A stretch of DNA of 60,813 nt. It comes from Candidatus Hadarchaeum sp. (GTDB taxonomy: Archaea > Hadarchaeota > Hadarchaeia > Hadarchaeales > Hadarchaeaceae). The notes under the pieces are model-generated. The model was given only the letters and a program-made list of their open reading frames with translations. It had not been told where the DNA came from and did no database searches. The position numbers and the translations under genes were made by a program. Shown piece by piece: positions 1-60,813 of the stretch. Where the stretch lies: the NCBI RefSeq assembly GCF_038871235.1, contig NZ_JAVZIN010000010.1:1-60813 (forward strand), given 5' to 3'. The first letter of the stretch is position 1, and each line of letters starts with the position of its first letter.

Positions 1-16
1 AAAATGTGGTGAAAAT

Positions 17-1036
17 TTGAGAACCATTGAACTTCGCGGTGATAAGGTTGTTCTTGTTGATCAGACACAGCTGCCGTGGAGACTGGTGAGAGTAAGATGT
101 CACAGCGCTGAGGAGGTGGCTGCGGCCATCGAGGAAATGAAGATTCGGGGTGCACCGGCGCTCGCCGCGGCAGCAGCCATGGCTCTGGCTATCACGGCTC
201 TCCGGAGCAGGGCCAGGACCAAGGAGCAGCTAATGCGGGAGCTGGAGCGCGCGGGCGGAAGGATAAGAAGGACCAGGCCGACCGCGGTCAACCTCTTCGT
301 GGGGCTGGAGCGAGTCCTCAGCGCCGCAAGGTCGGCGGTCGATATTGATGGGGTCCGCGAAGCCGTGGTCCGCGAGGCAAGAGCCATCGCCCAGGAGGAC
401 GTCAAGGTCAACAGGAAGATAGGTGAGAACGGGGCGGCGCTTCTGGAAGACGGCGATGTCGTCCTGACCCACTGCAATGCGGGCTCGCTGGCGACGGTTG
501 ATTATGGGACCGCTTTAGGCGTGATTCGTGCGGCACGAAGCGCCGGCAAGAAGATCGAGGTCATCGCAACTGAGACCAGGCCGCTCTTGCAGGGGGCGAG
601 GTTAACGGCTTGGGAGCTGAGTCGCGAAGGAATTCCGGTCAGGGTGGTCACAGATGGAATGGTGGGATATCTAATGGCTAAAGAGATGGTTGATAAGGTA
701 GTCGTCGGTGCCGATAGAATCGCCGCCAACGGCGACGCCGCCAACAAGATCGGGACCTACTCGATTGCGGTGCTGGCCAAGGAGCACAGGATACCGTTTT
801 ACATCGCGGCACCCACGAGCACGGTGGACCCGAAGGTAAAGACGGGAGCCGAAATACCGATCGAGGAGAGGCGTCCTGAGGAAGTGATCTTCTTCCGCGG
901 AGTAAGGATCGTACCCAAAGGTGTGAAAGTTTTTAACCCCGCTTTTGACGTCACTCCTGCCCGCTACATCACGGCGTTCATCACTGAAAAAGGAGTCGTC
1001 AAACCGGGCGAGCTCTCAAAACTGTTTAAAAGCTAA
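17..1036 (+). CDS. mtnA: S-methyl-5-thioribose-1-phosphate isomerase (eIF-2B alpha-like family)
   Basis: Motifs IRGAPA, RPTAVNL, THCNAGSLAT, ETRPLLQGARLT, GADRI, NKIGTY, NPAFDVTP; TTG start. Confidence 0.92.
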   Translation: MRTIELRGDKVVLVDQTQLPWRLVRVRCHSAEEVAAAIEEMKIRGAPALAAAAAMALAITALRSRARTKEQLMRELERAGGRIRRTRPTAVNLFVGLERVLSAARSAVDIDGVREAVVREARAIAQEDVKVNRKIGENGAALLEDGDVVLTHCNAGSLATVDYGTALGVIRAARSAGKKIEVIATETRPLLQGARLTAWELSREGIPVRVVTDGMVGYLMAKEMVDKVVVGADRIAANGDAANKIGTYSIAVLAKEHRIPFYIAAPTSTVDPKVKTGAEIPIEERRPEEVIFFRGVRIVPKGVKVFNPAFDVTPARYITAFITEKGVVKPGELSKLFKS

Positions 1037-1253
1037 CCGCCACGACCTTTTTCACGCCGGGTATCTGTTTTTTCAGCTCTCTTTCGATGCCGAAGGCGAG
1101 CGTCATCGTCGACATCGGGCAGCCGGCGCAGGCCCCGACCAGCCTGACCTTGACTATCCCATCATCGGTCACGTCGACGAGCTCAACGTCGCCTCCATCG
1201 GCCTGCAAAGCTGGCCTGATCTTTTCAATCGCGGCTTCAACTTCCTTCTTCAT
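1026..1253 (-). CDS. NifU C-terminal domain (Nfu) Fe-S carrier protein
   Basis: IRPALQADGGDVEL...GACAGCPMS (CxxC); start moved to ATG at 1253. Confidence 0.9.
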   Translation of the reverse strand: MKKEVEAAIEKIRPALQADGGDVELVDVTDDGIVKVRLVGACAGCPMSTMTLAFGIERELKKQIPGVKKVVAVSF

Positions 1254-1302
1254 TGGATCACACTTAAGATTGAGGCAGCCACCGTTTAAGCCTGTTGTTT
1301 CT

Positions 1303-2583
1303 TCAGGCCCCAAACTTGGGACTCTTGCCCATCAGGTCGACGATGATCGGGATGAGGTCCTTGCCGCGGATTCTACCCAGTCCCCCTTTTGCGGCCGCCC
1401 TTTCGCTAAAAGTTTTAACATCGTCAGTGCGCACTCCCGGGCCAGAGATGACCACAGGAACCGGGTCGGCGGTGTGGTTTTTGGCGCTGATTGGTGTGGT
1501 GTGGTCGGCGGTGATGACGATGAAGTCAAAGGCGTCGATGAACTGGTTAATGATAGTATCCACTCGCTCGATGATTTCTATCTTGGCCTTGATGTTTCCA
1601 TCGTGGCTGGCTTCATCAGCCCCTTTTACATGCAAGATGACGAAGTCGTGGTTGTTTATTAGATTAAGCACAGCCTTAGCCTTGGCGTTGAGGTCGGTGT
1701 TGACGCTTCCCGTTGCTCCAGGGACATCGACCACGGTCATCCCGGCCAGCTTGCAGACTCCCTTAACCAGTGCCGCTGCAGCCACGCAGGCCCCATTGAT
1801 CCTGAACCTCTCCTGAAAAGGTTTCAGGTGTGGAACCACACCACCACCGCGGATGAGGAGGTAATTGGCCGGCGGCAGACCGTTCTTGACGCGTTCGAGG
1901 TTAATCGGGTGCTTCTTCAAGACCTCGTGGGCTTTTTGCGAGAATTCGTTCAATAGCTTTGCCGTTTTAGCCGCCCACCTCCGGCGCATCACATATTTTC
2001 TGACACCACCGGCGATGATCGGATATGCGGGGACAACCTCTTCCTGTGACTGTAAAAAGGGTTCAACCTTCAACGGTCTTTTGCCCTCCTCATGGGGGTC
2101 GGAGTCGGAGACCTCGTGCGTGAGTCCTTTTCCCCTGAGCACAAGGGTTGCCCTATGAGCCACGGTGCTCCTGAAGATGAACTCGGCTCCCTTAAGCTTT
2201 ATTTTCTGCACCGCCTCGGCTAGGGCCTTGGTATCCTGAATTCTTCCTGCCCTTCTGTCGGTGATGATCATGTTTTTGTCCACGGTGGCGTAGTTGACCC
2301 TGAAGGCGATGTCTCCCGGATGCAGGTCAATACCAGCGCCAGCCGCCTCAAATGGACCTCTTCCCGTGTAGGTTTCGTAGGGATCGTAGCCCAGTAGCGC
2401 TAGATGAGCCGTGTCGCTTCCTGGCGTTGTTCCAGGAGCGATGGTGTCCATTATCCCGCTGATGCCGCGCTTGGCCAGCCAGTCCATGTTGGGCTTCTTG
2501 GCGATCTCCAGAGGAGTCTTGTGGGCCAGCGCGGGGATGGAGCGGTCGGCCATCCCGTCGCAGATGATCAAAAGGGTCTTCAT
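1303..2583 (-). CDS. apgM: 2,3-bisphosphoglycerate-independent phosphoglycerate mutase, archaeal type
   Basis: DGMADR, PGSDTAHL, GRGPFEAAG, DEASHDG, TADHTTP, HTADPVP. Confidence 0.92.
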   Translation of the reverse strand: MKTLLIICDGMADRSIPALAHKTPLEIAKKPNMDWLAKRGISGIMDTIAPGTTPGSDTAHLALLGYDPYETYTGRGPFEAAGAGIDLHPGDIAFRVNYATVDKNMIITDRRAGRIQDTKALAEAVQKIKLKGAEFIFRSTVAHRATLVLRGKGLTHEVSDSDPHEEGKRPLKVEPFLQSQEEVVPAYPIIAGGVRKYVMRRRWAAKTAKLLNEFSQKAHEVLKKHPINLERVKNGLPPANYLLIRGGGVVPHLKPFQERFRINGACVAAAALVKGVCKLAGMTVVDVPGATGSVNTDLNAKAKAVLNLINNHDFVILHVKGADEASHDGNIKAKIEIIERVDTIINQFIDAFDFIVITADHTTPISAKNHTADPVPVVISGPGVRTDDVKTFSERAAAKGGLGRIRGKDLIPIIVDLMGKSPKFGA

Positions 2584-2630
2584 TCACTCAACCAACATAC
2601 ATACTAATTTGGTAGTAAAAAAGTAGTGTG

Positions 2631-2739
2631 GGGCCCGTGGCGCAGCCTGGATGGCGCGGCAAGTGGAAGCACCCGCAGGGCTTCGGGCTTATGGGAGGAA
2701 ACCTGTAGGTCGTGGGTTCGAATCCCACCGGGCCCGCCA
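2631..2739 (+). tRNA. tRNA-Arg(UCG) with two introns (29/30: 2662-2678; 37/38: 2687-2700), CCA encoded
   Basis: Acceptor GGGCCCG/CGGGCCC, T-arm GTGGG-TTCGAAT-CCCAC; removing both BHB-flanked inserts gives anticodon arm GCAGG-CTTCGGA-CCTGT. Confidence 0.88.
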
Positions 2740-2774
2740 CTTCAATTCTTATTTTTCTAGTGAGAGATAGCAAT

Positions 2775-2863
2775 GGGCCGGTAGTCTAGCTTGGATAGGA
2801 CGCGGGCCTCCGGGCTCCAAGGGGGGAGAGCCTGCAGCACGGGTTCGAATCCCGTCCGGCCCG
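2775..2863 (+). tRNA. tRNA-Arg(CCG) with canonical 37/38 intron (2814-2828)
   Basis: Acceptor GGGCCGG/CCGGCCC, anticodon arm CGGGC-CTCCGG|A-GCCTG, T-loop TTCGAAT; no encoded CCA. Confidence 0.88.
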
Positions 2864-2975
2864 TATCGTTTGATTCAGAAAAGTCTCAACAAATTTTAGA
2901 AAATCAATTGTGATATGAGCAACAGAATCAAAACGCTATATAGCACAGCAAAACAAGAGGGTGTGGGTGAGTAAG

Positions 2976-3380
2976 ATGGAAAAAGGCAAAATCTGGGTTG
3001 TAGTTGTCATAGTTGCAGTAATAATCATCGCTAGCGCGGTATATGTTTTCTATTTCACCGGCTCCTGGGGTGTGGATTTGGAAACACGGGCCAGAGATTT
3101 CGTCGTTCTTCTTAAAGAGTGGAGATTCAATGAAGCATACGGGCTCTTCAATGAGCAGATGGCTGCAGCCATAACGGTGGGACAGCTTGAGGCCATATGG
3201 AATGGTGTGATCGGTGAGGTCGGGGCATACAAGGGCATTACTGGAACGAGAGCCGCAACTGAAGCCGGGTATGAGGTAGTATACGTTACCACGGAGTTTG
3301 AGAGAGCTTCACTTGATGTGAAAGTGGTTTTCGATGGAGCGTCAAAGATTGCTGGACTTTGGTTTTTTCCCAAAGGCTAG
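2976..3380 (+). CDS. Membrane-anchored DUF3887-like domain; probably the 5' part of a frameshifted DUF3887-alpha/beta hydrolase fusion
   Basis: N-terminal TM helix, then AYGLFNEQM...LEAIW...FD..KIAGLWFFP typical of DUF3887. Confidence 0.6.
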   Translation: MEKGKIWVVVVIVAVIIIASAVYVFYFTGSWGVDLETRARDFVVLLKEWRFNEAYGLFNEQMAAAITVGQLEAIWNGVIGEVGAYKGITGTRAATEAGYEVVYVTTEFERASLDVKVVFDGASKIAGLWFFPKG

Positions 3381-4311
3381 CTACACCCCTCCAGCATATG
3401 CCCATCCGGAGTCGTTCATTGAAGAAGAAATCCTCGTTGGTGCTGAGGGTTGGGCGCTGCCGGCCACCTTGACGGTACCTAAGGGAAATGGTCCTTTTCC
3501 CGCCGTGGTTCTCGTACATGGTTCTGGGCCTCACGACAGGGATGAAACCATTGGTCCCAACAAGCCCTTCAAGGATTTGGCTTGGGGCTTGGCCACTAAA
3601 GGAATTGCGGTGCTTCGGTACGAGAAGAGGACCAAACAATATCCAATCAAATGCGCTGAGATGATTGAAAGCTTTACCGTTGAGGATGAGACGATTGCCG
3701 ATGCCTTGGCGGCGGTCGAAGCACTTCGCAGAGATAAAAGAATTGACCAAGAAAGGATTTTTGTTCTTGGACATAGCTTGGGAGGAATGCTTGCGCCCAG
3801 GATAGGCGTTCGAGATGGTAAGCTGTCCGGGCTGATCCTCTTAGCCGCCAACGCTAGGAATCTTGCGGACCTGATTCTGGAGCAAGTTCATTATCTTGCC
3901 TCCTTGGATGGAAAAATAGACGATGCGGAGGCCAAGCAGATAAAAGAAACAGAAAACATAGTCAGAAAGATTAAAGAGCTCGACATCGCCAGCGGAGAGG
4001 TTGTGTTGGGCGCGTCGAGGGCCTACTGGGAAGACCTGATGACATACGATCCCCTGAGGACCGCAAGAGAGCTTAGCCTACCCATGTTGATCCTGCAGGG
4101 GGGACGGGACTATCAAGTCACCCTGGATGACTTTAACCAGTGGAAAGAATGTTTAAGCGATCGAGAGTCAGTGACTTTTAAACTCTATGATAATCTCAAC
4201 CATCTTTTCATTTCAGGTCGTGGCGTGCCCAGTCCTGCCGAGTATCAGCTTGCCGGCAACATGGATCAAACTGTAGTTGAGGATATCGCGGAATGGGTGA
4301 AGTCGCATTAA
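3334..4311 (+). CDS. Alpha/beta hydrolase (serine peptidase/esterase); probably the 3' part of the frameshifted fusion
   Basis: HGSGPHDRDE, GHSLGG nucleophile elbow, GGRDYQV, LNHLF catalytic His. Confidence 0.8.
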   Translation: MERQRLLDFGFFPKASYTPPAYAHPESFIEEEILVGAEGWALPATLTVPKGNGPFPAVVLVHGSGPHDRDETIGPNKPFKDLAWGLATKGIAVLRYEKRTKQYPIKCAEMIESFTVEDETIADALAAVEALRRDKRIDQERIFVLGHSLGGMLAPRIGVRDGKLSGLILLAANARNLADLILEQVHYLASLDGKIDDAEAKQIKETENIVRKIKELDIASGEVVLGASRAYWEDLMTYDPLRTARELSLPMLILQGGRDYQVTLDDFNQWKECLSDRESVTFKLYDNLNHLFISGRGVPSPAEYQLAGNMDQTVVEDIAEWVKSH

Positions 4312-4359
4312 GAACCGCTTAAAATAATGTTTTTTCCTGCCCACCGGTAGATTTCACTT

Positions 4360-5652
4360 TTAACCGTCAAACTCTTGGATAACCGTCCCGAGTAAATAAG
4401 TGTGCGCTGCCCCAACGACTTTGACTTTCAGGAATTTTCCCAGTAAATTTTCTGTTGAGTGAACCACGATCGGTTTGTAGGCGAAATTCCTCCCAATCCA
4501 AGTGTTTTCTTTTCTGCCCTTTTCGTCGATCAGACATTCACCTTCCCATCCGATCCATTTTTTATTTTTTTCCAGCCAGATCGTTTTGCAAAGATTGAAT
4601 AGTTCTTTAGACCTTTCTTTGATGACGTCTCCCGGAAGCTGTTCATACCCAGAAGCCTTAACCCAGGGCCGAGCACCGAACTTCGACACATTGGTGACCT
4701 CGGGCTTTATTCTCCTGATCAGCTCCAAAGTTCGTTTGAAATCAGAGTCGCTCTCCTCAGGAAATCCGGTTATGACGTCGGTCGCCAGTGTCAGCTCAGG
4801 CAATTTTTCCCTGAATTCTTCCACGATTTCCACAAAATCTTTTACTTGGTAACCGCGTTCCATTAGTCTGAGTATTTTATCCGATCCCGCTTGCAGCGGC
4901 AGATGGATGAACTTGAAAATTTTCGGGTTTCGGTATGCTTCGATTAGCTCTTTCAGCATGTTCTTTGCATGCAAGGGATTAATCATACCTACACGAACGA
5001 AAAATTTGCCTTCGACCCCACATACTGCATTCAACAATTCCGCCAAATTTGTCCCGCCGTCTAGGCCATAGCAACCGTTGTCTAGACTAGTGAGCCAGAT
5101 CTCCTTACAGCCCTCAGCCACAGCCCTTTTAACCTCGCTAACTATCTCCTTCAGAGGATAGCTGAAGAGCTTACCCCGGTAGGGCTCGTGGCAGTAGCTG
5201 CATTTTTGCAGGCAGCCGCGGGCAATGGGTACAATGCCGATCACCGGATTTATTCGTCGTCGCGGTAAGTTGAGTTTGGGTTTGTTTTGGTCCTCTAGGA
5301 AGACAACTTTCTTTCCTTCCAGAGCTGAACCGGCCGCTTCAACTATTTTTTCAACAGAGTCAGGGGCTACTAACGAGGCATCTGGATTCAACTTTTCTAT
5401 CAACCTTCTTTCCGTCTTTGTCATGCAGCCGGCGACGATTAAGGGTTTCTTTAAATTGGTCATTTGTTTGATCATATGGAGCATTCGGTTGAAAGTTCGA
5501 AATTTAACTATGCAGGTAAAAATTACATTAAGGTCTGACTTTTCGGAGTTGTCCACCAGCTCAAAACCAGCTTGGGTCAATAACCCGGCGGCAATTTCAT
5601 AGTCCGCCAAGTTTGAGCTGCAGCCGTGGACGACGAGGTAGACCTTAGGCAT
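4360..5652 (-). CDS. tRNA t6A37 methylthiotransferase (archaeal e-MtaB/MiaB-like radical SAM)
   Basis: N-terminal UPF0004 cysteines (HGCSSN, TCIV, AGC), CLQKCSYC radical SAM motif, C-terminal TRAM-like domain. Confidence 0.85.
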   Translation of the reverse strand: MPKVYLVVHGCSSNLADYEIAAGLLTQAGFELVDNSEKSDLNVIFTCIVKFRTFNRMLHMIKQMTNLKKPLIVAGCMTKTERRLIEKLNPDASLVAPDSVEKIVEAAGSALEGKKVVFLEDQNKPKLNLPRRRINPVIGIVPIARGCLQKCSYCHEPYRGKLFSYPLKEIVSEVKRAVAEGCKEIWLTSLDNGCYGLDGGTNLAELLNAVCGVEGKFFVRVGMINPLHAKNMLKELIEAYRNPKIFKFIHLPLQAGSDKILRLMERGYQVKDFVEIVEEFREKLPELTLATDVITGFPEESDSDFKRTLELIRRIKPEVTNVSKFGARPWVKASGYEQLPGDVIKERSKELFNLCKTIWLEKNKKWIGWEGECLIDEKGRKENTWIGRNFAYKPIVVHSTENLLGKFLKVKVVGAAHTYLLGTVIQEFDG

Positions 5653-5851
5653 TATCACACCAATGAAAATTTTAGGTTTTTGCAGTTTTACATAACTGTT
5701 TCCCGAATGCGTTTGAATTACAGAAGTCGGTGCTCCAATGAATTTTAGGATTTCGAGATTTTTTGATTTCCACCAACCTACAGCCTTCTGATGGGTAATA
5801 TTAGCGCGTAAGGTATAAAATGAAGCTTCACCAATGAAGGATGGTGTTCTA

Positions 5852-6874
5852 ATGGTTGATCTCTATGGGAAAGATTTCATCACCACCCAGGAGTGGAGCG
5901 TTGAGGAACTTAGGCATGCTATCGACGTGGCGAGAAAGTTGAGAGCGATTGTCAAGCGTGGCGACAGGCCGCCCAGAGTTCTGGACCGCAAGAACTTTTT
6001 CATGCTGTTCTACGCCCCCTCGACAAGAACGCGGGGAGCCTTCGAGGCCGCCACTGCGATACTGGGCGGGCATCCGGCTTTCATCGACGTTTCCACGACC
6101 AGGATGGAAGAAGCGGTAAAGGACGCCGCGAAGATGTATGATTCATATGCGGATGGTATCGGCGTCAGAATTCTGGATAAGTACATCGATTTCGTCTACG
6201 GTGCCGGGCTGAAGGTAGTCCGTGAGTTCGCCCGAGCCGCCAAGGTACCGGTGATCAATATGGCCGACTGCACCTTTCACCCGACGCAGGGTCTTGGGGA
6301 CATAATGACGATCGAGGAGAAATTGGGCAAGCTGCAGGGTAAAAAGTACACCATCACTTGGGCCTACTCCAGCAAGCCGCGTGGCAGGTGCAGCATTCAG
6401 GAGGAGGTGCTGATTGCCACGAGGTTCGGCATGGATGTCACGCTTTCCCATCCCGAGGGCTTTGAAATAGATCCTAAAATAGTTGAATGGGCCAAGCAGA
6501 ACGCGAAGGAAAGTGGCGGCAGCTTTGAGATCTGTCATGACTTTGAGGAAGGACTCAAGGGCGCCAACGTTGTCTTTCCGCGGAGCTGGGGGACGGCGGA
6601 GTTCCTCAGGGTAGGTGCGAGCAAGTTCGGTGTAGATAAGGAGATCGCTATCTACAATAGGTACCGGAACTGGATGCTGGATCAGAGGCATGTGGACGAC
6701 CTGATGGACAAGCCGGCGATCGTGACACACGTTCTGCCGGTGATGCGGGGGGAGGAGGCCACCGACGCCGTCATGGATGGTCCGAACTCGGTGATCTACG
6801 AGCAGGCCGACGACAACTTCTACGCCAAGATGGCCACGCTGGCGTTGACGATGGCCAAGGAAGTACCTCTGTGA
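5852..6874 (+). CDS. Ornithine carbamoyltransferase-like transcarbamylase (AOTCase/YgeW-like branch)
   Basis: PSTRTR carbamoyl-phosphate loop, HPTQ, HVLP; TITWAYSSKP resembles knotted transcarbamylases. Confidence 0.75.
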   Translation: MVDLYGKDFITTQEWSVEELRHAIDVARKLRAIVKRGDRPPRVLDRKNFFMLFYAPSTRTRGAFEAATAILGGHPAFIDVSTTRMEEAVKDAAKMYDSYADGIGVRILDKYIDFVYGAGLKVVREFARAAKVPVINMADCTFHPTQGLGDIMTIEEKLGKLQGKKYTITWAYSSKPRGRCSIQEEVLIATRFGMDVTLSHPEGFEIDPKIVEWAKQNAKESGGSFEICHDFEEGLKGANVVFPRSWGTAEFLRVGASKFGVDKEIAIYNRYRNWMLDQRHVDDLMDKPAIVTHVLPVMRGEEATDAVMDGPNSVIYEQADDNFYAKMATLALTMAKEVPL

Positions 6875-6884
6875 GCTGAAAGGA

Positions 6885-7931
6885 TTAAGTTATTATTTTG
6901 CCCACGATTGGGATTTCACGCCTGCATTTCGGGCATTTTTTCTCCTTTAATTTAGATTCCAGCAGCTCCAGTCCAAAGCGTTTGATGAGCAGCTCCCCAC
7001 AGCCGGGACAGTAGGTGTTTTCATATTTATGTCCCGGAACGTTGCCGATGTAAACGAAATCGAGCCCTTCAGAGACGGCAATGTCGTGAGCTCGCTCAAG
7101 GGTTGAAACAGGCGTGGGCAGCGCGTTGAATTTGTAGGCGGGGTAGTAGGCGGTGAAATGGAGCGGTGTGTCCTGCCCAGCCTCACAGTAGTGACGCTTG
7201 GCCAGCTCCCGAAGTTGCTCTTCTCGGTCGTTTACACCGGGAATTACCAGGTTAACCACTTCTAGGTGAATTCCGAGCTTCTTCGCTTCTCGCACGTTTC
7301 TCCAGACCAATTCAACGTTGGCTCCGCAGTATCTCCGCACCACTTCGGTATCCCCCTTGATATCAATGTTGATCGCGTCCAGTCCCGCCTCACGGAGCAT
7401 ATAAAGCGCTTTTCTAGTCATGTAACCGTTGGTAACAAAGGTGTTGTAGAGACCCCTTGTGCGGGCTAGCCTAAAAACGTCCAAGGAGTATTCAAACATT
7501 AAAGAAGGTTCGTTAAACGAGATGGATGTTCCATGGCAGTGCCACTCTATCGTTTGTTTCACGAAATTTTCGGGGCTAATGTAGTTTGCCTTCTTTAATT
7601 CTGGTGGTGATTTTGAGATGTGCCAGTTCTGACACCACGGGCATTCGAAATTGCAGCTCCAGCTGCCGCAGGTCAGGGCAACGCTCCCTGGCCAGAAGTG
7701 GTAGAAGGGTTTCTTCTCGATCGGGTTCGCAGATATTGAGGAGAGATTCCCATAAACCAGCGTGTAAAGATTTCCCCCGACGTTAAACCTAGTTCGACAG
7801 AAACCGGTTTTGTCAGGCTGGATTAGGCAGCGTCTTTCGCATAGCTCACATTTTACCCGATCGTCCATTTTTTCATAGAGCATGGCATCTCTAATCCAAG
7901 GGCGGCTTGGTTTCAGAATCTCGTTCATCAT
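6885..7931 (-). CDS. amrS: AmmeMemoRadiSam system radical SAM enzyme
   Basis: CELCERRC N-terminus, NPIEKKPFYHF, CNFECPWCQNW, NTYCPGC. Confidence 0.88.
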   Translation of the reverse strand: MMNEILKPSRPWIRDAMLYEKMDDRVKCELCERRCLIQPDKTGFCRTRFNVGGNLYTLVYGNLSSISANPIEKKPFYHFWPGSVALTCGSWSCNFECPWCQNWHISKSPPELKKANYISPENFVKQTIEWHCHGTSISFNEPSLMFEYSLDVFRLARTRGLYNTFVTNGYMTRKALYMLREAGLDAINIDIKGDTEVVRRYCGANVELVWRNVREAKKLGIHLEVVNLVIPGVNDREEQLRELAKRHYCEAGQDTPLHFTAYYPAYKFNALPTPVSTLERAHDIAVSEGLDFVYIGNVPGHKYENTYCPGCGELLIKRFGLELLESKLKEKKCPKCRREIPIVGKIIT

Positions 7932-8072
7932 TTTTAACTTACATTTTTTTTAATTAAACAGTGAGAAAATTAATTGAATTAATATAAGATTTTAAAAGCA
8001 GTTCGTATGGTTTAGTTGTTATAAATATAACAAATAAATGCCTTAAAAGCCGCTTATAAGTGTTTTTATCGC

Positions 8073-8996
8073 TCACTTAACGTAATCCAACCATGACTTG
8101 TACTTAAGTTCCCTTCCCCGCACGGTGTTGAAGTAGATGTGCTGTAGCTTTTCCGTGAGCGGCCCCCTTTTTCCGTCTCCTATTTTATGCCCGTCTACCT
8201 CTCTGATGGGGGTGACCTCGGCAGCCGTCCCGGTGAAGAAGGCTTCGTCCGCGGAGTAGAGTTCCTCCGGCGTGAGGTCCTTCTCCTCGAAGTCGATTCC
8301 CTCGTCGCGAGCTATCTTGATCACAGAATCCCTGGTAATCCCAGCAAGGGCTCCTGATGAAATAGGTGGAGTGATGAGTTTACCATCTCTCACGATGAAG
8401 ACGTTTTCTCCCGGCCCCTCGGCTATTTTCCCGTCAAGGTTGAGCAGGATCGCCTCATCATAGCCTGATTCTAGGGCGTCCACCTTGGCCAGTATCGAGT
8501 TGGCATAGTTGGCCACCACCTTGGCCTGCGGCGGCATGATGTTCGGGTGGATCCTGCGCCACCTTGAAATTTTGGCCCGAACACCGTTTCTGAGCCCTTC
8601 CTCACCAAGGTATGTCCCCCAGGGCCAGACCGCTATTGCCACGTCAACTTTGGATCCCTCCGGGTTCAGCCCCATGACCCCATAGCCGTAAAAGGCGATG
8701 GGTCGGATGTAGCACTCTTGGATGCGGTTGGCCTTTACTGTTTCCTTAGTGGCTTGGACTAGCTTCTGCAAGGAATAGGGGAGTTTCATCCCGACCAGCC
8801 TGGCGGAATTTTCCAGCCTGAGCATGTGATCCTTAAGCCTGAAGACCGCCGGCCCCTTTTCAGTCCGGTAACACCTTATTCCCTCAAAGACCCCCATCCC
8901 ATAGTGGAGGGTGTGCGTCAAAACATGGATTTGGGCCTTAGCCCAAGGAACCAACTTACCATTCATCCAAATGTATTTCGTTGGTGTGAGCGACAT
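8073..8996 (-). CDS. ilvE: Branched-chain amino acid aminotransferase
   Basis: [35 protein letters not shown]. Confidence 0.93.
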
Positions 8997-9333
8997 CTGA
9001 TCCAAAAACAAAATTACATTTGCTTCTTATAATAATATCCAAAAATTTTACTTGAGATCGCTTTCGTTGGGGATTTTGTCAGGCCTGCTGTTGGATAACT
9101 TAATTTAATGCAAAATTATTTCACCCGTTTATGGCCAGCGATTGGCAGGGACAGAATGGCGCTTATGAGGTGGTTCTTAGGCAATCGCTGAAAAACTAGG
9201 ATACAAGAACCTACTCGTTTATGGATCGTGGCGGTAAGTGATACAGCATCTGGGCAAAGACCGCGGAAAAAGTTCTCGGTTTGATTTACGCCCAATTCAA
9301 TGTAGCAGAGTAGTAAATTTTCTGTCAGGTTTT

Positions 9334-10419
9334 TTAAAATTGCTGTTTAATCACTTCTGAGAGGGCCTGAAGCATCTCCTCGATGTCCTCCATAGGGATG
9401 TATCCCATGTTGCCGATCCTGAAGGTGCTGTCCTTGAGTGAGCCGTAACCTTTAGCGAGTTCAAATCCCTTCTGTCTCATCCGTTTGTAGACCTCAAGGC
9501 CGCTCATCGATTTCGGCGCACGGACGCAGGAAACGGTGGGACTTTGGCAGTCCGTCTTGGGGAAAAGGGAGAGGCCGAGGGCTTCCACCCCCTCCTTTAT
9601 CATCCGGCTGCGCCTCTGGTAGAGCTCCAGTCGCTTGGCCTTGCCGCCCTCCTTCTCAATGATCTCCAGCTCCTTGTTGAGCGCGGCAATCTGTGGCACC
9701 GGGGGCGTCATGTGGGTGCCCCAGTCCTCCTGATATTCCTCATAAAGTTTGAAGTCAAAGTACCAGCCCTTGTTTTTCGCCTTTTCTGATTTTTCGAGCG
9801 CCTCTTCACTTACGCTGCCCACCGCCAGGCCGGGCGGCACGCCGAAGCACTTCTGTGAGCTGGCGAAGCAGACGTCAATTCCCCACTCGTCAACCTTGAT
9901 CTCAACACCGCCCATTGCGCTCACCGCGTCAACGAAAAGCAGCTTGCCTTGTTCCTTGACCACTTTGGCCAGCTCTGGCAGAGGATTTATCACGCCGGTG
10001 CTGGTTTCGTTGTATGTGATCGTCACTGCCTCAACGTCGGGGCACTGAGAAAGTTTTTCCTCGAGCTGCTCTGGAGTGGTCGCACTGCCCAGCTCAGTTT
10101 CCAGTCGTTCGACCTCCCTTCCGTTGGATACTCCGACCTCTGCGTAGCGCTTGCCGAATTCCCCGTTGATGCAGCAGAGCATTTTTTTGTCAACACAGTT
10201 TCTCACGGTACCTTCCATCACACCTGAGCCCGAGCTCGGAAACAGGAAGACCTGATTTTTTGTCTCTAGAAATTTCTGTAATCTCTCAACCGTTTGCCGG
10301 TGTAGTTCCCGATACTCCTCGCTACGGTGGCTGAACATTTGTCGCCCCATCTCAGCGAGGACTTCTGGCCTGCAGGCAACCGGACCGACCGTGAACAGTT
10401 TCACAATAATCCCTCGCAT
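9334..10419 (-). CDS. Class V PLP aminotransferase (alanine-glyoxylate/serine-pyruvate family)
   Basis: NETSTGV, VDAVS, SSQKCFGVPPGL (PLP Lys), FRIGNMG. Confidence 0.88.
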   Translation of the reverse strand: MRGIIVKLFTVGPVACRPEVLAEMGRQMFSHRSEEYRELHRQTVERLQKFLETKNQVFLFPSSGSGVMEGTVRNCVDKKMLCCINGEFGKRYAEVGVSNGREVERLETELGSATTPEQLEEKLSQCPDVEAVTITYNETSTGVINPLPELAKVVKEQGKLLFVDAVSAMGGVEIKVDEWGIDVCFASSQKCFGVPPGLAVGSVSEEALEKSEKAKNKGWYFDFKLYEEYQEDWGTHMTPPVPQIAALNKELEIIEKEGGKAKRLELYQRRSRMIKEGVEALGLSLFPKTDCQSPTVSCVRAPKSMSGLEVYKRMRQKGFELAKGYGSLKDSTFRIGNMGYIPMEDIEEMLQALSEVIKQQF

Positions 10420-10500
10420 AATGAAGTCATCAGTTTCACTTATAACTTTCGGTATCAGGTTTTCAGAAGATTAGTTTGCTTGGGCTATCGGCGGAACAGG

Positions 10501-11733
10501 TTAGGTGGTATATTTTGAGTTGATCCGGACATAGTCGTAGGTCAGGTCGCATCCCCAGGCGGTGGCACAGGCCTTCCCCATGGCCAAGTCCACGTGAATC
10601 TCTATCTCGCGGCTTCGCAGAATGTCTCTCGCTCTCTCTAAAGCTCTTTTTCTGCAGGGCTTTCCCCTGGCAACAAGGTCCACCCGACCCCTTTCGCTAA
10701 CAAGTTCGATGCTGATCTTCGAGGGATTAAATATTGCCCCGGAGTAGCCCAAAGCTGAGGCGATGCGGCCCCAGTTCGGGTCTTTGCCGAAGACGGCGGC
10801 TTTAACCAAGTTGGAGCCAACGACAGCTCTGGCAGCCCTTCTTGCGTCGTCCAAGTTCTTGGCGTTCTTGATCATCACCTCGATCAGATGAGTGGCTCCT
10901 TCTCCATCCTTTGCAATCATCCAAGCCAGCTCAGTAAGGACAAATTTGAGACCTTCCCAGAACTCCTTGTCCTTTCTCTCTAAGGTGATGCGGCGATTTT
11001 TGGCCCGCCCGTTCGCCATCACGATCACGGTGTCGCTGGTGCTCATGTCTCCATCAATGCTGAGCATGTTGAAGCTATCGTCAACCGCCGACTGGAGCGC
11101 CGCCCTCAGCGCGTCCAGCGTTATCGAGACATCAGTAGCGATGAAGGCAAGCATCGTGGCAGTTTTCAACTTGGGAGCGATCATCCCGGCTCCTTTGGCA
11201 ATACCCCCAATTTTTACCGGCGTGCCGTCTTCGAGCTCTACTTGGACTGCGATTTCTTTTGGAGTGGTGTCGGTTGTCATGATGGCCTTTGCCGCGTTGA
11301 GGCTGGCCTCCCTCGAGTTGGAAAGCTCCTTCACGGCCGCGCGGATCCCAGCCTCCACCTTGCGCATGGGCAGATAGGCACCGATCAGCCCCGTTGAGGC
11401 CACTCCGATGTGATAAGGTCGCAGCTTGAGTAGCCGTGCCGTCAGCTGGGCCATCCGGCGGGCATCGCGAAGCCCTCTCTCCCCGGTGAATACATTGGAA
11501 ATGCCGGAATTGGCCACGATGGCCCCGAGCTTTCCCCTTTGAATATTCTTGGAGGTAACGATCACCGGCGCCCCTTTAACCCGATTGGTGGTGAAGGCCC
11601 CTGCAGCAGTGACCGGACCATCCTCGCTGGCTATCAGCATGATATCAAGTCCCCGCCGCTTTATTCCGGCTCTAACGCCTGCCGCCAGAAATCCAGGAAC
11701 TTCAGTAATGCCGCCCTCAAGAACCGTAGTCAT
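10501..11733 (-). CDS. argJ: Bifunctional glutamate N-acetyltransferase/ornithine acetyltransferase
   Basis: FTTN, STGLIG, MTTDT, KGAGMIAP..ATML autoproteolysis site, DGEGAT, DPNWGRI. Confidence 0.93.
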   Translation of the reverse strand: MTTVLEGGITEVPGFLAAGVRAGIKRRGLDIMLIASEDGPVTAAGAFTTNRVKGAPVIVTSKNIQRGKLGAIVANSGISNVFTGERGLRDARRMAQLTARLLKLRPYHIGVASTGLIGAYLPMRKVEAGIRAAVKELSNSREASLNAAKAIMTTDTTPKEIAVQVELEDGTPVKIGGIAKGAGMIAPKLKTATMLAFIATDVSITLDALRAALQSAVDDSFNMLSIDGDMSTSDTVIVMANGRAKNRRITLERKDKEFWEGLKFVLTELAWMIAKDGEGATHLIEVMIKNAKNLDDARRAARAVVGSNLVKAAVFGKDPNWGRIASALGYSGAIFNPSKISIELVSERGRVDLVARGKPCRKRALERARDILRSREIEIHVDLAMGKACATAWGCDLTYDYVRINSKYTT

Positions 11734-11781
11734 GACGCCACCAATGAAAAGAAAACATTTCTCCCTTAACTTCTTTATGGC

Positions 11782-13197
11782 TCAGCCGCTGTTTTTCAGA
11801 CCTCCGTACCTCACTAAAGCTGAGAGCGATAGAGCCGCTCTGGCTGGCGTGGGGTAGGTCGGAATGCCATTTTCCTCAAAGAGTTCCCGAATCTCGAGGG
11901 AGACCCTACCTCCAGGGAGGCAGACGACCAAAGGTTTGTCGTTTTTACCCTTAGTATCAACGACCATGTCAACGAAGGACTCAAGGTCGATAGTCGGCGT
12001 GTGGGGGATACAAGTCAAGATTAGAGAATCCACCGAGTCGTCATCGATCACGGCGCCTAGAGCTTCTCGAAATCTCTCATTGTCCGCGTCTCCACCTAGG
12101 TCCATCGGGTTGTGAAGGGTGACGTGAGGTGGAAAATTCATCTCAAGCTCGGCGACGGTTTTCTCACTTAGCTTTGCAATCGTCATGCCGTGCTTTTCCA
12201 GTTCATCAGCAATCATGACCCCGGCACCACCACCGTTGGTTATAACTGCCACCCTGTTGCCTCGGGCGGCGGGCTGGTAGGCGAGGGCCCTGGCGATATC
12301 GAACATTTCCTCCCAATCATATACCCTAATCATACCTGTTTGTTTTACCACGGCGTTAAATATTTCATCAGTGCCGGAGAGCGACCCCGTGTGCGAGAGC
12401 GCTGCCTTAGCTCCCGATTCAGTGATCCCACTTTTCAAAACAATTACCGGCTTCTCTTTGGTCACCTCCCGGGCTATCTTGGCGAACTTTCTACCCTCCT
12501 TTACGCCCTCAAGGTACATGGCGATGACCTTGGTTTCCTCGTCCCTAGCCAGAAATTCCAAAAGGTCCGCTTCGTCGATATCCGCCGCGTTACCATAACT
12601 GGCAAACTTGCTGATGCCTATCCTCTCACCAGCTGCCCAGTCCAGAAAGGCAATTCCCGAGGCGCCGCTCTGGGAGATGAAGGCGATCTTACCCTGCGGC
12701 GGCCTTTTCAGCCGGTAGCGCGGTATGAAAAGGGTATCGACCATCGATGTGGAACTGAAGACGCCCATGCAGTTGGGGCCCATTATTCTGAGGTGATATT
12801 TTCTGGAGATTCTGACCAGCTCCTCTTCCATCCCGGCACCTTCTTTTCCGCTTTCCCTAAAGCCGCTGGAGATCACTACAGCGGCCTTAACTCCTTTTTT
12901 ACCGCACTCCTCCAGCACCTCTTTCACCGATTTGGCTGGAACGGCGATGACGGCTAAATCCACGTTTTCAGGAACTGAGCTGATGTCAGGATAGCATTTG
13001 TGGGAGAGGATTTCCTGGGCGTTGGGGTTGATCAAGAAAAGTTTTGCGGTAAAACTCTCGATGAAATTTTTCGCGATCACATAGCCGATCTTTTTCTGTT
13101 TTGAGCTGGCTCCGATTACCGCGACCGATTTGGGATTGAAAAAGGGGGATATCGACCCAGGTTCTTCGAGAGCTTCTACCATCGTCTTCACCCGCAT
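11782..13197 (-). CDS. ADP-forming acyl/acetate-CoA ligase alpha subunit
   Basis: PKSVAVIGAS CoA-binding fold, GPNCMG, SQSGA, SHTGSL phospho-His, NPMDLGGDA. Confidence 0.85.
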   Translation of the reverse strand: MRVKTMVEALEEPGSISPFFNPKSVAVIGASSKQKKIGYVIAKNFIESFTAKLFLINPNAQEILSHKCYPDISSVPENVDLAVIAVPAKSVKEVLEECGKKGVKAAVVISSGFRESGKEGAGMEEELVRISRKYHLRIMGPNCMGVFSSTSMVDTLFIPRYRLKRPPQGKIAFISQSGASGIAFLDWAAGERIGISKFASYGNAADIDEADLLEFLARDEETKVIAMYLEGVKEGRKFAKIAREVTKEKPVIVLKSGITESGAKAALSHTGSLSGTDEIFNAVVKQTGMIRVYDWEEMFDIARALAYQPAARGNRVAVITNGGGAGVMIADELEKHGMTIAKLSEKTVAELEMNFPPHVTLHNPMDLGGDADNERFREALGAVIDDDSVDSLILTCIPHTPTIDLESFVDMVVDTKGKNDKPLVVCLPGGRVSLEIRELFEENGIPTYPTPARAALSLSALVRYGGLKNSG

Positions 13198-13240
13198 TTC
13201 ACTGTAGAAAGACGCACCATCGAGATTTTAAGGATATCCC

Positions 13241-14269
13241 TTAGGGTCGCAGGGCAGGGCCGCGCAGGCCATCCGTCTCCTCAAAACCCAGCATAATGTT
13301 CATGTTCTGGATGGCCTGCCCGGACGCACCTTTGACTAGGTTATCGATTACAGTGACGATGACGGCGCGGTTTCCGTCCGCCTCGTTTTCTAAACCGATA
13401 TCACAATAGTTGGACCCCACCACGTAGTTAACCTGGGGTAGCTCTTCCCTTACTCGCACGAAGGGCTCATCTCTGTAGAATTCTCGATAAATTTCCAGTA
13501 GCTCGGAATTTGTCATCGGTTTTTTGAGGAAGACATGGGCAGTGGAAAGGATGCCTCTGATGAGGGGGAGGAGGTGCGGCGTGAAGTGGGCCTTGACCTC
13601 CTGGCCGGCCAGCTTGCTCAGTTCCTGATCTATCTCCGGCGCGTGGCGGTGGGTGGTTGCTTTGTAGGCCGCGACATTGGCTCCCGCCACCGGGTGATGA
13701 GTGGATTCGGTGGGGATAGCGCCAGCTCCTGAGGTGCCCGTCTTAGCGTCTATAATTATATGTTCTAGATCAATCAATTTTTTCTTCACCAGAGGCGCTA
13801 GGCCGAGCAAAGCCGCGGTTGGAAAGCAGCCAGGGTTGGCCACCAGTCGGGCCAGTTTTATTTCTTTTCGATATAGTTCCGGAAGGCCATAAACCCCTTT
13901 TAGCTCTGGACTTTCGTGTTTCACATAATATTTTTCAAATATCTTCACGTCATCAAAGCGGTAGTCGGCGCTCAGGTCGATCACCTTGGTATTTTCCCTC
14001 AACAGTCCCGGGACAAGCTTCATGGCCACACCGTGCGGCGTGGCGGTGAAGACCACATCCGCTTTTTTGACAATTTTTTCACAGTTAGGCTCTTCAATCG
14101 TTAGGTCAATGATGTCGCGTAGGTGGGGGTGTATCTCACTTACCTTTTTTCCAGTATTTTTCATGCCATAGGCTCCAACAAGGTTGATCTTGGGGTGGCA
14201 GGCCAGCAACCTGAGGAGTTCGGCACCTGTGTATCCCGATGCTCCAATTATGGCCACGTTGACGGTCAT
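13241..14269 (-). CDS. argC: N-acetyl-gamma-glutamyl-phosphate reductase
   Basis: GASGYTG, DLSADYR, ANPGCFPT, DNLVKGASGQAIQN. Confidence 0.95.
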   Translation of the reverse strand: MTVNVAIIGASGYTGAELLRLLACHPKINLVGAYGMKNTGKKVSEIHPHLRDIIDLTIEEPNCEKIVKKADVVFTATPHGVAMKLVPGLLRENTKVIDLSADYRFDDVKIFEKYYVKHESPELKGVYGLPELYRKEIKLARLVANPGCFPTAALLGLAPLVKKKLIDLEHIIIDAKTGTSGAGAIPTESTHHPVAGANVAAYKATTHRHAPEIDQELSKLAGQEVKAHFTPHLLPLIRGILSTAHVFLKKPMTNSELLEIYREFYRDEPFVRVREELPQVNYVVGSNYCDIGLENEADGNRAVIVTVIDNLVKGASGQAIQNMNIMLGFEETDGLRGPALRP

Positions 14270-15759
14270 TTAAATCTCCTCTCGGCCTCCTTGATCAGAT
14301 TTTCCTCAGATCTGGTCACAGCCCGCCTCCATGTCCACAGCAGTTTGTGGTGTTTTCTGAGTTTAGTTTTTAAAGCAGTCAGCTGTTGTTTCAGTGCTTT
14401 TGGGCCGGGTGCGCCGATGATGTTTCTTGAGTAAACACAGTTCCTAGCATCTAGGGCCTTTTTCATTTTTTCCTGAGCCATGGTTATCTCCCTACCAATG
14501 ATTTCATGCGAGGCTTTTTTCAGGTCATCCACGGTGAGATCAGCCGCGGTTCGATTGTTTTCAACCGCGGTGGAAATCATCCGCCCCACAATCGAATGGG
14601 CTTCCCTGAATGATAGCCCGGCCTCCCGAACTAGGGTGGCCGCAAGTTCTGTGGCCGCTGAAAACCCTCGCTCAGCCTGCTTCAGCATTTCCTCCCGTCT
14701 GGGCTTTAAAGCCGCAATCAGCTTTTCCATTACCTCAAAGCTGCTGATGGTTTCGTCGATTGAGTTCCAGAGCAAAGGTGTTAGCTCTTGGAGGTCAAGG
14801 TTGTAAGCTTGAGGTAAAGCCTTCACCAGAGCGAGGGCTCCAGCCAAGTTGCCCATTACCCTCGCCGCCTTGGCCCGGGCCAGCTCAGCGATAACAGGAT
14901 TTTTTTTCTGAGGCATGATGCTGCTGGTCGAGGAGAACTCATCTGGAACATTTATCAAAGAAAACTCCGCAGACGACCAAAGGATGATTTCCTCCGCCAA
15001 CCGGCTGAGGTTGGTCATGGCGATGGCAGCGGCGCCAATTGATTGTAGGGCAAAGTCACGGGATCCGACGGCATCCATGGTATTCTCATCAACTTTTTTG
15101 AAACCCAGCAGGCGCGCAACTCTCGCCCGGTCGATGGGAAAGCTAGTGCCAGCGAAAGCGCAGGCCCCCATGGGAGAGGAATTGGTCATTTCATAGGCAT
15201 TTTCAATCCTTTCGATGTCCCTGAGGAAGGCCGCGCAGTATGAGAGGAGGTAGTGAGCGAAGGTGGTCGGTTCAGCCGTCTGGAGGTGGGTGTATCCTGG
15301 CATAACGGTTTCAATGTTTTTCTCCGCTTGGACCAGCAAGGTATTTACCAGTTTCAACAGCTGATCACCTAGGTCAAGCAGCTTCTTGCGGAGGGCGAGC
15401 CTGATCGCCGCGGAAACCTGATCGTTCCTGCTTTTCGCAGTGTGCAGCTTTCCACCGATTTCTTCCCCAATTTCCTTTATCACGAATTCCTCCACCGCCA
15501 TGTGGATGTCCTCCAACTCGGGCCTCAGGTCAAGCTTGGAAATCCCACCACGGTGGAGACTATGTAGCGCCTCCAAGATTGTCGCGGCTTCTTTCTCAGA
15601 AATGATTCCCTGCTCAGTCAACATGATGGTGTGGGCGATGTTGATCTGAACGACGGGATGAAAAATTGTTAAGTCATCCTTCATCGATGAAATGTATTCG
15701 CTAGCGGTAGGGTCCATAGGCCGCGCAAAACGTCCCCGCCGTAACAACCCGACACCCAT
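14266..15759 (-). CDS. argH: Argininosuccinate lyase
   Basis: SRNDQV, MPGYTHLQ, SSIMPQKKNP. Confidence 0.95.
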   Translation of the reverse strand: MGVGLLRRGRFARPMDPTASEYISSMKDDLTIFHPVVQINIAHTIMLTEQGIISEKEAATILEALHSLHRGGISKLDLRPELEDIHMAVEEFVIKEIGEEIGGKLHTAKSRNDQVSAAIRLALRKKLLDLGDQLLKLVNTLLVQAEKNIETVMPGYTHLQTAEPTTFAHYLLSYCAAFLRDIERIENAYEMTNSSPMGACAFAGTSFPIDRARVARLLGFKKVDENTMDAVGSRDFALQSIGAAAIAMTNLSRLAEEIILWSSAEFSLINVPDEFSSTSSIMPQKKNPVIAELARAKAARVMGNLAGALALVKALPQAYNLDLQELTPLLWNSIDETISSFEVMEKLIAALKPRREEMLKQAERGFSAATELAATLVREAGLSFREAHSIVGRMISTAVENNRTAADLTVDDLKKASHEIIGREITMAQEKMKKALDARNCVYSRNIIGAPGPKALKQQLTALKTKLRKHHKLLWTWRRAVTRSEENLIKEAERRFK

Positions 15760-15806
15760 TTCTATTAGTTTGCCCTGTTATAAGTGATTTACACAGACCG
15801 GGTGTT

Positions 15807-16994
15807 TCAAATATCAGGTTTTTTTCTGGACCAAGCAATCCGTTGCTGCAACCCATAGATCTTGATAAACGCCTCGGCTTCCGAGCCCTTCCAGCCTGCC
15901 GCCTGTGCATAGCGAGCTATCTTCTCGTTTATCAGGGAGTACGGTGACGTGACGCTTTCCTGCATAACGGACATTTCTTGCAGCCTCATGGTGACCTCCC
16001 CGCTGACGACTTCTTGGGTGGAATCGATGAACTTTTCGATATCTCTCATCACGGGCTCATAGAATAGCCCCCTGAAGGAGAGGTCCGCGTAGACATTGCC
16101 CAGCTGGTTTTTGAGGTTAAGCTGATGGTGGGTTAAAACCAGATTTTCCAGCGACCTGTGGGCTTCTATCAGCAGCAGCAAACCAGGCGCCTCAAAGGCC
16201 TGATAACCCTTGATCCCGAACGTTTCATCTTCTATGTACAGCCCCCGGCCGTAGCCATGGGCGCCGGCGATCTGATTTAGTTTGTGGAGCAGATCCACAC
16301 CATACATTTGCTTTCCATTTACCGCGGTGGGCACACCCTTTTCGAAGTTGATTTTCACCGATTCCGGCTCCCTCTTAGTTATCTTAGTTAAGACCCAAGC
16401 TTCCTCGTTCGGTGCCTTGTTCTCATCTATTTCAGATCCAGAGATGGTCCTCCCAAAGATGTTTTCATTTATCGTGTATTTTTTGGTCTCGCTTTTTACC
16501 TTGAAGCCTCTTCTCTCCAGATATTCTATTTCCTGTTCCCTGCGCATGCCGAGTTCCCTGGTAGGGGCGAATATCTTAAGATCCGGCGCTAAACTGTTGA
16601 CAGTTACATCAATCCTGACTTGGTCATTGCCCGCACCCGTGCAACCGTGAGCCACCGCTTTTGCGTTTTCTTTTTTAGCGATTTCAACGATGTGTTTTCC
16701 GATGACGTAACGGTCAGAGCACATAAGGGGGTAGACCCCCTGATAGAGCGCGTTAGCCTTTATGATGTAAGAGATTATTTCATCGAAGATTTCCCTTTTC
16801 GCATCGACAAAGTAATGTTTAACTGCCCCCAGCTCCCTAGAGCGGTTCTCAATGTACTCCAGCTCCTCGTTGCTCAACCCACCAGTATCTATGGTCGCGG
16901 TGATGACGTCAAAATTTTTCTCCTCCCTGAGGTACACCGTGCAAAAGCTGGTGTCCAGTCCGCCGGAGAACGCGAGCACGACTTTCTCAGCCAT
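15807..16994 (-). CDS. argG: Argininosuccinate synthase
   Basis: AFSGGLDTS, HGCTGAGNDQVR, GIKG..AFEAPG; start at ATG 16994. Confidence 0.93.
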   Translation of the reverse strand: MAEKVVLAFSGGLDTSFCTVYLREEKNFDVITATIDTGGLSNEELEYIENRSRELGAVKHYFVDAKREIFDEIISYIIKANALYQGVYPLMCSDRYVIGKHIVEIAKKENAKAVAHGCTGAGNDQVRIDVTVNSLAPDLKIFAPTRELGMRREQEIEYLERRGFKVKSETKKYTINENIFGRTISGSEIDENKAPNEEAWVLTKITKREPESVKINFEKGVPTAVNGKQMYGVDLLHKLNQIAGAHGYGRGLYIEDETFGIKGYQAFEAPGLLLLIEAHRSLENLVLTHHQLNLKNQLGNVYADLSFRGLFYEPVMRDIEKFIDSTQEVVSGEVTMRLQEMSVMQESVTSPYSLINEKIARYAQAAGWKGSEAEAFIKIYGLQQRIAWSRKKPDI

Positions 16995-17157
16995 ATTAAT
17001 CAACCACTTTCTCACATTTCCAGAATTTAAACTGTTTGGCCGCCTTTTAACCGCACCAAAAAGCCTTTTAGAGACCTTCATTAGTGTTATAATTGTTAAA
17101 AACTGGCCGGGTTCAGAATAATGCAGGTAAACACTAAATCACAAAAATCGTGATGAA

Positions 17158-17445
17158 ATGGAAGTTGTCGTCAGATTGAGTGATGAGCTCCGCAAGCGTG
17201 CAGGAACCGACACGATAAAGATACCGATCGACGAAGACGAAACAGTAGATACTTTGTTGATGAAGCTCGGCCGCAGACATCCTAAGCTAGTTGAGCTGGT
17301 GCTGGACCCCACCACCGGGGAGGCCAAGGGAAGCTACGAAATACTCATTAATGGCAGGCGCATCCGGCACCTCCGCGGCATTTACACCAAGTTGAAGCAC
17401 AAGGACGAAGTTTTAATTGCCCAGAGTGAACCGGAGTCCTCTTGA
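17158..17445 (+). CDS. MoaD/ThiS/SAMP-like ubiquitin-fold protein lacking the C-terminal GG
   Basis: LRKRAG, TVDTLL, ILINGRRI, TKLKHKDEVLI beta-grasp pattern; ends SEPESS. Confidence 0.75.
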   Translation: MEVVVRLSDELRKRAGTDTIKIPIDEDETVDTLLMKLGRRHPKLVELVLDPTTGEAKGSYEILINGRRIRHLRGIYTKLKHKDEVLIAQSEPESS

Positions 17446-17473
17446 TTTTTTTCCCGACTTCACAAGTAACCGC

Positions 17474-18865
17474 TCATTTCAACGGCCATCTTGATCTGAC
17501 GTTTAAACCCAGACGTTTGTCAACAGCTAGTCCCGCATCCATGGCCTTTTGGATCACTTCTTCCTCGTCTAAACCCATTACGCTACGATTTTCCATGACG
17601 ATTTTTCCATCAATGATTGCGGTATCGACATCGCTGCCGTTCGCCGCGTAGACTAGATTGGAGACAGGGTTTCGCACTGGCACTAAGTGTGGTTTTCGCA
17701 AGTCAACCACAATTAGGTCCGCAACTTTTCCCCGTTCGATGGATCCTATTTTATTCCTCCAGAGCGTCGCCTTAGCCCCGTTTAGGGTGGCCATCTCCAG
17801 TACAGTTTCGGCGGGAAGCACCTCAGGGTCTAGGAGCCTTGCCTTGTGGATGAGGGCAGCCAGCTTCATCTCTCTTATCATGTCGTAGCAGTTGTTACTA
17901 GGTCCGCCGTCGCAACCGAGCGCCACGTTAATTCCTGAGTTCAGCATCTCGGGAATCGGGGCGAACCCTGAGGCCAGCTTCAGGTTGCTTGCCGGACAGT
18001 GGCACACAGTACTTCCGGTTTTTTGCAGAATTTTGAAATCATCTGGGGGGATCCAGACGCCGTGGGCATATATAACATTAGGTCCAACGATTCCACAGTG
18101 CTGCATGAATTCCATGGGAGTCATTCCGAACTCCCGCCGCAGATATTCGATGTCTCTTTTTACCTCACCGAGATGAATCGTGATTCCGGTTTTATATTTT
18201 CTGGCCTTTTCAGAGATTTCACGGTAAAAATCTACAGTGCAGGCTCCAGGTGTTCGAGCGCCGAACCAAACATGAATTCTGTTGTTAGCTTTTCCGTGCC
18301 AGCGTCTAATCATCTCAATAGTTTGTCTGATGGTGGTTTCGCCGTCTTCTATCATTCCGCTAGGGATGGCATCCTTCTGGTCGGCGTAGCCGGAGATGTT
18401 CATTAATGACTTGGATAGAACGGCCCGAATGCCAATTTTCTCGACGGTTTTAGCGATCTCGTTGAATCCATACCTCCAGTGGAGCAGACTTTCTACAAAG
18501 GTTGTGGTACCCGATTTAATCATTTCGAGGCAACAGAGCTTGGCGCTTAGCTCACCCTCTTTCGGAGTATATGCTCCTTGGAGCGGTAGCACCCGCTCGC
18601 GCAGCCAAGGGATTAAGGCTAGGTCGTCGGCGCAGCCGCGGATCAGCGCTTGCGCTAAATGGACATGGCAATCAATCAACCCCGGGAGCACCAGTTTTCC
18701 GCTGCAATCGATCTCAACATCAGCTCGGTGTAATGTCTTTACCTTTTTTGTTTTTTCAACTTCGACTATCTTGTTTCCTTCAACAACAACAGCTCCATCT
18801 TGGATTATCTCGCGTCGGTGATTCATGGTGATCACCGTCGCATTTTTGAGAATAATGTCCGCCAT
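17474..18865 (-). CDS. Amidohydrolase (MtaD/SsnA-like nucleoside or base deaminase)
   Basis: PGLIDCHVH (HxH), IHLGE, AHGVW, HCPASNLKLASG, LGCDG. Confidence 0.85.
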   Translation of the reverse strand: MADIILKNATVITMNHRREIIQDGAVVVEGNKIVEVEKTKKVKTLHRADVEIDCSGKLVLPGLIDCHVHLAQALIRGCADDLALIPWLRERVLPLQGAYTPKEGELSAKLCCLEMIKSGTTTFVESLLHWRYGFNEIAKTVEKIGIRAVLSKSLMNISGYADQKDAIPSGMIEDGETTIRQTIEMIRRWHGKANNRIHVWFGARTPGACTVDFYREISEKARKYKTGITIHLGEVKRDIEYLRREFGMTPMEFMQHCGIVGPNVIYAHGVWIPPDDFKILQKTGSTVCHCPASNLKLASGFAPIPEMLNSGINVALGCDGGPSNNCYDMIREMKLAALIHKARLLDPEVLPAETVLEMATLNGAKATLWRNKIGSIERGKVADLIVVDLRKPHLVPVRNPVSNLVYAANGSDVDTAIIDGKIVMENRSVMGLDEEEVIQKAMDAGLAVDKRLGLNVRSRWPLK

Positions 18866-18953
18866 CAGACTCAATCATGTAATACTCTTTTACTTCTTTA
18901 GCTTTTCCAAAACGTTAAACAACTTCAGCCAGCTACTCTTGTAAGGGGTTCAA

Positions 18954-19550
18954 TTGGAGATAGTCCTGGTGGGTAGATCTAACGTCGGAAAATCCAGCAT
19001 CATCAGACAGCTAACTGGCAAGAAAGTCGTCGTGGGCAAGCGGCCTGGTGTCACCCGCAGGATAACTCGCTACCAAGTGGGGAAAATGGATATTGTTGAT
19101 ATGCCCGGGTTTGGCTTCATGAGCAGGGTACCGAGATTTCTTCAAGAAAAAATTAAAACGGAGATAGTGCGTTACCTAGAAAACAATCGTAAGGAGATAG
19201 TTCTTGCGATGGAGGTTGTGGATGCCCGTTCTTTTTCCGAGATAGCAGAAAGGTGGCAAAAGAGGGGCCAGATTCCGGTCGATGTGGAAATGTTTTCTTT
19301 CTTGAATGAGTTAAATCTCAGCCCAATAGTCGTTATCAATAAAATAGATTTAATTCCTAACACATATCGCGACGTGGTATTGGATGATATCTGTGACAAG
19401 TTGGGTTTGCCGCCACCATGGCGTCAGTGGGTCGACGTTTTGGCCCCAGTTTCGGCGAAGACAGGGGAGGGAATTCCAGAACTGAAAAAGATAATAAAAC
19501 GAAGGATTCATGCTTTAGGTCTAGGACGCTATCTGGGCTGGCTGAAATGA
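18954..19550 (+). CDS. engB: GTP-binding protein EngB/YihA
   Basis: GRSNVGKS, RPGVT, DMPGFG, NKID, SAK. Confidence 0.9.
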   Translation: MEIVLVGRSNVGKSSIIRQLTGKKVVVGKRPGVTRRITRYQVGKMDIVDMPGFGFMSRVPRFLQEKIKTEIVRYLENNRKEIVLAMEVVDARSFSEIAERWQKRGQIPVDVEMFSFLNELNLSPIVVINKIDLIPNTYRDVVLDDICDKLGLPPPWRQWVDVLAPVSAKTGEGIPELKKIIKRRIHALGLGRYLGWLK

Positions 19551-19570
19551 AACTTCTATCTTAATCGATT

Positions 19571-19969
19571 TTAATTTCCTTCGCCTTTAGGTTCAATAAG
19601 TACTGCTTCGACGGTGCCCGCCTGTCCCGGACGGTTGGTGATTTTTGCCTTGCCCAGCTCGGTTTCGATGATTGCGCCACGGGTCAAGATATTTCTCCGG
19701 ACGAAGTGCATGTCGGCCGGGTTCTGAACCACGGTGATAATCTTGGCCTTCTGCGCCTTTCCTGTTTTAGGGTCAACCACGTTGGCAACATCGGTGTAAA
19801 GCAGCTTCTTCTTTTCCCCGCCGCCAAAGGTGCGTATCTTTATGGTCTTTTTAGGCCCTATTTTTGGCTCGAGAAACTCGCTGCCCATCTCCCGCTTGCG
19901 CTTATGGCGGCTCGGCCAGATTCTCCCGCCGCTGGGTTTCTTCAGGGATCTTCCTTGCCATCTCGCCAT
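19571..19969 (-). CDS. rps8e: 30S ribosomal protein S8e
   Basis: WQGRS..KPSGGR, RKREMG, RRNILTRGAII, RPGQ. Confidence 0.95.
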   Translation of the reverse strand: MARWQGRSLKKPSGGRIWPSRHKRKREMGSEFLEPKIGPKKTIKIRTFGGGEKKKLLYTDVANVVDPKTGKAQKAKIITVVQNPADMHFVRRNILTRGAIIETELGKAKITNRPGQAGTVEAVLIEPKGEGN

Positions 19970-20012
19970 GGTAACACCAGAGGAGTTATGTCTTCACCAT
20001 ATATAAAGAAAA

Positions 20013-20522
20013 TTATCTCAGCCGATTTTGAATTTCCTCTCGGATTTTATCCATGTCATCTTCAAATCCGAAATAGCTGGCAAACTTCTTGGTGGTTCGC
20101 AGCATACGGGTCCTGCCGTATGGCCTTGATTCAACGAAACCCAGACTGATCAGCTGCCTAATTTGGTCATAGACACGGTTGCCGCGGCACTCCGCCAGCT
20201 TAGCCTGAGATATGTTTTGGTTGTAAGCAATCATGGCCAGGGTCTTTATCGCGCCACGTGTGAGCCTAATTTTCGGGATAACTCCCTCAAGCTTTGGTAT
20301 GTATTCTTCATTGAGGCGGAGAGTGTAAGTGTCCTTGCCGGTTTCCGCCATGCAAAGTGGCCCGCCTCTTTTGTTGTAATCCTTTTTTAAATCCTCAATT
20401 ATTTTTCTGATGTATGTTTCCGAAGAAGTGCCGATTAATTTTTTCATCTCCGCTAGCGTGAGCGGACGGTCAGCGGCATAAAGTGCGGCTTCAATTATCG
20501 CCCGATCCTGCTTAATTCCCAT
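20013..20522 (-). CDS. scpB: Segregation/condensation protein B (kite)
   Basis: IIEAALYAA, TLAMIAYNQ, RG, TTKKFASYFG; directly follows scpA. Confidence 0.9.
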   Translation of the reverse strand: MGIKQDRAIIEAALYAADRPLTLAEMKKLIGTSSETYIRKIIEDLKKDYNKRGGPLCMAETGKDTYTLRLNEEYIPKLEGVIPKIRLTRGAIKTLAMIAYNQNISQAKLAECRGNRVYDQIRQLISLGFVESRPYGRTRMLRTTKKFASYFGFEDDMDKIREEIQNRLR

Positions 20523-21177
20523 TCTTGGCACCCTGCTTCGGAATTGAGATGTAGATTTCTCCAAACATCTCCGGCTGTTCCAGAGTTATCTTGCCTTCGG
20601 CGCAGAGGTAAAGCAGGAGAAGCAACATCCTGGCAATGGCAATCCTAGTCTTTTCCTCAATAAGTTCGCTAAAGGTCAGGCTCTTTCCCGATTCCATCAG
20701 TTCTAGAATCCTCTTGTGTAGAATTGCCATGTGTTTGAGTATGTTGATTTCATACTCATCAACGGTGTGCGTGAGTTTCTCGATTTTTTTACTGATTACT
20801 GGCTTCTTTTCAGGCACTTCCGATAGGGCCTCCTTGAGCGCGCCAAGGAGATCTTCCAGGGTTATCTTTCGTGGTGTAGACTGGATGATATTTATCTGGC
20901 CCAAATCAGGCAAGTCCAGATCGAGCATTTCCTCGATTTCTTCACCATCAGTTTTTTTGGCGTGACCGTTGAGCACATGGTCGGACTTTATCCTCAACAA
21001 CACCGATGAGGCGAGCAGCACACGCCCTGAAGCTCTTAGGTCAATTTCGACTATTTCTCGCACGCGTTGGATGTAAAGGTAGGTCAGCTTTTCAATGTCG
21101 ATGTCCCAAGGGTCCAACTTGTGCTGTTGGACCAGTTCGAGGAGCGTCTGTATGGGTTGGTCTGTGAAAATTGTCAT
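20512..21177 (-). CDS. scpA: Segregation/condensation protein A (kleisin)
   Basis: LDPWDIDI, SGRVLL..SVLLRIKS, LLYL...LEQ.EMFGEI C-terminal winged helix. Confidence 0.9.
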   Translation of the reverse strand: MTIFTDQPIQTLLELVQQHKLDPWDIDIEKLTYLYIQRVREIVEIDLRASGRVLLASSVLLRIKSDHVLNGHAKKTDGEEIEEMLDLDLPDLGQINIIQSTPRKITLEDLLGALKEALSEVPEKKPVISKKIEKLTHTVDEYEINILKHMAILHKRILELMESGKSLTFSELIEEKTRIAIARMLLLLLYLCAEGKITLEQPEMFGEIYISIPKQGAKNGN

Positions 21178-21181
21178 CTTC

Positions 21182-23440
21182 TCAGCTCCCGACTCCGGAG
21201 AGTTCGACGGAGTAAATCTTGGAAATGCCGTTTTCCTTTGTAACTCCGAAGAGCCTATCGGCTACGGACATTATTGAGTCATGTAAGGTTATCACCACAA
21301 TCTGGGAGTCCTTTGAGAACTGTTGCAGCATCTCGGCCACCCTGATCCTATTTTTCGGGTCCAAATGTGCGTCTATTTCATCGAGCACATAAAAGGTGGT
21401 CGGACGATAGCGCTGCAGGGCAAATATGAAGGAGAGCGCCGTCAGGGCCTTCTGGCCTCCGGATAATGAGCCGATATAGGCGGCCCCCGATCCCTCTGGT
21501 CTAGCGATTATTTCAAGCCCCCCTTCAAATGGTGATTGTTCGTTCTCCAGCTTCAACATGGCATCGCCGTTGGGTGAGAGTTCCTTAAAGATTTGGGTAA
21601 ATTGTTTGGAAATTTCGTTGAAAGTCTTCATAAAAACGTGTTTCTTTTTCTCATCAATTTCCGCCATAAACTTCAGCAGTGATTGTTTTTCTGCCATCAG
21701 CTTGTCGTATTTTGTTTTTTCTTCGTTGTATCTGCGCTCAGATTCTCTGAAGTCTTGGATGGCTCGAAGATTCACCCTTTCGCTGAGCGGCCCCAGCTCA
21801 GCCTCTATTTCCTGGGCTCGTTTTTCCAAGTCTTCTGCGTCAATATTTTTGGGTAAATTCACTTCACCTATCTTCTTCAGGTTCGTGTTTATCTCTTTTA
21901 ATTCATTGCTCAGGGCTTCTCGTTGAATTTGAAGCCTTTGCAGGTCACCTTCTATAACTCTGATCTTTGTCTCCAGCTCCCTTTCTCGCTTGGATATCGA
22001 CTCCAATTTCTGTCGCAAGAGATTTCTACCGTTTGTAAGCGATTCAATTGATTTTCTAATTTCCTTTTCTTGAGAGTCAGCATTCTTCAACTTAATCTGC
22101 ACCTCGTGTATTTTTGCGTTGAGTTCCATTATCTGCTTGGTCAACTCGTCGCGCGCGCGCTGCAGACCAGCCAGTTCTTCGCGCAGCATTCTCTCCTCAG
22201 CTCTTGCCGAGTCCATCTGTTTGATTTTTTGTGGGTCAATTTTGTCTGAGATCCTTGCCACGATTACGGAAATCTCGTTCAGCACTTCATTGATCTGTTT
22301 CAGGATATTTTTGGCAGAACTCAAGGATTCACATTTAACGAGCGAGCGGTATAGCTCCGAGAATTTATTGCGCACTTCATTAAATTTGGAAAATGTGGAC
22401 TCCAAAGTTTCGCCATCGGTTGTCTTCGAATCGCTCATTTTTTTGATTTTGGCGTCGAGCGATTCTATATCTCGATCAAGTGCGGATTTTCGATCCAGCG
22501 TTCTTTTTAAGATGTCGCTCAGGGTGTTGATTTCGGTCCTGGACCTTTCAGCCTCTACCAGCACATCGGAGGCTCTTTTTTCATCAATAGATCTAGAAAT
22601 CACATCTATTTTCACGTTCAACTTGTCCTTTACTTCGAGTGTTTTCTGGTATCTTTTTTTGAGTTCTTCGATTTCATCTGTGAACTTTGATATTTTTGTC
22701 TCCAACTGCGCAATCTTTTCCGAACATTTTTCCTTTTTAATCATTAAAAGAGCGCCTTGAATCTGTTCCCGCTCACGTTTTAGTTGTTTAAAGTGAATTG
22801 CAGTTTCCATTTGTTCGCGCAGGTTCTCCATCTGGGTGGATATTTCAGTCAGGACGGCGCCGACGTTGTTCAGGTTGGCCTCGACCTTTTGAAGCTCGTT
22901 CAGTGATTTTTGTTTCTTTTCATCATATTCCGCCACGCCCGCCAGATCATCGATTATCTTTCTTCGCTCAATTGGGTCCATGTTGAAAAATCTGTTGACT
23001 TCCCCCTGCATCACAAAGTTGTATCCGCCGGGACAGGTCATCTTAGGCGCCAGCAGGTCAATGATCTCCTCTCTCGTTGCCCGGCGCTTATTTATCCTAT
23101 AGGTGCACCTACCGTCGCGGTGCAACTGTCTCGTGATTACAACCTCCTTTGAGTTTATGTGTAGGCCGCCATCGCTGTTGTCGAAATGCAGAGAAACTTC
23201 GGCGAAGGAGGCAGGTCGGCTTCCGTTGCCTCCGTTAAAGAGCAGGTCTGAGAATCTCTCTGCCCGCATGGTTTTAGCGCTCATCCAGCCTAAGACGAAA
23301 CACAAAGCATCAATGATGTTGCTTTTTCCCATCCCATTTGGGCCGACAATGGCCGTCAGTCCCTTTGATAGCGGGATGGTGACTTTAGTGTTTCCAAATG
23401 ATTTGAAGCCTCTCAGCTCAATTTTGCTTATGTACGGCAC
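21182..23440 (-). CDS. smc: Short (752 aa) SMC ATPase with no recognisable hinge
   Basis: GFKSF, Walker A GPNGMGKSN, Q-loop VMQG, VNLRAI, signature LSGGQK, Walker B LDEIDAHLD; first gene of the smc-scpA-scpB operon. Confidence 0.9.
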   Translation of the reverse strand: MPYISKIELRGFKSFGNTKVTIPLSKGLTAIVGPNGMGKSNIIDALCFVLGWMSAKTMRAERFSDLLFNGGNGSRPASFAEVSLHFDNSDGGLHINSKEVVITRQLHRDGRCTYRINKRRATREEIIDLLAPKMTCPGGYNFVMQGEVNRFFNMDPIERRKIIDDLAGVAEYDEKKQKSLNELQKVEANLNNVGAVLTEISTQMENLREQMETAIHFKQLKREREQIQGALLMIKKEKCSEKIAQLETKISKFTDEIEELKKRYQKTLEVKDKLNVKIDVISRSIDEKRASDVLVEAERSRTEINTLSDILKRTLDRKSALDRDIESLDAKIKKMSDSKTTDGETLESTFSKFNEVRNKFSELYRSLVKCESLSSAKNILKQINEVLNEISVIVARISDKIDPQKIKQMDSARAEERMLREELAGLQRARDELTKQIMELNAKIHEVQIKLKNADSQEKEIRKSIESLTNGRNLLRQKLESISKRERELETKIRVIEGDLQRLQIQREALSNELKEINTNLKKIGEVNLPKNIDAEDLEKRAQEIEAELGPLSERVNLRAIQDFRESERRYNEEKTKYDKLMAEKQSLLKFMAEIDEKKKHVFMKTFNEISKQFTQIFKELSPNGDAMLKLENEQSPFEGGLEIIARPEGSGAAYIGSLSGGQKALTALSFIFALQRYRPTTFYVLDEIDAHLDPKNRIRVAEMLQQFSKDSQIVVITLHDSIMSVADRLFGVTKENGISKIYSVELSGVGS

Positions 23441-23683
23441 TACATCTCCCTTGGGGGTTGTTCACGCTACCCCCTCTTAAGCCCGCCTCCAAAAGCCAGT
23501 TTATTATCGCCATAGAGGGTTAAAAAATTTACGTTTTCATAAATAAAATCGATTTTAAAGAGAAAATAAGCCAAAATTAGCCATTTAACTACCCAAAAAT
23601 AAAAAGAAAGCCTTTTAAATCTTTTTTATTTTTTTCAAGTTCAAAGTTAGCCTAGGTGTGATACTTCTTCCAAAATCCAACAA

Positions 23684-23698
23684 CGATAGATTTATAAA
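23684..23698 (+). promoter_or_regulatory. Candidate BRE + TATA box for the TFS-like gene
   Basis: cgataga-TTTATAAA about 40 nt upstream of ATG 23739. Confidence 0.5.
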
Positions 23699-23738
23699 CC
23701 TCTCGAGGTCTAAATGCTCGAATAAGTTGGCGATAGTA

Positions 23739-23984
23739 ATGGAGTTCTGTCCTAAGTGTGGTACTGTTCTTGTTCCGGCCAAGGTGGGGCGCTGTAAGAG
23801 ATTGACCTGCCCCAGATGTGGTTACAAAGGCAAGGTCAAGAAACTCTCCTCTTATAAGATCAGCGAGAAGGGCAAAGAGGCACGAGAAGTGGCTATTATC
23901 GAGGAAAAGAAAACTAAGAAGCGACCGATATTAAATGAGTACGAAATCGAACCTCCGGAGTATGAGGAGGAGATGTACGAGTAA
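23739..23984 (+). CDS. TFS/RpoM-like zinc-ribbon protein (N-terminal ribbon only, acidic tail)
   Basis: MEFCPKCG...CPRCGY; no second ribbon and no catalytic DE hairpin. Confidence 0.75.
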   Translation: MEFCPKCGTVLVPAKVGRCKRLTCPRCGYKGKVKKLSSYKISEKGKEAREVAIIEEKKTKKRPILNEYEIEPPEYEEEMYE

Positions 23985-24112
23985 CGCAGGCTGCATTTTC
24001 GTTTTTGATGGCAGGTTTCAGATATTTTTGAAAAGGCTTTTTTGACCCCTCTAGTGCAGAGCAAAATATTTTTAAAACATTGAGATGGGTAGTTCGATGG
24101 CAAAATTTCCAA

Positions 24113-24949
24113 TCATTTTCCAAATCGTCGTTCTCTACTTTGATAAGTGCGAATGGCCCTGAGAAAATCTATCTTGCTGAAGGCTGGCCAGTTAGCCTCG
24201 CAAAAGTACAGTTCACTGTAGGCCGACTGCCAAAGTAGGAAGCCGCTCAGACGTTCCTCGCCGCTCGTTCTGATGATGAGGTCAGGATCCGGCAAGCCAG
24301 CAGTATACAGATAATTGTTGATCATTTCTTCGTCGACATCCTTGGGAGTTATTTCACCATTTTTTATCCTTTCACAAATTTTACGCACGGCGTCTGCCAG
24401 CTCGGCTCTGCCGCCATAGCCCACAGCAATGTTCAGCGTGTGTCCGTTGTAGCCTACCGTCGCTGCTTGGGCCTCATCAATAGCTCGTTGCACTTGCTCC
24501 GGCAGCATTTTCAGATTGCCGATGGCCTTCACTCGGATTTTATATTTATGAACGCGTGGATCTTTTGCCACCTCTTTGAACTTTTGAGCCAGCAAATTCA
24601 TTAGTTTGTTGACCTCCTCTTTGTCGCGATTGAAATTCTCGGTGGAAAAAGCGTAGACGGTAATGTGTTTGATGCCTAACTCCTGACACCAGCCAATTAC
24701 CTCCTCGAGCTTTTTGGCACCCAAAACATGACCGTAAAATCGATCCACTCCCATCTGTTCCGCGAATCTGCGGTTGCCGTCGAGGATTATCGCAATGTGT
24801 TTTGGTATTTTTTCCGAGTTAGCTACTTCGGCGAACAGCTTGCGCTCGTAATATTTTGTCAGCAGCTTTTGGATCTGGGCTATTCCCGGCAACCTTTCGA
24901 TGGGTATTTTTTCCACTTCCATAAGATCAAATGTTAATCTAACCTCCAT
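24113..24949 (-). CDS. uppS: cis-Polyprenyl diphosphate synthase
   Basis: HIAIILDGNRR, FSTENF, YGGRAE, IRTSGEERLSGFL, RRFGK. Confidence 0.93.
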   Translation of the reverse strand: MEVRLTFDLMEVEKIPIERLPGIAQIQKLLTKYYERKLFAEVANSEKIPKHIAIILDGNRRFAEQMGVDRFYGHVLGAKKLEEVIGWCQELGIKHITVYAFSTENFNRDKEEVNKLMNLLAQKFKEVAKDPRVHKYKIRVKAIGNLKMLPEQVQRAIDEAQAATVGYNGHTLNIAVGYGGRAELADAVRKICERIKNGEITPKDVDEEMINNYLYTAGLPDPDLIIRTSGEERLSGFLLWQSAYSELYFCEANWPAFSKIDFLRAIRTYQSRERRFGK

Positions 24950-25108
24950 CTTTTAAATCCCCTGCCAATCCGTGAAGATTTCAGGATAAAAAATTCCTTC
25001 GGGCGAGGTTTAAACTACAATCGATCAGAATCTGAGCAGAACAACGGGGTTAAAAGTGAGATTGATAAGTCATTATATACCCTGCGTCTAAAAATAGGGA
25101 GGAGTATC

Positions 25109-25975
25109 ATGAGGCTGTCTTGGCCGCCACAGCGTCTGAGAGGCAGAAGTTTGGTTGCAATACCACTGATAGTTTCGGCTATCTTTCTGCTAGCAATTTT
25201 GGTTCTTGGGTTACCTTTAGGGAGGGATTTTAATGGCGGGACTTTAGTTATGGTCCGTGGTTTGGATAAAGTCCCTGATTTTGGCCAGCTTGAATCTCAG
25301 ATTGATAGACTAGCGGGTTTGGAAACTGTGGTCCGAGCTGCCGGCGATGGATTTGACATCGAGATGGATGCACAGGTCGTGGGCTTAGAAAATGAGATCA
25401 GGGCGTTGCTTTTAGATTCTTTTGGCATTCCGAGTAGTTCGATAGTGATCGGTGAGCTGGGCCCAGTGGTTAGCAGCGCCCAGTGTTTTCAGATCATCGC
25501 TCTTGGCCTCGGTGCTCTGATTCTTGTTGGAGTTGTGACATTTATTTTCAGGCGCCGCGTTGCCGCCGTGACATCGGTAGTTGTTGCGGTTCTCGACGTG
25601 GTTGGAGTTCTAGGTCTTATGGCGATACTCAGGGTGCCCATAAATCTGGCGTCGATTTTTGGAATTTTGATAGTTTTTGTTTATGTGGTGGAGGTCAATG
25701 TTTTTCTTGGTTATAGACTCTTGAAAGGAGCCGTCGGAGATCTGAAAGAGAACATTAGTGAAGCGATGAGAGCAGATCTGACCCTGAGCGCTATTGCCTC
25801 TGTGGTTCTTTTGAGCGTGAGCTTTATCGTAACTGCAGTCTCAGTCAGGGAGTTCGCCTTGGCATTGGCTTTTGGGGTCGCGGTAAATGTTTTCAACGTT
25901 TGGTTTCTTGGCATTGCTCTTTATCTCAGGCATATCGAACGGAAAAAGGTCGTGAGCTATCATGTCAGCATTTAA
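25109..25975 (+). CDS. secF: Divergent SecF-like protein translocase subunit
   Basis: GRDFNGGT after TM1, periplasmic domain, GP.VS, about five further TMs; overlaps secD. Confidence 0.72.
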   Translation: MRLSWPPQRLRGRSLVAIPLIVSAIFLLAILVLGLPLGRDFNGGTLVMVRGLDKVPDFGQLESQIDRLAGLETVVRAAGDGFDIEMDAQVVGLENEIRALLLDSFGIPSSSIVIGELGPVVSSAQCFQIIALGLGALILVGVVTFIFRRRVAAVTSVVVAVLDVVGVLGLMAILRVPINLASIFGILIVFVYVVEVNVFLGYRLLKGAVGDLKENISEAMRADLTLSAIASVVLLSVSFIVTAVSVREFALALAFGVAVNVFNVWFLGIALYLRHIERKKVVSYHVSI

Positions 25976-27764
25976 GACCCGCCGTGCTAAATTGCTGCTA
26001 GTTGTGTTGGCCCTTTCAATCTTGATTTTATGGCAGCCTTGGTCAGGGCTCGAGCCAAGGCTTCGGGGGGTCAGAATGGGAGCCGACTTTTCAGGAGGAA
26101 CACAATTGGTATTTGAGCTGCAATCTTATCGCGTGGCCCTGCAGGTCGATTCAGCCGGTGAAAACGTCATGGATTATATTATTGCTTCGCTCGAGTCTGG
26201 GTTGGGGGCTGAGGTCAGATTGATTAGCTATGACCCCAGCAGCGGAAAGGCTGTTGTTAACGTTAACGGCAGATTAACTGGCCCAATGCTACAAAAGGCG
26301 GCGGATATAGCCACCGTTGTCAATGTTGAGGCCTATGTTGAAGAAGGTGAAATGGAAAAAGCCATCCAATTGTTAAGGGCGCGTGTTGATCCATATGAGC
26401 TGCTCGATGTTCGGCTAAGGCCCTTTGGAGAAACTTCCATAATAGTCGAGGCCTCAGGGCTGGACCCTAGTCGCATTAGAGATCTGTTAGGTGTCCAGGG
26501 CAAGCTTGAGATGTTTCTGGATAACCAGTTGATTCTGGGCAACGATGAGATCAAGAATTTGACCGCGCCGATTTCGGCTGAGGGACTAGCCTACGTTCCC
26601 ATCAGCTTGACAACTGCCGGCACAGAGATGCTGAAACAGGCCTGTAGCGGCAAGGCTGAGCACTCCATTGTTATTTACTTAGACCGACCGACCGATGCGA
26701 TCTTGGTTTTCGAAAATCGCACCCTGGAGGAGGCGAGCCATCTTTTTTACGATGAACACTCTCAGAAGTTTTATGTAACCCGTGAGACCGGACTCGCGGT
26801 CTCTACCTACTATATCTCAGTTGTAGCTGTTCCAGTTGTTGGAGGAGATGTTTCGGCAGAGGTTGAGAGCTATCTCTTAAGTCGAGTTGGCAATAAGGCG
26901 AGAATTATCCTATTGGGTTCAGAGGATGACTTCACACCTGAATTGATTGACCGGCTTTCGTCCCTCTATAGGCTTGAGATGGTTCCACGGCGTGATGGTG
27001 AAAGTGTTGATGAATGGGTGCTGCGGGCCTGTGGGGTTCAGTCGGCACCTGTTGTCACGCAGACGATGGCGGCGGGTGGAGTGACCGGAAACCTGACGAT
27101 TCCTTTTGTGGGGAGGACGCAGGCCCTCTCGTTGATCAAAGCTCAGAACTTTCAAAGAGCGCTGGCGTATCGGCTAGATTTCCCCATAGCCTTCGTTCAG
27201 GAATCGTCATTGTCGCCATCCTTTGGGCCGAAGTTTAAGTTGGAGTTAACGTTTGCGGTTGGAGTAACGATTTTGCTCGTTCTCATCCTCGTTTATCTCG
27301 CTTTTTCGCGCGTAAAGGCTGCCCTCACCATCGTGGTCTTTCTTTTTGTCGATGCCCTACTGACGCTTGCGGGTATTTCAATCTTCGGACTACCTCTGGG
27401 TTTGCCCGCCGTTTCCGGGCTGGTGCTTGTAGTTCTTTCAGGCTTAAACCAGCACATAATCATCACTAATGAGCTGCTGAAGGGCGTCCAACCTCAAGAA
27501 AAAGTGAGCGTTGGCTGGAGGGCGTCCAGAGCACTGTCGATATCTTACCTAGCGTCCTTCACCATGCTCTTAGTCTCTATTTTGATAGCCCTGCTGGGAT
27601 TCGGTCCCATTCGTATTTTTGCCATCGTTGCTTCGGTGGGAATGGTAATCGCCATACTTTTAACCCGTCCCGTATTTGCGCGCGTGATGGAATCGGTGCT
27701 TTCAGGGCGGCCGAAAGTAATTCCTCAAGAGTCAGCCGCCAAACCCGAGCAGAAGCAGCAGTGA
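25962..27764 (+). CDS. secD: Divergent SecD-like protein translocase subunit
   Basis: GADFSGGT, RARVDPY, QGKLEM, LSPSFG, ILLTRPVFA archaeal SecD pattern. Confidence 0.78.
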   Translation: MSAFKTRRAKLLLVVLALSILILWQPWSGLEPRLRGVRMGADFSGGTQLVFELQSYRVALQVDSAGENVMDYIIASLESGLGAEVRLISYDPSSGKAVVNVNGRLTGPMLQKAADIATVVNVEAYVEEGEMEKAIQLLRARVDPYELLDVRLRPFGETSIIVEASGLDPSRIRDLLGVQGKLEMFLDNQLILGNDEIKNLTAPISAEGLAYVPISLTTAGTEMLKQACSGKAEHSIVIYLDRPTDAILVFENRTLEEASHLFYDEHSQKFYVTRETGLAVSTYYISVVAVPVVGGDVSAEVESYLLSRVGNKARIILLGSEDDFTPELIDRLSSLYRLEMVPRRDGESVDEWVLRACGVQSAPVVTQTMAAGGVTGNLTIPFVGRTQALSLIKAQNFQRALAYRLDFPIAFVQESSLSPSFGPKFKLELTFAVGVTILLVLILVYLAFSRVKAALTIVVFLFVDALLTLAGISIFGLPLGLPAVSGLVLVVLSGLNQHIIITNELLKGVQPQEKVSVGWRASRALSISYLASFTMLLVSILIALLGFGPIRIFAIVASVGMVIAILLTRPVFARVMESVLSGRPKVIPQESAAKPEQKQQ

Positions 27765-28013
27765 GGCCACGGCGAGTCCGCCCATAGTCGCAATCAAGCC
27801 CAAGAACAGCTTGTTTACCTGCATTGCCTTTAGCGCCTCTCGGGTGATCAGGTAGATGGAGGCTGTGGAAAAGAAGTAGAACCAGAGGACCACGGTGACC
27901 ACGAGCAAGGGGTCCATTTTTAGAATCAGCATTAGAAAGGCAATTAGTCCGGCCGAGACACTGACGATGGAAAGCGGATAGAAAAGCGCCATCAGAATTC
28001 TCCACCTTGTCAA
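27732..28013 (-). CDS. Small hypothetical membrane protein (about 3 TM)
   Basis: Hydrophobic ORF at the end of the atp...DUF61 run, 4 bp after the DUF61 stop. Confidence 0.6.
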   Translation of the reverse strand: MTRWRILMALFYPLSIVSVSAGLIAFLMLILKMDPLLVVTVVLWFYFFSTASIYLITREALKAMQVNKLFLGLIATMGGLAVASLLLLLGFGG

Positions 28014-28017
28014 GAAA

Positions 28018-28413
28018 TCACCATCCGAACAGGTACTGAGTAGTCGTAGCCAGTTTTTTCCTTATGATAGCAATTTCTGGGCGATAAACGATTAGTTCAT
28101 CTCCACTAACTTCTTTGTTCAGAATTTTTCCGATAACTTTAGCCTCGATTTCCCCGTTTATCCTAGCTGCGCCTCGGCCGAGCTTGGGTTCAAGTAAAAT
28201 AAATATCGGCAAAGACAAACCATCCCATTCAGACTCCGGTAGAAGTTTTGAGAGGTGCTCGAGTTCCTCTTTTTTGAAATAATGTACTTTACCGTCTTTA
28301 GTCCTCACATATGGTTTGTCAGAAGATAAAGCCGATTTTAACGTGATGCGCTTCTCCGGAAGATGGGCGTTGAGTCTGTTCAGCTCAAATTTTATTATTC
28401 TTTCCACCTTCAC
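28018..28413 (-). CDS. DUF61/UPF0216 family protein
   Basis: LNAHLP..RITL, DGKVHYF, LPIFI, TTQYLF; overlaps the atpD stop. Confidence 0.75.
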   Translation of the reverse strand: MKVERIIKFELNRLNAHLPEKRITLKSALSSDKPYVRTKDGKVHYFKKEELEHLSKLLPESEWDGLSLPIFILLEPKLGRGAARINGEIEAKVIGKILNKEVSGDELIVYRPEIAIIRKKLATTTQYLFGW

Positions 28414-29048
28414 TCACGCTTTTCCAGTATTGCCTTAATGCGTTTTAGGCGGGTGAAGTTCTCCCGTTCCATTTCGTCGAGTCTCATCATTATAAAGTTC
28501 ATCGACTCTCTAAGTCTGGGAATCAATATATACTCCAACGCGTTTACACGTCTTTTGGTTTTCTCGAGTTCATGGGCTAGGGCAAACGCCGTTATTTCCA
28601 GCTCAGCTAGTTCGATTAGGAGTTTTGTCGCCCGCTCCATTTCCCTAGCGGCGATGTCTAGGTAGGAAGAGGTCGTGTGCAGGCTGTAGCCACGGGCAAG
28701 GGCGTTTCTTTCGATCTCCCCAGCTTGGATAGTTGGAATTTCAATGCCCATTATGTTTCGTACCGAGACATCGATGGTGAGTTCCTTTTTCGTTTCTCCT
28801 GCCGCCTGCACCGTTTCAAAGGTCCCCAGCACAGCCATGCAGCTAGACAATGCCTCGTAACCTCTCTTCAGCTGGGCCATGGCCTCGGCCTTGGATTTCT
28901 GAATTATCCTCAATGTGTTCAACAGTTCCATGACTAAGGCATCCATTTTTTCCTTGAGCAAATCATAGCCTTTTTCCGCTAGCGCTAAGCGATTTTTAAC
29001 TTTCATCAATTCCATTCTGTTTGGCGAGATGCTGACTCTTGCCGCCAA
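28410..29048 (-). CDS. atpD: A/V-type ATP synthase subunit D
   Basis: PNRMEL, GYDLLKEK, KTKRRVNALE, ERENFTRLK. Confidence 0.93.
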   Translation of the reverse strand: MAARVSISPNRMELMKVKNRLALAEKGYDLLKEKMDALVMELLNTLRIIQKSKAEAMAQLKRGYEALSSCMAVLGTFETVQAAGETKKELTIDVSVRNIMGIEIPTIQAGEIERNALARGYSLHTTSSYLDIAAREMERATKLLIELAELEITAFALAHELEKTKRRVNALEYILIPRLRESMNFIMMRLDEMERENFTRLKRIKAILEKRE

Positions 29049-29053
29049 TTACT

Positions 29054-29386
29054 TCACCCCGTCTTCATCTGTATCTCAACTCCGACCGTTCTTTTGATTA
29101 GCTCTTGGAGTTCATCCCTTTCCGGAGCATATCCGGTTCTGTCTGGTATCTTAAGCACTAGGGGGACCAATCCCTTTTCTTGAATTCTTCGATTAAATTC
29201 TGGTCCGATTTCTTCCACAACTCGGTGAGTAATAAAAATCAGACCAATTTCGCCGTGCGTGAGGAATTCCTCCAATTTGGCCAGCGTCTTTTCTTTATCA
29301 GTGTGTACGTGCGCGAATCGGGCGCCAGCCAAATTGAATCCGGTTACTGTTTCGAGGTCTCCGATCACAGCGATTTTATAGCTCAA
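29054..29386 (-). CDS. atpF: A/V-type ATP synthase subunit F
   Basis: KIAVIGD.ETVTGFNLAG, IP, IKRTVG. Confidence 0.9.
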   Translation of the reverse strand: MSYKIAVIGDLETVTGFNLAGARFAHVHTDKEKTLAKLEEFLTHGEIGLIFITHRVVEEIGPEFNRRIQEKGLVPLVLKIPDRTGYAPERDELQELIKRTVGVEIQMKTG

Positions 29387-30509
29387 TTTTGGACACCACC
29401 CACATCTTTTCTTTTATTTTTTGGGGCTCAACTTTTTCCGCTTTGAGCCTCAGTATGGTCAGCAGGTTTCTAACCTCCGTTTCCTTCAATAGTATGTATA
29501 AAATCACCGGAGCTAGGCTGAAAATATGAGTCACCGCTTGCTCCCGGAATACTTTCAGCCGCAGCTCATCTAGCGCCCTTTCAGCGGCGGAAATTCCTAA
29601 GACTTCCATCTGTGGGAGCAGATTCAGCAGAACCATTCCGTAAGAAGTTCGTGAAATCGCGTCCAGCCCCGATTTAATATTTTCCGCATACGTCATGTCT
29701 TTGAGCATCCCTTCAGTTAACAGGTAAGACGGACGAATAAGGTACTTATCTATTTCCTCCGGAGGCACGCCCTCGTTTTTCAGCCTCAAGATAAGCTTAA
29801 TGTTTACGATATCGATCTCACTCCCGATCATCTTAGTTAAAATTTCTCGCTGGGGTTTGGTCCGGTTTACCTCCTCCCACAGGGCGGTGTAATAATGAAA
29901 GTCAAGCGCGGAGAGCAGGGCTAGCAATCCTCGTTCCCTATAGTCTTTTAGTGCGGCATTTAGAATGGGAAAATATTCGCTTTCCTTTAGGAATTCCAAC
30001 AGCTGGTCGAAATTTTTCACCGAGGTTAGCATCTCGAGCTTTTCCCTCGTCATCGTGGGAGAACACATATAGTGTTTTAGGTCATCCTCAATTGGAACAC
30101 CGCTGTGAATCGCGGTGATGATTGCCTTTAAGCCCCAAATTTCCCATTTCTTGAGTAGTCTTTCCACAGTTTCCTTTCGCTGTCTAGGAACTATTTTTAG
30201 GATTTCCCGGTAGCGATGGTTCAAATGGTCTTTTAATATAACTTCAGCCTTTTTCACGTCGACCACTCCATCTTTGACTATTTCAGCTAAGAGTGGCCGG
30301 TATTCAGTGTCATCGAGCAAAGTGAGTAAATTTTCCACTGTTGGAGCTTCAACCATTTCCATGAGTCGGTTCTCTTTTAACAGTTTAGCCTCCCAAGCGC
30401 TTATCATTGCTCCACAGTAAATGTAGGGCACGGTCCTTCTAGCGTGGAGCACGATCAGGATGGAGATAAGCCCTATGATGCCAAAGATTATAATCAATAT
30501 TTCAGTCAT
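29376..30509 (-). CDS. atpC: A/V-type ATP synthase subunit C
   Basis: EIDIVNIK..LRLK, KETEVRNL; operon position. Confidence 0.88.
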   Translation of the reverse strand: MTEILIIIFGIIGLISILIVLHARRTVPYIYCGAMISAWEAKLLKENRLMEMVEAPTVENLLTLLDDTEYRPLLAEIVKDGVVDVKKAEVILKDHLNHRYREILKIVPRQRKETVERLLKKWEIWGLKAIITAIHSGVPIEDDLKHYMCSPTMTREKLEMLTSVKNFDQLLEFLKESEYFPILNAALKDYRERGLLALLSALDFHYYTALWEEVNRTKPQREILTKMIGSEIDIVNIKLILRLKNEGVPPEEIDKYLIRPSYLLTEGMLKDMTYAENIKSGLDAISRTSYGMVLLNLLPQMEVLGISAAERALDELRLKVFREQAVTHIFSLAPVILYILLKETEVRNLLTILRLKAEKVEPQKIKEKMWVVSKIEL

Positions 30510-31135
30510 CGGGATCCTTCAAATAACAGTTTTGCCACCCTCACCCTCAGCACGTCGGTTAATCTTTGGATGATTCCTTCAAAGGTTTGATCGATCTCGA
30601 TTTTTCCATCAGCGGTTGCCACTTTGACCCCTCCCGTTGTTTCAATCGGTTCGCCTAAGGAAATGTTGATGTTTCTGTTGCCCGCATTCAACTCGCGGAC
30701 GATGGTGTTTTTTAATGATTTGAGCGTTTCCAAGTCCCGCTGGTTAACTCTGATTATAATATCGTTTGAGCCAAGTTGTCTACAGGCGTCTACGATCATC
30801 CTGGCGAGATCCTCTTTGTACTCTGGTGTGAGGGCGTGTTTTCGCAGCTTTTCTTCGGCTTCTTTAAATACTCTTTGGATTATCTGTTCTTTTTCCCTGA
30901 GAAGTTCCTTCCTCGCCTCGACTTTTGCCTGAGCCAATATCTCTGCATATGTTTGACGTCCCTTGATTTCAGCATCCTTTAGCTTTAGTTTTTCCTCCTC
31001 CTCAGCGTTTATCTTAGTGGAGTCGATTATTGCGCTTGCTTGTTGGGTTGCCTCTTGAATGATCAAAGCTGCTTTTTCTTCGGCTTCTCTCAAGATATCT
31101 TCAGCTAACAATCTTGCGCCTTTTTCAGCCTGCAA
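30506..31135 (-). CDS. atpE: A/V-type ATP synthase subunit E
   Basis: N-terminal coiled coil, GGV, IDQTFE, VAKLLF. Confidence 0.88.
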   Translation of the reverse strand: MQAEKGARLLAEDILREAEEKAALIIQEATQQASAIIDSTKINAEEEEKLKLKDAEIKGRQTYAEILAQAKVEARKELLREKEQIIQRVFKEAEEKLRKHALTPEYKEDLARMIVDACRQLGSNDIIIRVNQRDLETLKSLKNTIVRELNAGNRNINISLGEPIETTGGVKVATADGKIEIDQTFEGIIQRLTDVLRVRVAKLLFEGSR

Positions 31136-31146
31136 GGTAGTCCCCT

Positions 31147-31638
31147 CTACAATACGCCTATGAAGGTTAGCATGAGTATGGTGGCTAGAAATCCAAGTAT
31201 GGCATATAGTTCTACCGCAACGGTGTACATCAATCCCACGGAGAAGACCTCAGGCCTTTTTGCGAAGGCAGAAATACCGGCGGAAGCGACCAATCCTTGT
31301 GGATAAGATGTAAATCCCTGCAGAATAACAGGAACAGTTGCAGCCAAGACGGCCAGTCCAACAATTCCTGGTTTGGCCATCTCTGGGATCACGCTGCTGG
31401 GCGCAAGACCGGCACCGATTATGACCAAAAATCCAGCAACGAAGCCGTATATCCCTTGGGTTCCAGGCAACAGCTGGAATACAAAGGCTTTGTAGGCTTT
31501 CTTTGGGTCCTCGCTGGCAACTGCCGCCGCTGCAACTCCGGCTATGCCGACGCCCATACCTGCCATTACTCCTGGGATTCCGATGGCCAATCCAGCCGCC
31601 AAGGCAATCCAGATTCCTTCGACCGCCAGCTTCATCAC
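31147..31638 (-). CDS. atpK: A/V-type ATP synthase proteolipid c/K (4 TM, single Glu)
   Basis: LPGTQGIYG, SYPQG, VELYAILG. Confidence 0.9.
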   Translation of the reverse strand: MMKLAVEGIWIALAAGLAIGIPGVMAGMGVGIAGVAAAAVASEDPKKAYKAFVFQLLPGTQGIYGFVAGFLVIIGAGLAPSSVIPEMAKPGIVGLAVLAATVPVILQGFTSYPQGLVASAGISAFAKRPEVFSVGLMYTVAVELYAILGFLATILMLTFIGVL

Positions 31639-33644
31639 CTCCTTTTTATTTTAGTGAATCTCCTTATAACCTTAAAGGGAGAGAACTTGTTGCCTTCTCC
31701 CTCATAGAATTTTCCAAAGAACTCAACATAGTGCAGACGCAGAGTATGGTTGAATGCCCCGAGGCTTTGAATAAAAATGTTGAAGCAGTGGGCCACGAAG
31801 AGCACGGCCCCGATTATTATCATCAGGAGGATTGCTAATACGCCCGAAATCGCAGCAAGTGGTGGCGATAAGCTCTCGTACAACCAGATGCCGATGTAAT
31901 TTATCGCAAAGGCTATAATACTGGTAGCTATGCTAAGCGCCATTAGCCTTGTGTAAGATGCTGCGTCAGCTATAAGCGAGCTTAGCCCATAGACAACGTT
32001 AATGGGGCCGCTTATTTTACCAAGACCAGTTGCCATAATCGAGGCACCAAACATCTCGATAATTAATCCGGAAAAAAAGAGCAGCCTAAAAACGACGACC
32101 AGCGTTGGGGCGGCTATAAAAGGATTGAAGACGTCGAAAAGCTTCAGCTTGGGGAAGACGAAGTTTATTCCGAACTCAAGCAGACCAATCCCGAGGACGC
32201 AGAAGATCATTCCGAAGAATCCGACGATGATCAATATGTGGGGAATGTGATTAAGTACCATCAGTTTCCATTTTTTTCTGAGGATATCTTTGGCAACATT
32301 GATTGAATAACCTAGGATGAGGTGAAATATTCCAAGAAACACGGCAATTTTGAGTATTGGTATGGGATTTTCCATGACGTTGATCCAAAGAGGAGCTATA
32401 CCGAACCATCCACCGATCAGGGCCCCGATGATGATGGTGAGCCCAGAGCTCAACAGAAGTATCATTTTCAACTTTTTGGGAAAAATTTTGGTCAACTGAA
32501 TACCGGAAAGCAGGAAAATTGCAACTAGAAGACCATAAGCGGCATCGGATAGACAAAGGGCGAAAAATAGAGGAAAAGTTATCGATATAAATGGCGTAGG
32601 TTCTATCTCATCGTATTTAGGTGTGCTGAACGTTTCGGTTATAATCTCAAAATCGCTGACTAGCTTTGGATTCTCAAACTGCGATGGGACAGATTCCACT
32701 TCCTCCGCTTTAGGATCATATACCCTGACGACATGGATCCCATTGGTTACAGGAGCCAGTAGTGAGTCGATATTCGCCTTTTTCTTGGGAACCCAGCCCT
32801 CGATTATTACCGTGTTCTCGGTTTGGCCAAAAAACTTCGAGCATTTTAGGCGCTCAATTTGGATTTCAAGCAACTCAACCGTGGTATTTACGGCAACGGA
32901 ATTTGCCCTCGCGAAATCCTTTTTTTTGTCCTCAAATCCCAATCTTTCCTCTTCAAGCCTTTTTAGCTCCTTCTCGAGCTTCTTTAGAGCCTCGCTTGCC
33001 GTCTCATAGTAGGGTGGAATCTCCATTAGTTCCACGCCGAACCGGTATAAGATCGGCAATAGCTTTTGTTGATCCTTGGTCCGGCACACCGTTATGAAAT
33101 TTTTCTTCTTTCCTTTTCCAAAAAAAGTTATGAACACTTTATAGTCAAGTGCGGCAGTGATTTCGTTGGAGAGTTCTTGCACAAGCTCCGCAGCGACCGA
33201 GCCGGCGAGAGTCCTGATCTCGTCCGTTGTTTTAAGGTAGCTGAGGGGGGATTCTATCTCAACGAACTTTTTCAGGACTTCCATTTTAGTGATTAGTTCA
33301 ATTTTTTTCTCGCTCAGTTTACTTTCTGTTTCTCTGAGCGAGTTGAATTTGGCTTCGATAGCTTTCAGCAGCTTTTCTGCTTTGGCGATGGTTGCTGTGC
33401 TCGTTTCCTCTTCGACTTCCACGACCTTGTTAGAAGGGCCAACGAACTCTTGGATTTCTTTCAGTCGGTTGAGCAAAGATGAAAGCTTGTAGACCTCTTC
33501 ACCTACAGCCATCCTTCCGATTTCAGGCTCCGTGACCTCCTTGAATTGTACGATGCCCTGCTCATGGAGCGTTGCGATTACCTCCCCATATAGCCTTCTT
33601 GGAAAAATGGCCAGAAACCGCTGCATCCTCATGGTTCTAAACAT
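31635..33644 (-). CDS. atpI: A/V-type ATP synthase subunit I/a
   Basis: EGWVP, PKYDEIEPT, SYTRLMAL essential Arg, LRLHYVEFFGKFY. Confidence 0.92.
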   Translation of the reverse strand: MFRTMRMQRFLAIFPRRLYGEVIATLHEQGIVQFKEVTEPEIGRMAVGEEVYKLSSLLNRLKEIQEFVGPSNKVVEVEEETSTATIAKAEKLLKAIEAKFNSLRETESKLSEKKIELITKMEVLKKFVEIESPLSYLKTTDEIRTLAGSVAAELVQELSNEITAALDYKVFITFFGKGKKKNFITVCRTKDQQKLLPILYRFGVELMEIPPYYETASEALKKLEKELKRLEEERLGFEDKKKDFARANSVAVNTTVELLEIQIERLKCSKFFGQTENTVIIEGWVPKKKANIDSLLAPVTNGIHVVRVYDPKAEEVESVPSQFENPKLVSDFEIITETFSTPKYDEIEPTPFISITFPLFFALCLSDAAYGLLVAIFLLSGIQLTKIFPKKLKMILLLSSGLTIIIGALIGGWFGIAPLWINVMENPIPILKIAVFLGIFHLILGYSINVAKDILRKKWKLMVLNHIPHILIIVGFFGMIFCVLGIGLLEFGINFVFPKLKLFDVFNPFIAAPTLVVVFRLLFFSGLIIEMFGASIMATGLGKISGPINVVYGLSSLIADAASYTRLMALSIATSIIAFAINYIGIWLYESLSPPLAAISGVLAILLMIIIGAVLFVAHCFNIFIQSLGAFNHTLRLHYVEFFGKFYEGEGNKFSPFKVIRRFTKIKRR

Positions 33645-33960
33645 GAGTTCGCCCCAGGACAACATCAAAAATTAACTTGACAGCATCGGAGGCGCGATCT
33701 TTGGCTTCTTTAATTATTTTCTGTTTTTGTTGCTGAGCTTCGTCAAGCAGTTTTTTGGCGTCAAGCTCGGCCTTTTTCTGGCATTCTTCGAGCAGCTTTT
33801 TGATTTTTAGCTGGGTCGTGGCCTCATATCTTTCCCTGATTTTTTCGGCTTCTTTTCTAGCGGATTCGAGCAAAGCCGTTGCTTCTCGCTGGGCCTCCTC
33901 AATCCTTTTCCTTGCCTTTTGCTCGGCTTCGAATATGAGTCGAAGTTCTTCGTTGACCAA
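33637..33960 (-). CDS. A/V-type ATP synthase subunit H/G (peripheral stalk)
   Basis: Charged coiled coil IFEAEQKA..IEEA; first gene of the membrane-arm operon. Confidence 0.8.
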   Translation of the reverse strand: MVNEELRLIFEAEQKARKRIEEAQREATALLESARKEAEKIRERYEATTQLKIKKLLEECQKKAELDAKKLLDEAQQQKQKIIKEAKDRASDAVKLIFDVVLGRTHV

Positions 33961-34220
33961 ATCGTCACCTTCTGCTTATGGTTAATGGAAGGCCCAATAA
34001 AAGTTTTTCTTGAACAACAGCTCTTCAAGGGCCTTTTTTTAGTTGATTTATTCGCCCGAAACAGTTGGTATTTAATTGATGTTTGCCGTTATTTTGTGTT
34101 GTAAACTGAAAGCCCAGATCTGTTTTTATGGTTAAATCAGTAAAAGTTATTTTTTGAACGGAAAAAGTAGGAAGGCAAACTCATAAAAGCGTTGTTTCTA
34201 AAAATAATGGGGGCTATAAA

Positions 34221-36011
34221 GTGGGAAAAATTACCAGGATTACTGGGCCTGTCGTTATTGCAGATGATATGCGTGGTTCAGAGATGTATGAGTTGGTTCG
34301 GGTTGGCGAAGAGAAGCTGATGGGAGAGATAATCGGACTAACTGGTGATCGGGCAACCATTCAAGTCTACGAGGAGACCGCGGGCATAAAACCCGGTGAA
34401 AGGGTCGAGGGAACGGGAAGACCCTTGTCGGTCGAGCTGGGGCCGGGGCTGATCGGTTCTATTTACGATGGAACCCAAAGGCCATTGACCATAATTCGTA
34501 GTAAAGTTGGTGATATGGTAAAAAGGGGAGTTTTTGCCCCCGCTCTTTCTCGGGAGACAAAGTGGGAGTTTATCCCCAAGGTTAAAAGGGGAGCTGGGGT
34601 TGTTGAGGGAGACATTTTGGGAACAGTGAAGGAGAGTCGCTTGGTTGAGCACAGGATACTAGTTCCACCGGGCATTTGTGGCAAGGTTTTGGAGATTTCA
34701 GATGGGCAGCATAAGGTAGAAGATGTAGTTGCTGTGATTGAAACACCTGCTGGCAAAAAGGACATTCGAATGATGCAAGTTTGGCCCGTCAGGCGCCCAC
34801 GTCCCTTTAAAAGAAAATTGGAAGCAATTCAACCGCTGCTCACGGGCCAACGTGTTGCCGATACCTTCTTCCCGATTGTAAAAGGTGGGACTGCCGCAAT
34901 TCCAGGCGGTTTTGGAACGGGCAAGACAGTTTTTCTCCATCAGGTCGCCAAGTGGGCCGATGCTGACGTTATCACTTATGTAGGTGCTGGTGAGCGCGGC
35001 AATGAGATGTGTGATGTGTTGATACACTTTCCCGAGCTTAAGGACCCCAGAACAGGAGAATCTTTGATGCAGAGGACCACGCTGATAGCCAACACATCTA
35101 ATATGCCGGTAGCTGCCAGAGAAGCAGGCGTTTACACCGGCATCACTATCGCCGAGTATTTCCGGGACATGGGATACGAGGTGGCGCTGATGGCCGATTC
35201 CACATCCAGGTGGGCCGAGGCCATGCGTGAAATATCTGGCCGGCTTGAAGAGATGCCTGGAGAGGAGGGTTTCCCTGCATATTTAGCCTCACGATTGGCC
35301 GAGTTCTACGAAAGGGCAGGCCGTGTACAAACTCTAGGTTCCGACGAGCGTTTCGGTTCCGTCACCGTGCTCGGTGCTGTTTCGCCTCCGGGAGGAGATT
35401 TGTCGGAACCGGTTTCTCAGAACACACTTCGAATTGTTAAGGTGTTCTGGGCTCTCGACACAAGTTTGGCTTACCGCCGGCACTTTCCCGCCATAAACTG
35501 GCTCACCAGTTACTCATTATACGTCGACAACATCAAGGATTGGTGGAAATCAAAAACTGGGGAGGAATGGAAGGACCTGCGTGATGAGGCGATAGCGATG
35601 TTGCAGCGAGAGGCGGAGTTGGAAGAAATAGTTAAGCTGGTTGGCCCCGATGCGCTGCCGGAGCCGGAGCGAGCATTACTTGAATCGGCTCGAATGATGC
35701 GGGAGGACTTTCTCCAGCAGTTCGCCCTTCATGAGGTCGATACCTACTGTCCCCCTGAGAAGCAGATCGGGATGCTGAAGATAATAATTAACTTTTATCA
35801 CAATGCAGTTGAGGCGGCCAAGCGGGGGATCCCTGTTGAGGAAATAAGAAAACTTCCAGTCAAGGAGGATATCGCTGGAATGAAAAGACTTCCGGCAGAA
35901 AAATTTGTCAAGGAGCAGGGAAGAATTGAGAAGCATCTCAAAGAGCAGTTTGATTACTTATTGAAGACGAAGAAAGCCCCAGAAGCGGGGACGAAAAGCA
36001 CTGAGGGATAA
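34221..36011 (+). CDS. atpA: A/V-type ATP synthase subunit A
   Basis: [10 protein letters not shown]-loop, [24 protein letters not shown]; no intein. Confidence 0.96.
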
Positions 36012-36012
36012 G

Positions 36013-37389
36013 ATGAAAAGCCGCGAATATTTGACGGTGACGGAGGTCTACGGCCCCCTGATGGTAGTTGAGGGGGTTGGCGGCGTAGCCTACGGAGAGG
36101 TGGTCGACATTACTACGCCGGATGGGGAGATCAAGCATGGTCAGGTTCTGGATGCTTATGAGGACCGTGCCGTGGTTCAGGTGTATGAGGGCACCAGAGG
36201 CATAGACACTTTCAAGACGAAGGTCAGGTTCAGAGGCGAGACAGTAAAGTTCGGTGTCGGCATGGAGCTGCTGGGCAGGATTTTCAGCGGTAGGGGTGCT
36301 CCGATAGATGGTGGACCCAAGCCGATATTTGAGGACGAGTGGGATGTTTACGGATCCCCGATAAATCCGTCCGCTCGCGAGTATCCAAACGAGTTCATTC
36401 AGACCGGCATTTCTGTCATAGACGGCATGAACACATTGGTTCGGGGTCAGAAGTTGCCCATTTTCTCCGGTGCCGGTTTGCCGCACAATGAACTGGTGGC
36501 CCAGATAGCTAGACAGGCCAAGGTCTTGGACGAGGAGGAAAGATTCGCCGTGGTTTTTTGCGGAATGGGAATTACCCACGAGGAGGCGGCTTTCTTTATC
36601 AAGGACTTTGAAAGAAGTGGAGCCATTGAGCGCGCGACCGTCTTTCTGAATTTAGCTAACGATCCCGCCATTGAGCGGATTCTCACACCTAGGCTTGCCC
36701 TAACCACAGCCGAATACTTGGCCTTTGTCCAAGGAATGCATGTGCTGGTGATCCTGACAGATATGACCAATTACTGCGAGGCGCTTCGGGAGGTTTCTGC
36801 TGCCAGGGGTGAGGTGCCTGGCAGAAGAGGATATCCCGGATATATGTACACAGACTTGGCCACTGTCTATGAGCGTGCAGGCAGGATCAAAGGTAAAAGC
36901 GGTTCGGTCACCCAGATGCCGGTCTTGACGATGCCAGGCGATGACATCACTCACCCGATTCCAGATCTCACCGGTTACATAACCGAAGGGCAGTTGGTCA
37001 TGGATCGGGAACTCCACCGGAAGGGAATTTATCCCCCGATAAACCCGCTTCCTTCTCTTTCTAGGTTAATGAAGGACGGTATTGGGGCCGGACACACACG
37101 TGAGGATCACATGGATGTTTCGAACCAGCTCTATGCTGCCTACGCCGAGGGAAGAGACCTCAGGGCGCTGGTGGCTGTTGTCGGTGAGGAGGCTCTGACA
37201 GACAGGGATCGCGGCTATTTGGCCTTTGCCGATCGGTTTGAGAGAGAGTTCGTGAATCAGGGCCGTGATGAGAACAGGTCAATCGACACCACACTTGACT
37301 TGGGTTGGGAGCTTTTGCGTACCCTGCCAGAATCTGAGCTTAAGCGTGTTGACCCCAAGTTCATCGCCAAGTATCTGAAACCGAAATAG
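36013..37389 (+). CDS. atpB: A/V-type ATP synthase subunit B
   Basis: [38 protein letters not shown]. Confidence 0.96.
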
Positions 37390-37469
37390 TGCGCTCGTGA
37401 CTCAAGATCTTCATCATCAGATCAGAAGCTCGTGTCGTCATCGCGCAATAGAAAATTGGGTTGTTGATC

Positions 37470-38600
37470 TTAAAACGATATTTCTAGGGGCCGGCAGAAA
37501 TTTTTCTCAACGATTTTTTTGATCTTCGGTAGTGCTCGCTTGTATTTGGCGCGGTGTTCTTTGAGGTAGTTCTTCATCATCTCGATAGCTCTGGTTTTAC
37601 ACTCACCACAGATCATCTTTCCTGACCTGCAGAGCTCGTTGATTTCAAGCAGTTCATTATCATCAGGCATCAGGTGGTAAACGTAGAGTTCGTAGACGCG
37701 GCACTTGGAGGGATCTCCACCTAGACGGCGCTGCTCGGCGGCGGTGGGGAGACCGCCGGTAAAGGCGTTTCTTATTTTTTTCTCTAGATCCTCGTCGGAA
37801 TCGGTAAGAAATATCGCGGTTTCCGGCCGGCTGCTGGACATCTTGTCGCCGGTCAACCCGGGCAGTAACCGGTGATAAGTAGAGGATGGTAAGATGAACC
37901 TGAGGTCTTTTTGGAATCGGGCCGCTACATCCCTTGCTAAGCGAATGTGGGGGTCTTGGTCTATCCCAACAGGAATCACGGTCGGGCGCGGGCCGCCGAA
38001 CTCCTCCAACTGTGGGTGTAATATGTCCGCTATGTCGATCATCGGGTAGAAAATTTGCGAGATGCTCGACTCTCCAGAAAATCCATAGATGGCCTTCATT
38101 TCGCTGAAGTTTACCTTCTTCGCGAGTAGAAAGGCAAGATGTCTTACCGAGTTATTTGTGGATTGGAAGTAGACATGGCAGCGCTCCAGATTCAAACCAA
38201 GCGCGTAGTAATTGGCTAAATATTCCTCAATGGCCAATTTTTTCGATTGCTCGAACGAAATCCCGCGGGCGGAATAGGCCTCTAGATCGGCCACGCAGAG
38301 GAAGATGTCCGATTTTTTCTCCTGATACCAAATCAGCTGATCGATGACCAGCTTGTGGCCAAGGTGCATCTTTCCACTCGGCATTAGTCCGGTCATGACG
38401 GCGAAATTTTCCCCCTTATCCATCGCGCTCAATATTCGCTCAAAATCACGGTGCCCGAAAATTATCTTTCTTCTCATCAGCGGGTGGGGATTGGATATTT
38501 TCTGGAGTAAATTTTCGAAAGGAGAAATCCCGAACTCTTCCATGACCCGGCTGTAGTTCTCAGGAATGGTCGCTCCCCAAGGATCGAGTTTTATGGTCAT
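37470..38600 (-). CDS. trpS: Tryptophan-tRNA ligase
   Basis: PSGKMHLGH (HIGH-like), GIDQDPH, KMSSS. Confidence 0.93.
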   Translation of the reverse strand: MTIKLDPWGATIPENYSRVMEEFGISPFENLLQKISNPHPLMRRKIIFGHRDFERILSAMDKGENFAVMTGLMPSGKMHLGHKLVIDQLIWYQEKKSDIFLCVADLEAYSARGISFEQSKKLAIEEYLANYYALGLNLERCHVYFQSTNNSVRHLAFLLAKKVNFSEMKAIYGFSGESSISQIFYPMIDIADILHPQLEEFGGPRPTVIPVGIDQDPHIRLARDVAARFQKDLRFILPSSTYHRLLPGLTGDKMSSSRPETAIFLTDSDEDLEKKIRNAFTGGLPTAAEQRRLGGDPSKCRVYELYVYHLMPDDNELLEINELCRSGKMICGECKTRAIEMMKNYLKEHRAKYKRALPKIKKIVEKNFCRPLEISF

Positions 38601-39140
38601 TCAGGGTCTCTCCCTAGTTACTGAGTAGTAAGTTATATCCCCCTCATCATCGACCACTGCCCAGACTATCCTCTTTCGAACACTGTGAGCCAGCCTGACG
38701 GCCCTGGCCAGTTCCGTCGGCGTCATCTTCACACCCTCGGGTATGGCGTGGACCAGAAATTTGGAGTGGGCCTCTCCTGGTTTTTCACCACGCTCGTAGA
38801 CACGAAAGTGCGCACCAAACTTTAAACCAGTTTTGACGATGTATCCTCTCGAGCGAAGATCAGCATACGCCGCGTACTTGAGTATCAGGTCAGGGTCGGT
38901 TTCGGTGAATTTATCCGCCAGAGCCTTGAAGCTCAGCTTGTTACCCTCTTCATCGGTTATGGTTATTTTTCCGGAGTCCAGCAAGTAGAGAGCCTCAACA
39001 GGTGCCAGCTGGAGCTTGCCCCCGCTGAGAGGTTTACCGTAAAAGCCACGCTGGTAGAGCTGGTTCGCCTGAGCTTCGTCCCAGACTATTATCTTTCCCC
39101 GATAGAGCCTAGCTTCTGTAACGGCACCTTCGGCCTCCAT
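38601..39140 (-). CDS. endA: tRNA-intron endonuclease, single-unit catalytic subunit
   Basis: VEALYL, GLKFGAHFRVY (Tyr), HS (His), VRK (Lys); adjacent to trpS. Confidence 0.92.
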   Translation of the reverse strand: MEAEGAVTEARLYRGKIIVWDEAQANQLYQRGFYGKPLSGGKLQLAPVEALYLLDSGKITITDEEGNKLSFKALADKFTETDPDLILKYAAYADLRSRGYIVKTGLKFGAHFRVYERGEKPGEAHSKFLVHAIPEGVKMTPTELARAVRLAHSVRKRIVWAVVDDEGDITYYSVTRERP

Positions 39141-39205
39141 ACTATTCCCCCTCTAAAATATCCAACCACGGTTAAGAAGATTGCTTTAAGATTCGGTGGG
39201 GCAGT

Positions 39206-40711
39206 TTAGGCTGATAGTTGCGCCGATGTCGGAGATTTTTTCTCCTGCCTAAGCAGCTCCCAGTAATGAAGGTTGTGGATGCATCCGGGGTCTGGGGCCC
39301 GCACATCACCGTAGTATCCATAAGCTCTGGCCCGGCACCCGCCACAGATGTACTTATGTTCACACTGACCGCACCCCTCCAAGGCATCTCGATTTCTCAG
39401 CTTCCAAAGTATCTCCGACGAGTGCCAGATTTCACGCAAGCTATCCTTTCTTATGTTGCCGAGCTTTATGGGCATGAATACGCAGGGGGTAATGTCGCCG
39501 TTGGGCTCTAGGCCGCAGTACAATCTCCCGGCCCCGCATCCGCCCAAGAATTCCGCGAGGCTTTTAGTTCTGCCCTGTAGCGCTTCTATCGCACCTTTGT
39601 TGGTGAAGTGGGTAGCTACCAACGGTGCCGATTCATCACCAAAGGCGTATTTCCACGAGATGGTGGAGTACTGTGGCGCGGTGGAGTAACAGATCAGCCT
39701 GCAGTTGTTGTCCATCATTCGTTTGTAAAGGTATTCCAGAAGCTCCTGTCTTTCCTCAGGGCTCAGGTCTTGGTAGATAATTTCCTTACCTCTTCCGGTC
39801 GGCACATAGTTAAATATAATTACCCTTTTGACGCCCAGTTCTTTTTCAGCGAAGTCGACTAGGTTTGGGATTTCGTGAAGATTGTACCGAGTGGCTGTCA
39901 GAGCGACGCAGGTGTCGATTCCTTCCGCCACGCAGTTCTTGATCCCCTCACAGGTGCGCTTCCAGGCACCAGGGACGCCGCGGAACTTGTCGTGGGCGGC
40001 TTCGAATCCATCCAAGGAGATTTCGACGTAGCCGAAGACTTCCTTCATCCTTTTCGCTAGGTCTCGGGTGATCAGCGTCCCGTTTGTGGCGACACTAGTG
40101 TAAAAGCCATGGCTTTTCGCATAACCGGCTACTTCAAAGATATCTTTTCTCATCAGCGGCTCGCCACCGGAGAAAGCTATGGCTACCACACCGACTTCCT
40201 CGAATTCATCGATGACTTTTTTTGCCTCCTCAGTGGTCAACTCGTCTTCCATTGCCTTAGGACCGGCACTTTCGTAGCAATGTTCGCAGCGCAGGTTACA
40301 AAGCTTGGTATAGTTCCACACCACAAGGAAAGGAGCCACCGAGGTGAAAGGGCGGCGAGTACCATAGCGTGCAATGCCCTCGAGCACATTTACCATTCCG
40401 CGTCTTATCAGGGGGTCGGAAAGATTTTCTTTCAGGTTAGTGCTAGAATAGCCAAAGGCGCTGGCACCATGGTCAAGTACAAATTTGACCACAATGGAGG
40501 CGATGGTGTCTCGAACGTCGCATTTGATATTTTCCCCCATGTATTTGCGGATGGCGATATCGAGCCGGTTTCCACCGTGCTTGCTTTTACCACAAACGAG
40601 TTTTAGCATGTTTCTGGCGACCGGATTGTCAAGCCACCTTTGCACGGACTCGATGATGGCATCCTCAGTTCTGATTTCAGACCCAATAGCTGGGCCCACA
40701 CCAGAAACCAT
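39206..40711 (-). CDS. Radical SAM/SPASM protein with N-terminal extension
   Basis: CNLRCEHC, GGEP, GCGAG...PCVF, CGQC...ICGGCRARAY...DPGC. Confidence 0.85.
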   Translation of the reverse strand: MVSGVGPAIGSEIRTEDAIIESVQRWLDNPVARNMLKLVCGKSKHGGNRLDIAIRKYMGENIKCDVRDTIASIVVKFVLDHGASAFGYSSTNLKENLSDPLIRRGMVNVLEGIARYGTRRPFTSVAPFLVVWNYTKLCNLRCEHCYESAGPKAMEDELTTEEAKKVIDEFEEVGVVAIAFSGGEPLMRKDIFEVAGYAKSHGFYTSVATNGTLITRDLAKRMKEVFGYVEISLDGFEAAHDKFRGVPGAWKRTCEGIKNCVAEGIDTCVALTATRYNLHEIPNLVDFAEKELGVKRVIIFNYVPTGRGKEIIYQDLSPEERQELLEYLYKRMMDNNCRLICYSTAPQYSTISWKYAFGDESAPLVATHFTNKGAIEALQGRTKSLAEFLGGCGAGRLYCGLEPNGDITPCVFMPIKLGNIRKDSLREIWHSSEILWKLRNRDALEGCGQCEHKYICGGCRARAYGYYGDVRAPDPGCIHNLHYWELLRQEKKSPTSAQLSA

Positions 40712-40971
40712 AAAAACCCCTCGAAAGGTTTTATGTGATTTATAAAATAAAACATTACCCTATAGAAGTTTTTAAATCGACACCTTTAAATAACAGTGTT
40801 AACACAATATCTGTCGAAGTCAGATTCGACGGTCGCGCTAATACCAGGCGGCACTGCCGAGACGATGAAGAAAGAAATAGAATGAGGCAAGATTGCTTTT
40901 TGCCGTTGATATGTCACCTCCAACTTAGTCGGTGCGGCTGGCCGCCTGGTATTAAGGATTAGTTTTGGAGT

Positions 40972-41910
40972 TTAAAGTAGTCCAAACAGACCGATGTAGA
41001 TAACGCTCAGTATAATGATGAGCACCGGCAATAGGTTTTGCATTTTGGCCTCGAATTTCTCCGCCTGCTCCACTTTTCCGGATTCCACTAGCCTCATCCC
41101 TTGGACGGAGACCAAGAGATTGTAGAGGAAAACAGTGTAAACCACCAACATTATTCTGTCAAATAGGGTCAGGTAACCGAGTGCGGGCAACCCGCTTAAG
41201 GCGGCGATGTGATAGGCAACCGCGGACATCAGCGTTGAGACACAGATACCAACCCTCTGTCCGAAGTTTTTAATTGAAATGGCAAAGGTGAGCAGAGAGA
41301 TTAACGTGATGATGATAATCGGGAGGAAATTCTTGAGTACAGCTGAAATTTTGGAACGGTAGACGGTCAGGCCAAAGGTAACTTGAGAATAGCTTTCGTC
41401 TGGGTAGGCGTGTTCGGTCACGAAGATTCGGAAGTCCTTCACATCCCAGCCAGCAACAGTTAGATTAGGATCGGTGCCGCTCTCTTCAATATCAGGCTCA
41501 AAAACTAATTCTGTGATGTTGTGATTTTTATCTTCGAGCGAGACTGAAAGGAAGTGCTCGTCCAGGGGAAAATCCCTGAAATCAAATGGCTCAACGTATG
41601 CTCCCCTCACCCTATACTCCAGATAGTTTTCCGCCTCTCGCTCTTCCTCAACGATAAGGTCCATTCTTGGCGTGCCTCGAAGGAACTCTATGTCAGGCTT
41701 GATGTCTTGATACTTGAACCAAAGATAGAAGTCGACGGTGAATGTCTGCGCCGGTGTGTCGACCTTCTCAATTGAGTTTATCCAAACACCGACCTTGACC
41801 ACACTTGCCCCAGCTTCGTTTTTTGAACAGCCCGGAGGGATGAAGGCAAGGCTAAGCAGAAGGATAAGAACTAGTGATGCCAGCAGCAGTTTTGCTTTCA
41901 CGGAATTCAC
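40972..41910 (-). CDS. Pentameric ligand-gated ion channel (GLIC/ELIC-like)
   Basis: Signal peptide; FTVDFYLW, FDFRDFPLD Pro-loop, GW, four TMs, LP..GYLT.FD M2-M3 loop. Confidence 0.78.
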   Translation of the reverse strand: MNSVKAKLLLASLVLILLLSLAFIPPGCSKNEAGASVVKVGVWINSIEKVDTPAQTFTVDFYLWFKYQDIKPDIEFLRGTPRMDLIVEEEREAENYLEYRVRGAYVEPFDFRDFPLDEHFLSVSLEDKNHNITELVFEPDIEESGTDPNLTVAGWDVKDFRIFVTEHAYPDESYSQVTFGLTVYRSKISAVLKNFLPIIIITLISLLTFAISIKNFGQRVGICVSTLMSAVAYHIAALSGLPALGYLTLFDRIMLVVYTVFLYNLLVSVQGMRLVESGKVEQAEKFEAKMQNLLPVLIIILSVIYIGLFGLL

Positions 41911-42012
41911 CTGCTCTTTTTACTGGCAATTTGGATTTTTAAATTTGTCGCGTTCTTTAAGAAACCATTTAAAAAATAATCGGATTACTTTAAAGCAACC
42001 GGGGCGATTTTT

Positions 42013-43352
42013 CTGAAGTACAAATGGACAGTTCTCACAGTTACCACGATAGGGATGCTGATGTTCGGCATTAACTCTAGGATAGTGATCGTCGGTCTGC
42101 CGCAGGTTGCTGCTGCCTTAAACGCCGATGCCGAGCAAGCGATTTGGTTCACGCAGGCATACATGTTTGCCAGCACGGTGGCGTTATTCCTTCTCGGCAG
42201 GGCCTCGGACATTTTTGGGCGGGTAAAAATCTATGTACCTGTTTTTGCGCTCTTCACCCTTGGGGCCCTGCTTTCGGGGCTCTCCTCAAACCTGGTTCAG
42301 GTGATCGTTTTTCGAGCTTGGATTTTTTCTTGGCCTGAATCAGAGTGCTTTTAGACTAGGTGCTATGCTCGGCCTGACTTTGGAGTTTTGCTCGCTCTCT
42401 TGGACTGGAGAGCGCTGTTTTTCATCAATGTTCCAATAGGCATCTTCGGGACAATTTGGGCAAGCAGAAGGCTTAAGGAGGTGGCTAAGGTGGAAAAACG
42501 GACTTCGATAGATTGGGGTGGTTTTGTAACAGTTTCTGCAGCCATAGCTTCGCTTCTTTTTGCACTTACCTTCGCGGCCTACGGAATGGCCCACTAGAAC
42601 ACCGTTTTGTTGTTTGTCGTATTTTTTGCGGTGGTTATGATCGTATTTTTCATGCATGAGAGTCATGCCGAGTACCCATTGTTTGACTTGAGCCTGCTGA
42701 GAATACGGGAGTTCTTGGGAGGCAATCTCGCGCAGTTGCTGAACGCGGCGGCTTGGGGCGCGGTCTTGCTGTTGCTCAGCCTTTACAACTAGTTTTGGGC
42801 CTCAGCCCGTTTGAGGCTGGGGTGAGGTCGATCCCTTTTGAGATAACCTATTTTGTCGTCGGGGTTATCAGCGGAAAGCTCTCAGACAAATTCGGCTGCT
42901 TATCCTTCACGACATCCGGTCTGTCTGTGACCAGCTTGTCATTATTTTTATTCTCGACCATGGATGCTCAGACGCCTTATCAAACGGTGGTCGGCTACAT
43001 GCTGGTCTTCGGGATAGGTATGGGTGTTTTTGCTTCCCACAATGTGAGTTCGATAATGCGCTGCGTTCCCCTAGAGAGGAAGGGAATTGGCTCGGCGTTC
43101 AGGACCACAATGTTCAATGTTGGTTATCTGATGAGCCTGAGTTTGGCCGTTCTGTTGATGAGCCTGACAATTCCGTATGATCAGCTGACCCAGATAGTCA
43201 CCTCCATTGACCCGATTTCAATCAGCTTATCTGACAGACAGCTTTTCGTTGAGGCCATGCAAAAGACGTGTCTTGGACTGGCCGTTCTGAATACGCTCGC
43301 CATTATTCCCTCAATATTGAGAGGCATGGGGAACCGAAGCAGGTCGAGTTGA
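42013..43352 (+). pseudogene. Fragmented MFS (DHA2/EmrB-like) transporter
   Basis: KWTVLTVTT, GRASDIFGR, WRALFFINVPIG and GKLSDKFG spread over four ORF pieces; apparent deletion near 42320, frameshifts near 42380 and 42787, in-frame TAG at 42595. Confidence 0.85.
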
Positions 43353-43373
43353 TCATGAATTGTGATAAACTGT

Positions 43374-43468
43374 TGGTGGGGTCGCCGAGATTTGAACTCG
43401 GGTCACGAGCTTTTCTGCGCCTGAGCGACCCAAAGCTCGCAGGATAGACCAAGCTACCCCACGACCCC
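43374..43468 (-). tRNA. tRNA-Pro(UGG) with canonical 37/38 intron (43412-43428), CCA encoded
   Basis: Minus strand: GGGGTCG...CGAGC-TTTGGG|intron|A-GCTCG...TTCAAAT...CGACCCCACCA; BHB formed. Confidence 0.9.
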
Positions 43469-43485
43469 GCTTCATATTTGAAGGT

Positions 43486-43815
43486 TTATTTTAAGAGATT
43501 GTCCCTGTTGGTCCTCTTAATTTCAGTGAGGCCGTCTTTATCCCCAAGAGTTTCAAAGCCATGCCTCTGATACCAATTAACCCGCTCTTTGAAGACGCTG
43601 GCGAATAGATCTCGTCCGCTGAAGTCTTCTATCACTCGTCTGAGCAGTGCGGTCCCGATCCCCAGCCCTCTGTGGGAACTTCCCACGTTTATCTCCTTAA
43701 GGTAAACAAAGTCCCTTTTTTCTACCACGACTGCAAAGCCCACGACTGAGCAGCCATAGTCGTCCCAGCACTCATATCGGTGCACGCCATTTTCCATCGT
43801 ATGTTCTATCTGCAT
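43486..43815 (-). CDS. GNAT family N-acetyltransferase
   Basis: HRGLGIGTALL acetyl-CoA motif, WYQRHGF. Confidence 0.82.
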   Translation of the reverse strand: MQIEHTMENGVHRYECWDDYGCSVVGFAVVVEKRDFVYLKEINVGSSHRGLGIGTALLRRVIEDFSGRDLFASVFKERVNWYQRHGFETLGDKDGLTEIKRTNRDNLLK

Positions 43816-44062
43816 AGGGGTCAAGGCACTTAGGCGGCAATATATAAAAAGTTATTCTTGGTTGAGCCTGTCGGCGTTGTAACACCGGATCCGCTAGCGC
43901 CAAGAGCTAGGCCCGCCCGCGCTTGTCCCAGCGCAATTTCTTTTCCCCCGCTCGAGGATTCACCTTTTCGCTCCCGAACGTAGATTGAAAGTTAGCGATT
44001 TTCGAGTTTACGAAATAATGATGCTAAAAATAACTTTAATTCAGAAAAGAAGGAAAAGGTCC

Positions 44063-44983
44063 CTAAAGCTCAACATCTAGCCCCAACTTCTCGCAAAGTT
44101 CCTTGTAGCGATTCCTCACTGTGACTTCAGTAACCCTCGCCACGTCTGCCACGTCCCGTTGCGTCCTGCGCTCGCCCATCAGCACGCTCGCGATATAGAT
44201 GGCCGCGGCCGCAACTCCCGTCGGACCCCGGCCGGAGGTTAATCCTTTCTTTTGCGCTTCCTTGAGCAGTTCTATAGCCTTTGACTGCACTGCCCCGCTC
44301 AAGCCTAGGTCTGATCCGAACCTCGGGATGTAGTCGATGGGGCTGGTCGGTCTCAGATGGATGAGGAGCTCACGGGCGATGAAGCGGTAGCTCCTCCCGA
44401 TCTCCTTCTTGCTGACGCGCGAAACCTCGGCGATCTCATCCAGCGTTCTGGGAACTTTGCTTTCGCGGCAGGCCGCATAAAGCGCCGCCGCCGCAACCCC
44501 TTCGATAGACCGTCCGCGGATCAACCTCTCTTCCACAGCTTTTCTGTAGATGAGGGCAGCTGCTTCCCTCACGTTTCTTGGCAGGTTGAGATGAGAAGCC
44601 ATGCGGTCAATTTCTGAGAGAGCAAAAGCTAGGTTTCTCTCGGTGGCGTCAGAGACCCTGATTCTCCTTTGCCATTTCCTTAGCCGATAAATTTGGGCCC
44701 GGCGCTTCGGCGTCAAGTCCTTTCCATGGGAGTCCCGGTCTCGCCAGTCAATCATCGTCGACAGCCCCTTGTCGTGGATCGTCAGCGTCATTGGTGCCCC
44801 AACCCTGCCCCGACGCTCTCTCTGTTCTTGGTCAAAAGCGCGCCACTCCGGACCCATATCCATAATCTTGGCATGAATGACATAGCCGCAGCTGGCGCAG
44901 ACCAGCTCCGCTCGCTCGTAGTCGCGCACCAGCTTAGTGCTTCCGCACTCGGGGCACTTTTTCTGACTTTCCACCTTTTGCAT
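44063..44983 (-). CDS. tfb: Transcription initiation factor IIB
   Basis: CPECG zinc ribbon, [30 protein letters not shown]. Confidence 0.96.
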
Positions 44984-45215
44984 GCGGCTCCCCCACATAT
45001 ACTTCTGTACCGACCAGCCGATTGAGTTCAGACTTTATCTCTGAGGCTGGTTTTATAGTGAAGTATGGTGATCTCACCGGCCCGAAGATGTCGACCACGT
45101 TGCCTATCCTCCTTTTTGAGGAGTCTAGGACGATCTGGCCCATTTTTGGGGCTTGGTCACCACGGGCAATTAGTCCCCTAGGTCTGATGTGCAGTATCTT
45201 GGCAGTTAGGACCAA
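44934..45215 (-). CDS. gar1: H/ACA RNP component Gar1/Naf1
   Basis: [15 protein letters not shown]; gar1-tfb adjacency is common in archaea. Confidence 0.85.
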
Positions 45216-45254
45216 AATTATCCCTCAAAAACCTTTTAAGTAGTCAAATTATCC

Positions 45255-45271
45255 TATATATAAACTTTTCG
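45255..45271 (-). promoter_or_regulatory. BRE + TATA box upstream of gar1-tfb
   Basis: Minus strand CGAAAAG-TTTATATATA about 40 nt before the gar1 start. Confidence 0.6.
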
Positions 45272-45293
45272 TAATGTTTTTATTTTGATTTTT

Positions 45294-45710
45294 TTACCCC
45301 ACGTAGCTGGGTCTTTCCCGGTCCTCCTTATGGGGTGGCTGCAGGCTGGGCATTGGTATCGGCGGCGGAATGTTCAAAGATCTTGAAACCACGGTGGCTT
45401 CGACCAGCGAGGTGTTGGTTATCGCCTGTAACAAGAGTTGCGGAGGAGGCAGTTGTTTTTTGTAATCTTCATAAATTTTTTCGACTTCCGCGGGTTCGGC
45501 CAGAATAAGTGCTTGCCCCTTGATGTTTATCTGGGCCAGTGGGGGGCTATAGACAATGGTGACAACAAATGGCGCCGCTAGCCTATCTTCTTTTCTCTCC
45601 AGCCCAATGATATTTACATTAGTTGAGATGTGAACGCCAGCCGGAGCTGGTTTTTCCTGCTCCCAGAACCTCTCCGCTGAAATGTAGTTGATGCTCACTC
45701 GGACTTGCAA
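45294..45710 (-). CDS. Conserved archaeal hypothetical protein
   Basis: ISAERFW...INIKGQA...LNIPPPIP pattern; clean ORF downstream of tiaS. Confidence 0.65.
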   Translation of the reverse strand: MQVRVSINYISAERFWEQEKPAPAGVHISTNVNIIGLERKEDRLAAPFVVTIVYSPPLAQINIKGQALILAEPAEVEKIYEDYKKQLPPPQLLLQAITNTSLVEATVVSRSLNIPPPIPMPSLQPPHKEDRERPSYVG

Positions 45711-45742
45711 TCACTTCACCAGTTTAAAAATTGCCTTTTTTA

Positions 45743-47041
45743 CTATAAATCACCGCTGTTTTTGCCAGCGATTTCTCTGATCAGGGGCTTTGCTAGGTGC
45801 CTGCGGGCGCGAGGAGGAACTTCAAACTTTCCGGCACCTATTGCCCTTTCCACTCTTATTGTTTTTGCTGAACTTGCCGGAAGCTTTGTTTTGCACCGTT
45901 TGCAGGAGTACCCTTTATTTTTACCCTCCGACTTCATCCTTTTGCCGCAGCTCGGGCACCTTGGATTTTCCTTCCTAAAAAGTGGGGCTGCTTCTAACAC
46001 CTCGACTTTTTCCAGATTTATCGTTAGGGGCAGCTCGGGTTTTTCCTTTATGCCGCCGTAGACTCTTAGCCGATCTCCAATGATAAATTTTCTTACTTTG
46101 TCGCGAAACTGTCGCGTCGGCTCATAGGCAGCGCAATCTATTTCCCCAGTTTCGTCCTTCAACCTGAAAATCACATGACCACCAGGGATGGTTCGTGGAG
46201 CTTTGGATACAACGCCTTCAACGATAACAGACCAGTTTGGCTTGGCGTCAGCTATTTTTACCTTTCTCAGATGCTCATCGGTGCCTTGGTTGGTTTTATA
46301 GATAATTATCTGTTCAATCGGTTCCAACGCCCTAACCATTTTGCTGGCTTTTTTCACTGCTTGTGGTGTTTCACCCCGGATCCCGTAAAGTATTGGACAT
46401 GGTGTATGTGGAGTGATCCTGATTTCACCCGTGCTTGGATCTAGATTATCAAACGTGCTTGGGTAGGTTTTCCTGTTCATTTCCTCAACGGAAGACCGGT
46501 CGATTCTTCTCGGCGTCCCACGATTTTCAGGTATTCGATAGGCAATTAGTTCAAATGTCCAGTCATTTTCAAGGGCGTTTCCGATGGCGGCCAGCGCCCC
46601 CACGATACCCCGACCGAGCTTGAACTTGTGGACTTCAGCGCCGACTCTTTTGGCTAGTTCTTCGGCCTCCTCAATAGTGACTACGTCCTGGATGACTTTT
46701 TTTGAGAAGAACTTCATTTCCGGCGCAATTCTACTTCCTTGGTAAAAGACGACTCCGGGGTTGGTGGTCTCTACATGTAGTTCGGCCAGTTCCTCCACCG
46801 TTCTGAGAACGATTTCTTTGATGGTGGGAATTTGGTCCCTTTTTGCCGATATGGTAAAAGCGATGGAGCAGTTGCCCCTTGTTTTTATTTTCCAGTTGGG
46901 GTTGAGCCTGATCAGCTTTGGGTAGCCCTTTAACCTGAAGCCGAGTTTTTGTAGGCGCCTGATGGCAACTGCACCAACGTAGGTCGTGCACATACCCTGT
47001 TTCGAGTCGGTGTCGTCAATGCCGATGTGAAGGAGCACCAT
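45743..47041 (-). CDS. tiaS: tRNA(Ile2) 2-agmatinylcytidine synthetase
   Basis: IGIDDTDS..GMCTT, KTRGN, TNQGTD, AAYEPT, C-terminal zinc ribbon, RRHLAKP. Confidence 0.93.
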   Translation of the reverse strand: MVLLHIGIDDTDSKQGMCTTYVGAVAIRRLQKLGFRLKGYPKLIRLNPNWKIKTRGNCSIAFTISAKRDQIPTIKEIVLRTVEELAELHVETTNPGVVFYQGSRIAPEMKFFSKKVIQDVVTIEEAEELAKRVGAEVHKFKLGRGIVGALAAIGNALENDWTFELIAYRIPENRGTPRRIDRSSVEEMNRKTYPSTFDNLDPSTGEIRITPHTPCPILYGIRGETPQAVKKASKMVRALEPIEQIIIYKTNQGTDEHLRKVKIADAKPNWSVIVEGVVSKAPRTIPGGHVIFRLKDETGEIDCAAYEPTRQFRDKVRKFIIGDRLRVYGGIKEKPELPLTINLEKVEVLEAAPLFRKENPRCPSCGKRMKSEGKNKGYSCKRCKTKLPASSAKTIRVERAIGAGKFEVPPRARRHLAKPLIREIAGKNSGDL

Positions 47042-47161
47042 TTTCCCACCATAATTGCTATTTATTATCAAATAGACTGTTTGGCCCCGATTAATCGAAT
47101 CGGTTTAATTTGTTCAGGAGGTAAAACCTTATTGACATCGTTGATAAGGGAATTTGGTAAC

Positions 47162-49012
47162 ATGCCGACCAATCCATGGGGACAGTTCAAAGGTGATGTG
47201 ATTCGGGCGCTGGGGGAAGCTATTTCTCGGCTAGGTTGGCAGGTATCAGCTCCGCTTGATGCCACGCTTGAGGAGCCGCCGGACCTAAAACTGGGTGACA
47301 TTGCGACTAGGGTTTGCTTCGAGCTGGCTAAGTCGTACCGCAGGCCTCCCGCGGAGCTAGCAGCAGAGTTGGGTGGGGAAATAAGGCCTGAGGGATTGGT
47401 CGAAAGGATAGAGGTCGCGGGTAATTATGTTAACTTTTTTGTTGACGTTTCACAGCTGGCCGAACTCACCCTGCAAAGCATTGAAAAGTATGACTGCAGC
47501 TATGGTTTCTCTGACGTCGGCCGGGGCAAGAAGGTGCTGATAGAGCACACCAGCGTGAACCCAACCAAGCCACTTCACATAGGTCATGGCAGAAACGCCG
47601 TTATCGGAGATACCATGGCAAGACTGTTGCGGGCGCTGGGTTATCAGGTCGAGGTTCACAACTATATAGATGACATGGGTAGGCAGGTTGCTGAAACTCT
47701 TTTAGCCTATCGTCTCATCAAGGAGAAACCCAAGGCCAAGTTCGATCACATGCTTGGGCTGATCTACTCTGACATGCACGGACGGATTGAACGAGAGCCA
47801 GGGCTTGAGGAGGAGGTGCGCAGAATACTGGCTCGGCTTGAGCAGGGGGCCGGCGTTGACCCCAAGCAGGCGAGGCGTCTTTCGGAGAAATGTGTAAAGG
47901 CTAACCTTGAAACCACCGATCGATTGGGTATAAGCTATGATGTGCTGGTTTGGGAAAGCGACTTGGTCAGGTCAGGAATTTTGAACGAGACCCTGCAGAG
48001 ACTAAAGGGCACCAAATACTTGGTAGAGGGAGCCGGGGAGTACTCTGGTGCCCTAGTGCTGAAGCTTTCCGACTTTGGCCTTGAGGATAAAGTGCTGGTT
48101 CGATCAGATGGAACGGCTGTCTACACAATGAGAGATATAGCCTACCAACTCTGGAAGTTCGGGAAAACCAAGGCTGGGTTGAAATTTAAGTTGCATTCCA
48201 AGCGCCCCGATGGGACCAAGACTTATACAACCTCTTTGCGCGGTAGAAAAAATACAAGGTTTGGTCGGGCGGATATGGTCATTAACGTGGTCGGTGCCGA
48301 GCAGAGATTTCCCCAGCAAGTAGTCTTTAATTCACTAAGGGCACTTGGTCTTGAGAAGGAGTATGAGAACTCTTACCATCTCGCTTACGAACACGTTTGG
48401 TTGCCAAGTGGAAGATTCTCCGGAAGAAAGGGCACATGGATTGGTTTTACCGTTGATGACGTCGTCGAGGAAGCGGTGGCGAGATCACGAGCGGTGGTCG
48501 AGGAACACGCCCCCAGCGCCAGTGAGAGTTTCAAGCGCCGGGCAGCTGAATTTGTCGGCGTGGGCGCGGTAAGATATTCTTTGATCAGCACCTCTCCGGA
48601 AAAAAGGATAACTTTCAAGTGGGAGGAGGCCCTTAGCTTTGAGAGGAATAGTGGCCCGGCAGTGCAGTATTCCCATGCTAGGGCTTGCAGCATCCTCCGC
48701 AAGGCCAAGAGCTTTGAATTTAAACCCGTTAATAGCGCTTTTAAGCTGCCACAGGAGCAAAAGCTGGTCAGGCTCCTAGCTAAATTTCCTGAGGTTATAT
48801 TGGAAGCTGGTATAAGAAGGCAGCCACATCTGCCCGCCTTGTATGCGGCGGAACTTGCCTTGGCATTTAATACTTTTTATGAGGTGGCACCGGTTATCGA
48901 TGCCGAAACCCCTGAACTGCGAAACGCCCGCCTGCGATTGGTCAATGGTGTCCGTGTGGTTCTCAGGAATGTTCTCGAGCTGATGGGAATAAAGGCGCCT
49001 GAAAGGATGTGA
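47162..49012 (+). CDS. argS: Arginine-tRNA ligase
   Basis: EHTSVNPTKPLHIGHGRN, RSDGT, FSGRKG, QYSHARA, ends APERM. Confidence 0.95.
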   Translation: MPTNPWGQFKGDVIRALGEAISRLGWQVSAPLDATLEEPPDLKLGDIATRVCFELAKSYRRPPAELAAELGGEIRPEGLVERIEVAGNYVNFFVDVSQLAELTLQSIEKYDCSYGFSDVGRGKKVLIEHTSVNPTKPLHIGHGRNAVIGDTMARLLRALGYQVEVHNYIDDMGRQVAETLLAYRLIKEKPKAKFDHMLGLIYSDMHGRIEREPGLEEEVRRILARLEQGAGVDPKQARRLSEKCVKANLETTDRLGISYDVLVWESDLVRSGILNETLQRLKGTKYLVEGAGEYSGALVLKLSDFGLEDKVLVRSDGTAVYTMRDIAYQLWKFGKTKAGLKFKLHSKRPDGTKTYTTSLRGRKNTRFGRADMVINVVGAEQRFPQQVVFNSLRALGLEKEYENSYHLAYEHVWLPSGRFSGRKGTWIGFTVDDVVEEAVARSRAVVEEHAPSASESFKRRAAEFVGVGAVRYSLISTSPEKRITFKWEEALSFERNSGPAVQYSHARACSILRKAKSFEFKPVNSAFKLPQEQKLVRLLAKFPEVILEAGIRRQPHLPALYAAELALAFNTFYEVAPVIDAETPELRNARLRLVNGVRVVLRNVLELMGIKAPERM

Positions 49013-49016
49013 AAGG

Positions 49017-49987
49017 TTAATCGGGTTTGATGAGCTCTCCCTTGAGATCACCAGTTTTCAGACGGTTGTACCATTCCTTAGTAAGTGGTTCCTTTTCGTG
49101 GAGCTCTTTGCGCCTCGCCTCCAGAAGTTCTGGTTCCAAGCCCAGTAGCTCCGAAGCTGTCAGAAGGCGGTGTCTTTTTTTCTCCGCTTCCCTGAAAACA
49201 GGACCGAGAAACTCCCGGTAATCAAGTGACCTTAACAGATGATGGTCAATGACGTTTAGCGGTACTTCTCTTACCATTTTCATCATGTTGCTCTTTGCCG
49301 ACTCTAAGCTGGGCCCGTCGATTTTGTAGCCGGCGAGATAAATGGGTGGCCCACCGACTATCACCACTTGAGGCCTTTCGCTCAGGATCATCTGGAGAGT
49401 TTCACTGTCGACGGGCCCCTGAACATCGGAGGCATGGACGAGCGTACATCCATGGGTTTTGACCGTTAGCATCAGCAGGTAGCCCAGCCCGGTTCCGGGG
49501 GAGCCGTGAGCCACCGGTCTGGAAAACTTTAGCACAGTTTGGCCGAAGGTGAATTTTTTTCCATCGGCGATTTTTATCTCCTTGGCTATTTTTGCGTTCA
49601 GCTTCTGAAAAATGTAGCCGCGCTTGCGCTGGCTGGCATTGATATCAGCGTTGATATCCTTTGCTAGGATGACTTTGCCGCGGTAGAGGTTTGCCGCGAT
49701 TTCAGGTGAACTCCAGATCCAGACCCAATCCTCGAAATTGGGAACATAATGGTCAAAGTGATAGTGGCTTATGGTGAGCAGTTCGGACTTTCGGGCTGCC
49801 TCTAAGATAGCAAGCCGAGACCGTGCTAAGGCCACGTATTCCCGTTCGTGCGGACTTAGGTGGAATCTCGGACCAAGGGCGGAACCGGGGTCGATGATCA
49901 TTTTCACATCGTCGGTTTCTACAAAAGTTGCCATGCCCCTTACACCGAGGCTTTCAAACGCCAGTGGGAGAACTCGGATTTCGCCAT
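49017..49987 (-). CDS. UPF0282-family metallo-beta-lactamase-fold protein; first codons appear frameshifted
   Basis: ESLGVRGMATFVET, ISHYHFDH, SDVQGP, DHHLLR; conserved N-terminus extends upstream of ATG 49934. Confidence 0.78.
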
Positions 49988-50121
49988 TACCTATGGGTAT
50001 GGGGTCTTTTATTTAACCACCCTGCTGCGATTCAACTTTAATTTCATCTAGTCGTCGAGGTTAATCTTTATTCTCTATTGAAATTTTAACGCTTAAATTC
50101 AATGGAACTAAAGGAATTATT

Positions 50122-50865
50122 ATGCCCACGCGCTTGAAGCATCTCAGCCGCCCAAAGCTGAAGCAGCCGGTCTTGGTGGCGGGTCTACCAGGCATAGCTA
50201 ATGTGGGTAAGCTTGCTCTCGAGTACTTGGTGCAAAAATTATCGGCGGAAAAGTTCTTGGAACTCTATTCAGATTATTTTCCCGAATGGGTGATTCAGGA
50301 GGAGGGCCGGGTTAGTCCCTTAAAGGTAGACTTTTTTCACTGCCGCCCCGAGGGAATGAAACAAGACCTGATTTTGGTAACCTCCGACGCCCAGGCGGCG
50401 ACTCCACTGGGACAATATGCGCTGACGGGAGAACTGCTGGATGTTGCCGTTCGACATGGAGTTAAGTTGGTTGGGACAATGGCTGCCTATGTGGTCTCAC
50501 CTGAAGAGAGACGCAGCTATGGGGTGGTCGGAGCGGCCTCGGATGTCGATCTGGCCAAGGCGCTGAGCGAAAGTGGAGTCAAGCTGTTGAACAGCGGCGT
50601 TATTGTGGGTATGAATGGGATGCTTCCGGTGATGGCAACCCGGCGAGGATTGAGGGGATTTTGCCTACTCGGTGTCACTGAGGGTGGGGTTCTGGACGCA
50701 GGTGCTTCAGCAGCGGTTCTGAGGTCGTTGGCCGCGGTGCTGAACTTTAAGTTGGAGCTAAAAGATTTAGAACAGCAGGCGAGGAAACTAGCCAAGCTGA
50801 TTCCACCGCCACCCGTTTCCGAGATAGGTGGTGTCGCTGAGGAAGAGCCCAGTTACATTCGTTGA
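50122..50865 (+). CDS. PAC2-family proteasome assembly chaperone
   Basis: GLPGIANVGKL, DAQA, IVGMNG, C-terminal SYIR. Confidence 0.85.
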   Translation: MPTRLKHLSRPKLKQPVLVAGLPGIANVGKLALEYLVQKLSAEKFLELYSDYFPEWVIQEEGRVSPLKVDFFHCRPEGMKQDLILVTSDAQAATPLGQYALTGELLDVAVRHGVKLVGTMAAYVVSPEERRSYGVVGAASDVDLAKALSESGVKLLNSGVIVGMNGMLPVMATRRGLRGFCLLGVTEGGVLDAGASAAVLRSLAAVLNFKLELKDLEQQARKLAKLIPPPPVSEIGGVAEEEPSYIR

Positions 50866-51957
50866 TTAAATTTCAGTAAAACTCCTCACCCTGTCAGCGT
50901 CTAGCTCTTTGACGATCTCGATGGTTAACTTGACCGCGTTTTCCACATCTTCCAAGCACAGGTAGCCCACATGGGTGTGGATGTGCCTAGTGGGAACGCT
51001 GATGACGGCGGTGGGGCATCCGGCTCTATCAAGATGTATGCTGCCCGCATCGGTGCCACCGCCCGTGGACTGCGAGAGCTGGAGTGGTATCTTCTTTCTC
51101 TCCGCTAGCTCAATGATGAAGTTCTTCAATGGTTGATTCGGGATCATTGACCTGTCGTAGGTGAGCAGGGAGGGCCCTTTTCCCAGCTTGGTTGGGGCTT
51201 GGTGCGGCTGGATTCCAGGCACATCCCCTGCGATATCAACCTCCAACACAATTCCCACGTCTGGGTCGACCACGTGAGCGGAGGTCTTGGCTCCTCTTAG
51301 ACCCACCTCCTCCTGCACGGTTGCGGCCGCATAAATGGTGTTGGGGTGTTTGATTCCTTGTTCCCTGATTCTTCTGACTGTCTCGGCCATCACAAAGACA
51401 CCGATCCTGTCGTCGAATCCCTTACCCGAGGCAAATTTACCATCCTTGAATAATGAGAAGGGAGACCAAGGAGTAACTGGGTCGCCAATCCTCACCCCCA
51501 TTTTAACTGCTTCATCCATGGAGCAGGCCCCAACGTCGATGTACATATCCTCCTTTTTCACCACCGCTTTCCTTTCCTCCTCAGTTAGAACATGGGGGGG
51601 CTTTGAGGAAATGACGCCAGGCAGGTCTCCTTTTTTCGTCCTGACGATTACCCGCTGTGAGAGCAGCACCTGATCCCACCAGCCGCCCAGCGGACCGAAC
51701 TTGAGAAAACCTGTTTTTTCATCAATTCCAGTGACCACAAAGCCGACTTCATCAAGGTGTCCTGCCATCAGAATCCGCGGTCGCTGTGATTTTCCCCTAG
51801 CCACAAAGATGATCGAGCCCAGCTTGTCGGAGATAATTTCGCTTGAGTAGGGCTTCAAATATTCTTTAACAATTTTTGCCGGTTCCGCCTCAAATCCAGA
51901 CGGACCGAAGGATTCCATTAACTCCTTCATGAATTTCATCGCTTTTTTATCGAACAT
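50866..51957 (-). CDS. M42 (TET-like) aminopeptidase
   Basis: GHLDEVG, GGWW, FDDRIG, QEEVGLRGA, GGTDAG, RHIH. Confidence 0.92.
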   Translation of the reverse strand: MFDKKAMKFMKELMESFGPSGFEAEPAKIVKEYLKPYSSEIISDKLGSIIFVARGKSQRPRILMAGHLDEVGFVVTGIDEKTGFLKFGPLGGWWDQVLLSQRVIVRTKKGDLPGVISSKPPHVLTEEERKAVVKKEDMYIDVGACSMDEAVKMGVRIGDPVTPWSPFSLFKDGKFASGKGFDDRIGVFVMAETVRRIREQGIKHPNTIYAAATVQEEVGLRGAKTSAHVVDPDVGIVLEVDIAGDVPGIQPHQAPTKLGKGPSLLTYDRSMIPNQPLKNFIIELAERKKIPLQLSQSTGGGTDAGSIHLDRAGCPTAVISVPTRHIHTHVGYLCLEDVENAVKLTIEIVKELDADRVRSFTEI

Positions 51958-52070
51958 GCTACTCCGTTTACCATTCTAGACTCTTTCATAAAAACTTGTC
52001 TTTTAAGCAACGGGGCCGGTGCTAGATAAAAATAAATAGTGGTTTTTTGATAGGTTAGGTAGTGTTTGTT

Positions 52071-54128
52071 ATGACTACGATTGGCGATAGCAGGGTTATC
52101 AAAACAGTTTGTCGGATCTGTTCTGGTGAATGTGGTTTGGATGTTTACGTCCATGACGGTAAAATTGTCAAGGTGGAGGGGATGAAGGAGCATCCGATTA
52201 ACCGGGGCGAAATTTGTCCCAAAGCGGAAGCAGCGATTGATTATGTTTATTCTCCAGATCGTCTCAAGTATCCTCTGAAGAGGGATGGCGATTCTTGGAA
52301 AAGAATTTCTTGGGATGAGGCGCTGACTACCATTGCCCAGGAGCTGACTAGAATTAAGAAGGAGTACGGGAGCAGGGCTCTGGCAGTCTATCTGGGGCAG
52401 GGGATAGATTATTATGAAAATAAGTGGTATGCGCGCAGGTTCTGTGATGTTTACGGTACTCCGGGCTATTACTCAGTCGACAGCATGTGTTATCGGGCTA
52501 GAGTGATAGCACACAGGCTGACATATGGCGCAATGTCCGTGGCAGATCAAGAGAATTCTAAGTGTATTTTGATGTGGGCTCGTAATGAGTACAACGCCAT
52601 CTTGCCTCGGGCGAAGAAAGCCCTCAAGGCATTAGAAAACGGTGCCAAATTGATCGTCGTGGATCCGGTTCGAACCTTTTTCGCAAAAAGGGCAGACATC
52701 CACCTGAGACCGAGGCCTGGAACCGACTGCGCGCTGGCCCTCGCCATGCTGAATATCATCATCTCCGAAGGCCTTTATGATAAAGAGTTTGTGGAAAGGT
52801 GGACGGTCGGTTTTGAAAAGTTGGCCGAACATGTGAAGAAGTACCCGCCTGAAAAGGTTGAGGAGATAACTTGGGTCAAAGCCGATGATATGGTTAAGGC
52901 GGCTAGACTCTATGCTTCAACTAAACCCGCCTGCATAAATCAGGGCAATTCCATAGATCTTCAGGCAAACGGAGTCCAAACCTCCCGTGCCCTTGCCATA
53001 ATGCAAGCGATAACTGGGAACCTTGATGTACCCGGTGGAAACATATACTCTCCGAGGTTGAGATTAACTAATCTGGGTTTTCCGAAAATGGTGAGTGAAA
53101 AGCCCTTCGGTGCCGATGAACATCCCATCCAGTACGAGCACACCCGAGAGGGTCAGGCAATGGTCCTGATTGAAAAAGTGATAAGCGGTGATCCCTACCA
53201 GATCAGGGCCATGATTGTTTCAGGGGGCAACCCCGCGCTTCAGTTGCCCAATTATAACAAAGTTAAGGCGGCCCTAGAAAAGCTTGACTTCCTCGTCGTG
53301 ATGGACGTTTTTATGACGGCCACAGCGGAATTCGCCGACATCGTGCTTCCGGCTGCCACATTTTTGGAGAAAACCGAATTACTCGACTTCGGTGCCGTGA
53401 TGGGAATTCCTTATGTTATGTTGAGAAAAAAAGTGGTGGAGCCCATTGGTGAAGCTTGGCCGGACTGGAAGTTTTGGTTTGAGCTGGGCAAGAGAATGGG
53501 TTACGGTGAATATTTCCCATGGAACGACGTTCGGGAAGCCATTGATGTTCTGTTAAAGCCAACAGGTTATTCAGCTAAGATTCTTGAGGAACTGCCCGGT
53601 GGCTTTTACTACGATTATCCTCGATATCGTAAGTATTTGGATGATGGCTTTTTGACCCCGTCTAAAAAGGTAGAGTTGTATTCTGAGACCCTTGAGAAGT
53701 ATGGTTATGATCCATTGCCCACTTATGTCGAGCCTAATGAGAGCCCGGTAAGTACTCCTGAGCTGGCTGAGGAATATCCGCTAATTTTGACTACCGGAGC
53801 GAGAGTTCTGGAGTATACTCACTCCCAGTTGAGAAATATACCTCAGTTGCGAGAGAAGGTTCCTCACCCCTCGGCTGAAATTCATCCAGAAACTGCAAAA
53901 AGATATGGCATCGCGGATGGTGAGATGATAGTGGTCAAGACAAAGAGAGGAAGTGTTAAGATAAAGGCAAAGGTCACAGAAGATATGCACCCCAGGGTTG
54001 TTCACGTTCAGCACGGATGGAAGGAGGCCAACGCCAACGTTTTAACTGATGAAGCGAACCGGGACCCAATCTCTGGATTTCCAGCGATTAAGTCCTTATT
54101 GTGCTCAATCGAGCGATTAGGCAGATGA
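52071..54128 (+). CDS. Mo/W-bisPGD oxidoreductase catalytic subunit (DMSO reductase superfamily), cytoplasmic
   Basis: CRICSGEC...CPKA [4Fe-4S] motif, DRLKYPL, PGTDCAL, ADIVLPA, HSQ, C-terminal molydop-binding domain; no Tat signal. Confidence 0.88.
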   Translation: MTTIGDSRVIKTVCRICSGECGLDVYVHDGKIVKVEGMKEHPINRGEICPKAEAAIDYVYSPDRLKYPLKRDGDSWKRISWDEALTTIAQELTRIKKEYGSRALAVYLGQGIDYYENKWYARRFCDVYGTPGYYSVDSMCYRARVIAHRLTYGAMSVADQENSKCILMWARNEYNAILPRAKKALKALENGAKLIVVDPVRTFFAKRADIHLRPRPGTDCALALAMLNIIISEGLYDKEFVERWTVGFEKLAEHVKKYPPEKVEEITWVKADDMVKAARLYASTKPACINQGNSIDLQANGVQTSRALAIMQAITGNLDVPGGNIYSPRLRLTNLGFPKMVSEKPFGADEHPIQYEHTREGQAMVLIEKVISGDPYQIRAMIVSGGNPALQLPNYNKVKAALEKLDFLVVMDVFMTATAEFADIVLPAATFLEKTELLDFGAVMGIPYVMLRKKVVEPIGEAWPDWKFWFELGKRMGYGEYFPWNDVREAIDVLLKPTGYSAKILEELPGGFYYDYPRYRKYLDDGFLTPSKKVELYSETLEKYGYDPLPTYVEPNESPVSTPELAEEYPLILTTGARVLEYTHSQLRNIPQLREKVPHPSAEIHPETAKRYGIADGEMIVVKTKRGSVKIKAKVTEDMHPRVVHVQHGWKEANANVLTDEANRDPISGFPAIKSLLCSIERLGR

Positions 54129-54221
54129 AGTTTTGACCCCGAATGGCCGATAAAAAATATAGGGATACAACTGAAAATTCAAAAAAAGAAAAAAGGTAAT
54201 GATTTAGCCAGTTGTCAAGGT

Positions 54222-55532
54222 TTATGAAACTATCTGAGGTTCTGGCCACCAAGTTATCTGATCCAACCCAAAGTCCCAAATGCCAATCTGCGCCCATTTG
54301 TATGTACCATCTGATTTTACAACTTGGAATAATCCGTAGTTACTGCCCTCCCTGTCACCGGCTTCATCAAAAGGCGACCAGCCCGTGACGCCGGTGTAGT
54401 TGGAGACAACCCAGGGTAACTGGGCTTTAACTGCGTCGGCGTCGTACATTTTTGCGCTGTTCATTGCCAATGCCAGAATCCAGACAGCATCATAGCCATT
54501 TAGCCCATAGATATCGGCTTCCCTGCCCAGTTTAGCTTTTATCTGCGCTTGAACCTTGTATAATTTCGGGTTCGGAGTTGGGATTAAGCAACCGTAGACG
54601 CCTTTTTCTGATATTGTTTCAGCTGTATCGGTTTCCAATGCCCAGTCCGTTAAAACTAGACCGCCGACACCCACCCAGTGTACTCCCCAACTTGTCGGGT
54701 TATATGCTTTTAGCGTGGAAAAGATCGCCTTGCCCTCTTCAAAGCAGTGTATGTAAACACTTACTTTGTCGGCTCCATAAGTAGATATGGCGGTGTTGAC
54801 TCTGGAAGCAAAGGCAGCGGCTTCAGAGCTGAATTCAGTGGCGTTGGGGTCGTATCTTACTCCCTCATCCACAGTAATTCCTAGCTTGGAACAGTAATCC
54901 CTTACATAGGACATCATTGAGTCTCCAAAAGTATCGCCGCGCCACATCGGTACTAAGTATTTCGTTCCTAAATCATGGGCGATTCGCGCAAAGCATTTGC
55001 CCTCAATTTTTGTAGTCGGCATGAGTCGATAGGTATAATCGTCTGGTATAGCTAAATCTGCCGCGTTCGATCCATAAGCAAGGAGAAGAATTTTGTTGGA
55101 ATTGGAATAAGATATAGATGCCCTTAGGTCTGCGCTAGTTCCCCAACCGCCAACGATGGTAATGCCTCTAGCGTGTAAGCTCTTTAGCTTCTCCAGGGCA
55201 ATGTCAGGCTTTGTTTCTGAGTCTTCATAAACTATGCTCATTGTCCAGCCAGCGTTGGTTTCGCTTAAATATTGGTTTACCTCGCTTAGCGCGACATCCG
55301 CAGCTGTTCTGGCCGCTTCTCCCCAGAAGGCGTTGCCACCGGTTAGACCGTCCACCCAGCCTATCTTCACTTCACCGGAGAGACCTGCGGGTGCACCTGG
55401 AGTTGCGGTAACGGTTCTGGTTGTCGTTACCGTCGCCGTGGCCCCTGGAGCAGTAGTCACCTCTGCGGGTTTGGCTACCCAACCGGCACCGATCCCAACA
55501 ATAAGACCTACTACGAGCGCTATAGTGGCCAT
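54222..55532 (-). CDS. Membrane-anchored LivJ-like solute-binding protein
   Basis: N-terminal TM, Thr-rich linker, KIG...LTG, EDSETKP, YDAVW, GVTG...GDR. Confidence 0.82.
   Translation of the reverse strand: MATIALVVGLIVGIGAGWVAKPAEVTTAPGATATVTTTRTVTATPGAPAGLSGEVKIGWVDGLTGGNAFWGEAARTAADVALSEVNQYLSETNAGWTMSIVYEDSETKPDIALEKLKSLHARGITIVGGWGTSADLRASISYSNSNKILLLAYGSNAADLAIPDDYTYRLMPTTKIEGKCFARIAHDLGTKYLVPMWRGDTFGDSMMSYVRDYCSKLGITVDEGVRYDPNATEFSSEAAAFASRVNTAISTYGADKVSVYIHCFEEGKAIFSTLKAYNPTSWGVHWVGVGGLVLTDWALETDTAETISEKGVYGCLIPTPNPKLYKVQAQIKAKLGREADIYGLNGYDAVWILALAMNSAKMYDADAVKAQLPWVVSNYTGVTGWSPFDEAGDREGSNYGLFQVVKSDGTYKWAQIGIWDFGLDQITWWPEPQIVS
55317..55519 (+). repeat. Direct repeat copy 1 (5' end of SBP gene 1)
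   Basis: 203 nt with 4 mismatches to 60611-60813 by manual comparison. Confidence 0.9.
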
Positions 55533-55889
55533 TACTAGCGGTTTCGTATTATCTACCCCCCCTGTTGTTTGTTTTTTGGCGTATTAAATGTTTTGTTCTC
55601 TAAGGGCAAAAATTAGATGTTAAAAATTACTTCTATTCCTCTAGCCACCCAGCCGAGCGGTAAGACGTGATTTAAAGGTTCCTCACCAATAGAACAGCTT
55701 CGTCAGGCCACCTGAATCACGCTCGAGCCTGAGGTGTCTCAAAATTCGCTTCCTAGAAAAATTGTGCATGAAGTTGTACAGTTAAATTAGTCTCTTAACT
55801 CTAGCTTCTTGAGACCACGCATGGAGCAGACCTTCGGCGAATTTGTTATGTATATAAATTGTTGTATCTTAAGAAAAAAGGGGGGGCGT

Positions 55890-56531
55890 TTGTTTAGACC
55901 TGTAGATAAGATAAGAGAAGCGATGTCAACATTTGATCAAGAGAAGTTAATCGAGGTCGCAAAGGGAAGCTTGAAAAATGGCTTTCACCCGTTGGAGATT
56001 ATAAATGCGATCACTGTTGTTCTTCGGGAAATGGGTGAAAAGTATGAGAAAGGTGAAATTTTTATCCCGCATTTAGTGACAGCCGGAGAGGCTGCAAAGT
56101 ATGTGATTTCGGAGCTTCTAGAACCATTGCTTAAGGATAAGGCGGAGAGAAAGACCCTAGGACGCGTTGTTATCGGCACCGTAGCCGGTGATATTCATGA
56201 TATAGGTAAAAGCCTGGTTGCGTTGATGCTTTTCTCCGCGGGATTTGAGGTAATCGACTTGGGAAAAGATGTCCCAATCGAGGAGTTTGTTAATGCTGTT
56301 AAAAAATATAGCCCAAGCATTGTCGGCATGTCTGCCTTGATAACCACAACGCGACCTATGCAAAGGGAAGTAATCGAAGCCCTTAAGAAACAGAACTTAA
56401 GGCACAAAGTGATGGTAATGGTGGGTGGTGCGCCAGTTTCGGCTGAGTGGGCTGAGGAAATAGGCGCGGATGGTTATGCTGAAAATGCCATTGAGGCCGT
56501 TAATGTTGCTAAAAGACTTATGGGGGGTTAA
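55890..56531 (+). CDS. Methyltransferase cognate corrinoid protein (MtmC/MttC-like)
   Basis: GDIHDIGK cobalamin DxHxxG motif, GMSAL, VGGAP, GADGYAENA; TTG start after G-rich RBS. Confidence 0.92.
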   Translation: MFRPVDKIREAMSTFDQEKLIEVAKGSLKNGFHPLEIINAITVVLREMGEKYEKGEIFIPHLVTAGEAAKYVISELLEPLLKDKAERKTLGRVVIGTVAGDIHDIGKSLVALMLFSAGFEVIDLGKDVPIEEFVNAVKKYSPSIVGMSALITTTRPMQREVIEALKKQNLRHKVMVMVGGAPVSAEWAEEIGADGYAENAIEAVNVAKRLMGG

Positions 56532-56534
56532 AAA

Positions 56535-57986
56535 ATGAGTTTAAAAAGCGGACAGTTGCGATTTCTCACCAGCGATGAGCTTTACGAAATTCATATGGCT
56601 TCTTTGGAAATACTTGGACAAGTTGGTGTGAAGTTCCTATCACAGAAGGCGCTGCAGATACTGGAAGGGGCTGGAGCGCAAGTTGATTTTAAGGAAGAAG
56701 TGGCTAGGATTCCGGAATATCTTGTAAAGGAGGCAATAAGAAAAGCACCGAGCAGTTGCACGGTGTATGGGAGAGACTTTAAGCACAAAATGAAGCTGGG
56801 AGATGATCAAGTTTACTTCGGCATGGCTGGCTGGCTGCCTTATGTTTTAGATCTGGAAACTGGCAAGCGCAGGGAGGGTACTTTAGCCGATGTAGAACAG
56901 TTTTTTAAACTTGGTGATTATTCAAAAAACATACATTTTTTGGATTGGGCTGTTTGGCCAAAGGACATACCAGAGTCTGTGGTTCATGCCTATGGTTTAT
57001 TTATGGGATTTAAAAACACTACAAAACCTCTGGATGGATATATTCACGGTGAGTCACCTGCTGAAGATAACATAAGAATGGCTTCTATCGTTGCTGGAGG
57101 TGAGGAAGAACTCAGGAAAAGACCGTTGCTTTTGAGCATAGAAAACCCCACCAGCCCATTACAACATTCTAAAGAAATGATAGAGGGGCTTATGGTGTAT
57201 ACTAAATATGGGCAGCCCCTCGTCATCGCTCCAGAGGCTCAATCAGGAGCTACAGCACCTGTCTCGTTAGCGGGGCTTTTGGTGCAGCAAAATGTTGAGA
57301 TTTTAAGTGGGATTGTTTTGGCTGAGCTTGTTAACCCCAGTACTCCGATGATTTACGGGACCGTTTCAACCATCGCAGATATGAAAACCGGCAACATTGC
57401 CCTCGGAGCGGTAGAAGCTGGATTAATTAATGCGGCCACAGCCCAATTGGCGCATTACTATAATCTCCCTAGCCGAGGAACAGCTGGTACCACAGACTCA
57501 AAAATACCAGATGTTCAAGCAGGTTTGGAAAAGTCGATGACATTAATTATGGCAGCCTTGTCAGGAATTGACTTTATCTACTCGTTTGCAGGCACACTAG
57601 AGTCAACGCTAACAATGAGTTACGAACAATTTCTCATCGATGACGAATTGGCTGGGATGGTGGCTCGAGCTGTTAGAGGCGTTAGAGTTGACGATGAGAT
57701 GCTTGCCGTTGATGTGATAAAGAAGGTAGGGCCTGGTCACCATTACCTAACTCAAAAACACACCATAGAAAACTTTATGAAAGAACATTACATCCCCAAG
57801 ATTATTAATAGGGAAAAAAGGGAAACTTGGGAAAAATTAGGTGCGAAGGACCTCAGAGAGATAGCCCGCAATGAAGTCAAAAAGATTTTGAAAGAGCACC
57901 AACCAGAGCCTCTAGATTCAGATGTGGAAATGGAATTAAAGAAAATCCTGGAGGAAATAGAAAAAAGATCACGTGGTAATATCTGA
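56535..57986 (+). CDS. MttB-superfamily methyltransferase, non-pyrrolysine
   Basis: SPLQ, GATAPVSLAG, DMKTG, DSKIPDVQAGLEK, VGPGHHYL; no in-frame TAG. Confidence 0.88.
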   Translation: MSLKSGQLRFLTSDELYEIHMASLEILGQVGVKFLSQKALQILEGAGAQVDFKEEVARIPEYLVKEAIRKAPSSCTVYGRDFKHKMKLGDDQVYFGMAGWLPYVLDLETGKRREGTLADVEQFFKLGDYSKNIHFLDWAVWPKDIPESVVHAYGLFMGFKNTTKPLDGYIHGESPAEDNIRMASIVAGGEEELRKRPLLLSIENPTSPLQHSKEMIEGLMVYTKYGQPLVIAPEAQSGATAPVSLAGLLVQQNVEILSGIVLAELVNPSTPMIYGTVSTIADMKTGNIALGAVEAGLINAATAQLAHYYNLPSRGTAGTTDSKIPDVQAGLEKSMTLIMAALSGIDFIYSFAGTLESTLTMSYEQFLIDDELAGMVARAVRGVRVDDEMLAVDVIKKVGPGHHYLTQKHTIENFMKEHYIPKIINREKRETWEKLGAKDLREIARNEVKKILKEHQPEPLDSDVEMELKKILEEIEKRSRGNI

Positions 57987-58107
57987 TATTTAAGATATTT
58001 TTTCCCTTGATAAGCAATGGATTCGTGGAATTTGTTTTGATTGCATCTATTTTTTTAGAATAATTAACCTTTTATTTCGAAGTTTCAGTAGTGATACGGA
58101 GGAAAAT

Positions 58108-59493
58108 ATGCCGGTTCCACCTTGGAGAATAAATGAGGTTCTGGAAAGGGCTGAAACCGGACCCATTTGCATGGAAAGGGATTTTGACACAAAGATTCTC
58201 TTCACCAATCTTAAGCGGGTGATAAAAGAACATGAGATTAAGTTTGATCCGGAAACAATTATACCTACGGACGAAACGCTTGCCGACGATGTTTGGGAAG
58301 CAGCTCTAGATCTTTATCTTACTGTTGGGACGCTTTGTATAAACACCCACAGGCGGATTCTATTTACTGAGCGGGAGATCAAGGAAGCCATGAAGGCCTT
58401 CCCAGGCGAGATAACGGTTGGCTATGGTAAAGATGCGCGAAAGATGTCCCACCGAAAAGTTGAGGATAGGAAGAGGCCTTTCTGTTTGTTTAGCCCCGAT
58501 ATCACCTACGATGAGGACCTCTTTGTCCCGGTGGCCATGGCCTATCTTCAGGAACCTCTTGCTGATGGTGTTTGTGGCCCGTTGCTGGATGAAATCGAGG
58601 GCACGGATATCAAGGCCAACGCCCCCTCCGATATCCGAGGTTCGGTCGCTCATGCGCTGATGTTCCGCGAGGCGGCCAGAAGGGTGGGCAGACCAGGCAT
58701 CTTTTTACAAGGAGTTGGCACGGCTGAGGCCGATACTGCACAGATTGCTGTGAGCAACCAAGAGTGGGGAGAAAGGTTAACCGACGGTAGATTTGTTCCC
58801 ACAATAACTGAGCTGAAAATAGACTATTCTGCTCTAAACCGGATGATCCATTATCATCAATATGGCTGTTTTGTTGGATGTCTCTTTGGACCACTTTACG
58901 GGGGCTACTGTGGCGGAGCCGAGGGCACGGCCGTGGTCGGCGTGGCATCACATATCCAAGCAATGATGGTCGCTCAAGCACATTACTCGAACTATTTCCC
59001 AATGCATCTGATGCACTCTTTCAACACCTCTCGGGAATTACTCTGGGCGATCAGCGTCACTTACCAGACGCTGGCGAAGCATACCCCGTTTATCTCAACC
59101 TCAAATGGTTTTGCCGCTGCTGGCCCAGCAACGCCGATGGTGCTCTACGAAGCGGCAGCGCACGGTTTGACTAGCTCGGTTTCAGGCGGAAATCTATGGG
59201 AGATGGCTGTGGCAAGAAACAAGCACAAAAACCGCGCCACTCCAATGGAGGGCAGAATGGCCTGTGAGATAGGCTGCGCAGCCGCGGATCAGGGATTCAA
59301 GCGAGAAGATGCCAATGATATTGTGAAGGAAATAGTCAAGAAGTACGAGGCCGACCTGACCAACGCCCCGTTGGGTAAGACTTTCCGTGAGTGCTACGAT
59401 GTCAGAAAAGTGAGACCTAAAGAGGACTATGTGAAACTATTTGAAGAAATTAAAAAAGAATTAATTCAACTTGGGGTGCCCTTCCTTTACTGA
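58108..59493 (+). CDS. MtmB-family (monomethylamine:corrinoid methyltransferase-like) protein, non-pyrrolysine
   Basis: RAETGP, IIPTD..LAD, NTHRRI, GRPG, ELKID, GGYCGGAEG, GKTFRECYD; no in-frame TAG. Confidence 0.85.
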   Translation: MPVPPWRINEVLERAETGPICMERDFDTKILFTNLKRVIKEHEIKFDPETIIPTDETLADDVWEAALDLYLTVGTLCINTHRRILFTEREIKEAMKAFPGEITVGYGKDARKMSHRKVEDRKRPFCLFSPDITYDEDLFVPVAMAYLQEPLADGVCGPLLDEIEGTDIKANAPSDIRGSVAHALMFREAARRVGRPGIFLQGVGTAEADTAQIAVSNQEWGERLTDGRFVPTITELKIDYSALNRMIHYHQYGCFVGCLFGPLYGGYCGGAEGTAVVGVASHIQAMMVAQAHYSNYFPMHLMHSFNTSRELLWAISVTYQTLAKHTPFISTSNGFAAAGPATPMVLYEAAAHGLTSSVSGGNLWEMAVARNKHKNRATPMEGRMACEIGCAAADQGFKREDANDIVKEIVKKYEADLTNAPLGKTFRECYDVRKVRPKEDYVKLFEEIKKELIQLGVPFLY

Positions 59494-59509
59494 GCACCTG
59501 TTTTAGCCT

Positions 59510-60813
59510 TCAGTAGACCACTACAGGCTCTGGTAACCACGAAATTTCTTCGGTGCCGAAGTCCCACATGCCGACTTGGACCCACTTCCACTCGCCACCT
59601 ATCTGCATTACCTTGTAGAGTCCAAAGTTACGCCCTGACCTGTCGCCGTACTCGTTCAGCGGTGACCAGCCTCCGACTCCCTGGTAGACATCGAAGACCA
59701 TAGGTAGCTGAGCCCTGACAGCATCGGGATCGTATTTATCCGCGGCCATGAGCGCCAGCGCCAGAGTCCAAACGCAATCGTAACCGTTAAGTCCATAAAG
59801 GTCTGCTGTTCTCCCCAGTCGCTTCTGCACCTCAGCCTGTATCTGCTGCATCTTTCCGCTTGGAGTTGGCATTTTTGCTGGGAAGATGCAGTCCGTCGTT
59901 GAAACCATTTCCGCAATGGTCGTGGAGCCTACCACCCAGTCACAAAGGCTTGGCCCGTCGTTTGTCAACCACTTGATTCCCCAAGCCGCAGGGTTGTATG
60001 CTGCCAGCGCTTCATAGATTGCTTTGCCCTCCTCAAAGCAGACGATGAACCAGCCTACCTTATTCGCCCCATATCTGGATTTGGCGCTGCTAACGGCTGA
60101 GTTAAGCGCGCTGGCTTCGGCGCTGAACTCCGTCGCGTCAGGGTTGTATCTTATTCCTTCATCTACCGAAATTCCAGCACCTGCAGCAGCGGTTCTGGTT
60201 GCATTAACTACGCTGTCACCCCAAGCGTCACCTCTCCAAAGTGGAATCAGATAGGTAACGCCCAGATACTTTGCGAGGCTGATTAGCATTTTTCCTTCCT
60301 GAGCACTGGTCGGCATTAGTCGGTATACGTAGTCGTTAGCCACGGCTAAGTCGATAGCAGTAGATCCGTAGGATAGAAGAAGGATTTTGTTAGCGTTGGC
60401 ATATGACATGGAGGCTCTGAGGTCTCCACTGGTTCCCCAGCCGCTCACGATGGTAATACCTCTAGCGTGTAAGCTCTTCAGCTTCTCTAAGGCAATGTCA
60501 GGCTTTGTTTCTGAATCCTCGACTACTAAGGACATTGTCCAGCCAGCGTTTGTATCCTTTAAGTGCTTGTTTACTTCCTCAAGAGCTATCTCCGCGGTGG
60601 TCATGGCCTGTTCTCCCCAGAAGGCGTTGCCGCCCGTTAGACCGTCTACCCAGCCTATCTTCACTTCACCGGAGAGACCTGCGGGCGCACCTGGAGTTGC
60701 GGTAACGGTTCTGGTTGTCGTTACCGTCGCCGTGGCCCCTGGAGCAGTAGTCACCTCTGCGGGTTTGGCTACCCAACCGGCACCGATCCCAACAATAAGA
60801 CCTACTACGAGCG
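59510..60813 (-). CDS. Second LivJ-like solute-binding protein (5' end runs off the window)
   Basis: Paralog of 54222-55532; reading frame open to the window edge. Confidence 0.82.
   Translation of the reverse strand, partial: LVVGLIVGIGAGWVAKPAEVTTAPGATATVTTTRTVTATPGAPAGLSGEVKIGWVDGLTGGNAFWGEQAMTTAEIALEEVNKHLKDTNAGWTMSLVVEDSETKPDIALEKLKSLHARGITIVSGWGTSGDLRASMSYANANKILLLSYGSTAIDLAVANDYVYRLMPTSAQEGKMLISLAKYLGVTYLIPLWRGDAWGDSVVNATRTAAAGAGISVDEGIRYNPDATEFSAEASALNSAVSSAKSRYGANKVGWFIVCFEEGKAIYEALAAYNPAAWGIKWLTNDGPSLCDWVVGSTTIAEMVSTTDCIFPAKMPTPSGKMQQIQAEVQKRLGRTADLYGLNGYDCVWTLALALMAADKYDPDAVRAQLPMVFDVYQGVGGWSPLNEYGDRSGRNFGLYKVMQIGGEWKWVQVGMWDFGTEEISWLPEPVVVY
60611..60813 (+). repeat. Direct repeat copy 2 (5' end of SBP gene 2; truncated by window end)
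   Basis: Near-identical to 55317-55519. Confidence 0.9.

What the first reader, a model, noticed from the sequence alone, without database searches (positions are those of the whole stretch)
20013..23440. Hinge-less 'mini' Smc in an intact smc-scpA-scpB operon
Seen: one uninterrupted 752-aa ORF has all Smc head motifs (Walker A, Q-loop, LSGGQ, Walker B/D-loop) and the Smc-type VNLRAI motif, and is followed after 4 bp by scpA and then overlapping scpB. Between the heads there are two coiled-coil arms (about aa 170-340 and 405-600) joined by about 55 aa (aa 345-401, nt about 22240-22410) that read as two amphipathic helices turning at KCESLSS. There is no Gly-rich hinge segment and no CxxC zinc hook. 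Established: canonical prokaryotic Smc is about 1150-1200 aa and closes the Smc-kleisin ring through a globular hinge with conserved glycines, while Rad50 uses a zinc hook. Inference: roughly 400+ aa (hinge plus distal arms) are missing, yet kleisin and kite are retained. This may be a condensin variant with half-length arms that dimerises through a helical-hairpin apex or acts as an open complex. Similarly short Smc proteins may exist in other small-genome lineages, so novelty needs checking.
Basis: partly seen in the sequence, partly recalled or inferred. Interest (0 to 1): 0.88.

Follow-up and report, generated by a model that had tools for sequence, protein, structure and literature searches.

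The report
Hinge-less half-length Smc in Hadarchaeales archaea
This archaeon and its whole order carry a chromosome-organising Smc protein that has lost the hinge domain and about half of each arm yet keeps its partner genes, giving a natural test of what the hinge is needed for.

Summary
Window 21182-23440(-) encodes a 752-aa Smc with all ATPase motifs, no SMC_hinge and no zinc hook. scpA follows after 4 nt and scpB overlaps scpA.

It is not an artefact or a strain deletion. Orthologues of about 705-780 aa occur in 40 of 41 related genomes, down to 37% identity. No hinge above cut-off was found in 65 of 65 genomes of the order, while the one other genome of the phylum has a 1144-aa Smc with a hinge. 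The gene is under purifying selection, with dN/dS 0.08-0.12. On a head-only tree the family is one clade among full-length Smc.

The arms are about 175 aa. They end in a 55-aa helical hairpin (aa 346-400) set between two variable linkers. This hairpin holds four of the six best-conserved arm positions: F353, F360, L363 and L387.

I read it as a working mini Smc-ScpA(B). Closure through the hairpin is inferred, not shown.

Hinge-less SMC was reported once, in marine Actinobacteria. I found no report for Hadarchaeota. Other archaea have replaced the hinge independently, for example with a CPxC zinc hook.

The parts
21182..23440 (-). smc: 752-aa hinge-less mini-Smc (GTG start; stop codon at 21182-21184)
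   Evidence: ORF. Pfam SMC_N 2.2e-66, no hinge. TIGR02169 613 bits, below the 729.4 cut-off. Foldseek top hit 5xei, P. yayanosii Smc head with coiled coil and joint, E 3.6e-42.
22937..23440 (-). N-terminal half of the ATPase head, aa 1-168 (Walker A aa 33-41, Q-loop Q145)
   Evidence: Motifs read from the sequence. Invariant columns in 27 orthologues. Strands and helices in the AF2 model.
22418..22936 (-). N-terminal coiled-coil strand of the arm, aa 169-341, including the conserved neck at aa 165-190
   Evidence: AF2 helices 169-289 and 292-337. The helix runs to aa 341 in the fragment model.
22406..22417 (-). Variable linker before the apex, aa 342-345; the wider loop is aa 338-345
   Evidence: pLDDT below 50 at aa 340-344. 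Gaps in 15-33% of 123 sequences.
22241..22405 (-). Apex helical hairpin, aa 346-400: helix A 346-368, turn 369-372 (KCES), helix B 373-400. Conserved F353, F360, L363, L387.
   Evidence: AF2 models. Four of the six best-conserved positions between aa 215 and 540 lie here; 0 of 123 family members have CxxC in aa 251-520.
22187..22240 (-). Variable segment after the apex, aa 401-418; the least conserved 20-aa block of the protein
   Evidence: Mean information 1.40 bits for block 401-420, with gaps in up to 33% of sequences. pLDDT 56 for aa 401-410.
21695..22186 (-). C-terminal coiled-coil strand of the arm, aa 419-582, with breaks at aa 525-534 and 556-559 (joint region) and the VNLRAI motif at 556-561
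   Evidence: AF2 helices 403-524, 535-555 and 560-621. Match to 5xei, Smc head with coiled coil and joint.
21185..21694 (-). C-terminal half of the ATPase head, aa 583-752 (signature LSGGQ 659-663, Walker B/D-loop 683-694, H720)
   Evidence: Motifs. Invariant S660 G661 G662 D687 E688 D690.
20512..21177 (-). scpA (kleisin), 221 aa; starts 4 nt after the smc stop
   Evidence: ORF. Pfam SMC_ScpA 1.9e-15; C-terminal Rad21_Rec8 winged helix 2.7e-4, below cut-off. Found next to smc in all 21 family loci with downstream sequence.
20013..20564 (-). scpB (kite), 183 aa from the TTG start; overlaps scpA by 53 nt
   Evidence: ORF. Pfam SMC_ScpB 2.3e-34. TIGR00281 81.5 bits, below the 89.2 cut-off. Conserved after scpA in 21 of 21 loci.

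Best explanation
This is the only Smc of a Candidatus Hadarchaeum genome. It is a functional orthologue of prokaryotic Smc that has lost the globular hinge and the distal half of each arm. The short form is fixed across the order Hadarchaeales.

Shown:
- The head, neck and joint are canonical.
- The ATPase motifs are intact.
- The gene is under purifying selection.
- The gene sits in a conserved smc-scpA-scpB operon.
- The two arm strands are about 175 aa each and roughly balanced in length, which by rule of thumb is about 25-30 nm against about 50 nm for canonical Smc.
- The arms end in a discrete 55-aa helical hairpin set between two variable linkers.

Inferred:
- The complex works like Smc-ScpAB. 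Two Smc engage their heads on ATP, and ScpA bridges the neck of one Smc and the cap of the other.
- The apex hairpins of two Smc pack into a four-helix bundle. This would replace the hinge as the constitutive dimerisation point and close a ring or rod about half the usual size.
- Whether ScpB binds ScpA here is not shown.
For: Orthology:
- SMC_N 2.2e-66.
- SMC_prok_A 613 bits, against 104.7 for the best Rad50 model and 138.7 for ASRP.
- Foldseek top hits are archaeal Smc head and coiled-coil structures: 5xei at E 3.6e-42, then 5xns and 4i99.
- hhalign against 15 full-length Smc gives probability 100% and 36% identity.
- On a head-only tree, the 12 mini-Smc rows form one clade (SH-aLRT 100) among hinge-bearing full-length Smc.

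Sole Smc, no hinge elsewhere:
-. The other SMC_N proteins in the genome are a Rad50 next to Mre11 and an SMC5/6-like protein.

Fixed and selected:
- 40 of 41 genomes have an orthologue.
- 0 of 65 genomes of the order have a hinge over cut-off. The one other genome of the phylum has a 1144-aa Smc with a hinge at aa 506-617.
- 120 of 120 best clusters list no PF06470.
- dN/dS is 0.12 and 0.08 for the whole gene.
- The operon is conserved in 21 of 21 family loci with downstream sequence.

Apex as a module:
- AF2 fragment model with pLDDT 89.4 shows helices 346-368 and 373-400 between breaks.
- F353, F360, L363 and L387 are 91-93% conserved in 123 sequences. They are four of the top six positions between aa 215 and 540.
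- Helix B carries a third hydrophobic stripe at 379/386/393, beyond the a/d core.

Precedent that the kind of dimerisation domain is not critical:
- B. subtilis Smc with a Rad50 zinc hook in place of the hinge supports growth, and shortened arms work at particular lengths (PMC5344682, passages).
- Natural DPANN Smc carry a CPxC hook where the hinge would be.
Against: - No direct evidence shows that the apex dimerises.
- The apex as a whole evolves faster than the arms. Against the closest orthologue its dN is 0.078, compared with about 0.04 for the arms. Its dN/dS is 0.34 with L029 and 0.12 with L030.
- Apart from a few core residues, block conservation of the apex is no higher than that of the arms. 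The conserved hydrophobic residues could therefore be only the core of a monomeric hairpin.
- Structure searches with the fragment found only generic helical hairpins, at Z 9-11, which is within the noise for helical models.
- The protein scores below NCBI's Smc equivalog cut-offs.
- Jeon et al. found that six archaeal ScpA did not bind their ScpB (PMC7055376, passages), so a kite role for ScpB here is uncertain.
- Transcription is not shown. RNA-library contigs cover parts of the gene, but such libraries can hold DNA.
- On the tree the sister-lineage Smc (G041) is not the nearest neighbour of the mini clade, and the forks around the clade are unsupported. Descent in place versus acquisition is unresolved.
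Confidence: 0.6

Rival explanations
1. Open complex. The apex hairpin only caps each arm and does not dimerise. Two mini-Smc are held together by ScpA bridging, ATP-dependent head engagement and perhaps lateral zipping of the arms. DNA would be held in the kleisin compartment, and the Smc compartment would be open at the top.
For: - There is no hinge and no hook.
- The apex evolves faster than the arms overall.
- Head, neck, joint and kleisin are the best-conserved parts.
- The AF2 monomer models fold the hairpin confidently on its own.
Against: - F353, F360, L363 and L387 are more conserved than almost every other arm position, and helix B has an extra hydrophobic stripe. Both are unexpected for a mere cap.
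- Other lineages that lost the hinge acquired a zinc hook, which suggests selection to keep an apex link.
- In B. subtilis the hinge could be replaced by another dimerisation domain. The passages I read do not report that it could simply be removed (PMC5344682).
Confidence: 0.3
2. The apex hairpin is a docking surface for something other than a second copy of itself. Candidates are DNA, the lineage's second SMC-like protein (about 640 aa), or the protein's own arm folded back.
For: - A second SMC-like operon, also without hinge or hook, is conserved in the same lineage.
- Helix B has a third hydrophobic stripe.
- Flexible linkers on both sides of the hairpin would allow it to fold back.
Against: - No evidence of any such contact.
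- The two SMC-like proteins sit in separate operons, each with its own kleisin-like and kite-like genes.
- Whole-fragment alignments to straight hairpins or four-helix bundles have rmsd of about 10 A, which does not support a compact folded-back bundle.
Confidence: 0.07
3. Artefact or decay: an assembly collapse, a strain-specific in-frame deletion, or a pseudogene in decay.
For: The genome is a metagenome-assembled draft of 16 contigs.
Against: - The same architecture is found in 40 of 41 genomes and in 120 of 120 best clusters from several independent sources.
- dN/dS is 0.08-0.12.
- The ATPase motifs are invariant.
- No indels or joints appear in contigs of another study laid on the gene.
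Confidence: 0.01
4. It is not an Smc orthologue but another member of the SMC superfamily (Rad50, ASRP/ClsN, RecN-like) that happens to sit next to scpAB.
For: It falls below the curated cut-offs of both Smc equivalog models and lacks the hinge.
Against: - Smc models score 613 and 516 bits, against 139 or less for every other SMC-superfamily model.
- It is nested among hinge-bearing Smc on the head tree.
- There is no zinc hook.
- A separate Rad50-Mre11 pair exists elsewhere in the genome.
- The conserved operon includes ScpA and ScpB.
Confidence: 0.02

Closest known systems
Canonical prokaryotic Smc-ScpAB (B. subtilis; Pyrococcus/Thermococcus Smc-ScpA)
   Same: Head, neck and joint architecture: 33% identity to P. 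yayanosii Smc in 5xei. All ATPase motifs are present. Kleisin and kite genes sit in the same operon. Placed inside the Smc clade.
   Different: No hinge domain. Arms are about 175 aa instead of about 340 aa. Length is 752 aa against about 1150-1200 aa. Scores below the NCBIfam Smc equivalog cut-offs.
Engineered Mini-Smc and Smc(Zh) of Burmann et al. 2017 (PMC5344682; passages read)
   Same: Shortened arms and a non-hinge apex can still give a working Smc. That paper found a minor natural arm-length mode at 163 aa, close to the roughly 175-aa arms here.
   Different: Those constructs kept a proven dimerisation domain, either the hinge or a zinc hook. Here the apex is a plain helical hairpin of unknown oligomeric state. 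That survey collected sequences with hinge alignments as queries, so as I read its methods hinge-less Smc could not have been sampled.
'Hinge-less' SMC of marine Actinobacteria (PMC12153180, 2025; passages read)
   Same: Natural SMC homologues with heads and a coiled coil but no hinge, found in metagenomes and proposed to be a lineage-specific loss.
   Different: Those are bacterial. The terms ScpA and kleisin do not occur in that paper's main text. I did not compare sequences. Here the lineage, the sister state, the operon and the apex module are defined.
Rad50/SbcC and archaeal ASRP/ClsN (zinc-hook SMC relatives; PMC9389158 passages)
   Same: Hinge-less SMC-superfamily ATPases of 600-900 aa with an antiparallel coiled coil.
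   Different: Those dimerise through a CxxC zinc hook. 0 of 123 mini-Smc have CxxC in the middle. Their family models score far lower here. This genome has its own Rad50-Mre11 pair.
DPANN (Pacearchaeota/Nanoarchaeota-named) Smc of about 950 aa with a central CPxC, and short-arm hinge-bearing Smc of about 800-850 aa
   Same: Archaeal Smc that departed from the canonical hinge or arm plan. The short-arm class has arms of similar length to the mini-Smc.
   Different: They form separate clades on the head tree. They keep a recognisable apex dimerisation device, a hook or a hinge. The Hadarchaeales form has neither.
RecN (bacterial; recalled from memory, not tested beyond)
   Same: An SMC-like ATPase without hinge or hook. 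As I recall, its short coiled coils dimerise through their tips.
   Different: The RecN model scores 58.8 bits against a 407.85 cut-off. RecN is a repair protein with no kleisin or kite partners.

Membership tests
Prokaryotic Smc (TIGR02169/TIGR02168; Pfam SMC_N + SMC_hinge) | Bipartite ABC-type head with Walker A, Q-loop, signature and Walker B/D-loop | tested here: met
   SMC_N 2.2e-66 over aa 3-740. Motifs at aa 33-41, 145, 659-663 and 683-694. These columns are invariant in 27 orthologues.
Prokaryotic Smc (TIGR02169/TIGR02168; Pfam SMC_N + SMC_hinge) | Globular hinge dimerisation domain (PF06470) in the middle | tested here: not met
   No PF06470 hit at E<=1 in the protein or in the genome (the control rang in 11 of 14 known genomes). 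0 of 65 genomes of the order are over cut-off.
Prokaryotic Smc (TIGR02169/TIGR02168; Pfam SMC_N + SMC_hinge) | Score above the curated equivalog cut-off | tested here: not met
   TIGR02169: 613.3 bits against a 729.4 cut-off. TIGR02168: 516.3 against 567.35. The shortfall fits the missing middle of the profile.
Prokaryotic Smc (TIGR02169/TIGR02168; Pfam SMC_N + SMC_hinge) | Descent within the Smc clade | tested here: met
   Head-only tree of 147 rows: the 12 mini-Smc rows are one clade (SH-aLRT 100) inside a group of hinge-bearing full-length Smc. This was a quick search under LG+G4, unrooted, and neighbouring forks are unsupported.
Prokaryotic Smc (TIGR02169/TIGR02168; Pfam SMC_N + SMC_hinge) | Long antiparallel intramolecular coiled coil with a joint near the head | tested here: met
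   AF2 helices 169-337 and 403-621, with breaks at 525-534 and 556-559. Best structural match is 5xei, Smc head with coiled coil and joint. The arms are about half the canonical length.
Smc-ScpAB complex | Kleisin ScpA and kite ScpB encoded with smc | tested here: met
   PF02616 1.9e-15 and PF04079 2.3e-34. The gene order is conserved in 21 of 21 family loci with downstream sequence.
Smc-ScpAB complex | Physical binding of Smc to ScpA and of ScpA to ScpB | not tested
Archaeal ScpA-ScpB binding is doubted in PMC7055376.
Rad50/SbcC | CxxC zinc hook at the apex and an Mre11/SbcD partner | tested here: not met
   No Rad50_zn_hook hit. 0 of 123 family members have CxxC in aa 251-520. Rad50-Mre11 lies elsewhere, on G000:C6.
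ASRP / ClsN (NF045487) | Score above cut-off, and a zinc hook | tested here: not met
   138.7 bits against a 300 cut-off. No CxxC.

The most novel reading that the evidence does not exclude
The Hadarchaeales Smc-ScpA(B) works without any covalent-like link at the arm tips. It would be an open, hinge-free and elbow-free SMC motor of about 25-30 nm. That would mean closure of the Smc compartment, hinge-DNA contacts and hinge-head folding are all dispensable for the core SMC-kleisin activity in a free-living lineage.
Probability: 0.25. Interest if true: 0.85.

Novelty: new variant of a known kind. Interest (0 to 1): 0.66.

Why it matters
The hinge is usually treated as a defining part of every SMC protein. 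Current models give it roles in dimerisation, DNA binding, gating and obstacle bypass. For the last two see the 'swing and clamp' paper PMC8563363 and 'The SMC Hinge is a Selective Gate' PMC12647877; I saw only the search listing and the start of each abstract.

Here a whole archaeal order has kept a selected Smc-kleisin-kite operon while discarding the hinge and half of each arm. That is a natural minimal SMC. It can show which parts of the machine are essential and whether a bare helical hairpin can close the ring. At 752 aa it is also a small, probably thermostable target for structural and single-molecule work.

Together with the zinc-hook Smc of DPANN archaea, it indicates that the Smc apex has been remodelled several times in nature. 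This parallels the engineered Smc(Zh) and Mini-Smc results of Burmann et al. 2017.

Tried and rejected
Apex self-association. Complex prediction on aa 270-470 as two copies, with alignment A1, gave 0.24 and 0.23 against a mark of 0.42. The tool's verdict was 'no answer', and controls were not run. I draw nothing from it either way.

Structure searches with the apex fragment model. Foldseek against the PDB gave no match at E<=0.001. VIA-align wide gave only generic helical hairpins at Z 9-11, within the stated noise for helical models. No family assignment follows.

Deletion boundaries. hhalign of A1 against A2 aligned heads and proximal arms collinearly. The coiled-coil middle aligned with long, low-confidence gaps and the printout was cut. 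I give only the approximate size of the loss.

Weak hinge hits in three genomes of the order (E 0.002-0.01, in ORFs of about 730-770 aa). The one I inspected (L058) is a Hel308-type helicase. The other two (L059, L060) match the same part of the profile but were not inspected.

Reads. Only short Logan contigs were available. Runs X3 and X4 (another study) and RNA-library runs X7 and X11 cover parts of the locus without indels or joints. Uncovered bins, habitat and expression level are not interpretable. Transcription is not shown.

Pseudogene, assembly collapse and strain-specific deletion were rejected; see the rival explanations.

Literature searches that found no report of a short or hinge-less Smc in this lineage:
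- 'Hadesarchaea'+'SMC'
- 'Hadarchaeota'+'SMC'
- 'Hadesarchaea'+'chromosome segregation'
- 'Hadarchae'+'condensin'
- the hingeless/hinge-less search
- the general SMC/hinge/archaea search

The library does not hold most subscription-journal papers, and supplements were closed. Supplementary Table 3 of the van Hooff preprint and Figure S1 and the tables of Burmann et al. may list such sequences; I could not see them.

Hinge status of the 154 representative proteins came from an HMM I built from five hinge segments. I cross-checked it with Pfam on 23 proteins. The rest rest on my HMM alone.

Full report
What is there.

The window belongs to a 1.2-Mb archaeal metagenome-assembled genome of 16 contigs, 94.75% complete. 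The records of its nearest relatives are titled Candidatus Hadarchaeum, Hadesarchaea or Hadarchaeota.

On the minus strand lie four genes in a row:
- smc, 21182-23440, 752 aa, GTG start
- scpA, 20512-21177, 221 aa, starting 4 nt after the smc stop
- scpB, 20013-20564, 183 aa, overlapping scpA by 53 nt
- a 132-aa ORF that I take to be ribosomal protein S8e (recalled from its sequence, not tested)

Pfam gives SMC_N at 2.2e-66 spanning aa 3-740, ScpA at 1.9e-15 and ScpB at 2.3e-34. Neither SMC_hinge nor Rad50_zn_hook appears among the 18 families listed at E<=1. NCBIfam's Smc equivalogs score 613 and 516 bits, below their cut-offs of 729 and 567. One matched stretch joins aa 277-747 to profile positions 697-1165, so the middle of the profile is missing. 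All head motifs are present. Residues 301-451 hold two glycines and one cysteine.

Not an artefact, not a strain deletion.

- The own genome has no hinge match at E<=1, while the same search rang in 11 of 14 control genomes.
- The genome has no other Smc. The other SMC_N proteins are a 799-aa Rad50 next to Mre11 and a truncated SMC-like ORF at a contig end.
- In 41 related genomes, 40 have an orthologue at E<=1e-20. The one miss is a genome about 75% complete.
- Orthologues not cut by contig ends are about 705-780 aa, with identity from 93% down to 37%.
- Across all 66 genomes held for the phylum, only one has a hinge above Pfam's cut-off. This is G041, of another family. Its Smc is 1144 aa with the hinge at aa 506-617, and its scpA-scpB pair sits on another contig.
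- Three sub-threshold hinge hits were found in the order. The one I inspected is a Hel308-type helicase.
- In the 5.8-billion-protein collection, the best 120 clusters come from NCBI, JGI, ENA and Logan assemblies. They are 416-815 aa, some marked partial, and none lists PF06470.
- Contigs from an independent study show no indel or joint on the gene.
- dN/dS for the whole gene is 0.12 against the 93%-identical orthologue and 0.08 against the 85%-identical one.
- smc-scpA-scpB plus the S8e-like gene is conserved in 21 of 29 loci examined. Of the other eight, four end inside smc, three are non-family 'uncultured archaeon' loci, and one is G041.

Anatomy.

AlphaFold2 on the 27-sequence alignment (mean pLDDT 80.2) gives a canonical head and these helices:
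- 169-289 and 292-337
- a low-confidence loop at 338-345
- helix 346-368, a turn at 369-372, helix 373-400
- a kink, then helix 403-524
- a loop at 525-534, then helices 535-555 and 560-621

The best PDB match is the P. yayanosii Smc head with coiled coil and joint (5xei, E 3.6e-42, 33% identity). Other Smc-ScpA head structures follow.

A separate model of aa 296-446 has pLDDT 89.4 and the same four helices. Its PDB matches are only generic hairpins. Either the arm pair or the tip hairpin aligns at about 1-2 A rmsd, but the whole fragment aligns only at about 10 A. This suggests the tip is set at an angle to the arm, though that is a weak inference.

In 123 family members the two linkers (338-345 and 402-418) are gappy, and block 401-420 is the least conserved of the protein. 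Inside the hairpin the a/d positions are hydrophobic. F353 (93%), F360 (93%), L363 (91%) and L387 (91%) are four of the six most conserved positions between aa 215 and 540. Helix B has an additional hydrophobic stripe at 379, 386 and 393. None of the 123 has CxxC in aa 251-520.

Against a special role for the apex: as a block it is no better conserved than the arms, and its dN is higher.

The arm strands measure aa 169-341 and 403-582, about 175 aa each. This is close to the minor natural arm-length mode of 163 aa reported by Burmann et al., and about half the major mode of 341 aa (PMC5344682, passages).

Where it sits in the family.

A search of 1.84 billion representative proteins returned 13 single-stretch clusters of 632-770 aa, which are the mini family. 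Full-length Smc of about 1100-1200 aa came next.

On a tree of head residues only (147 rows; quick IQ-TREE under LG+G4; unrooted), the 12 mini rows are one clade with SH-aLRT 100. They sit inside a group of hinge-bearing full-length Smc, but the forks around the clade are unsupported and G041 is not its nearest neighbour. A single origin of the short form is well supported. Whether it arose in place or was acquired is not resolved.

Other departures from the canonical plan form separate clades:
- Smc of about 800-870 aa with short arms and a hinge
- Smc of about 950 aa with a central CPxC. These score 532-543 bits on the Smc model against about 91-109 on the best Rad50 models, and carry names such as Candidatus Pacearchaeota and Nanoarchaeota.
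- A few proteins of 779-838 aa with neither hinge nor hook

How it most likely works.

Shown: an intact, selected Smc head, neck and joint, and kleisin and kite genes in a conserved operon with close or overlapping gene junctions.

Inferred: ATP-driven head engagement and asymmetric bridging by ScpA, as in Smc-ScpAB.

For the missing hinge I favour a four-helix bundle formed by two apex hairpins as the constitutive link. I put this at roughly 0.45 on its own terms. I give 0.6 to the wider statement that this is a working mini-condensin whose apex module matters.

The main rival, at 0.3, is an open complex held together only by kleisin, heads and arm zipping.

[quoted passage not shown] Whether ScpB binds ScpA here is open, because six archaeal pairs tested by Jeon et al. 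did not bind (PMC7055376, passages).

Novelty.

One paper describes 'hinge-less' SMC homologues in marine Actinobacteria from metagenomes. The terms ScpA and kleisin do not occur in its main text (PMC12153180, passages).

Burmann et al. gathered Smc sequences with hinge alignments as queries, so as I read their methods hinge-less forms could not have entered their length survey.

The ASRP/ClsN family is hinge-less but has a zinc hook (PMC9389158, passages).

Six searches found no paper on a short or hinge-less Smc in Hadarchaeota. Supplements were closed and subscription journals are largely absent from the library.

I therefore rate it a new variant of a known kind: an Smc by descent and by partners that fails one defining feature of the family.

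Noticed in passing
G000:C11:51776-54851 (L004/L064); complete copy in L063 (G002:C5) at 728-4075(-): A second SMC-like operon in the same lineage. It encodes a 634-647-aa SMC-like ATPase with no hinge and no CxxC, cut by the contig end in G000. Genes of 263/264 aa and 197/206 aa follow. These give weak but coherent Pfam hits to Nse4_C (E 0.01-0.02) and to SMC_Nse1 (0.03-0.07) and MAGE (0.09). This fits the SMC5/6-related archaeal complexes described in preprint 10.1101/2024.01.07.573240, section 8. The best 120 clusters are 57-100% identical, and every name given by a source is a Hadarchaeota-type name.
   Followed up: partly
Proteins P0161, P0185, P0201-P0204, P0206, P0208, P0217, P0218, P0223, P0261, P0152 and the relatives of P0203: A large archaeal clade whose source names include Candidatus Pacearchaeota and Nanoarchaeota. 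Its Smc is about 950 aa and has a central CPxC zinc-hook motif where the hinge should be. Smc models score 532-543 bits against about 91-109 for the best Rad50 models. Some members are about 1480 aa and carry intein domains. This is a natural counterpart of the engineered Smc(Zh) chimera.
   Followed up: partly
L054:2998-5463(+), L055:3001-5529(+); P0143, P0180 and others: Smc of about 800-870 aa from 'uncultured archaeon' records. They have a normal hinge (Pfam 1e-29 to 1e-31) but arms of only about 170 aa. They form their own clade on the head tree.
   Followed up: partly
Proteins P0221, P0244, P0246, P0214 (779-804 aa) and P0150 (838 aa): Further short Smc-like proteins with neither a Pfam hinge nor CxxC. 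The first four group with the zinc-hook clade. P0150 is sister to a hinge-bearing 961-aa protein. This suggests more independent losses. Their organisms are unknown.
   Followed up: partly
window 19571-19969(-): A 132-aa ORF that looks like ribosomal protein S8e (my reading, not tested) follows scpB on the same strand in all 21 family loci that reach that far.
   Followed up: partly
window 23438-23440 and the orthologue start codons: The start codon nearest the aligned N-terminus is GTG in 24 of the 27 family genes and TTG in the other 3, never ATG. My script picked the nearest start codon, so this is only a hint.
   Followed up: no
window 23658-23984(+): A 108-aa ORF upstream of smc and divergent from it. 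It has two CPxCG motifs (a zinc-ribbon look) and a lysine- and glutamate-rich tail.
   Followed up: no
G000:C6:30000-36000 (L062) at 836-4529(+): An Mre11-like gene (438 aa) overlaps the start of a 799-aa Rad50-like gene. Both score well below NCBIfam's cut-offs.
   Followed up: partly
window 21048-21280, 21688-21981, 22308-22455, 22645-22885: Contigs from two metatranscriptome-labelled sediment runs (X7, X11) lie on parts of smc and on the smc/scpA junction, at 90-100% likeness. This is weak and is not proof of transcription.
   Followed up: partly

Follow-up and report, generated by a model that had tools for sequence, protein, structure and literature searches.

Two putative corrinoid-dependent methyltransferase modules paired with LivJ-fold binding proteins in Candidatus Hadarchaeum

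Described systems and the Hadarchaeum locus

Pyrrolysine-free corrinoid methyltransferases are known from both the MttB and the MtmB families. In Desulfitobacterium hafniense, the glycine betaine:corrinoid methyltransferase MtgB, a TIM-barrel enzyme (MT1) of the MttB superfamily, is encoded directly beside its cognate corrinoid protein MtgC, and its residue R312 is reported to be conserved in members whose substrates are acidic quaternary amines (PMC13080624). In the MtmB family, the MtqB/MtqC system of Methanococcoides methylutens Q3c, described in 2026, acts on tetramethylammonium and choline; MtqB is partnered by a corrinoid protein and by an MtaA/MtbA-type second methyltransferase (MT2), serves methanogenesis via CoM and MCR (PMC13044021), and is the only pyrrolysine-free MtmB-family member known to have a demonstrated function. 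In addition, non-methanogenic methylotrophy has been proposed for Brockarchaeota and Freyarchaeia/Atabeyarchaeia, which are uncultured, lack MCR and encode corrinoid proteins together with MtaB and pyrrolysine-free MttB homologues (PMC8065059, PMC11291895).

The window analysed here is one whole contig of 60,813 nucleotides from Candidatus Hadarchaeum, a hot-spring archaeon whose genome (G000) has 1.2 Mb and is 94.75% complete. Gene calls gave the order and orientation of six genes as initially annotated: a Mo/W-bisPGD oxidoreductase (MoOx, 52062..54128, forward strand, 688 aa), a LivJ-fold binding protein (SBP1, 54222..55532, reverse, divergent to the following gene), a corrinoid protein (Corr, 55809..56531, forward), an MttB-like MT1 (56535..57986, forward), an MtmB-like MT1 (58108..59493, forward) and a second LivJ-fold binding protein (SBP2, 59510..60813, reverse), the 5' end of which is cut at the contig end. 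MoOx starts at the GTG at 52062, the start given earlier (52071) being the first ATG of that frame. The MttB-like and MtmB-like frames contain no internal stop, and each covers the full length of its profile. Of the 60 genes called in the window, none encodes an MtaA/MtbA-type MT2 (URO-D) or an ABC permease, and transporter-like sequence is limited to two MFS fragments (42055-43352); since the window is a whole contig, the absent permease is uninformative on the DNA past SBP2. The contig probably breaks there because SBP1 and SBP2 share a 505-nt repeat with 83% identity. Contigs from one assembled RNA library, in which strand and boundaries are not resolved and DNA carry-over is possible, cover the MttB-like, MtmB-like and SBP genes.

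Like MtgB/MtgC, the locus has a pyrrolysine-free TIM-barrel MT1 of the MttB superfamily directly beside a cognate corrinoid gene, with the carboxylate-binding Arg (R312) retained, but it differs in its archaeal host, in the linked LivJ-fold binding protein and Mo/W enzyme, and in that G000 showed no THF-type pathway for accepting methyl groups. Compared by description, the MtmB-like gene is unlike MtqB in having no corrinoid gene directly upstream and in being paired with an amino-acid-type binding protein; furthermore, McrA was found in none of the eight genomes of the genus, G000 included. G000 encodes 7 MtmB-like, 3 MttB-like and 1 MtaB methyltransferases. In the proposals for Brockarchaeota, Freyarchaeia and Atabeyarchaeia, methyl groups pass to tetrahydrofolate or H4MPT, and MtaA-type MT2 genes are reported missing in Brockarchaeota (PMC8065059, PMC11291895). 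In G000, by contrast, MtaA-type MT2 genes are present and the MtmB family is expanded, whereas none of MtrH, Mch, Ftr and CdhD was found; neither MTHFR nor FTHFS turned up in any of the eight genomes of the genus (0/8). The enzymes are of known kinds, contrary to the undescribed module that had been proposed. The predicted independence from pyrrolysine was borne out: no PylS above cut-off was found in G000, no CUA-anticodon tRNA was among the 22 tRNAs detected by aragorn, and TAG, ending 298 of 1263 called genes, is therefore an ordinary stop.

Conservation of the two gene groups

These MttB-like and MtmB-like genes were seen to adjoin each other in just two genomes, G000 and a 98%-identical relative, G034, where the order Corr, MttB-like, MtmB-like recurs. 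G033 follows the window colinearly from 45118 to 52225 and then resumes at 58062-60813, a clean deletion of 5,836 bp that takes out most of MoOx (just 164 nt of its 5' end are retained), SBP1, Corr and the MttB-like gene. In G036, MoOx, Corr, the MttB-like gene and SBP1 lie on C9, and the MtmB-like gene and SBP2 on C78, behind a repeat. G039 carries the MttB-like (78% identity), MoOx (84%) and SBP1 (79%) genes together, and no MtmB-like or SBP2 orthologue was found in it. The MtmB-like/SBP2 pair is present in G033, G034 and G036, while SBP1 orthologues lie 2.5-3.5 kb or less from the MttB-like gene in G036 and G039. The MttB-like/MtmB-like pair, split in G033, G036 and G039, is therefore not co-conserved, a finding that the initial annotation had itself named as speaking against its single pathway.

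With moderate confidence, we interpret this pattern as two separate corrinoid-dependent N-demethylation modules that became neighbours through recent local rearrangement, rather than one conserved pathway. Module A would comprise SBP1, Corr and the MttB-like enzyme, with MoOx as a persistent neighbour that possibly has a functional role, and module B the MtmB-like enzyme and SBP2. As the genomes that define these modules are all close kin, the common gene sets may reflect ancestry and IS-driven shuffling instead of selection; transposase genes are present in G036 and at L115.

MoOx, which persists beside the MttB-like and SBP1 genes in G000, G036 and G039, contains Molybdop_Fe4S4 (from residue 11), Molybdopterin and Molydop_binding domains (Pfam), by which it is classed as a cytoplasmic Mo/W-bisPGD oxidoreductase; its score against the Fdh-alpha model (419.9 bits) is under the cut-off of 666. 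Its closest solved relative is the acetylene hydratase of Pelobacter acetylenicus (PDB 2e7z, 356 bits), with which it shares a cytoplasmic location, an N-terminal 4Fe-4S domain and an aligned Cys metal ligand. Asp13, the catalytic residue of acetylene hydratase, is replaced by Ser in MoOx, and a Tyr follows the MoOx Cys ligand. It is conceivable, as a tentative reading, that MoOx belongs functionally to module A, with the substrate, product or methyl acceptor of the MttB-like enzyme as its target, and is not a bystander. Its orthologues in G036 (87% identity) and G039 (84%) adjoin the MttB-like gene, and the linkage survives an inverted MttB-like gene in G039 and a moved SBP1 in G036, where a second, IS-split MoOx paralogue also adjoins the MttB-like gene. 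Outside these genomes, the metagenome contig L116 has an MttB-like orthologue (80%) 6 kb from a MoOx homologue (43%) with a Fer4 partner, and two Desulfobacterales loci (L050, L054) hold MttB-like, Corr, MtmB-like, Fer4_11 and MoOx (35-37% identity) genes within less than 10 kb. However, homologues at 35-43% identity are possibly other enzymes, a MoOx match occurs in only 2 of 72 MtmB-centred loci outside Hadarchaeum, and no MoOx lies near the 83% MttB-like orthologue at L115. The three Hadarchaeum cases also share common ancestry and one chromosomal site, the MoOx paralogue on C6 of G000 sits in an amidohydrolase neighbourhood instead, and no chemistry connects MoOx with the MttB-like reaction.

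The initial annotation had read the locus as one operon, in which the MttB-like and MtmB-like enzymes share one carrier and strip methyl groups stepwise from a single multiply N-methylated amino acid or amine, feeding H4MPT/Wood-Ljungdahl metabolism. This is improbable, even though Corr, MttB-like and MtmB-like genes are consecutive on one strand in both G000 and G034, Corr is the sole corrinoid gene of the window, and independent contigs from two DNA runs bridge the MttB-like end, the MtmB-like gene and SBP2 with 0 differences. Besides the broken pair in three congeners, each of the 13 nearest MtmB-like orthologues from beyond the genus (64-71% identity) directly follows a corrinoid gene of its own, and no MttB-like or SBP1/2-like match was found at any of these 13 loci. 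In the four Hadarchaeum genomes with the MtmB-like gene, no corrinoid gene immediately precedes it, and Corr, 5' of the MttB-like gene, is the corrinoid gene nearest to it in G000, so that the two enzymes could share this carrier. The pyrrolysine-free enzymes known so far use quaternary amines, and the tertiary amines they release donate methyl groups less readily, which also argues against stepwise demethylation. MtrH and Ftr do occur in the sister species G035, G037 and G038, but with McrA and the pathway markers listed above not found, feeding of H4MPT/Wood-Ljungdahl is unsupported here.

The sequence of the junction suggests separate expression. The 121-nt spacer between the two methyltransferase genes (57987..58107, forward) contains two oligo-T tracts and, about 31 nt 5' of the MtmB-like ATG, an A/T box, (C/T)TTTTATTT, which lies at the same distance from the ATG in 4/4 genomes (G000, G033, G034 and G036). 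The box is kept although the DNA 5' of it differs in G033 and G036, and in G033 the deleted stretch runs up to 58061, just 5' of the box. The spacer is likely a terminator plus a separate promoter for the MtmB-like gene.

Family assignment of the methyltransferases and the corrinoid protein

The MtmB-like protein matches Pfam MtmB (PF05369, 350 bits) and aligns end to end with the pyrrolysine-dependent monomethylamine methyltransferase MtmB of Methanosarcina barkeri (1l2q/1nth; 12-459 vs 13-458, 230 bits). At the Pyl202 site of the latter (X in 1l2q) it has Gln201 (CAA at 58708); no Pyl machinery was found in G000. The surrounding motif RVGRPGIFLQ(G/S)VGTA occurs in 11 of 30 aligned homologues, 4 more having Lys at the site, and the protein clusters with those motif-bearing orthologues, not with its G000 paralogues. 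By alignment, it is a pyrrolysine-free member of a Gln/Lys-site clade common to Bathyarchaeia and Asgard archaea. Action on tetramethylammonium or choline, as in MtqB, with which it shares one Pfam family and the lack of pyrrolysine, is very unlikely. A G000 paralogue at C3:58512 does have Fe-ADH, AOR and SSF symporters around it, which would suit choline, but the window gene is partnered by an amino-acid-type binding protein, its orthologues at L043 and L044 adjoin aminotransferases and polar-amino-acid ABC systems, and most pyrrolysine-free MtmBs are placed outside the MtqB clade and labelled 'unknown function' in the MtqB study (PMC13044021).

Corr carries B12-binding_2 and B12-binding domains and the DxHxxG motif (DIHDIG, residue 128), and scores 209 bits against the MtbC model and 205.8 bits against TIGR02370 (cut-off 215.3). 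Its start is more likely the TTG at 55890 (213 aa, matching orthologues), just 3' of a G-rich stretch, than 55809; the A/T-rich divergent intergenic region (55533..55889) probably holds the promoters of SBP1 and Corr. Only 3 nt separate Corr from the MttB-like gene, and Corr is 52-53% identical to corrinoid proteins adjoining MttB-like genes, compared with 37-51% (60% over one 60-residue fragment) for those 5' of MtmB-like orthologues. On these sequence grounds, Corr is assigned as the methyl carrier cognate to the MttB-like enzyme.

The MttB-like enzyme matches Pfam MTTB (PF06253, 426 bits) and TIGR02369 (504.7 bits, cut-off 525), with Thr319 (ACC) at the MttB Pyl site (X in 7xcl). Its closest solved relative is MtgB (9yce/2qne, 359.6 bits, E 2.4e-106), whose glycine-betaine contacts Y97, R312, H348 and F356 correspond to Gly99 (Trp100 next), Arg314, Ser350 and Thr358 (PMC13080624). 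Three of the four contacts are replaced and Arg alone (1/4) is kept, so that by motif the enzyme is not an MtgB; these sites are unchanged in 4/4 MttB-like orthologues (75-82% identity). That the pair is a plain archaeal MtgB with Corr as its MtgC is thus highly doubtful, in spite of the MtgB match and of Corr matching MtgC models (184 and 168 bits), as these scores are well under the cut-offs of 370 and 310 and the linked binding protein is of the LivJ, not the betaine, type.

Binding proteins and proposed working

Both binding proteins belong to the Peripla_BP_6/ANF_receptor family (SBP1, 97 and 93 bits; SBP2, Peripla_BP_6 97.8 bits), confirming the LivJ/Venus-flytrap fold. SBP1, whose N terminus forms a hydrophobic helix ahead of a Thr/Pro-rich linker, is a membrane-anchored extracellular solute-binding protein, and SBP2, convergent with the MtmB-like gene, is a second anchored one; the two are 64% identical overall, and the comparable anchor and linker residues are identical. 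The top Foldseek matches of the SBP1 AF2 model (pLDDT 90.2) were Leu-, GABA-, pyroglutamate- and aromatic-acid-binding proteins, at just 11-19% identity. Class I/II aminotransferases adjoin orthologues or paralogues at L043, L044, L054, L116 and the G000 C3 locus.

Under the two-module interpretation, each surface-anchored protein would bind an N-methylated, amino-acid-like compound, most likely a quaternary amine. The amino-acid link is suggested by the binding-protein fold, its nearest solved structures and the neighbouring aminotransferases; for module A we infer a carboxylate-bearing compound from Arg314, the counterpart of MtgB R312 (PMC13080624). The compound would be handed to a Liv-type ABC permease from another locus; C3:1387-6159, itself devoid of a binding-protein gene, is offered as a guess. 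The MT1 enzyme would then methylate Co(I) of a corrinoid protein, putatively Corr in module A, with a single methyl group from the compound. Consistent with the suggestion that MT2 and activase genes be sought outside the window, an MtaA-type MT2 (C1:32234-33316) or the MtaA::MtaC fusion on C6 may pass the methyl group to an acceptor, and a RamA/AcsV-like activase (C4:6326-8284) may repair oxidised corrinoid. The demethylated product would enter amino-acid fermentation through aminotransferase, 2-oxoacid:ferredoxin oxidoreductase and ADP-forming acyl-CoA synthetase.

Gene content of the six-gene region

The window is the complete contig C10 of genome G000 (1,205,095 bp, 16 contigs, 94.75% complete, 0.88% contaminated). 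According to gene calls and Pfam matches, the six genes at 52062-60813 have the order and orientation given in the initial annotation. They encode a Molybdop_Fe4S4/Molybdopterin/Molydop_binding oxidoreductase (MoOx, plus strand, 52062-54128), a Peripla_BP_6/ANF_receptor binding protein (SBP1, minus strand, 54222-55532), a corrinoid protein with B12-binding_2 and B12-binding domains (Corr, plus strand, 55809-56531), an MTTB family protein (MttB-like, plus strand, 56535-57986, 426 bits), an MtmB family protein (MtmB-like, plus strand, 58108-59493, 350 bits) and a second Peripla_BP_6 binding protein (SBP2, minus strand, 59510-60811), whose gene is cut by the contig end. Both methyltransferase frames were full length with zero internal stops, in agreement with the reported lack of amber codons, and neither a URO-D-type methyltransferase nor an ABC permease is encoded by the 50 remaining genes called in the window, as had also been stated.

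Orthologues 95-98% identical were found under Candidatus Hadarchaeum sp. and Hadesarchaea archaeon. Contigs from two DNA runs of one study, one of which may be the source sample, spanned 57748-60677 and 57752-58818 with 0 differences, indicating that the joining of MttB-like, MtmB-like and SBP2 was not produced by the assembly itself. In a run recorded as a metatranscriptome, contigs were found on the MttB-like gene (56881-57116, 0 differences) and the MtmB-like gene (58436-58639, 2 differences), together with contigs about 95% alike on the SBP genes, a weak hint of expression of the region given that DNA carry-over is possible. Stretches of the region lacked coverage in the RNA-library run X5 and the DNA run X3, to which no weight is given. 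Elsewhere in the window, two MFS_1 fragments of 99 and 199 aa on the same strand (42055-42354 and 42753-43352) are probably one broken transporter gene.

Synteny of the methyltransferase genes

One corrinoid carrier shared by two methyltransferase families had been read as a sign of stepwise demethylation. In the synteny comparison, covering the congeners and the 13 closest orthologues outside the genus, the MttB-like/MtmB-like pair was not co-conserved; co-conservation, on which that model had been staked beforehand, fails for this pair. What looked like two families with one carrier is two modules placed side by side at the species level and does not represent a conserved pathway.

Among the other Hadarchaeum genomes, G034 (98% identical) has the end of MttB-like, MtmB-like and SBP2 in the same order. 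G033 (about 85% nucleotide identity) is collinear with window positions 45118-52225 and resumes at 58062; the missing 5,836 bp contain most of MoOx, SBP1, Corr and MttB-like, and MtmB-like and SBP2 are retained. Since the first 164 nt of MoOx are still there, the gap is most simply explained by a deletion in G033. In G039, MttB-like (78%, inverted), MoOx (84%) and SBP1 (79%) lie at the same chromosomal site beside an M42 peptidase gene with no adjacent corrinoid gene, and no MtmB-like or SBP2 orthologue was found in the genome. In G036, one contig holds MoOx, Corr, MttB-like, a second MoOx paralogue split by an IS, and SBP1, and a separate 2.7-kb contig, whose first 114 nt repeat sequence of the first contig, holds MtmB-like and SBP2. 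These gene sets indicate two independently travelling units, namely MoOx, SBP1, (Corr) and MttB-like as one and MtmB-like and SBP2 as the other.

The 121-nt spacer between the two methyltransferase genes (57987-58107) contains T6 and T7 tracts and, some 31 nt ahead of the ATG, an A/T box that is kept in 4/4 Hadarchaeum genomes even where the DNA upstream differs; in G033, the deleted stretch stops immediately upstream of the box. Judged from the sequence, these features would fit a separate promoter for MtmB-like. Transposase-like genes (HTH_32, DDE_Tnp_1, DDE_Tnp_IS240 and Transposase_20) were observed around the Corr/MttB-like/SBP locus in G036:C9 (L113) and in a metagenome contig (L115), marking this locus as a rearrangement hot spot, and such insertions probably account for the differing gene orders among congeners.

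Outside the genus, a corrinoid gene was found directly upstream of the MtmB-like gene in all 13 closest orthologues (64-71% identity; mostly Bathyarchaeia, with one Heimdallarchaeota, one Thermoproteota and one bacterial-labelled record), and no MttB-like or SBP1/2-like match was found at any of these 13 loci. In the wider set of loci outside Hadarchaeum, an MttB-like gene was present within 8 kb in 7 of 72.

The enzymes and the binding proteins

MtmB-like is placed in the MtmB family by a score of 349.9 bits with PF05369 (cut-off 25), its residues 8-456 matching profile positions 3-449 of 450, and its Gln201 (CAA) was aligned by phmmer with Pyl202 of M. barkeri MtmB. MttB-like belongs to the MttB superfamily, scoring 426.4 bits with PF06253 (cut-off 25) and matching positions 30-491 of 500 with its residues 7-471, and in the phmmer alignment the pyrrolysine site of MttB (X in 7xcl) fell on Thr319 (ACC). 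No PylS above the cut-off was found in G000 (best match 39.7 bits, cut-off 178); the absence of tRNA-Pyl rests mainly on the missing PylS, since aragorn found only 22 tRNAs, an incomplete set. With these residues and no PylS, the pyrrolysine-free reading was upheld. MtmB-like was thus rejected as a pyrrolysine-dependent monomethylamine methyltransferase, and MttB-like, with Thr319 at the site, a frame without stop and a score of 504.7 bits that falls below the cut-off of 525 for the pyrrolysine-type equivalog TIGR02369, was rejected as a pyrrolysine-type trimethylamine methyltransferase.

In the clade of MtmB-like, the motif RVGRPGIFLQ(G/S)VGTA was observed, and among 30 aligned homologues the pyrrolysine site is Gln in 11 and Lys in 4 more. 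A FastTree of the same 30 sequences placed MtmB-like with Bathyarchaeia/Asgard orthologues and apart from its own paralogues in G000, which carry Ala, Val, Thr or Trp at this site; such differences would fit differing substrates. PMC13044021 places about 1000 pyrrolysine-free MtmB homologues in its tree, with a function known for just one of them, MtqB (2026). One paralogous MtmB-like and corrinoid pair of G000 (C3:53537-61988, L017) is flanked by two SSF symporters, along with genes encoding Fe-alcohol dehydrogenase, aldehyde:ferredoxin oxidoreductase and ferredoxin, surroundings that would suit a choline-like amino alcohol.

The nearest solved relative of MttB-like is MtgB (359.6 bits), in which glycine betaine is bound by Y97, F356, H348 and R312 according to PMC13080624. 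In the phmmer alignment to 9yce_A (chain numbering equals paper numbering minus 2), these correspond to Gly99 (with Trp100 adjacent), Thr358, Ser350 and Arg314, and all are identical in 4/4 orthologues of 75-82% identity. Since only one of four contacts is kept, MttB-like was rejected as an MtgB by motif. The retained Arg314 points to a carboxylate-bearing substrate, as the same paper describes this Arg as conserved among members acting on acidic quaternary amines. A second MttB-like gene of G000 (C3:114604-118488, L018), 50% identical to that of the window, adjoins an ornithine cyclodeaminase/mu-crystallin gene and an MFS transporter, which would suit a proline-derived betaine.

Corr, which ends 3 nt before MttB-like, has both the B12-binding_2 cap and the B12-binding domain, with DIHDIG (the DxHxxG loop) at residue 128. 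It scored 205.8 bits with TIGR02370, slightly below the cut-off of 215.3, and substrate-specific models scored far below their own cut-offs. Its identity was 52-53% to corrinoid proteins adjoining MttB-like genes and 37-51% to those upstream of MtmB-like orthologues (60% over one 60-residue fragment).

Acetylene hydratase is the nearest solved relative of MoOx (356 bits), and this function was rejected because CQSCD of 2e7z is CRICS in MoOx, where Ser aligns with Asp13, the catalytic residue adjoining the second Cys of the cluster. The formate dehydrogenase metal site needs a (Se)Cys-His pair; with aligned Cys then Tyr, and 419.9 bits against a cut-off of 666.25 for TIGR01591, MoOx was also rejected as a formate dehydrogenase alpha subunit. 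At G000 C6:55847-64978 (L121), a paralogue 38.5% identical to MoOx lies with a Fer4_11 partner, five amidohydrolase genes, a RidA-like gene, DUF2284 and AOR, an amide- or heterocycle-type cluster.

MoOx may be functionally linked to the MttB-like module, since MoOx, MttB-like and SBP1 stay together in three congeners despite inversion and IS insertion, and more distant MoOx homologues lie near MttB-like or MtmB-like genes in one compared locus (L116) and two Desulfobacterales loci. However, MoOx is missing from the metagenome contig L115, a match was found in only 2/72 loci outside Hadarchaeum, and the MoOx paralogue of G000 is located among amidohydrolases, which makes the link rather doubtful.

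SBP1 and SBP2 have a common N-terminal hydrophobic helix and Thr/Pro-rich linker, identical at all comparable residues and typical of surface-anchored archaeal binding proteins; this likeness accounts for the repeat found at the contig end. The Peripla_BP_6 fold was assigned by Pfam, the E. coli LivJ model scored only 30.5 bits, and the window carries no permease or ATPase gene. For SBP1, no match to solved structures was found by sequence at E <= 1e-5. An AF2 model based on a 60-sequence alignment showed a Venus-flytrap fold (pLDDT 90.2, pTM 0.85), for which Foldseek gave leucine, GABA, L-pyroglutamate, aromatic acid and alanine binders as the best matches (11-19% identity, target-normalised TM scores of at most 0.85); matches of a predicted model at this level would indicate the ligand class alone.

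The obvious candidate for a partner permease is a Liv-type permease/ATPase set in G000 (C3:1387-6159), with no binding-protein gene within the readable 13.6 kb. It adjoins an MtmB-like paralogue, two aminotransferases, a 2-hydroxyacid dehydrogenase, a 2-oxoacid:ferredoxin oxidoreductase and an ADP-forming acyl-CoA synthetase, a context showing the pathways that demethylated products would feed. Class I/II aminotransferases were also found beside orthologues in four compared loci (L043, L044, L054 and L116). Regarding a possible join of the C10 end to the C3 start, where an MtmB-like gene precedes a Liv permease locus, G033 runs through SBP2 into a Corr and MtmB-like pair with 92% nucleotide identity to G000 contig C9 versus 75% to the C3 start, and between contigs C110 and C123 of G033 the corresponding ends were just 69% identical over 216 nt.

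Methyl-transfer components and the fate of the methyl group

G000 encodes 11 substrate:corrinoid methyltransferases (MT1), namely seven MtmB-like (one a contig-end fragment), three MttB-like and one MtaB, as well as six stand-alone corrinoid proteins, an MtaA::MtaC fusion and a divergent third URO-D protein. Genes of the mtaA and ramA types, for which a genome search had been proposed, are both present outside the window. The candidates for the second methyltransferase (MT2) are a stand-alone MtaA-type gene (C1:32234-33316), which scored 280 bits with PRK06252 (cut-off 244), and the C6 fusion (315 bits). A RamA/AcsV-like activase is encoded at C4:6326-8284, with 333 bits for PF14574 and 538 bits for the AcsV model, whose cut-off of 800 it does not reach. 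MT1, corrinoid protein, MT2 and activase are therefore all encoded at the genome level only.

The predicted feeding of methyl groups to H4MPT/Wood-Ljungdahl metabolism was not borne out: McrA, MtrH, Mch, CdhD and Ftr were not found in G000, and MTHFR and FTHFS were found in 0/8 genomes of the genus. McrA was likewise found in 0/8 genomes of the genus and in 1/46 of the family. ComA was absent from all eight, which says little because the Methanosarcina control also lacks it. The single Pterin_bind match was rejected as a methyl-THF methyltransferase, being dihydropteroate synthase (198.9 bits, cut-off 162.6). At 94.75% completeness, the marker absences in G000 are strong hints, not proof. Since the pair is not co-conserved and no sought pathway marker was found here, the shared-carrier, stepwise, H4MPT-feeding model is unsupported.

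The genus is split in this respect. Ftr and MtrH were found in G035, G037 and G038 and neither in G000, G033, G034, G036 and G039 (0/5); MtmB-like matches numbered 22 in G037, at least 25 in G038 and 3-6 in each of the five Ftr/MtrH-free genomes. On G035 contig C56, 4.4 kb separate MtrH from an MtmB-like gene, and the H4MPT route may hold for the G035/G037/G038 group. A PylS C-terminal domain (246 bits, cut-off 178) was found in G037:C6:24676-28168 (L123) and G038:C22:3355-9158 (L122), 1.5-3.7 kb from MtmB genes in which codon 195, the sole in-frame TAG, falls exactly on the pyrrolysine site, suggesting that MtmB genes with and without pyrrolysine occur together within a single Hadarchaeota genus.

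The best reading, which we consider somewhat probable, is that two modules each take up N-methylated quaternary amines of an amino-acid-like kind and demethylate them once. In each module, an amino-acid-like quaternary amine would be imported and a single methyl then removed by MT1, and the MtaA-type second step would pass the methyl group on to an acceptor.

A more far-reaching reading, improbable as a whole, is that a Hadarchaeum lineage demethylates imported amino-acid betaines to free fermentable amino acids, with a new methyl sink. It refers to the lineage in which searches gave no match for MCR, MtrH/H4MPT markers, CODH/ACS or the folate methyl branch. The MtmB- and MttB-type enzymes, all pyrrolysine-free, would each be served by a dedicated surface-anchored LivJ-fold receptor, MtaA-type enzymes would discard methyls onto a non-CoM acceptor (such as sulfide or a small thiol) to give methanethiol-type products, and the acetylene-hydratase-like Mo/W enzyme travelling with MttB-like would join the methyl-discard chemistry.

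Compared with MtgB/MtgC, MtqB/MtqC and the proposed non-methanogenic methylotrophy of Brockarchaeota and Asgard archaea, the window system differs in its substrate-site residues, in its dedicated anchored LivJ-fold receptors and recurrent Mo/W neighbour, and in having no recognisable methyl sink. No description of these loci was met in listings from the openly searchable full-text literature on Hadarchaeota/Hadesarchaea, or in passages of PMC6783470 and PMC11291895.

At this locus each of the two enzymes is paired with a dedicated binding protein, and both pairs are amenable to experiment; the MtmB-like enzyme comes from a defined orthologous clade common to Bathyarchaeia and Asgard archaea, and screening the soluble parts of the binding proteins for ligands could identify the substrates. 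G000 poses a clear question, for it encodes 11 MT1 enzymes together with MT2 proteins and an activase, but no known methyl route was found. If the betaine reading were true, methyl removal in this lineage would be substrate unlocking and not methylotrophy, with a new methyl sink.
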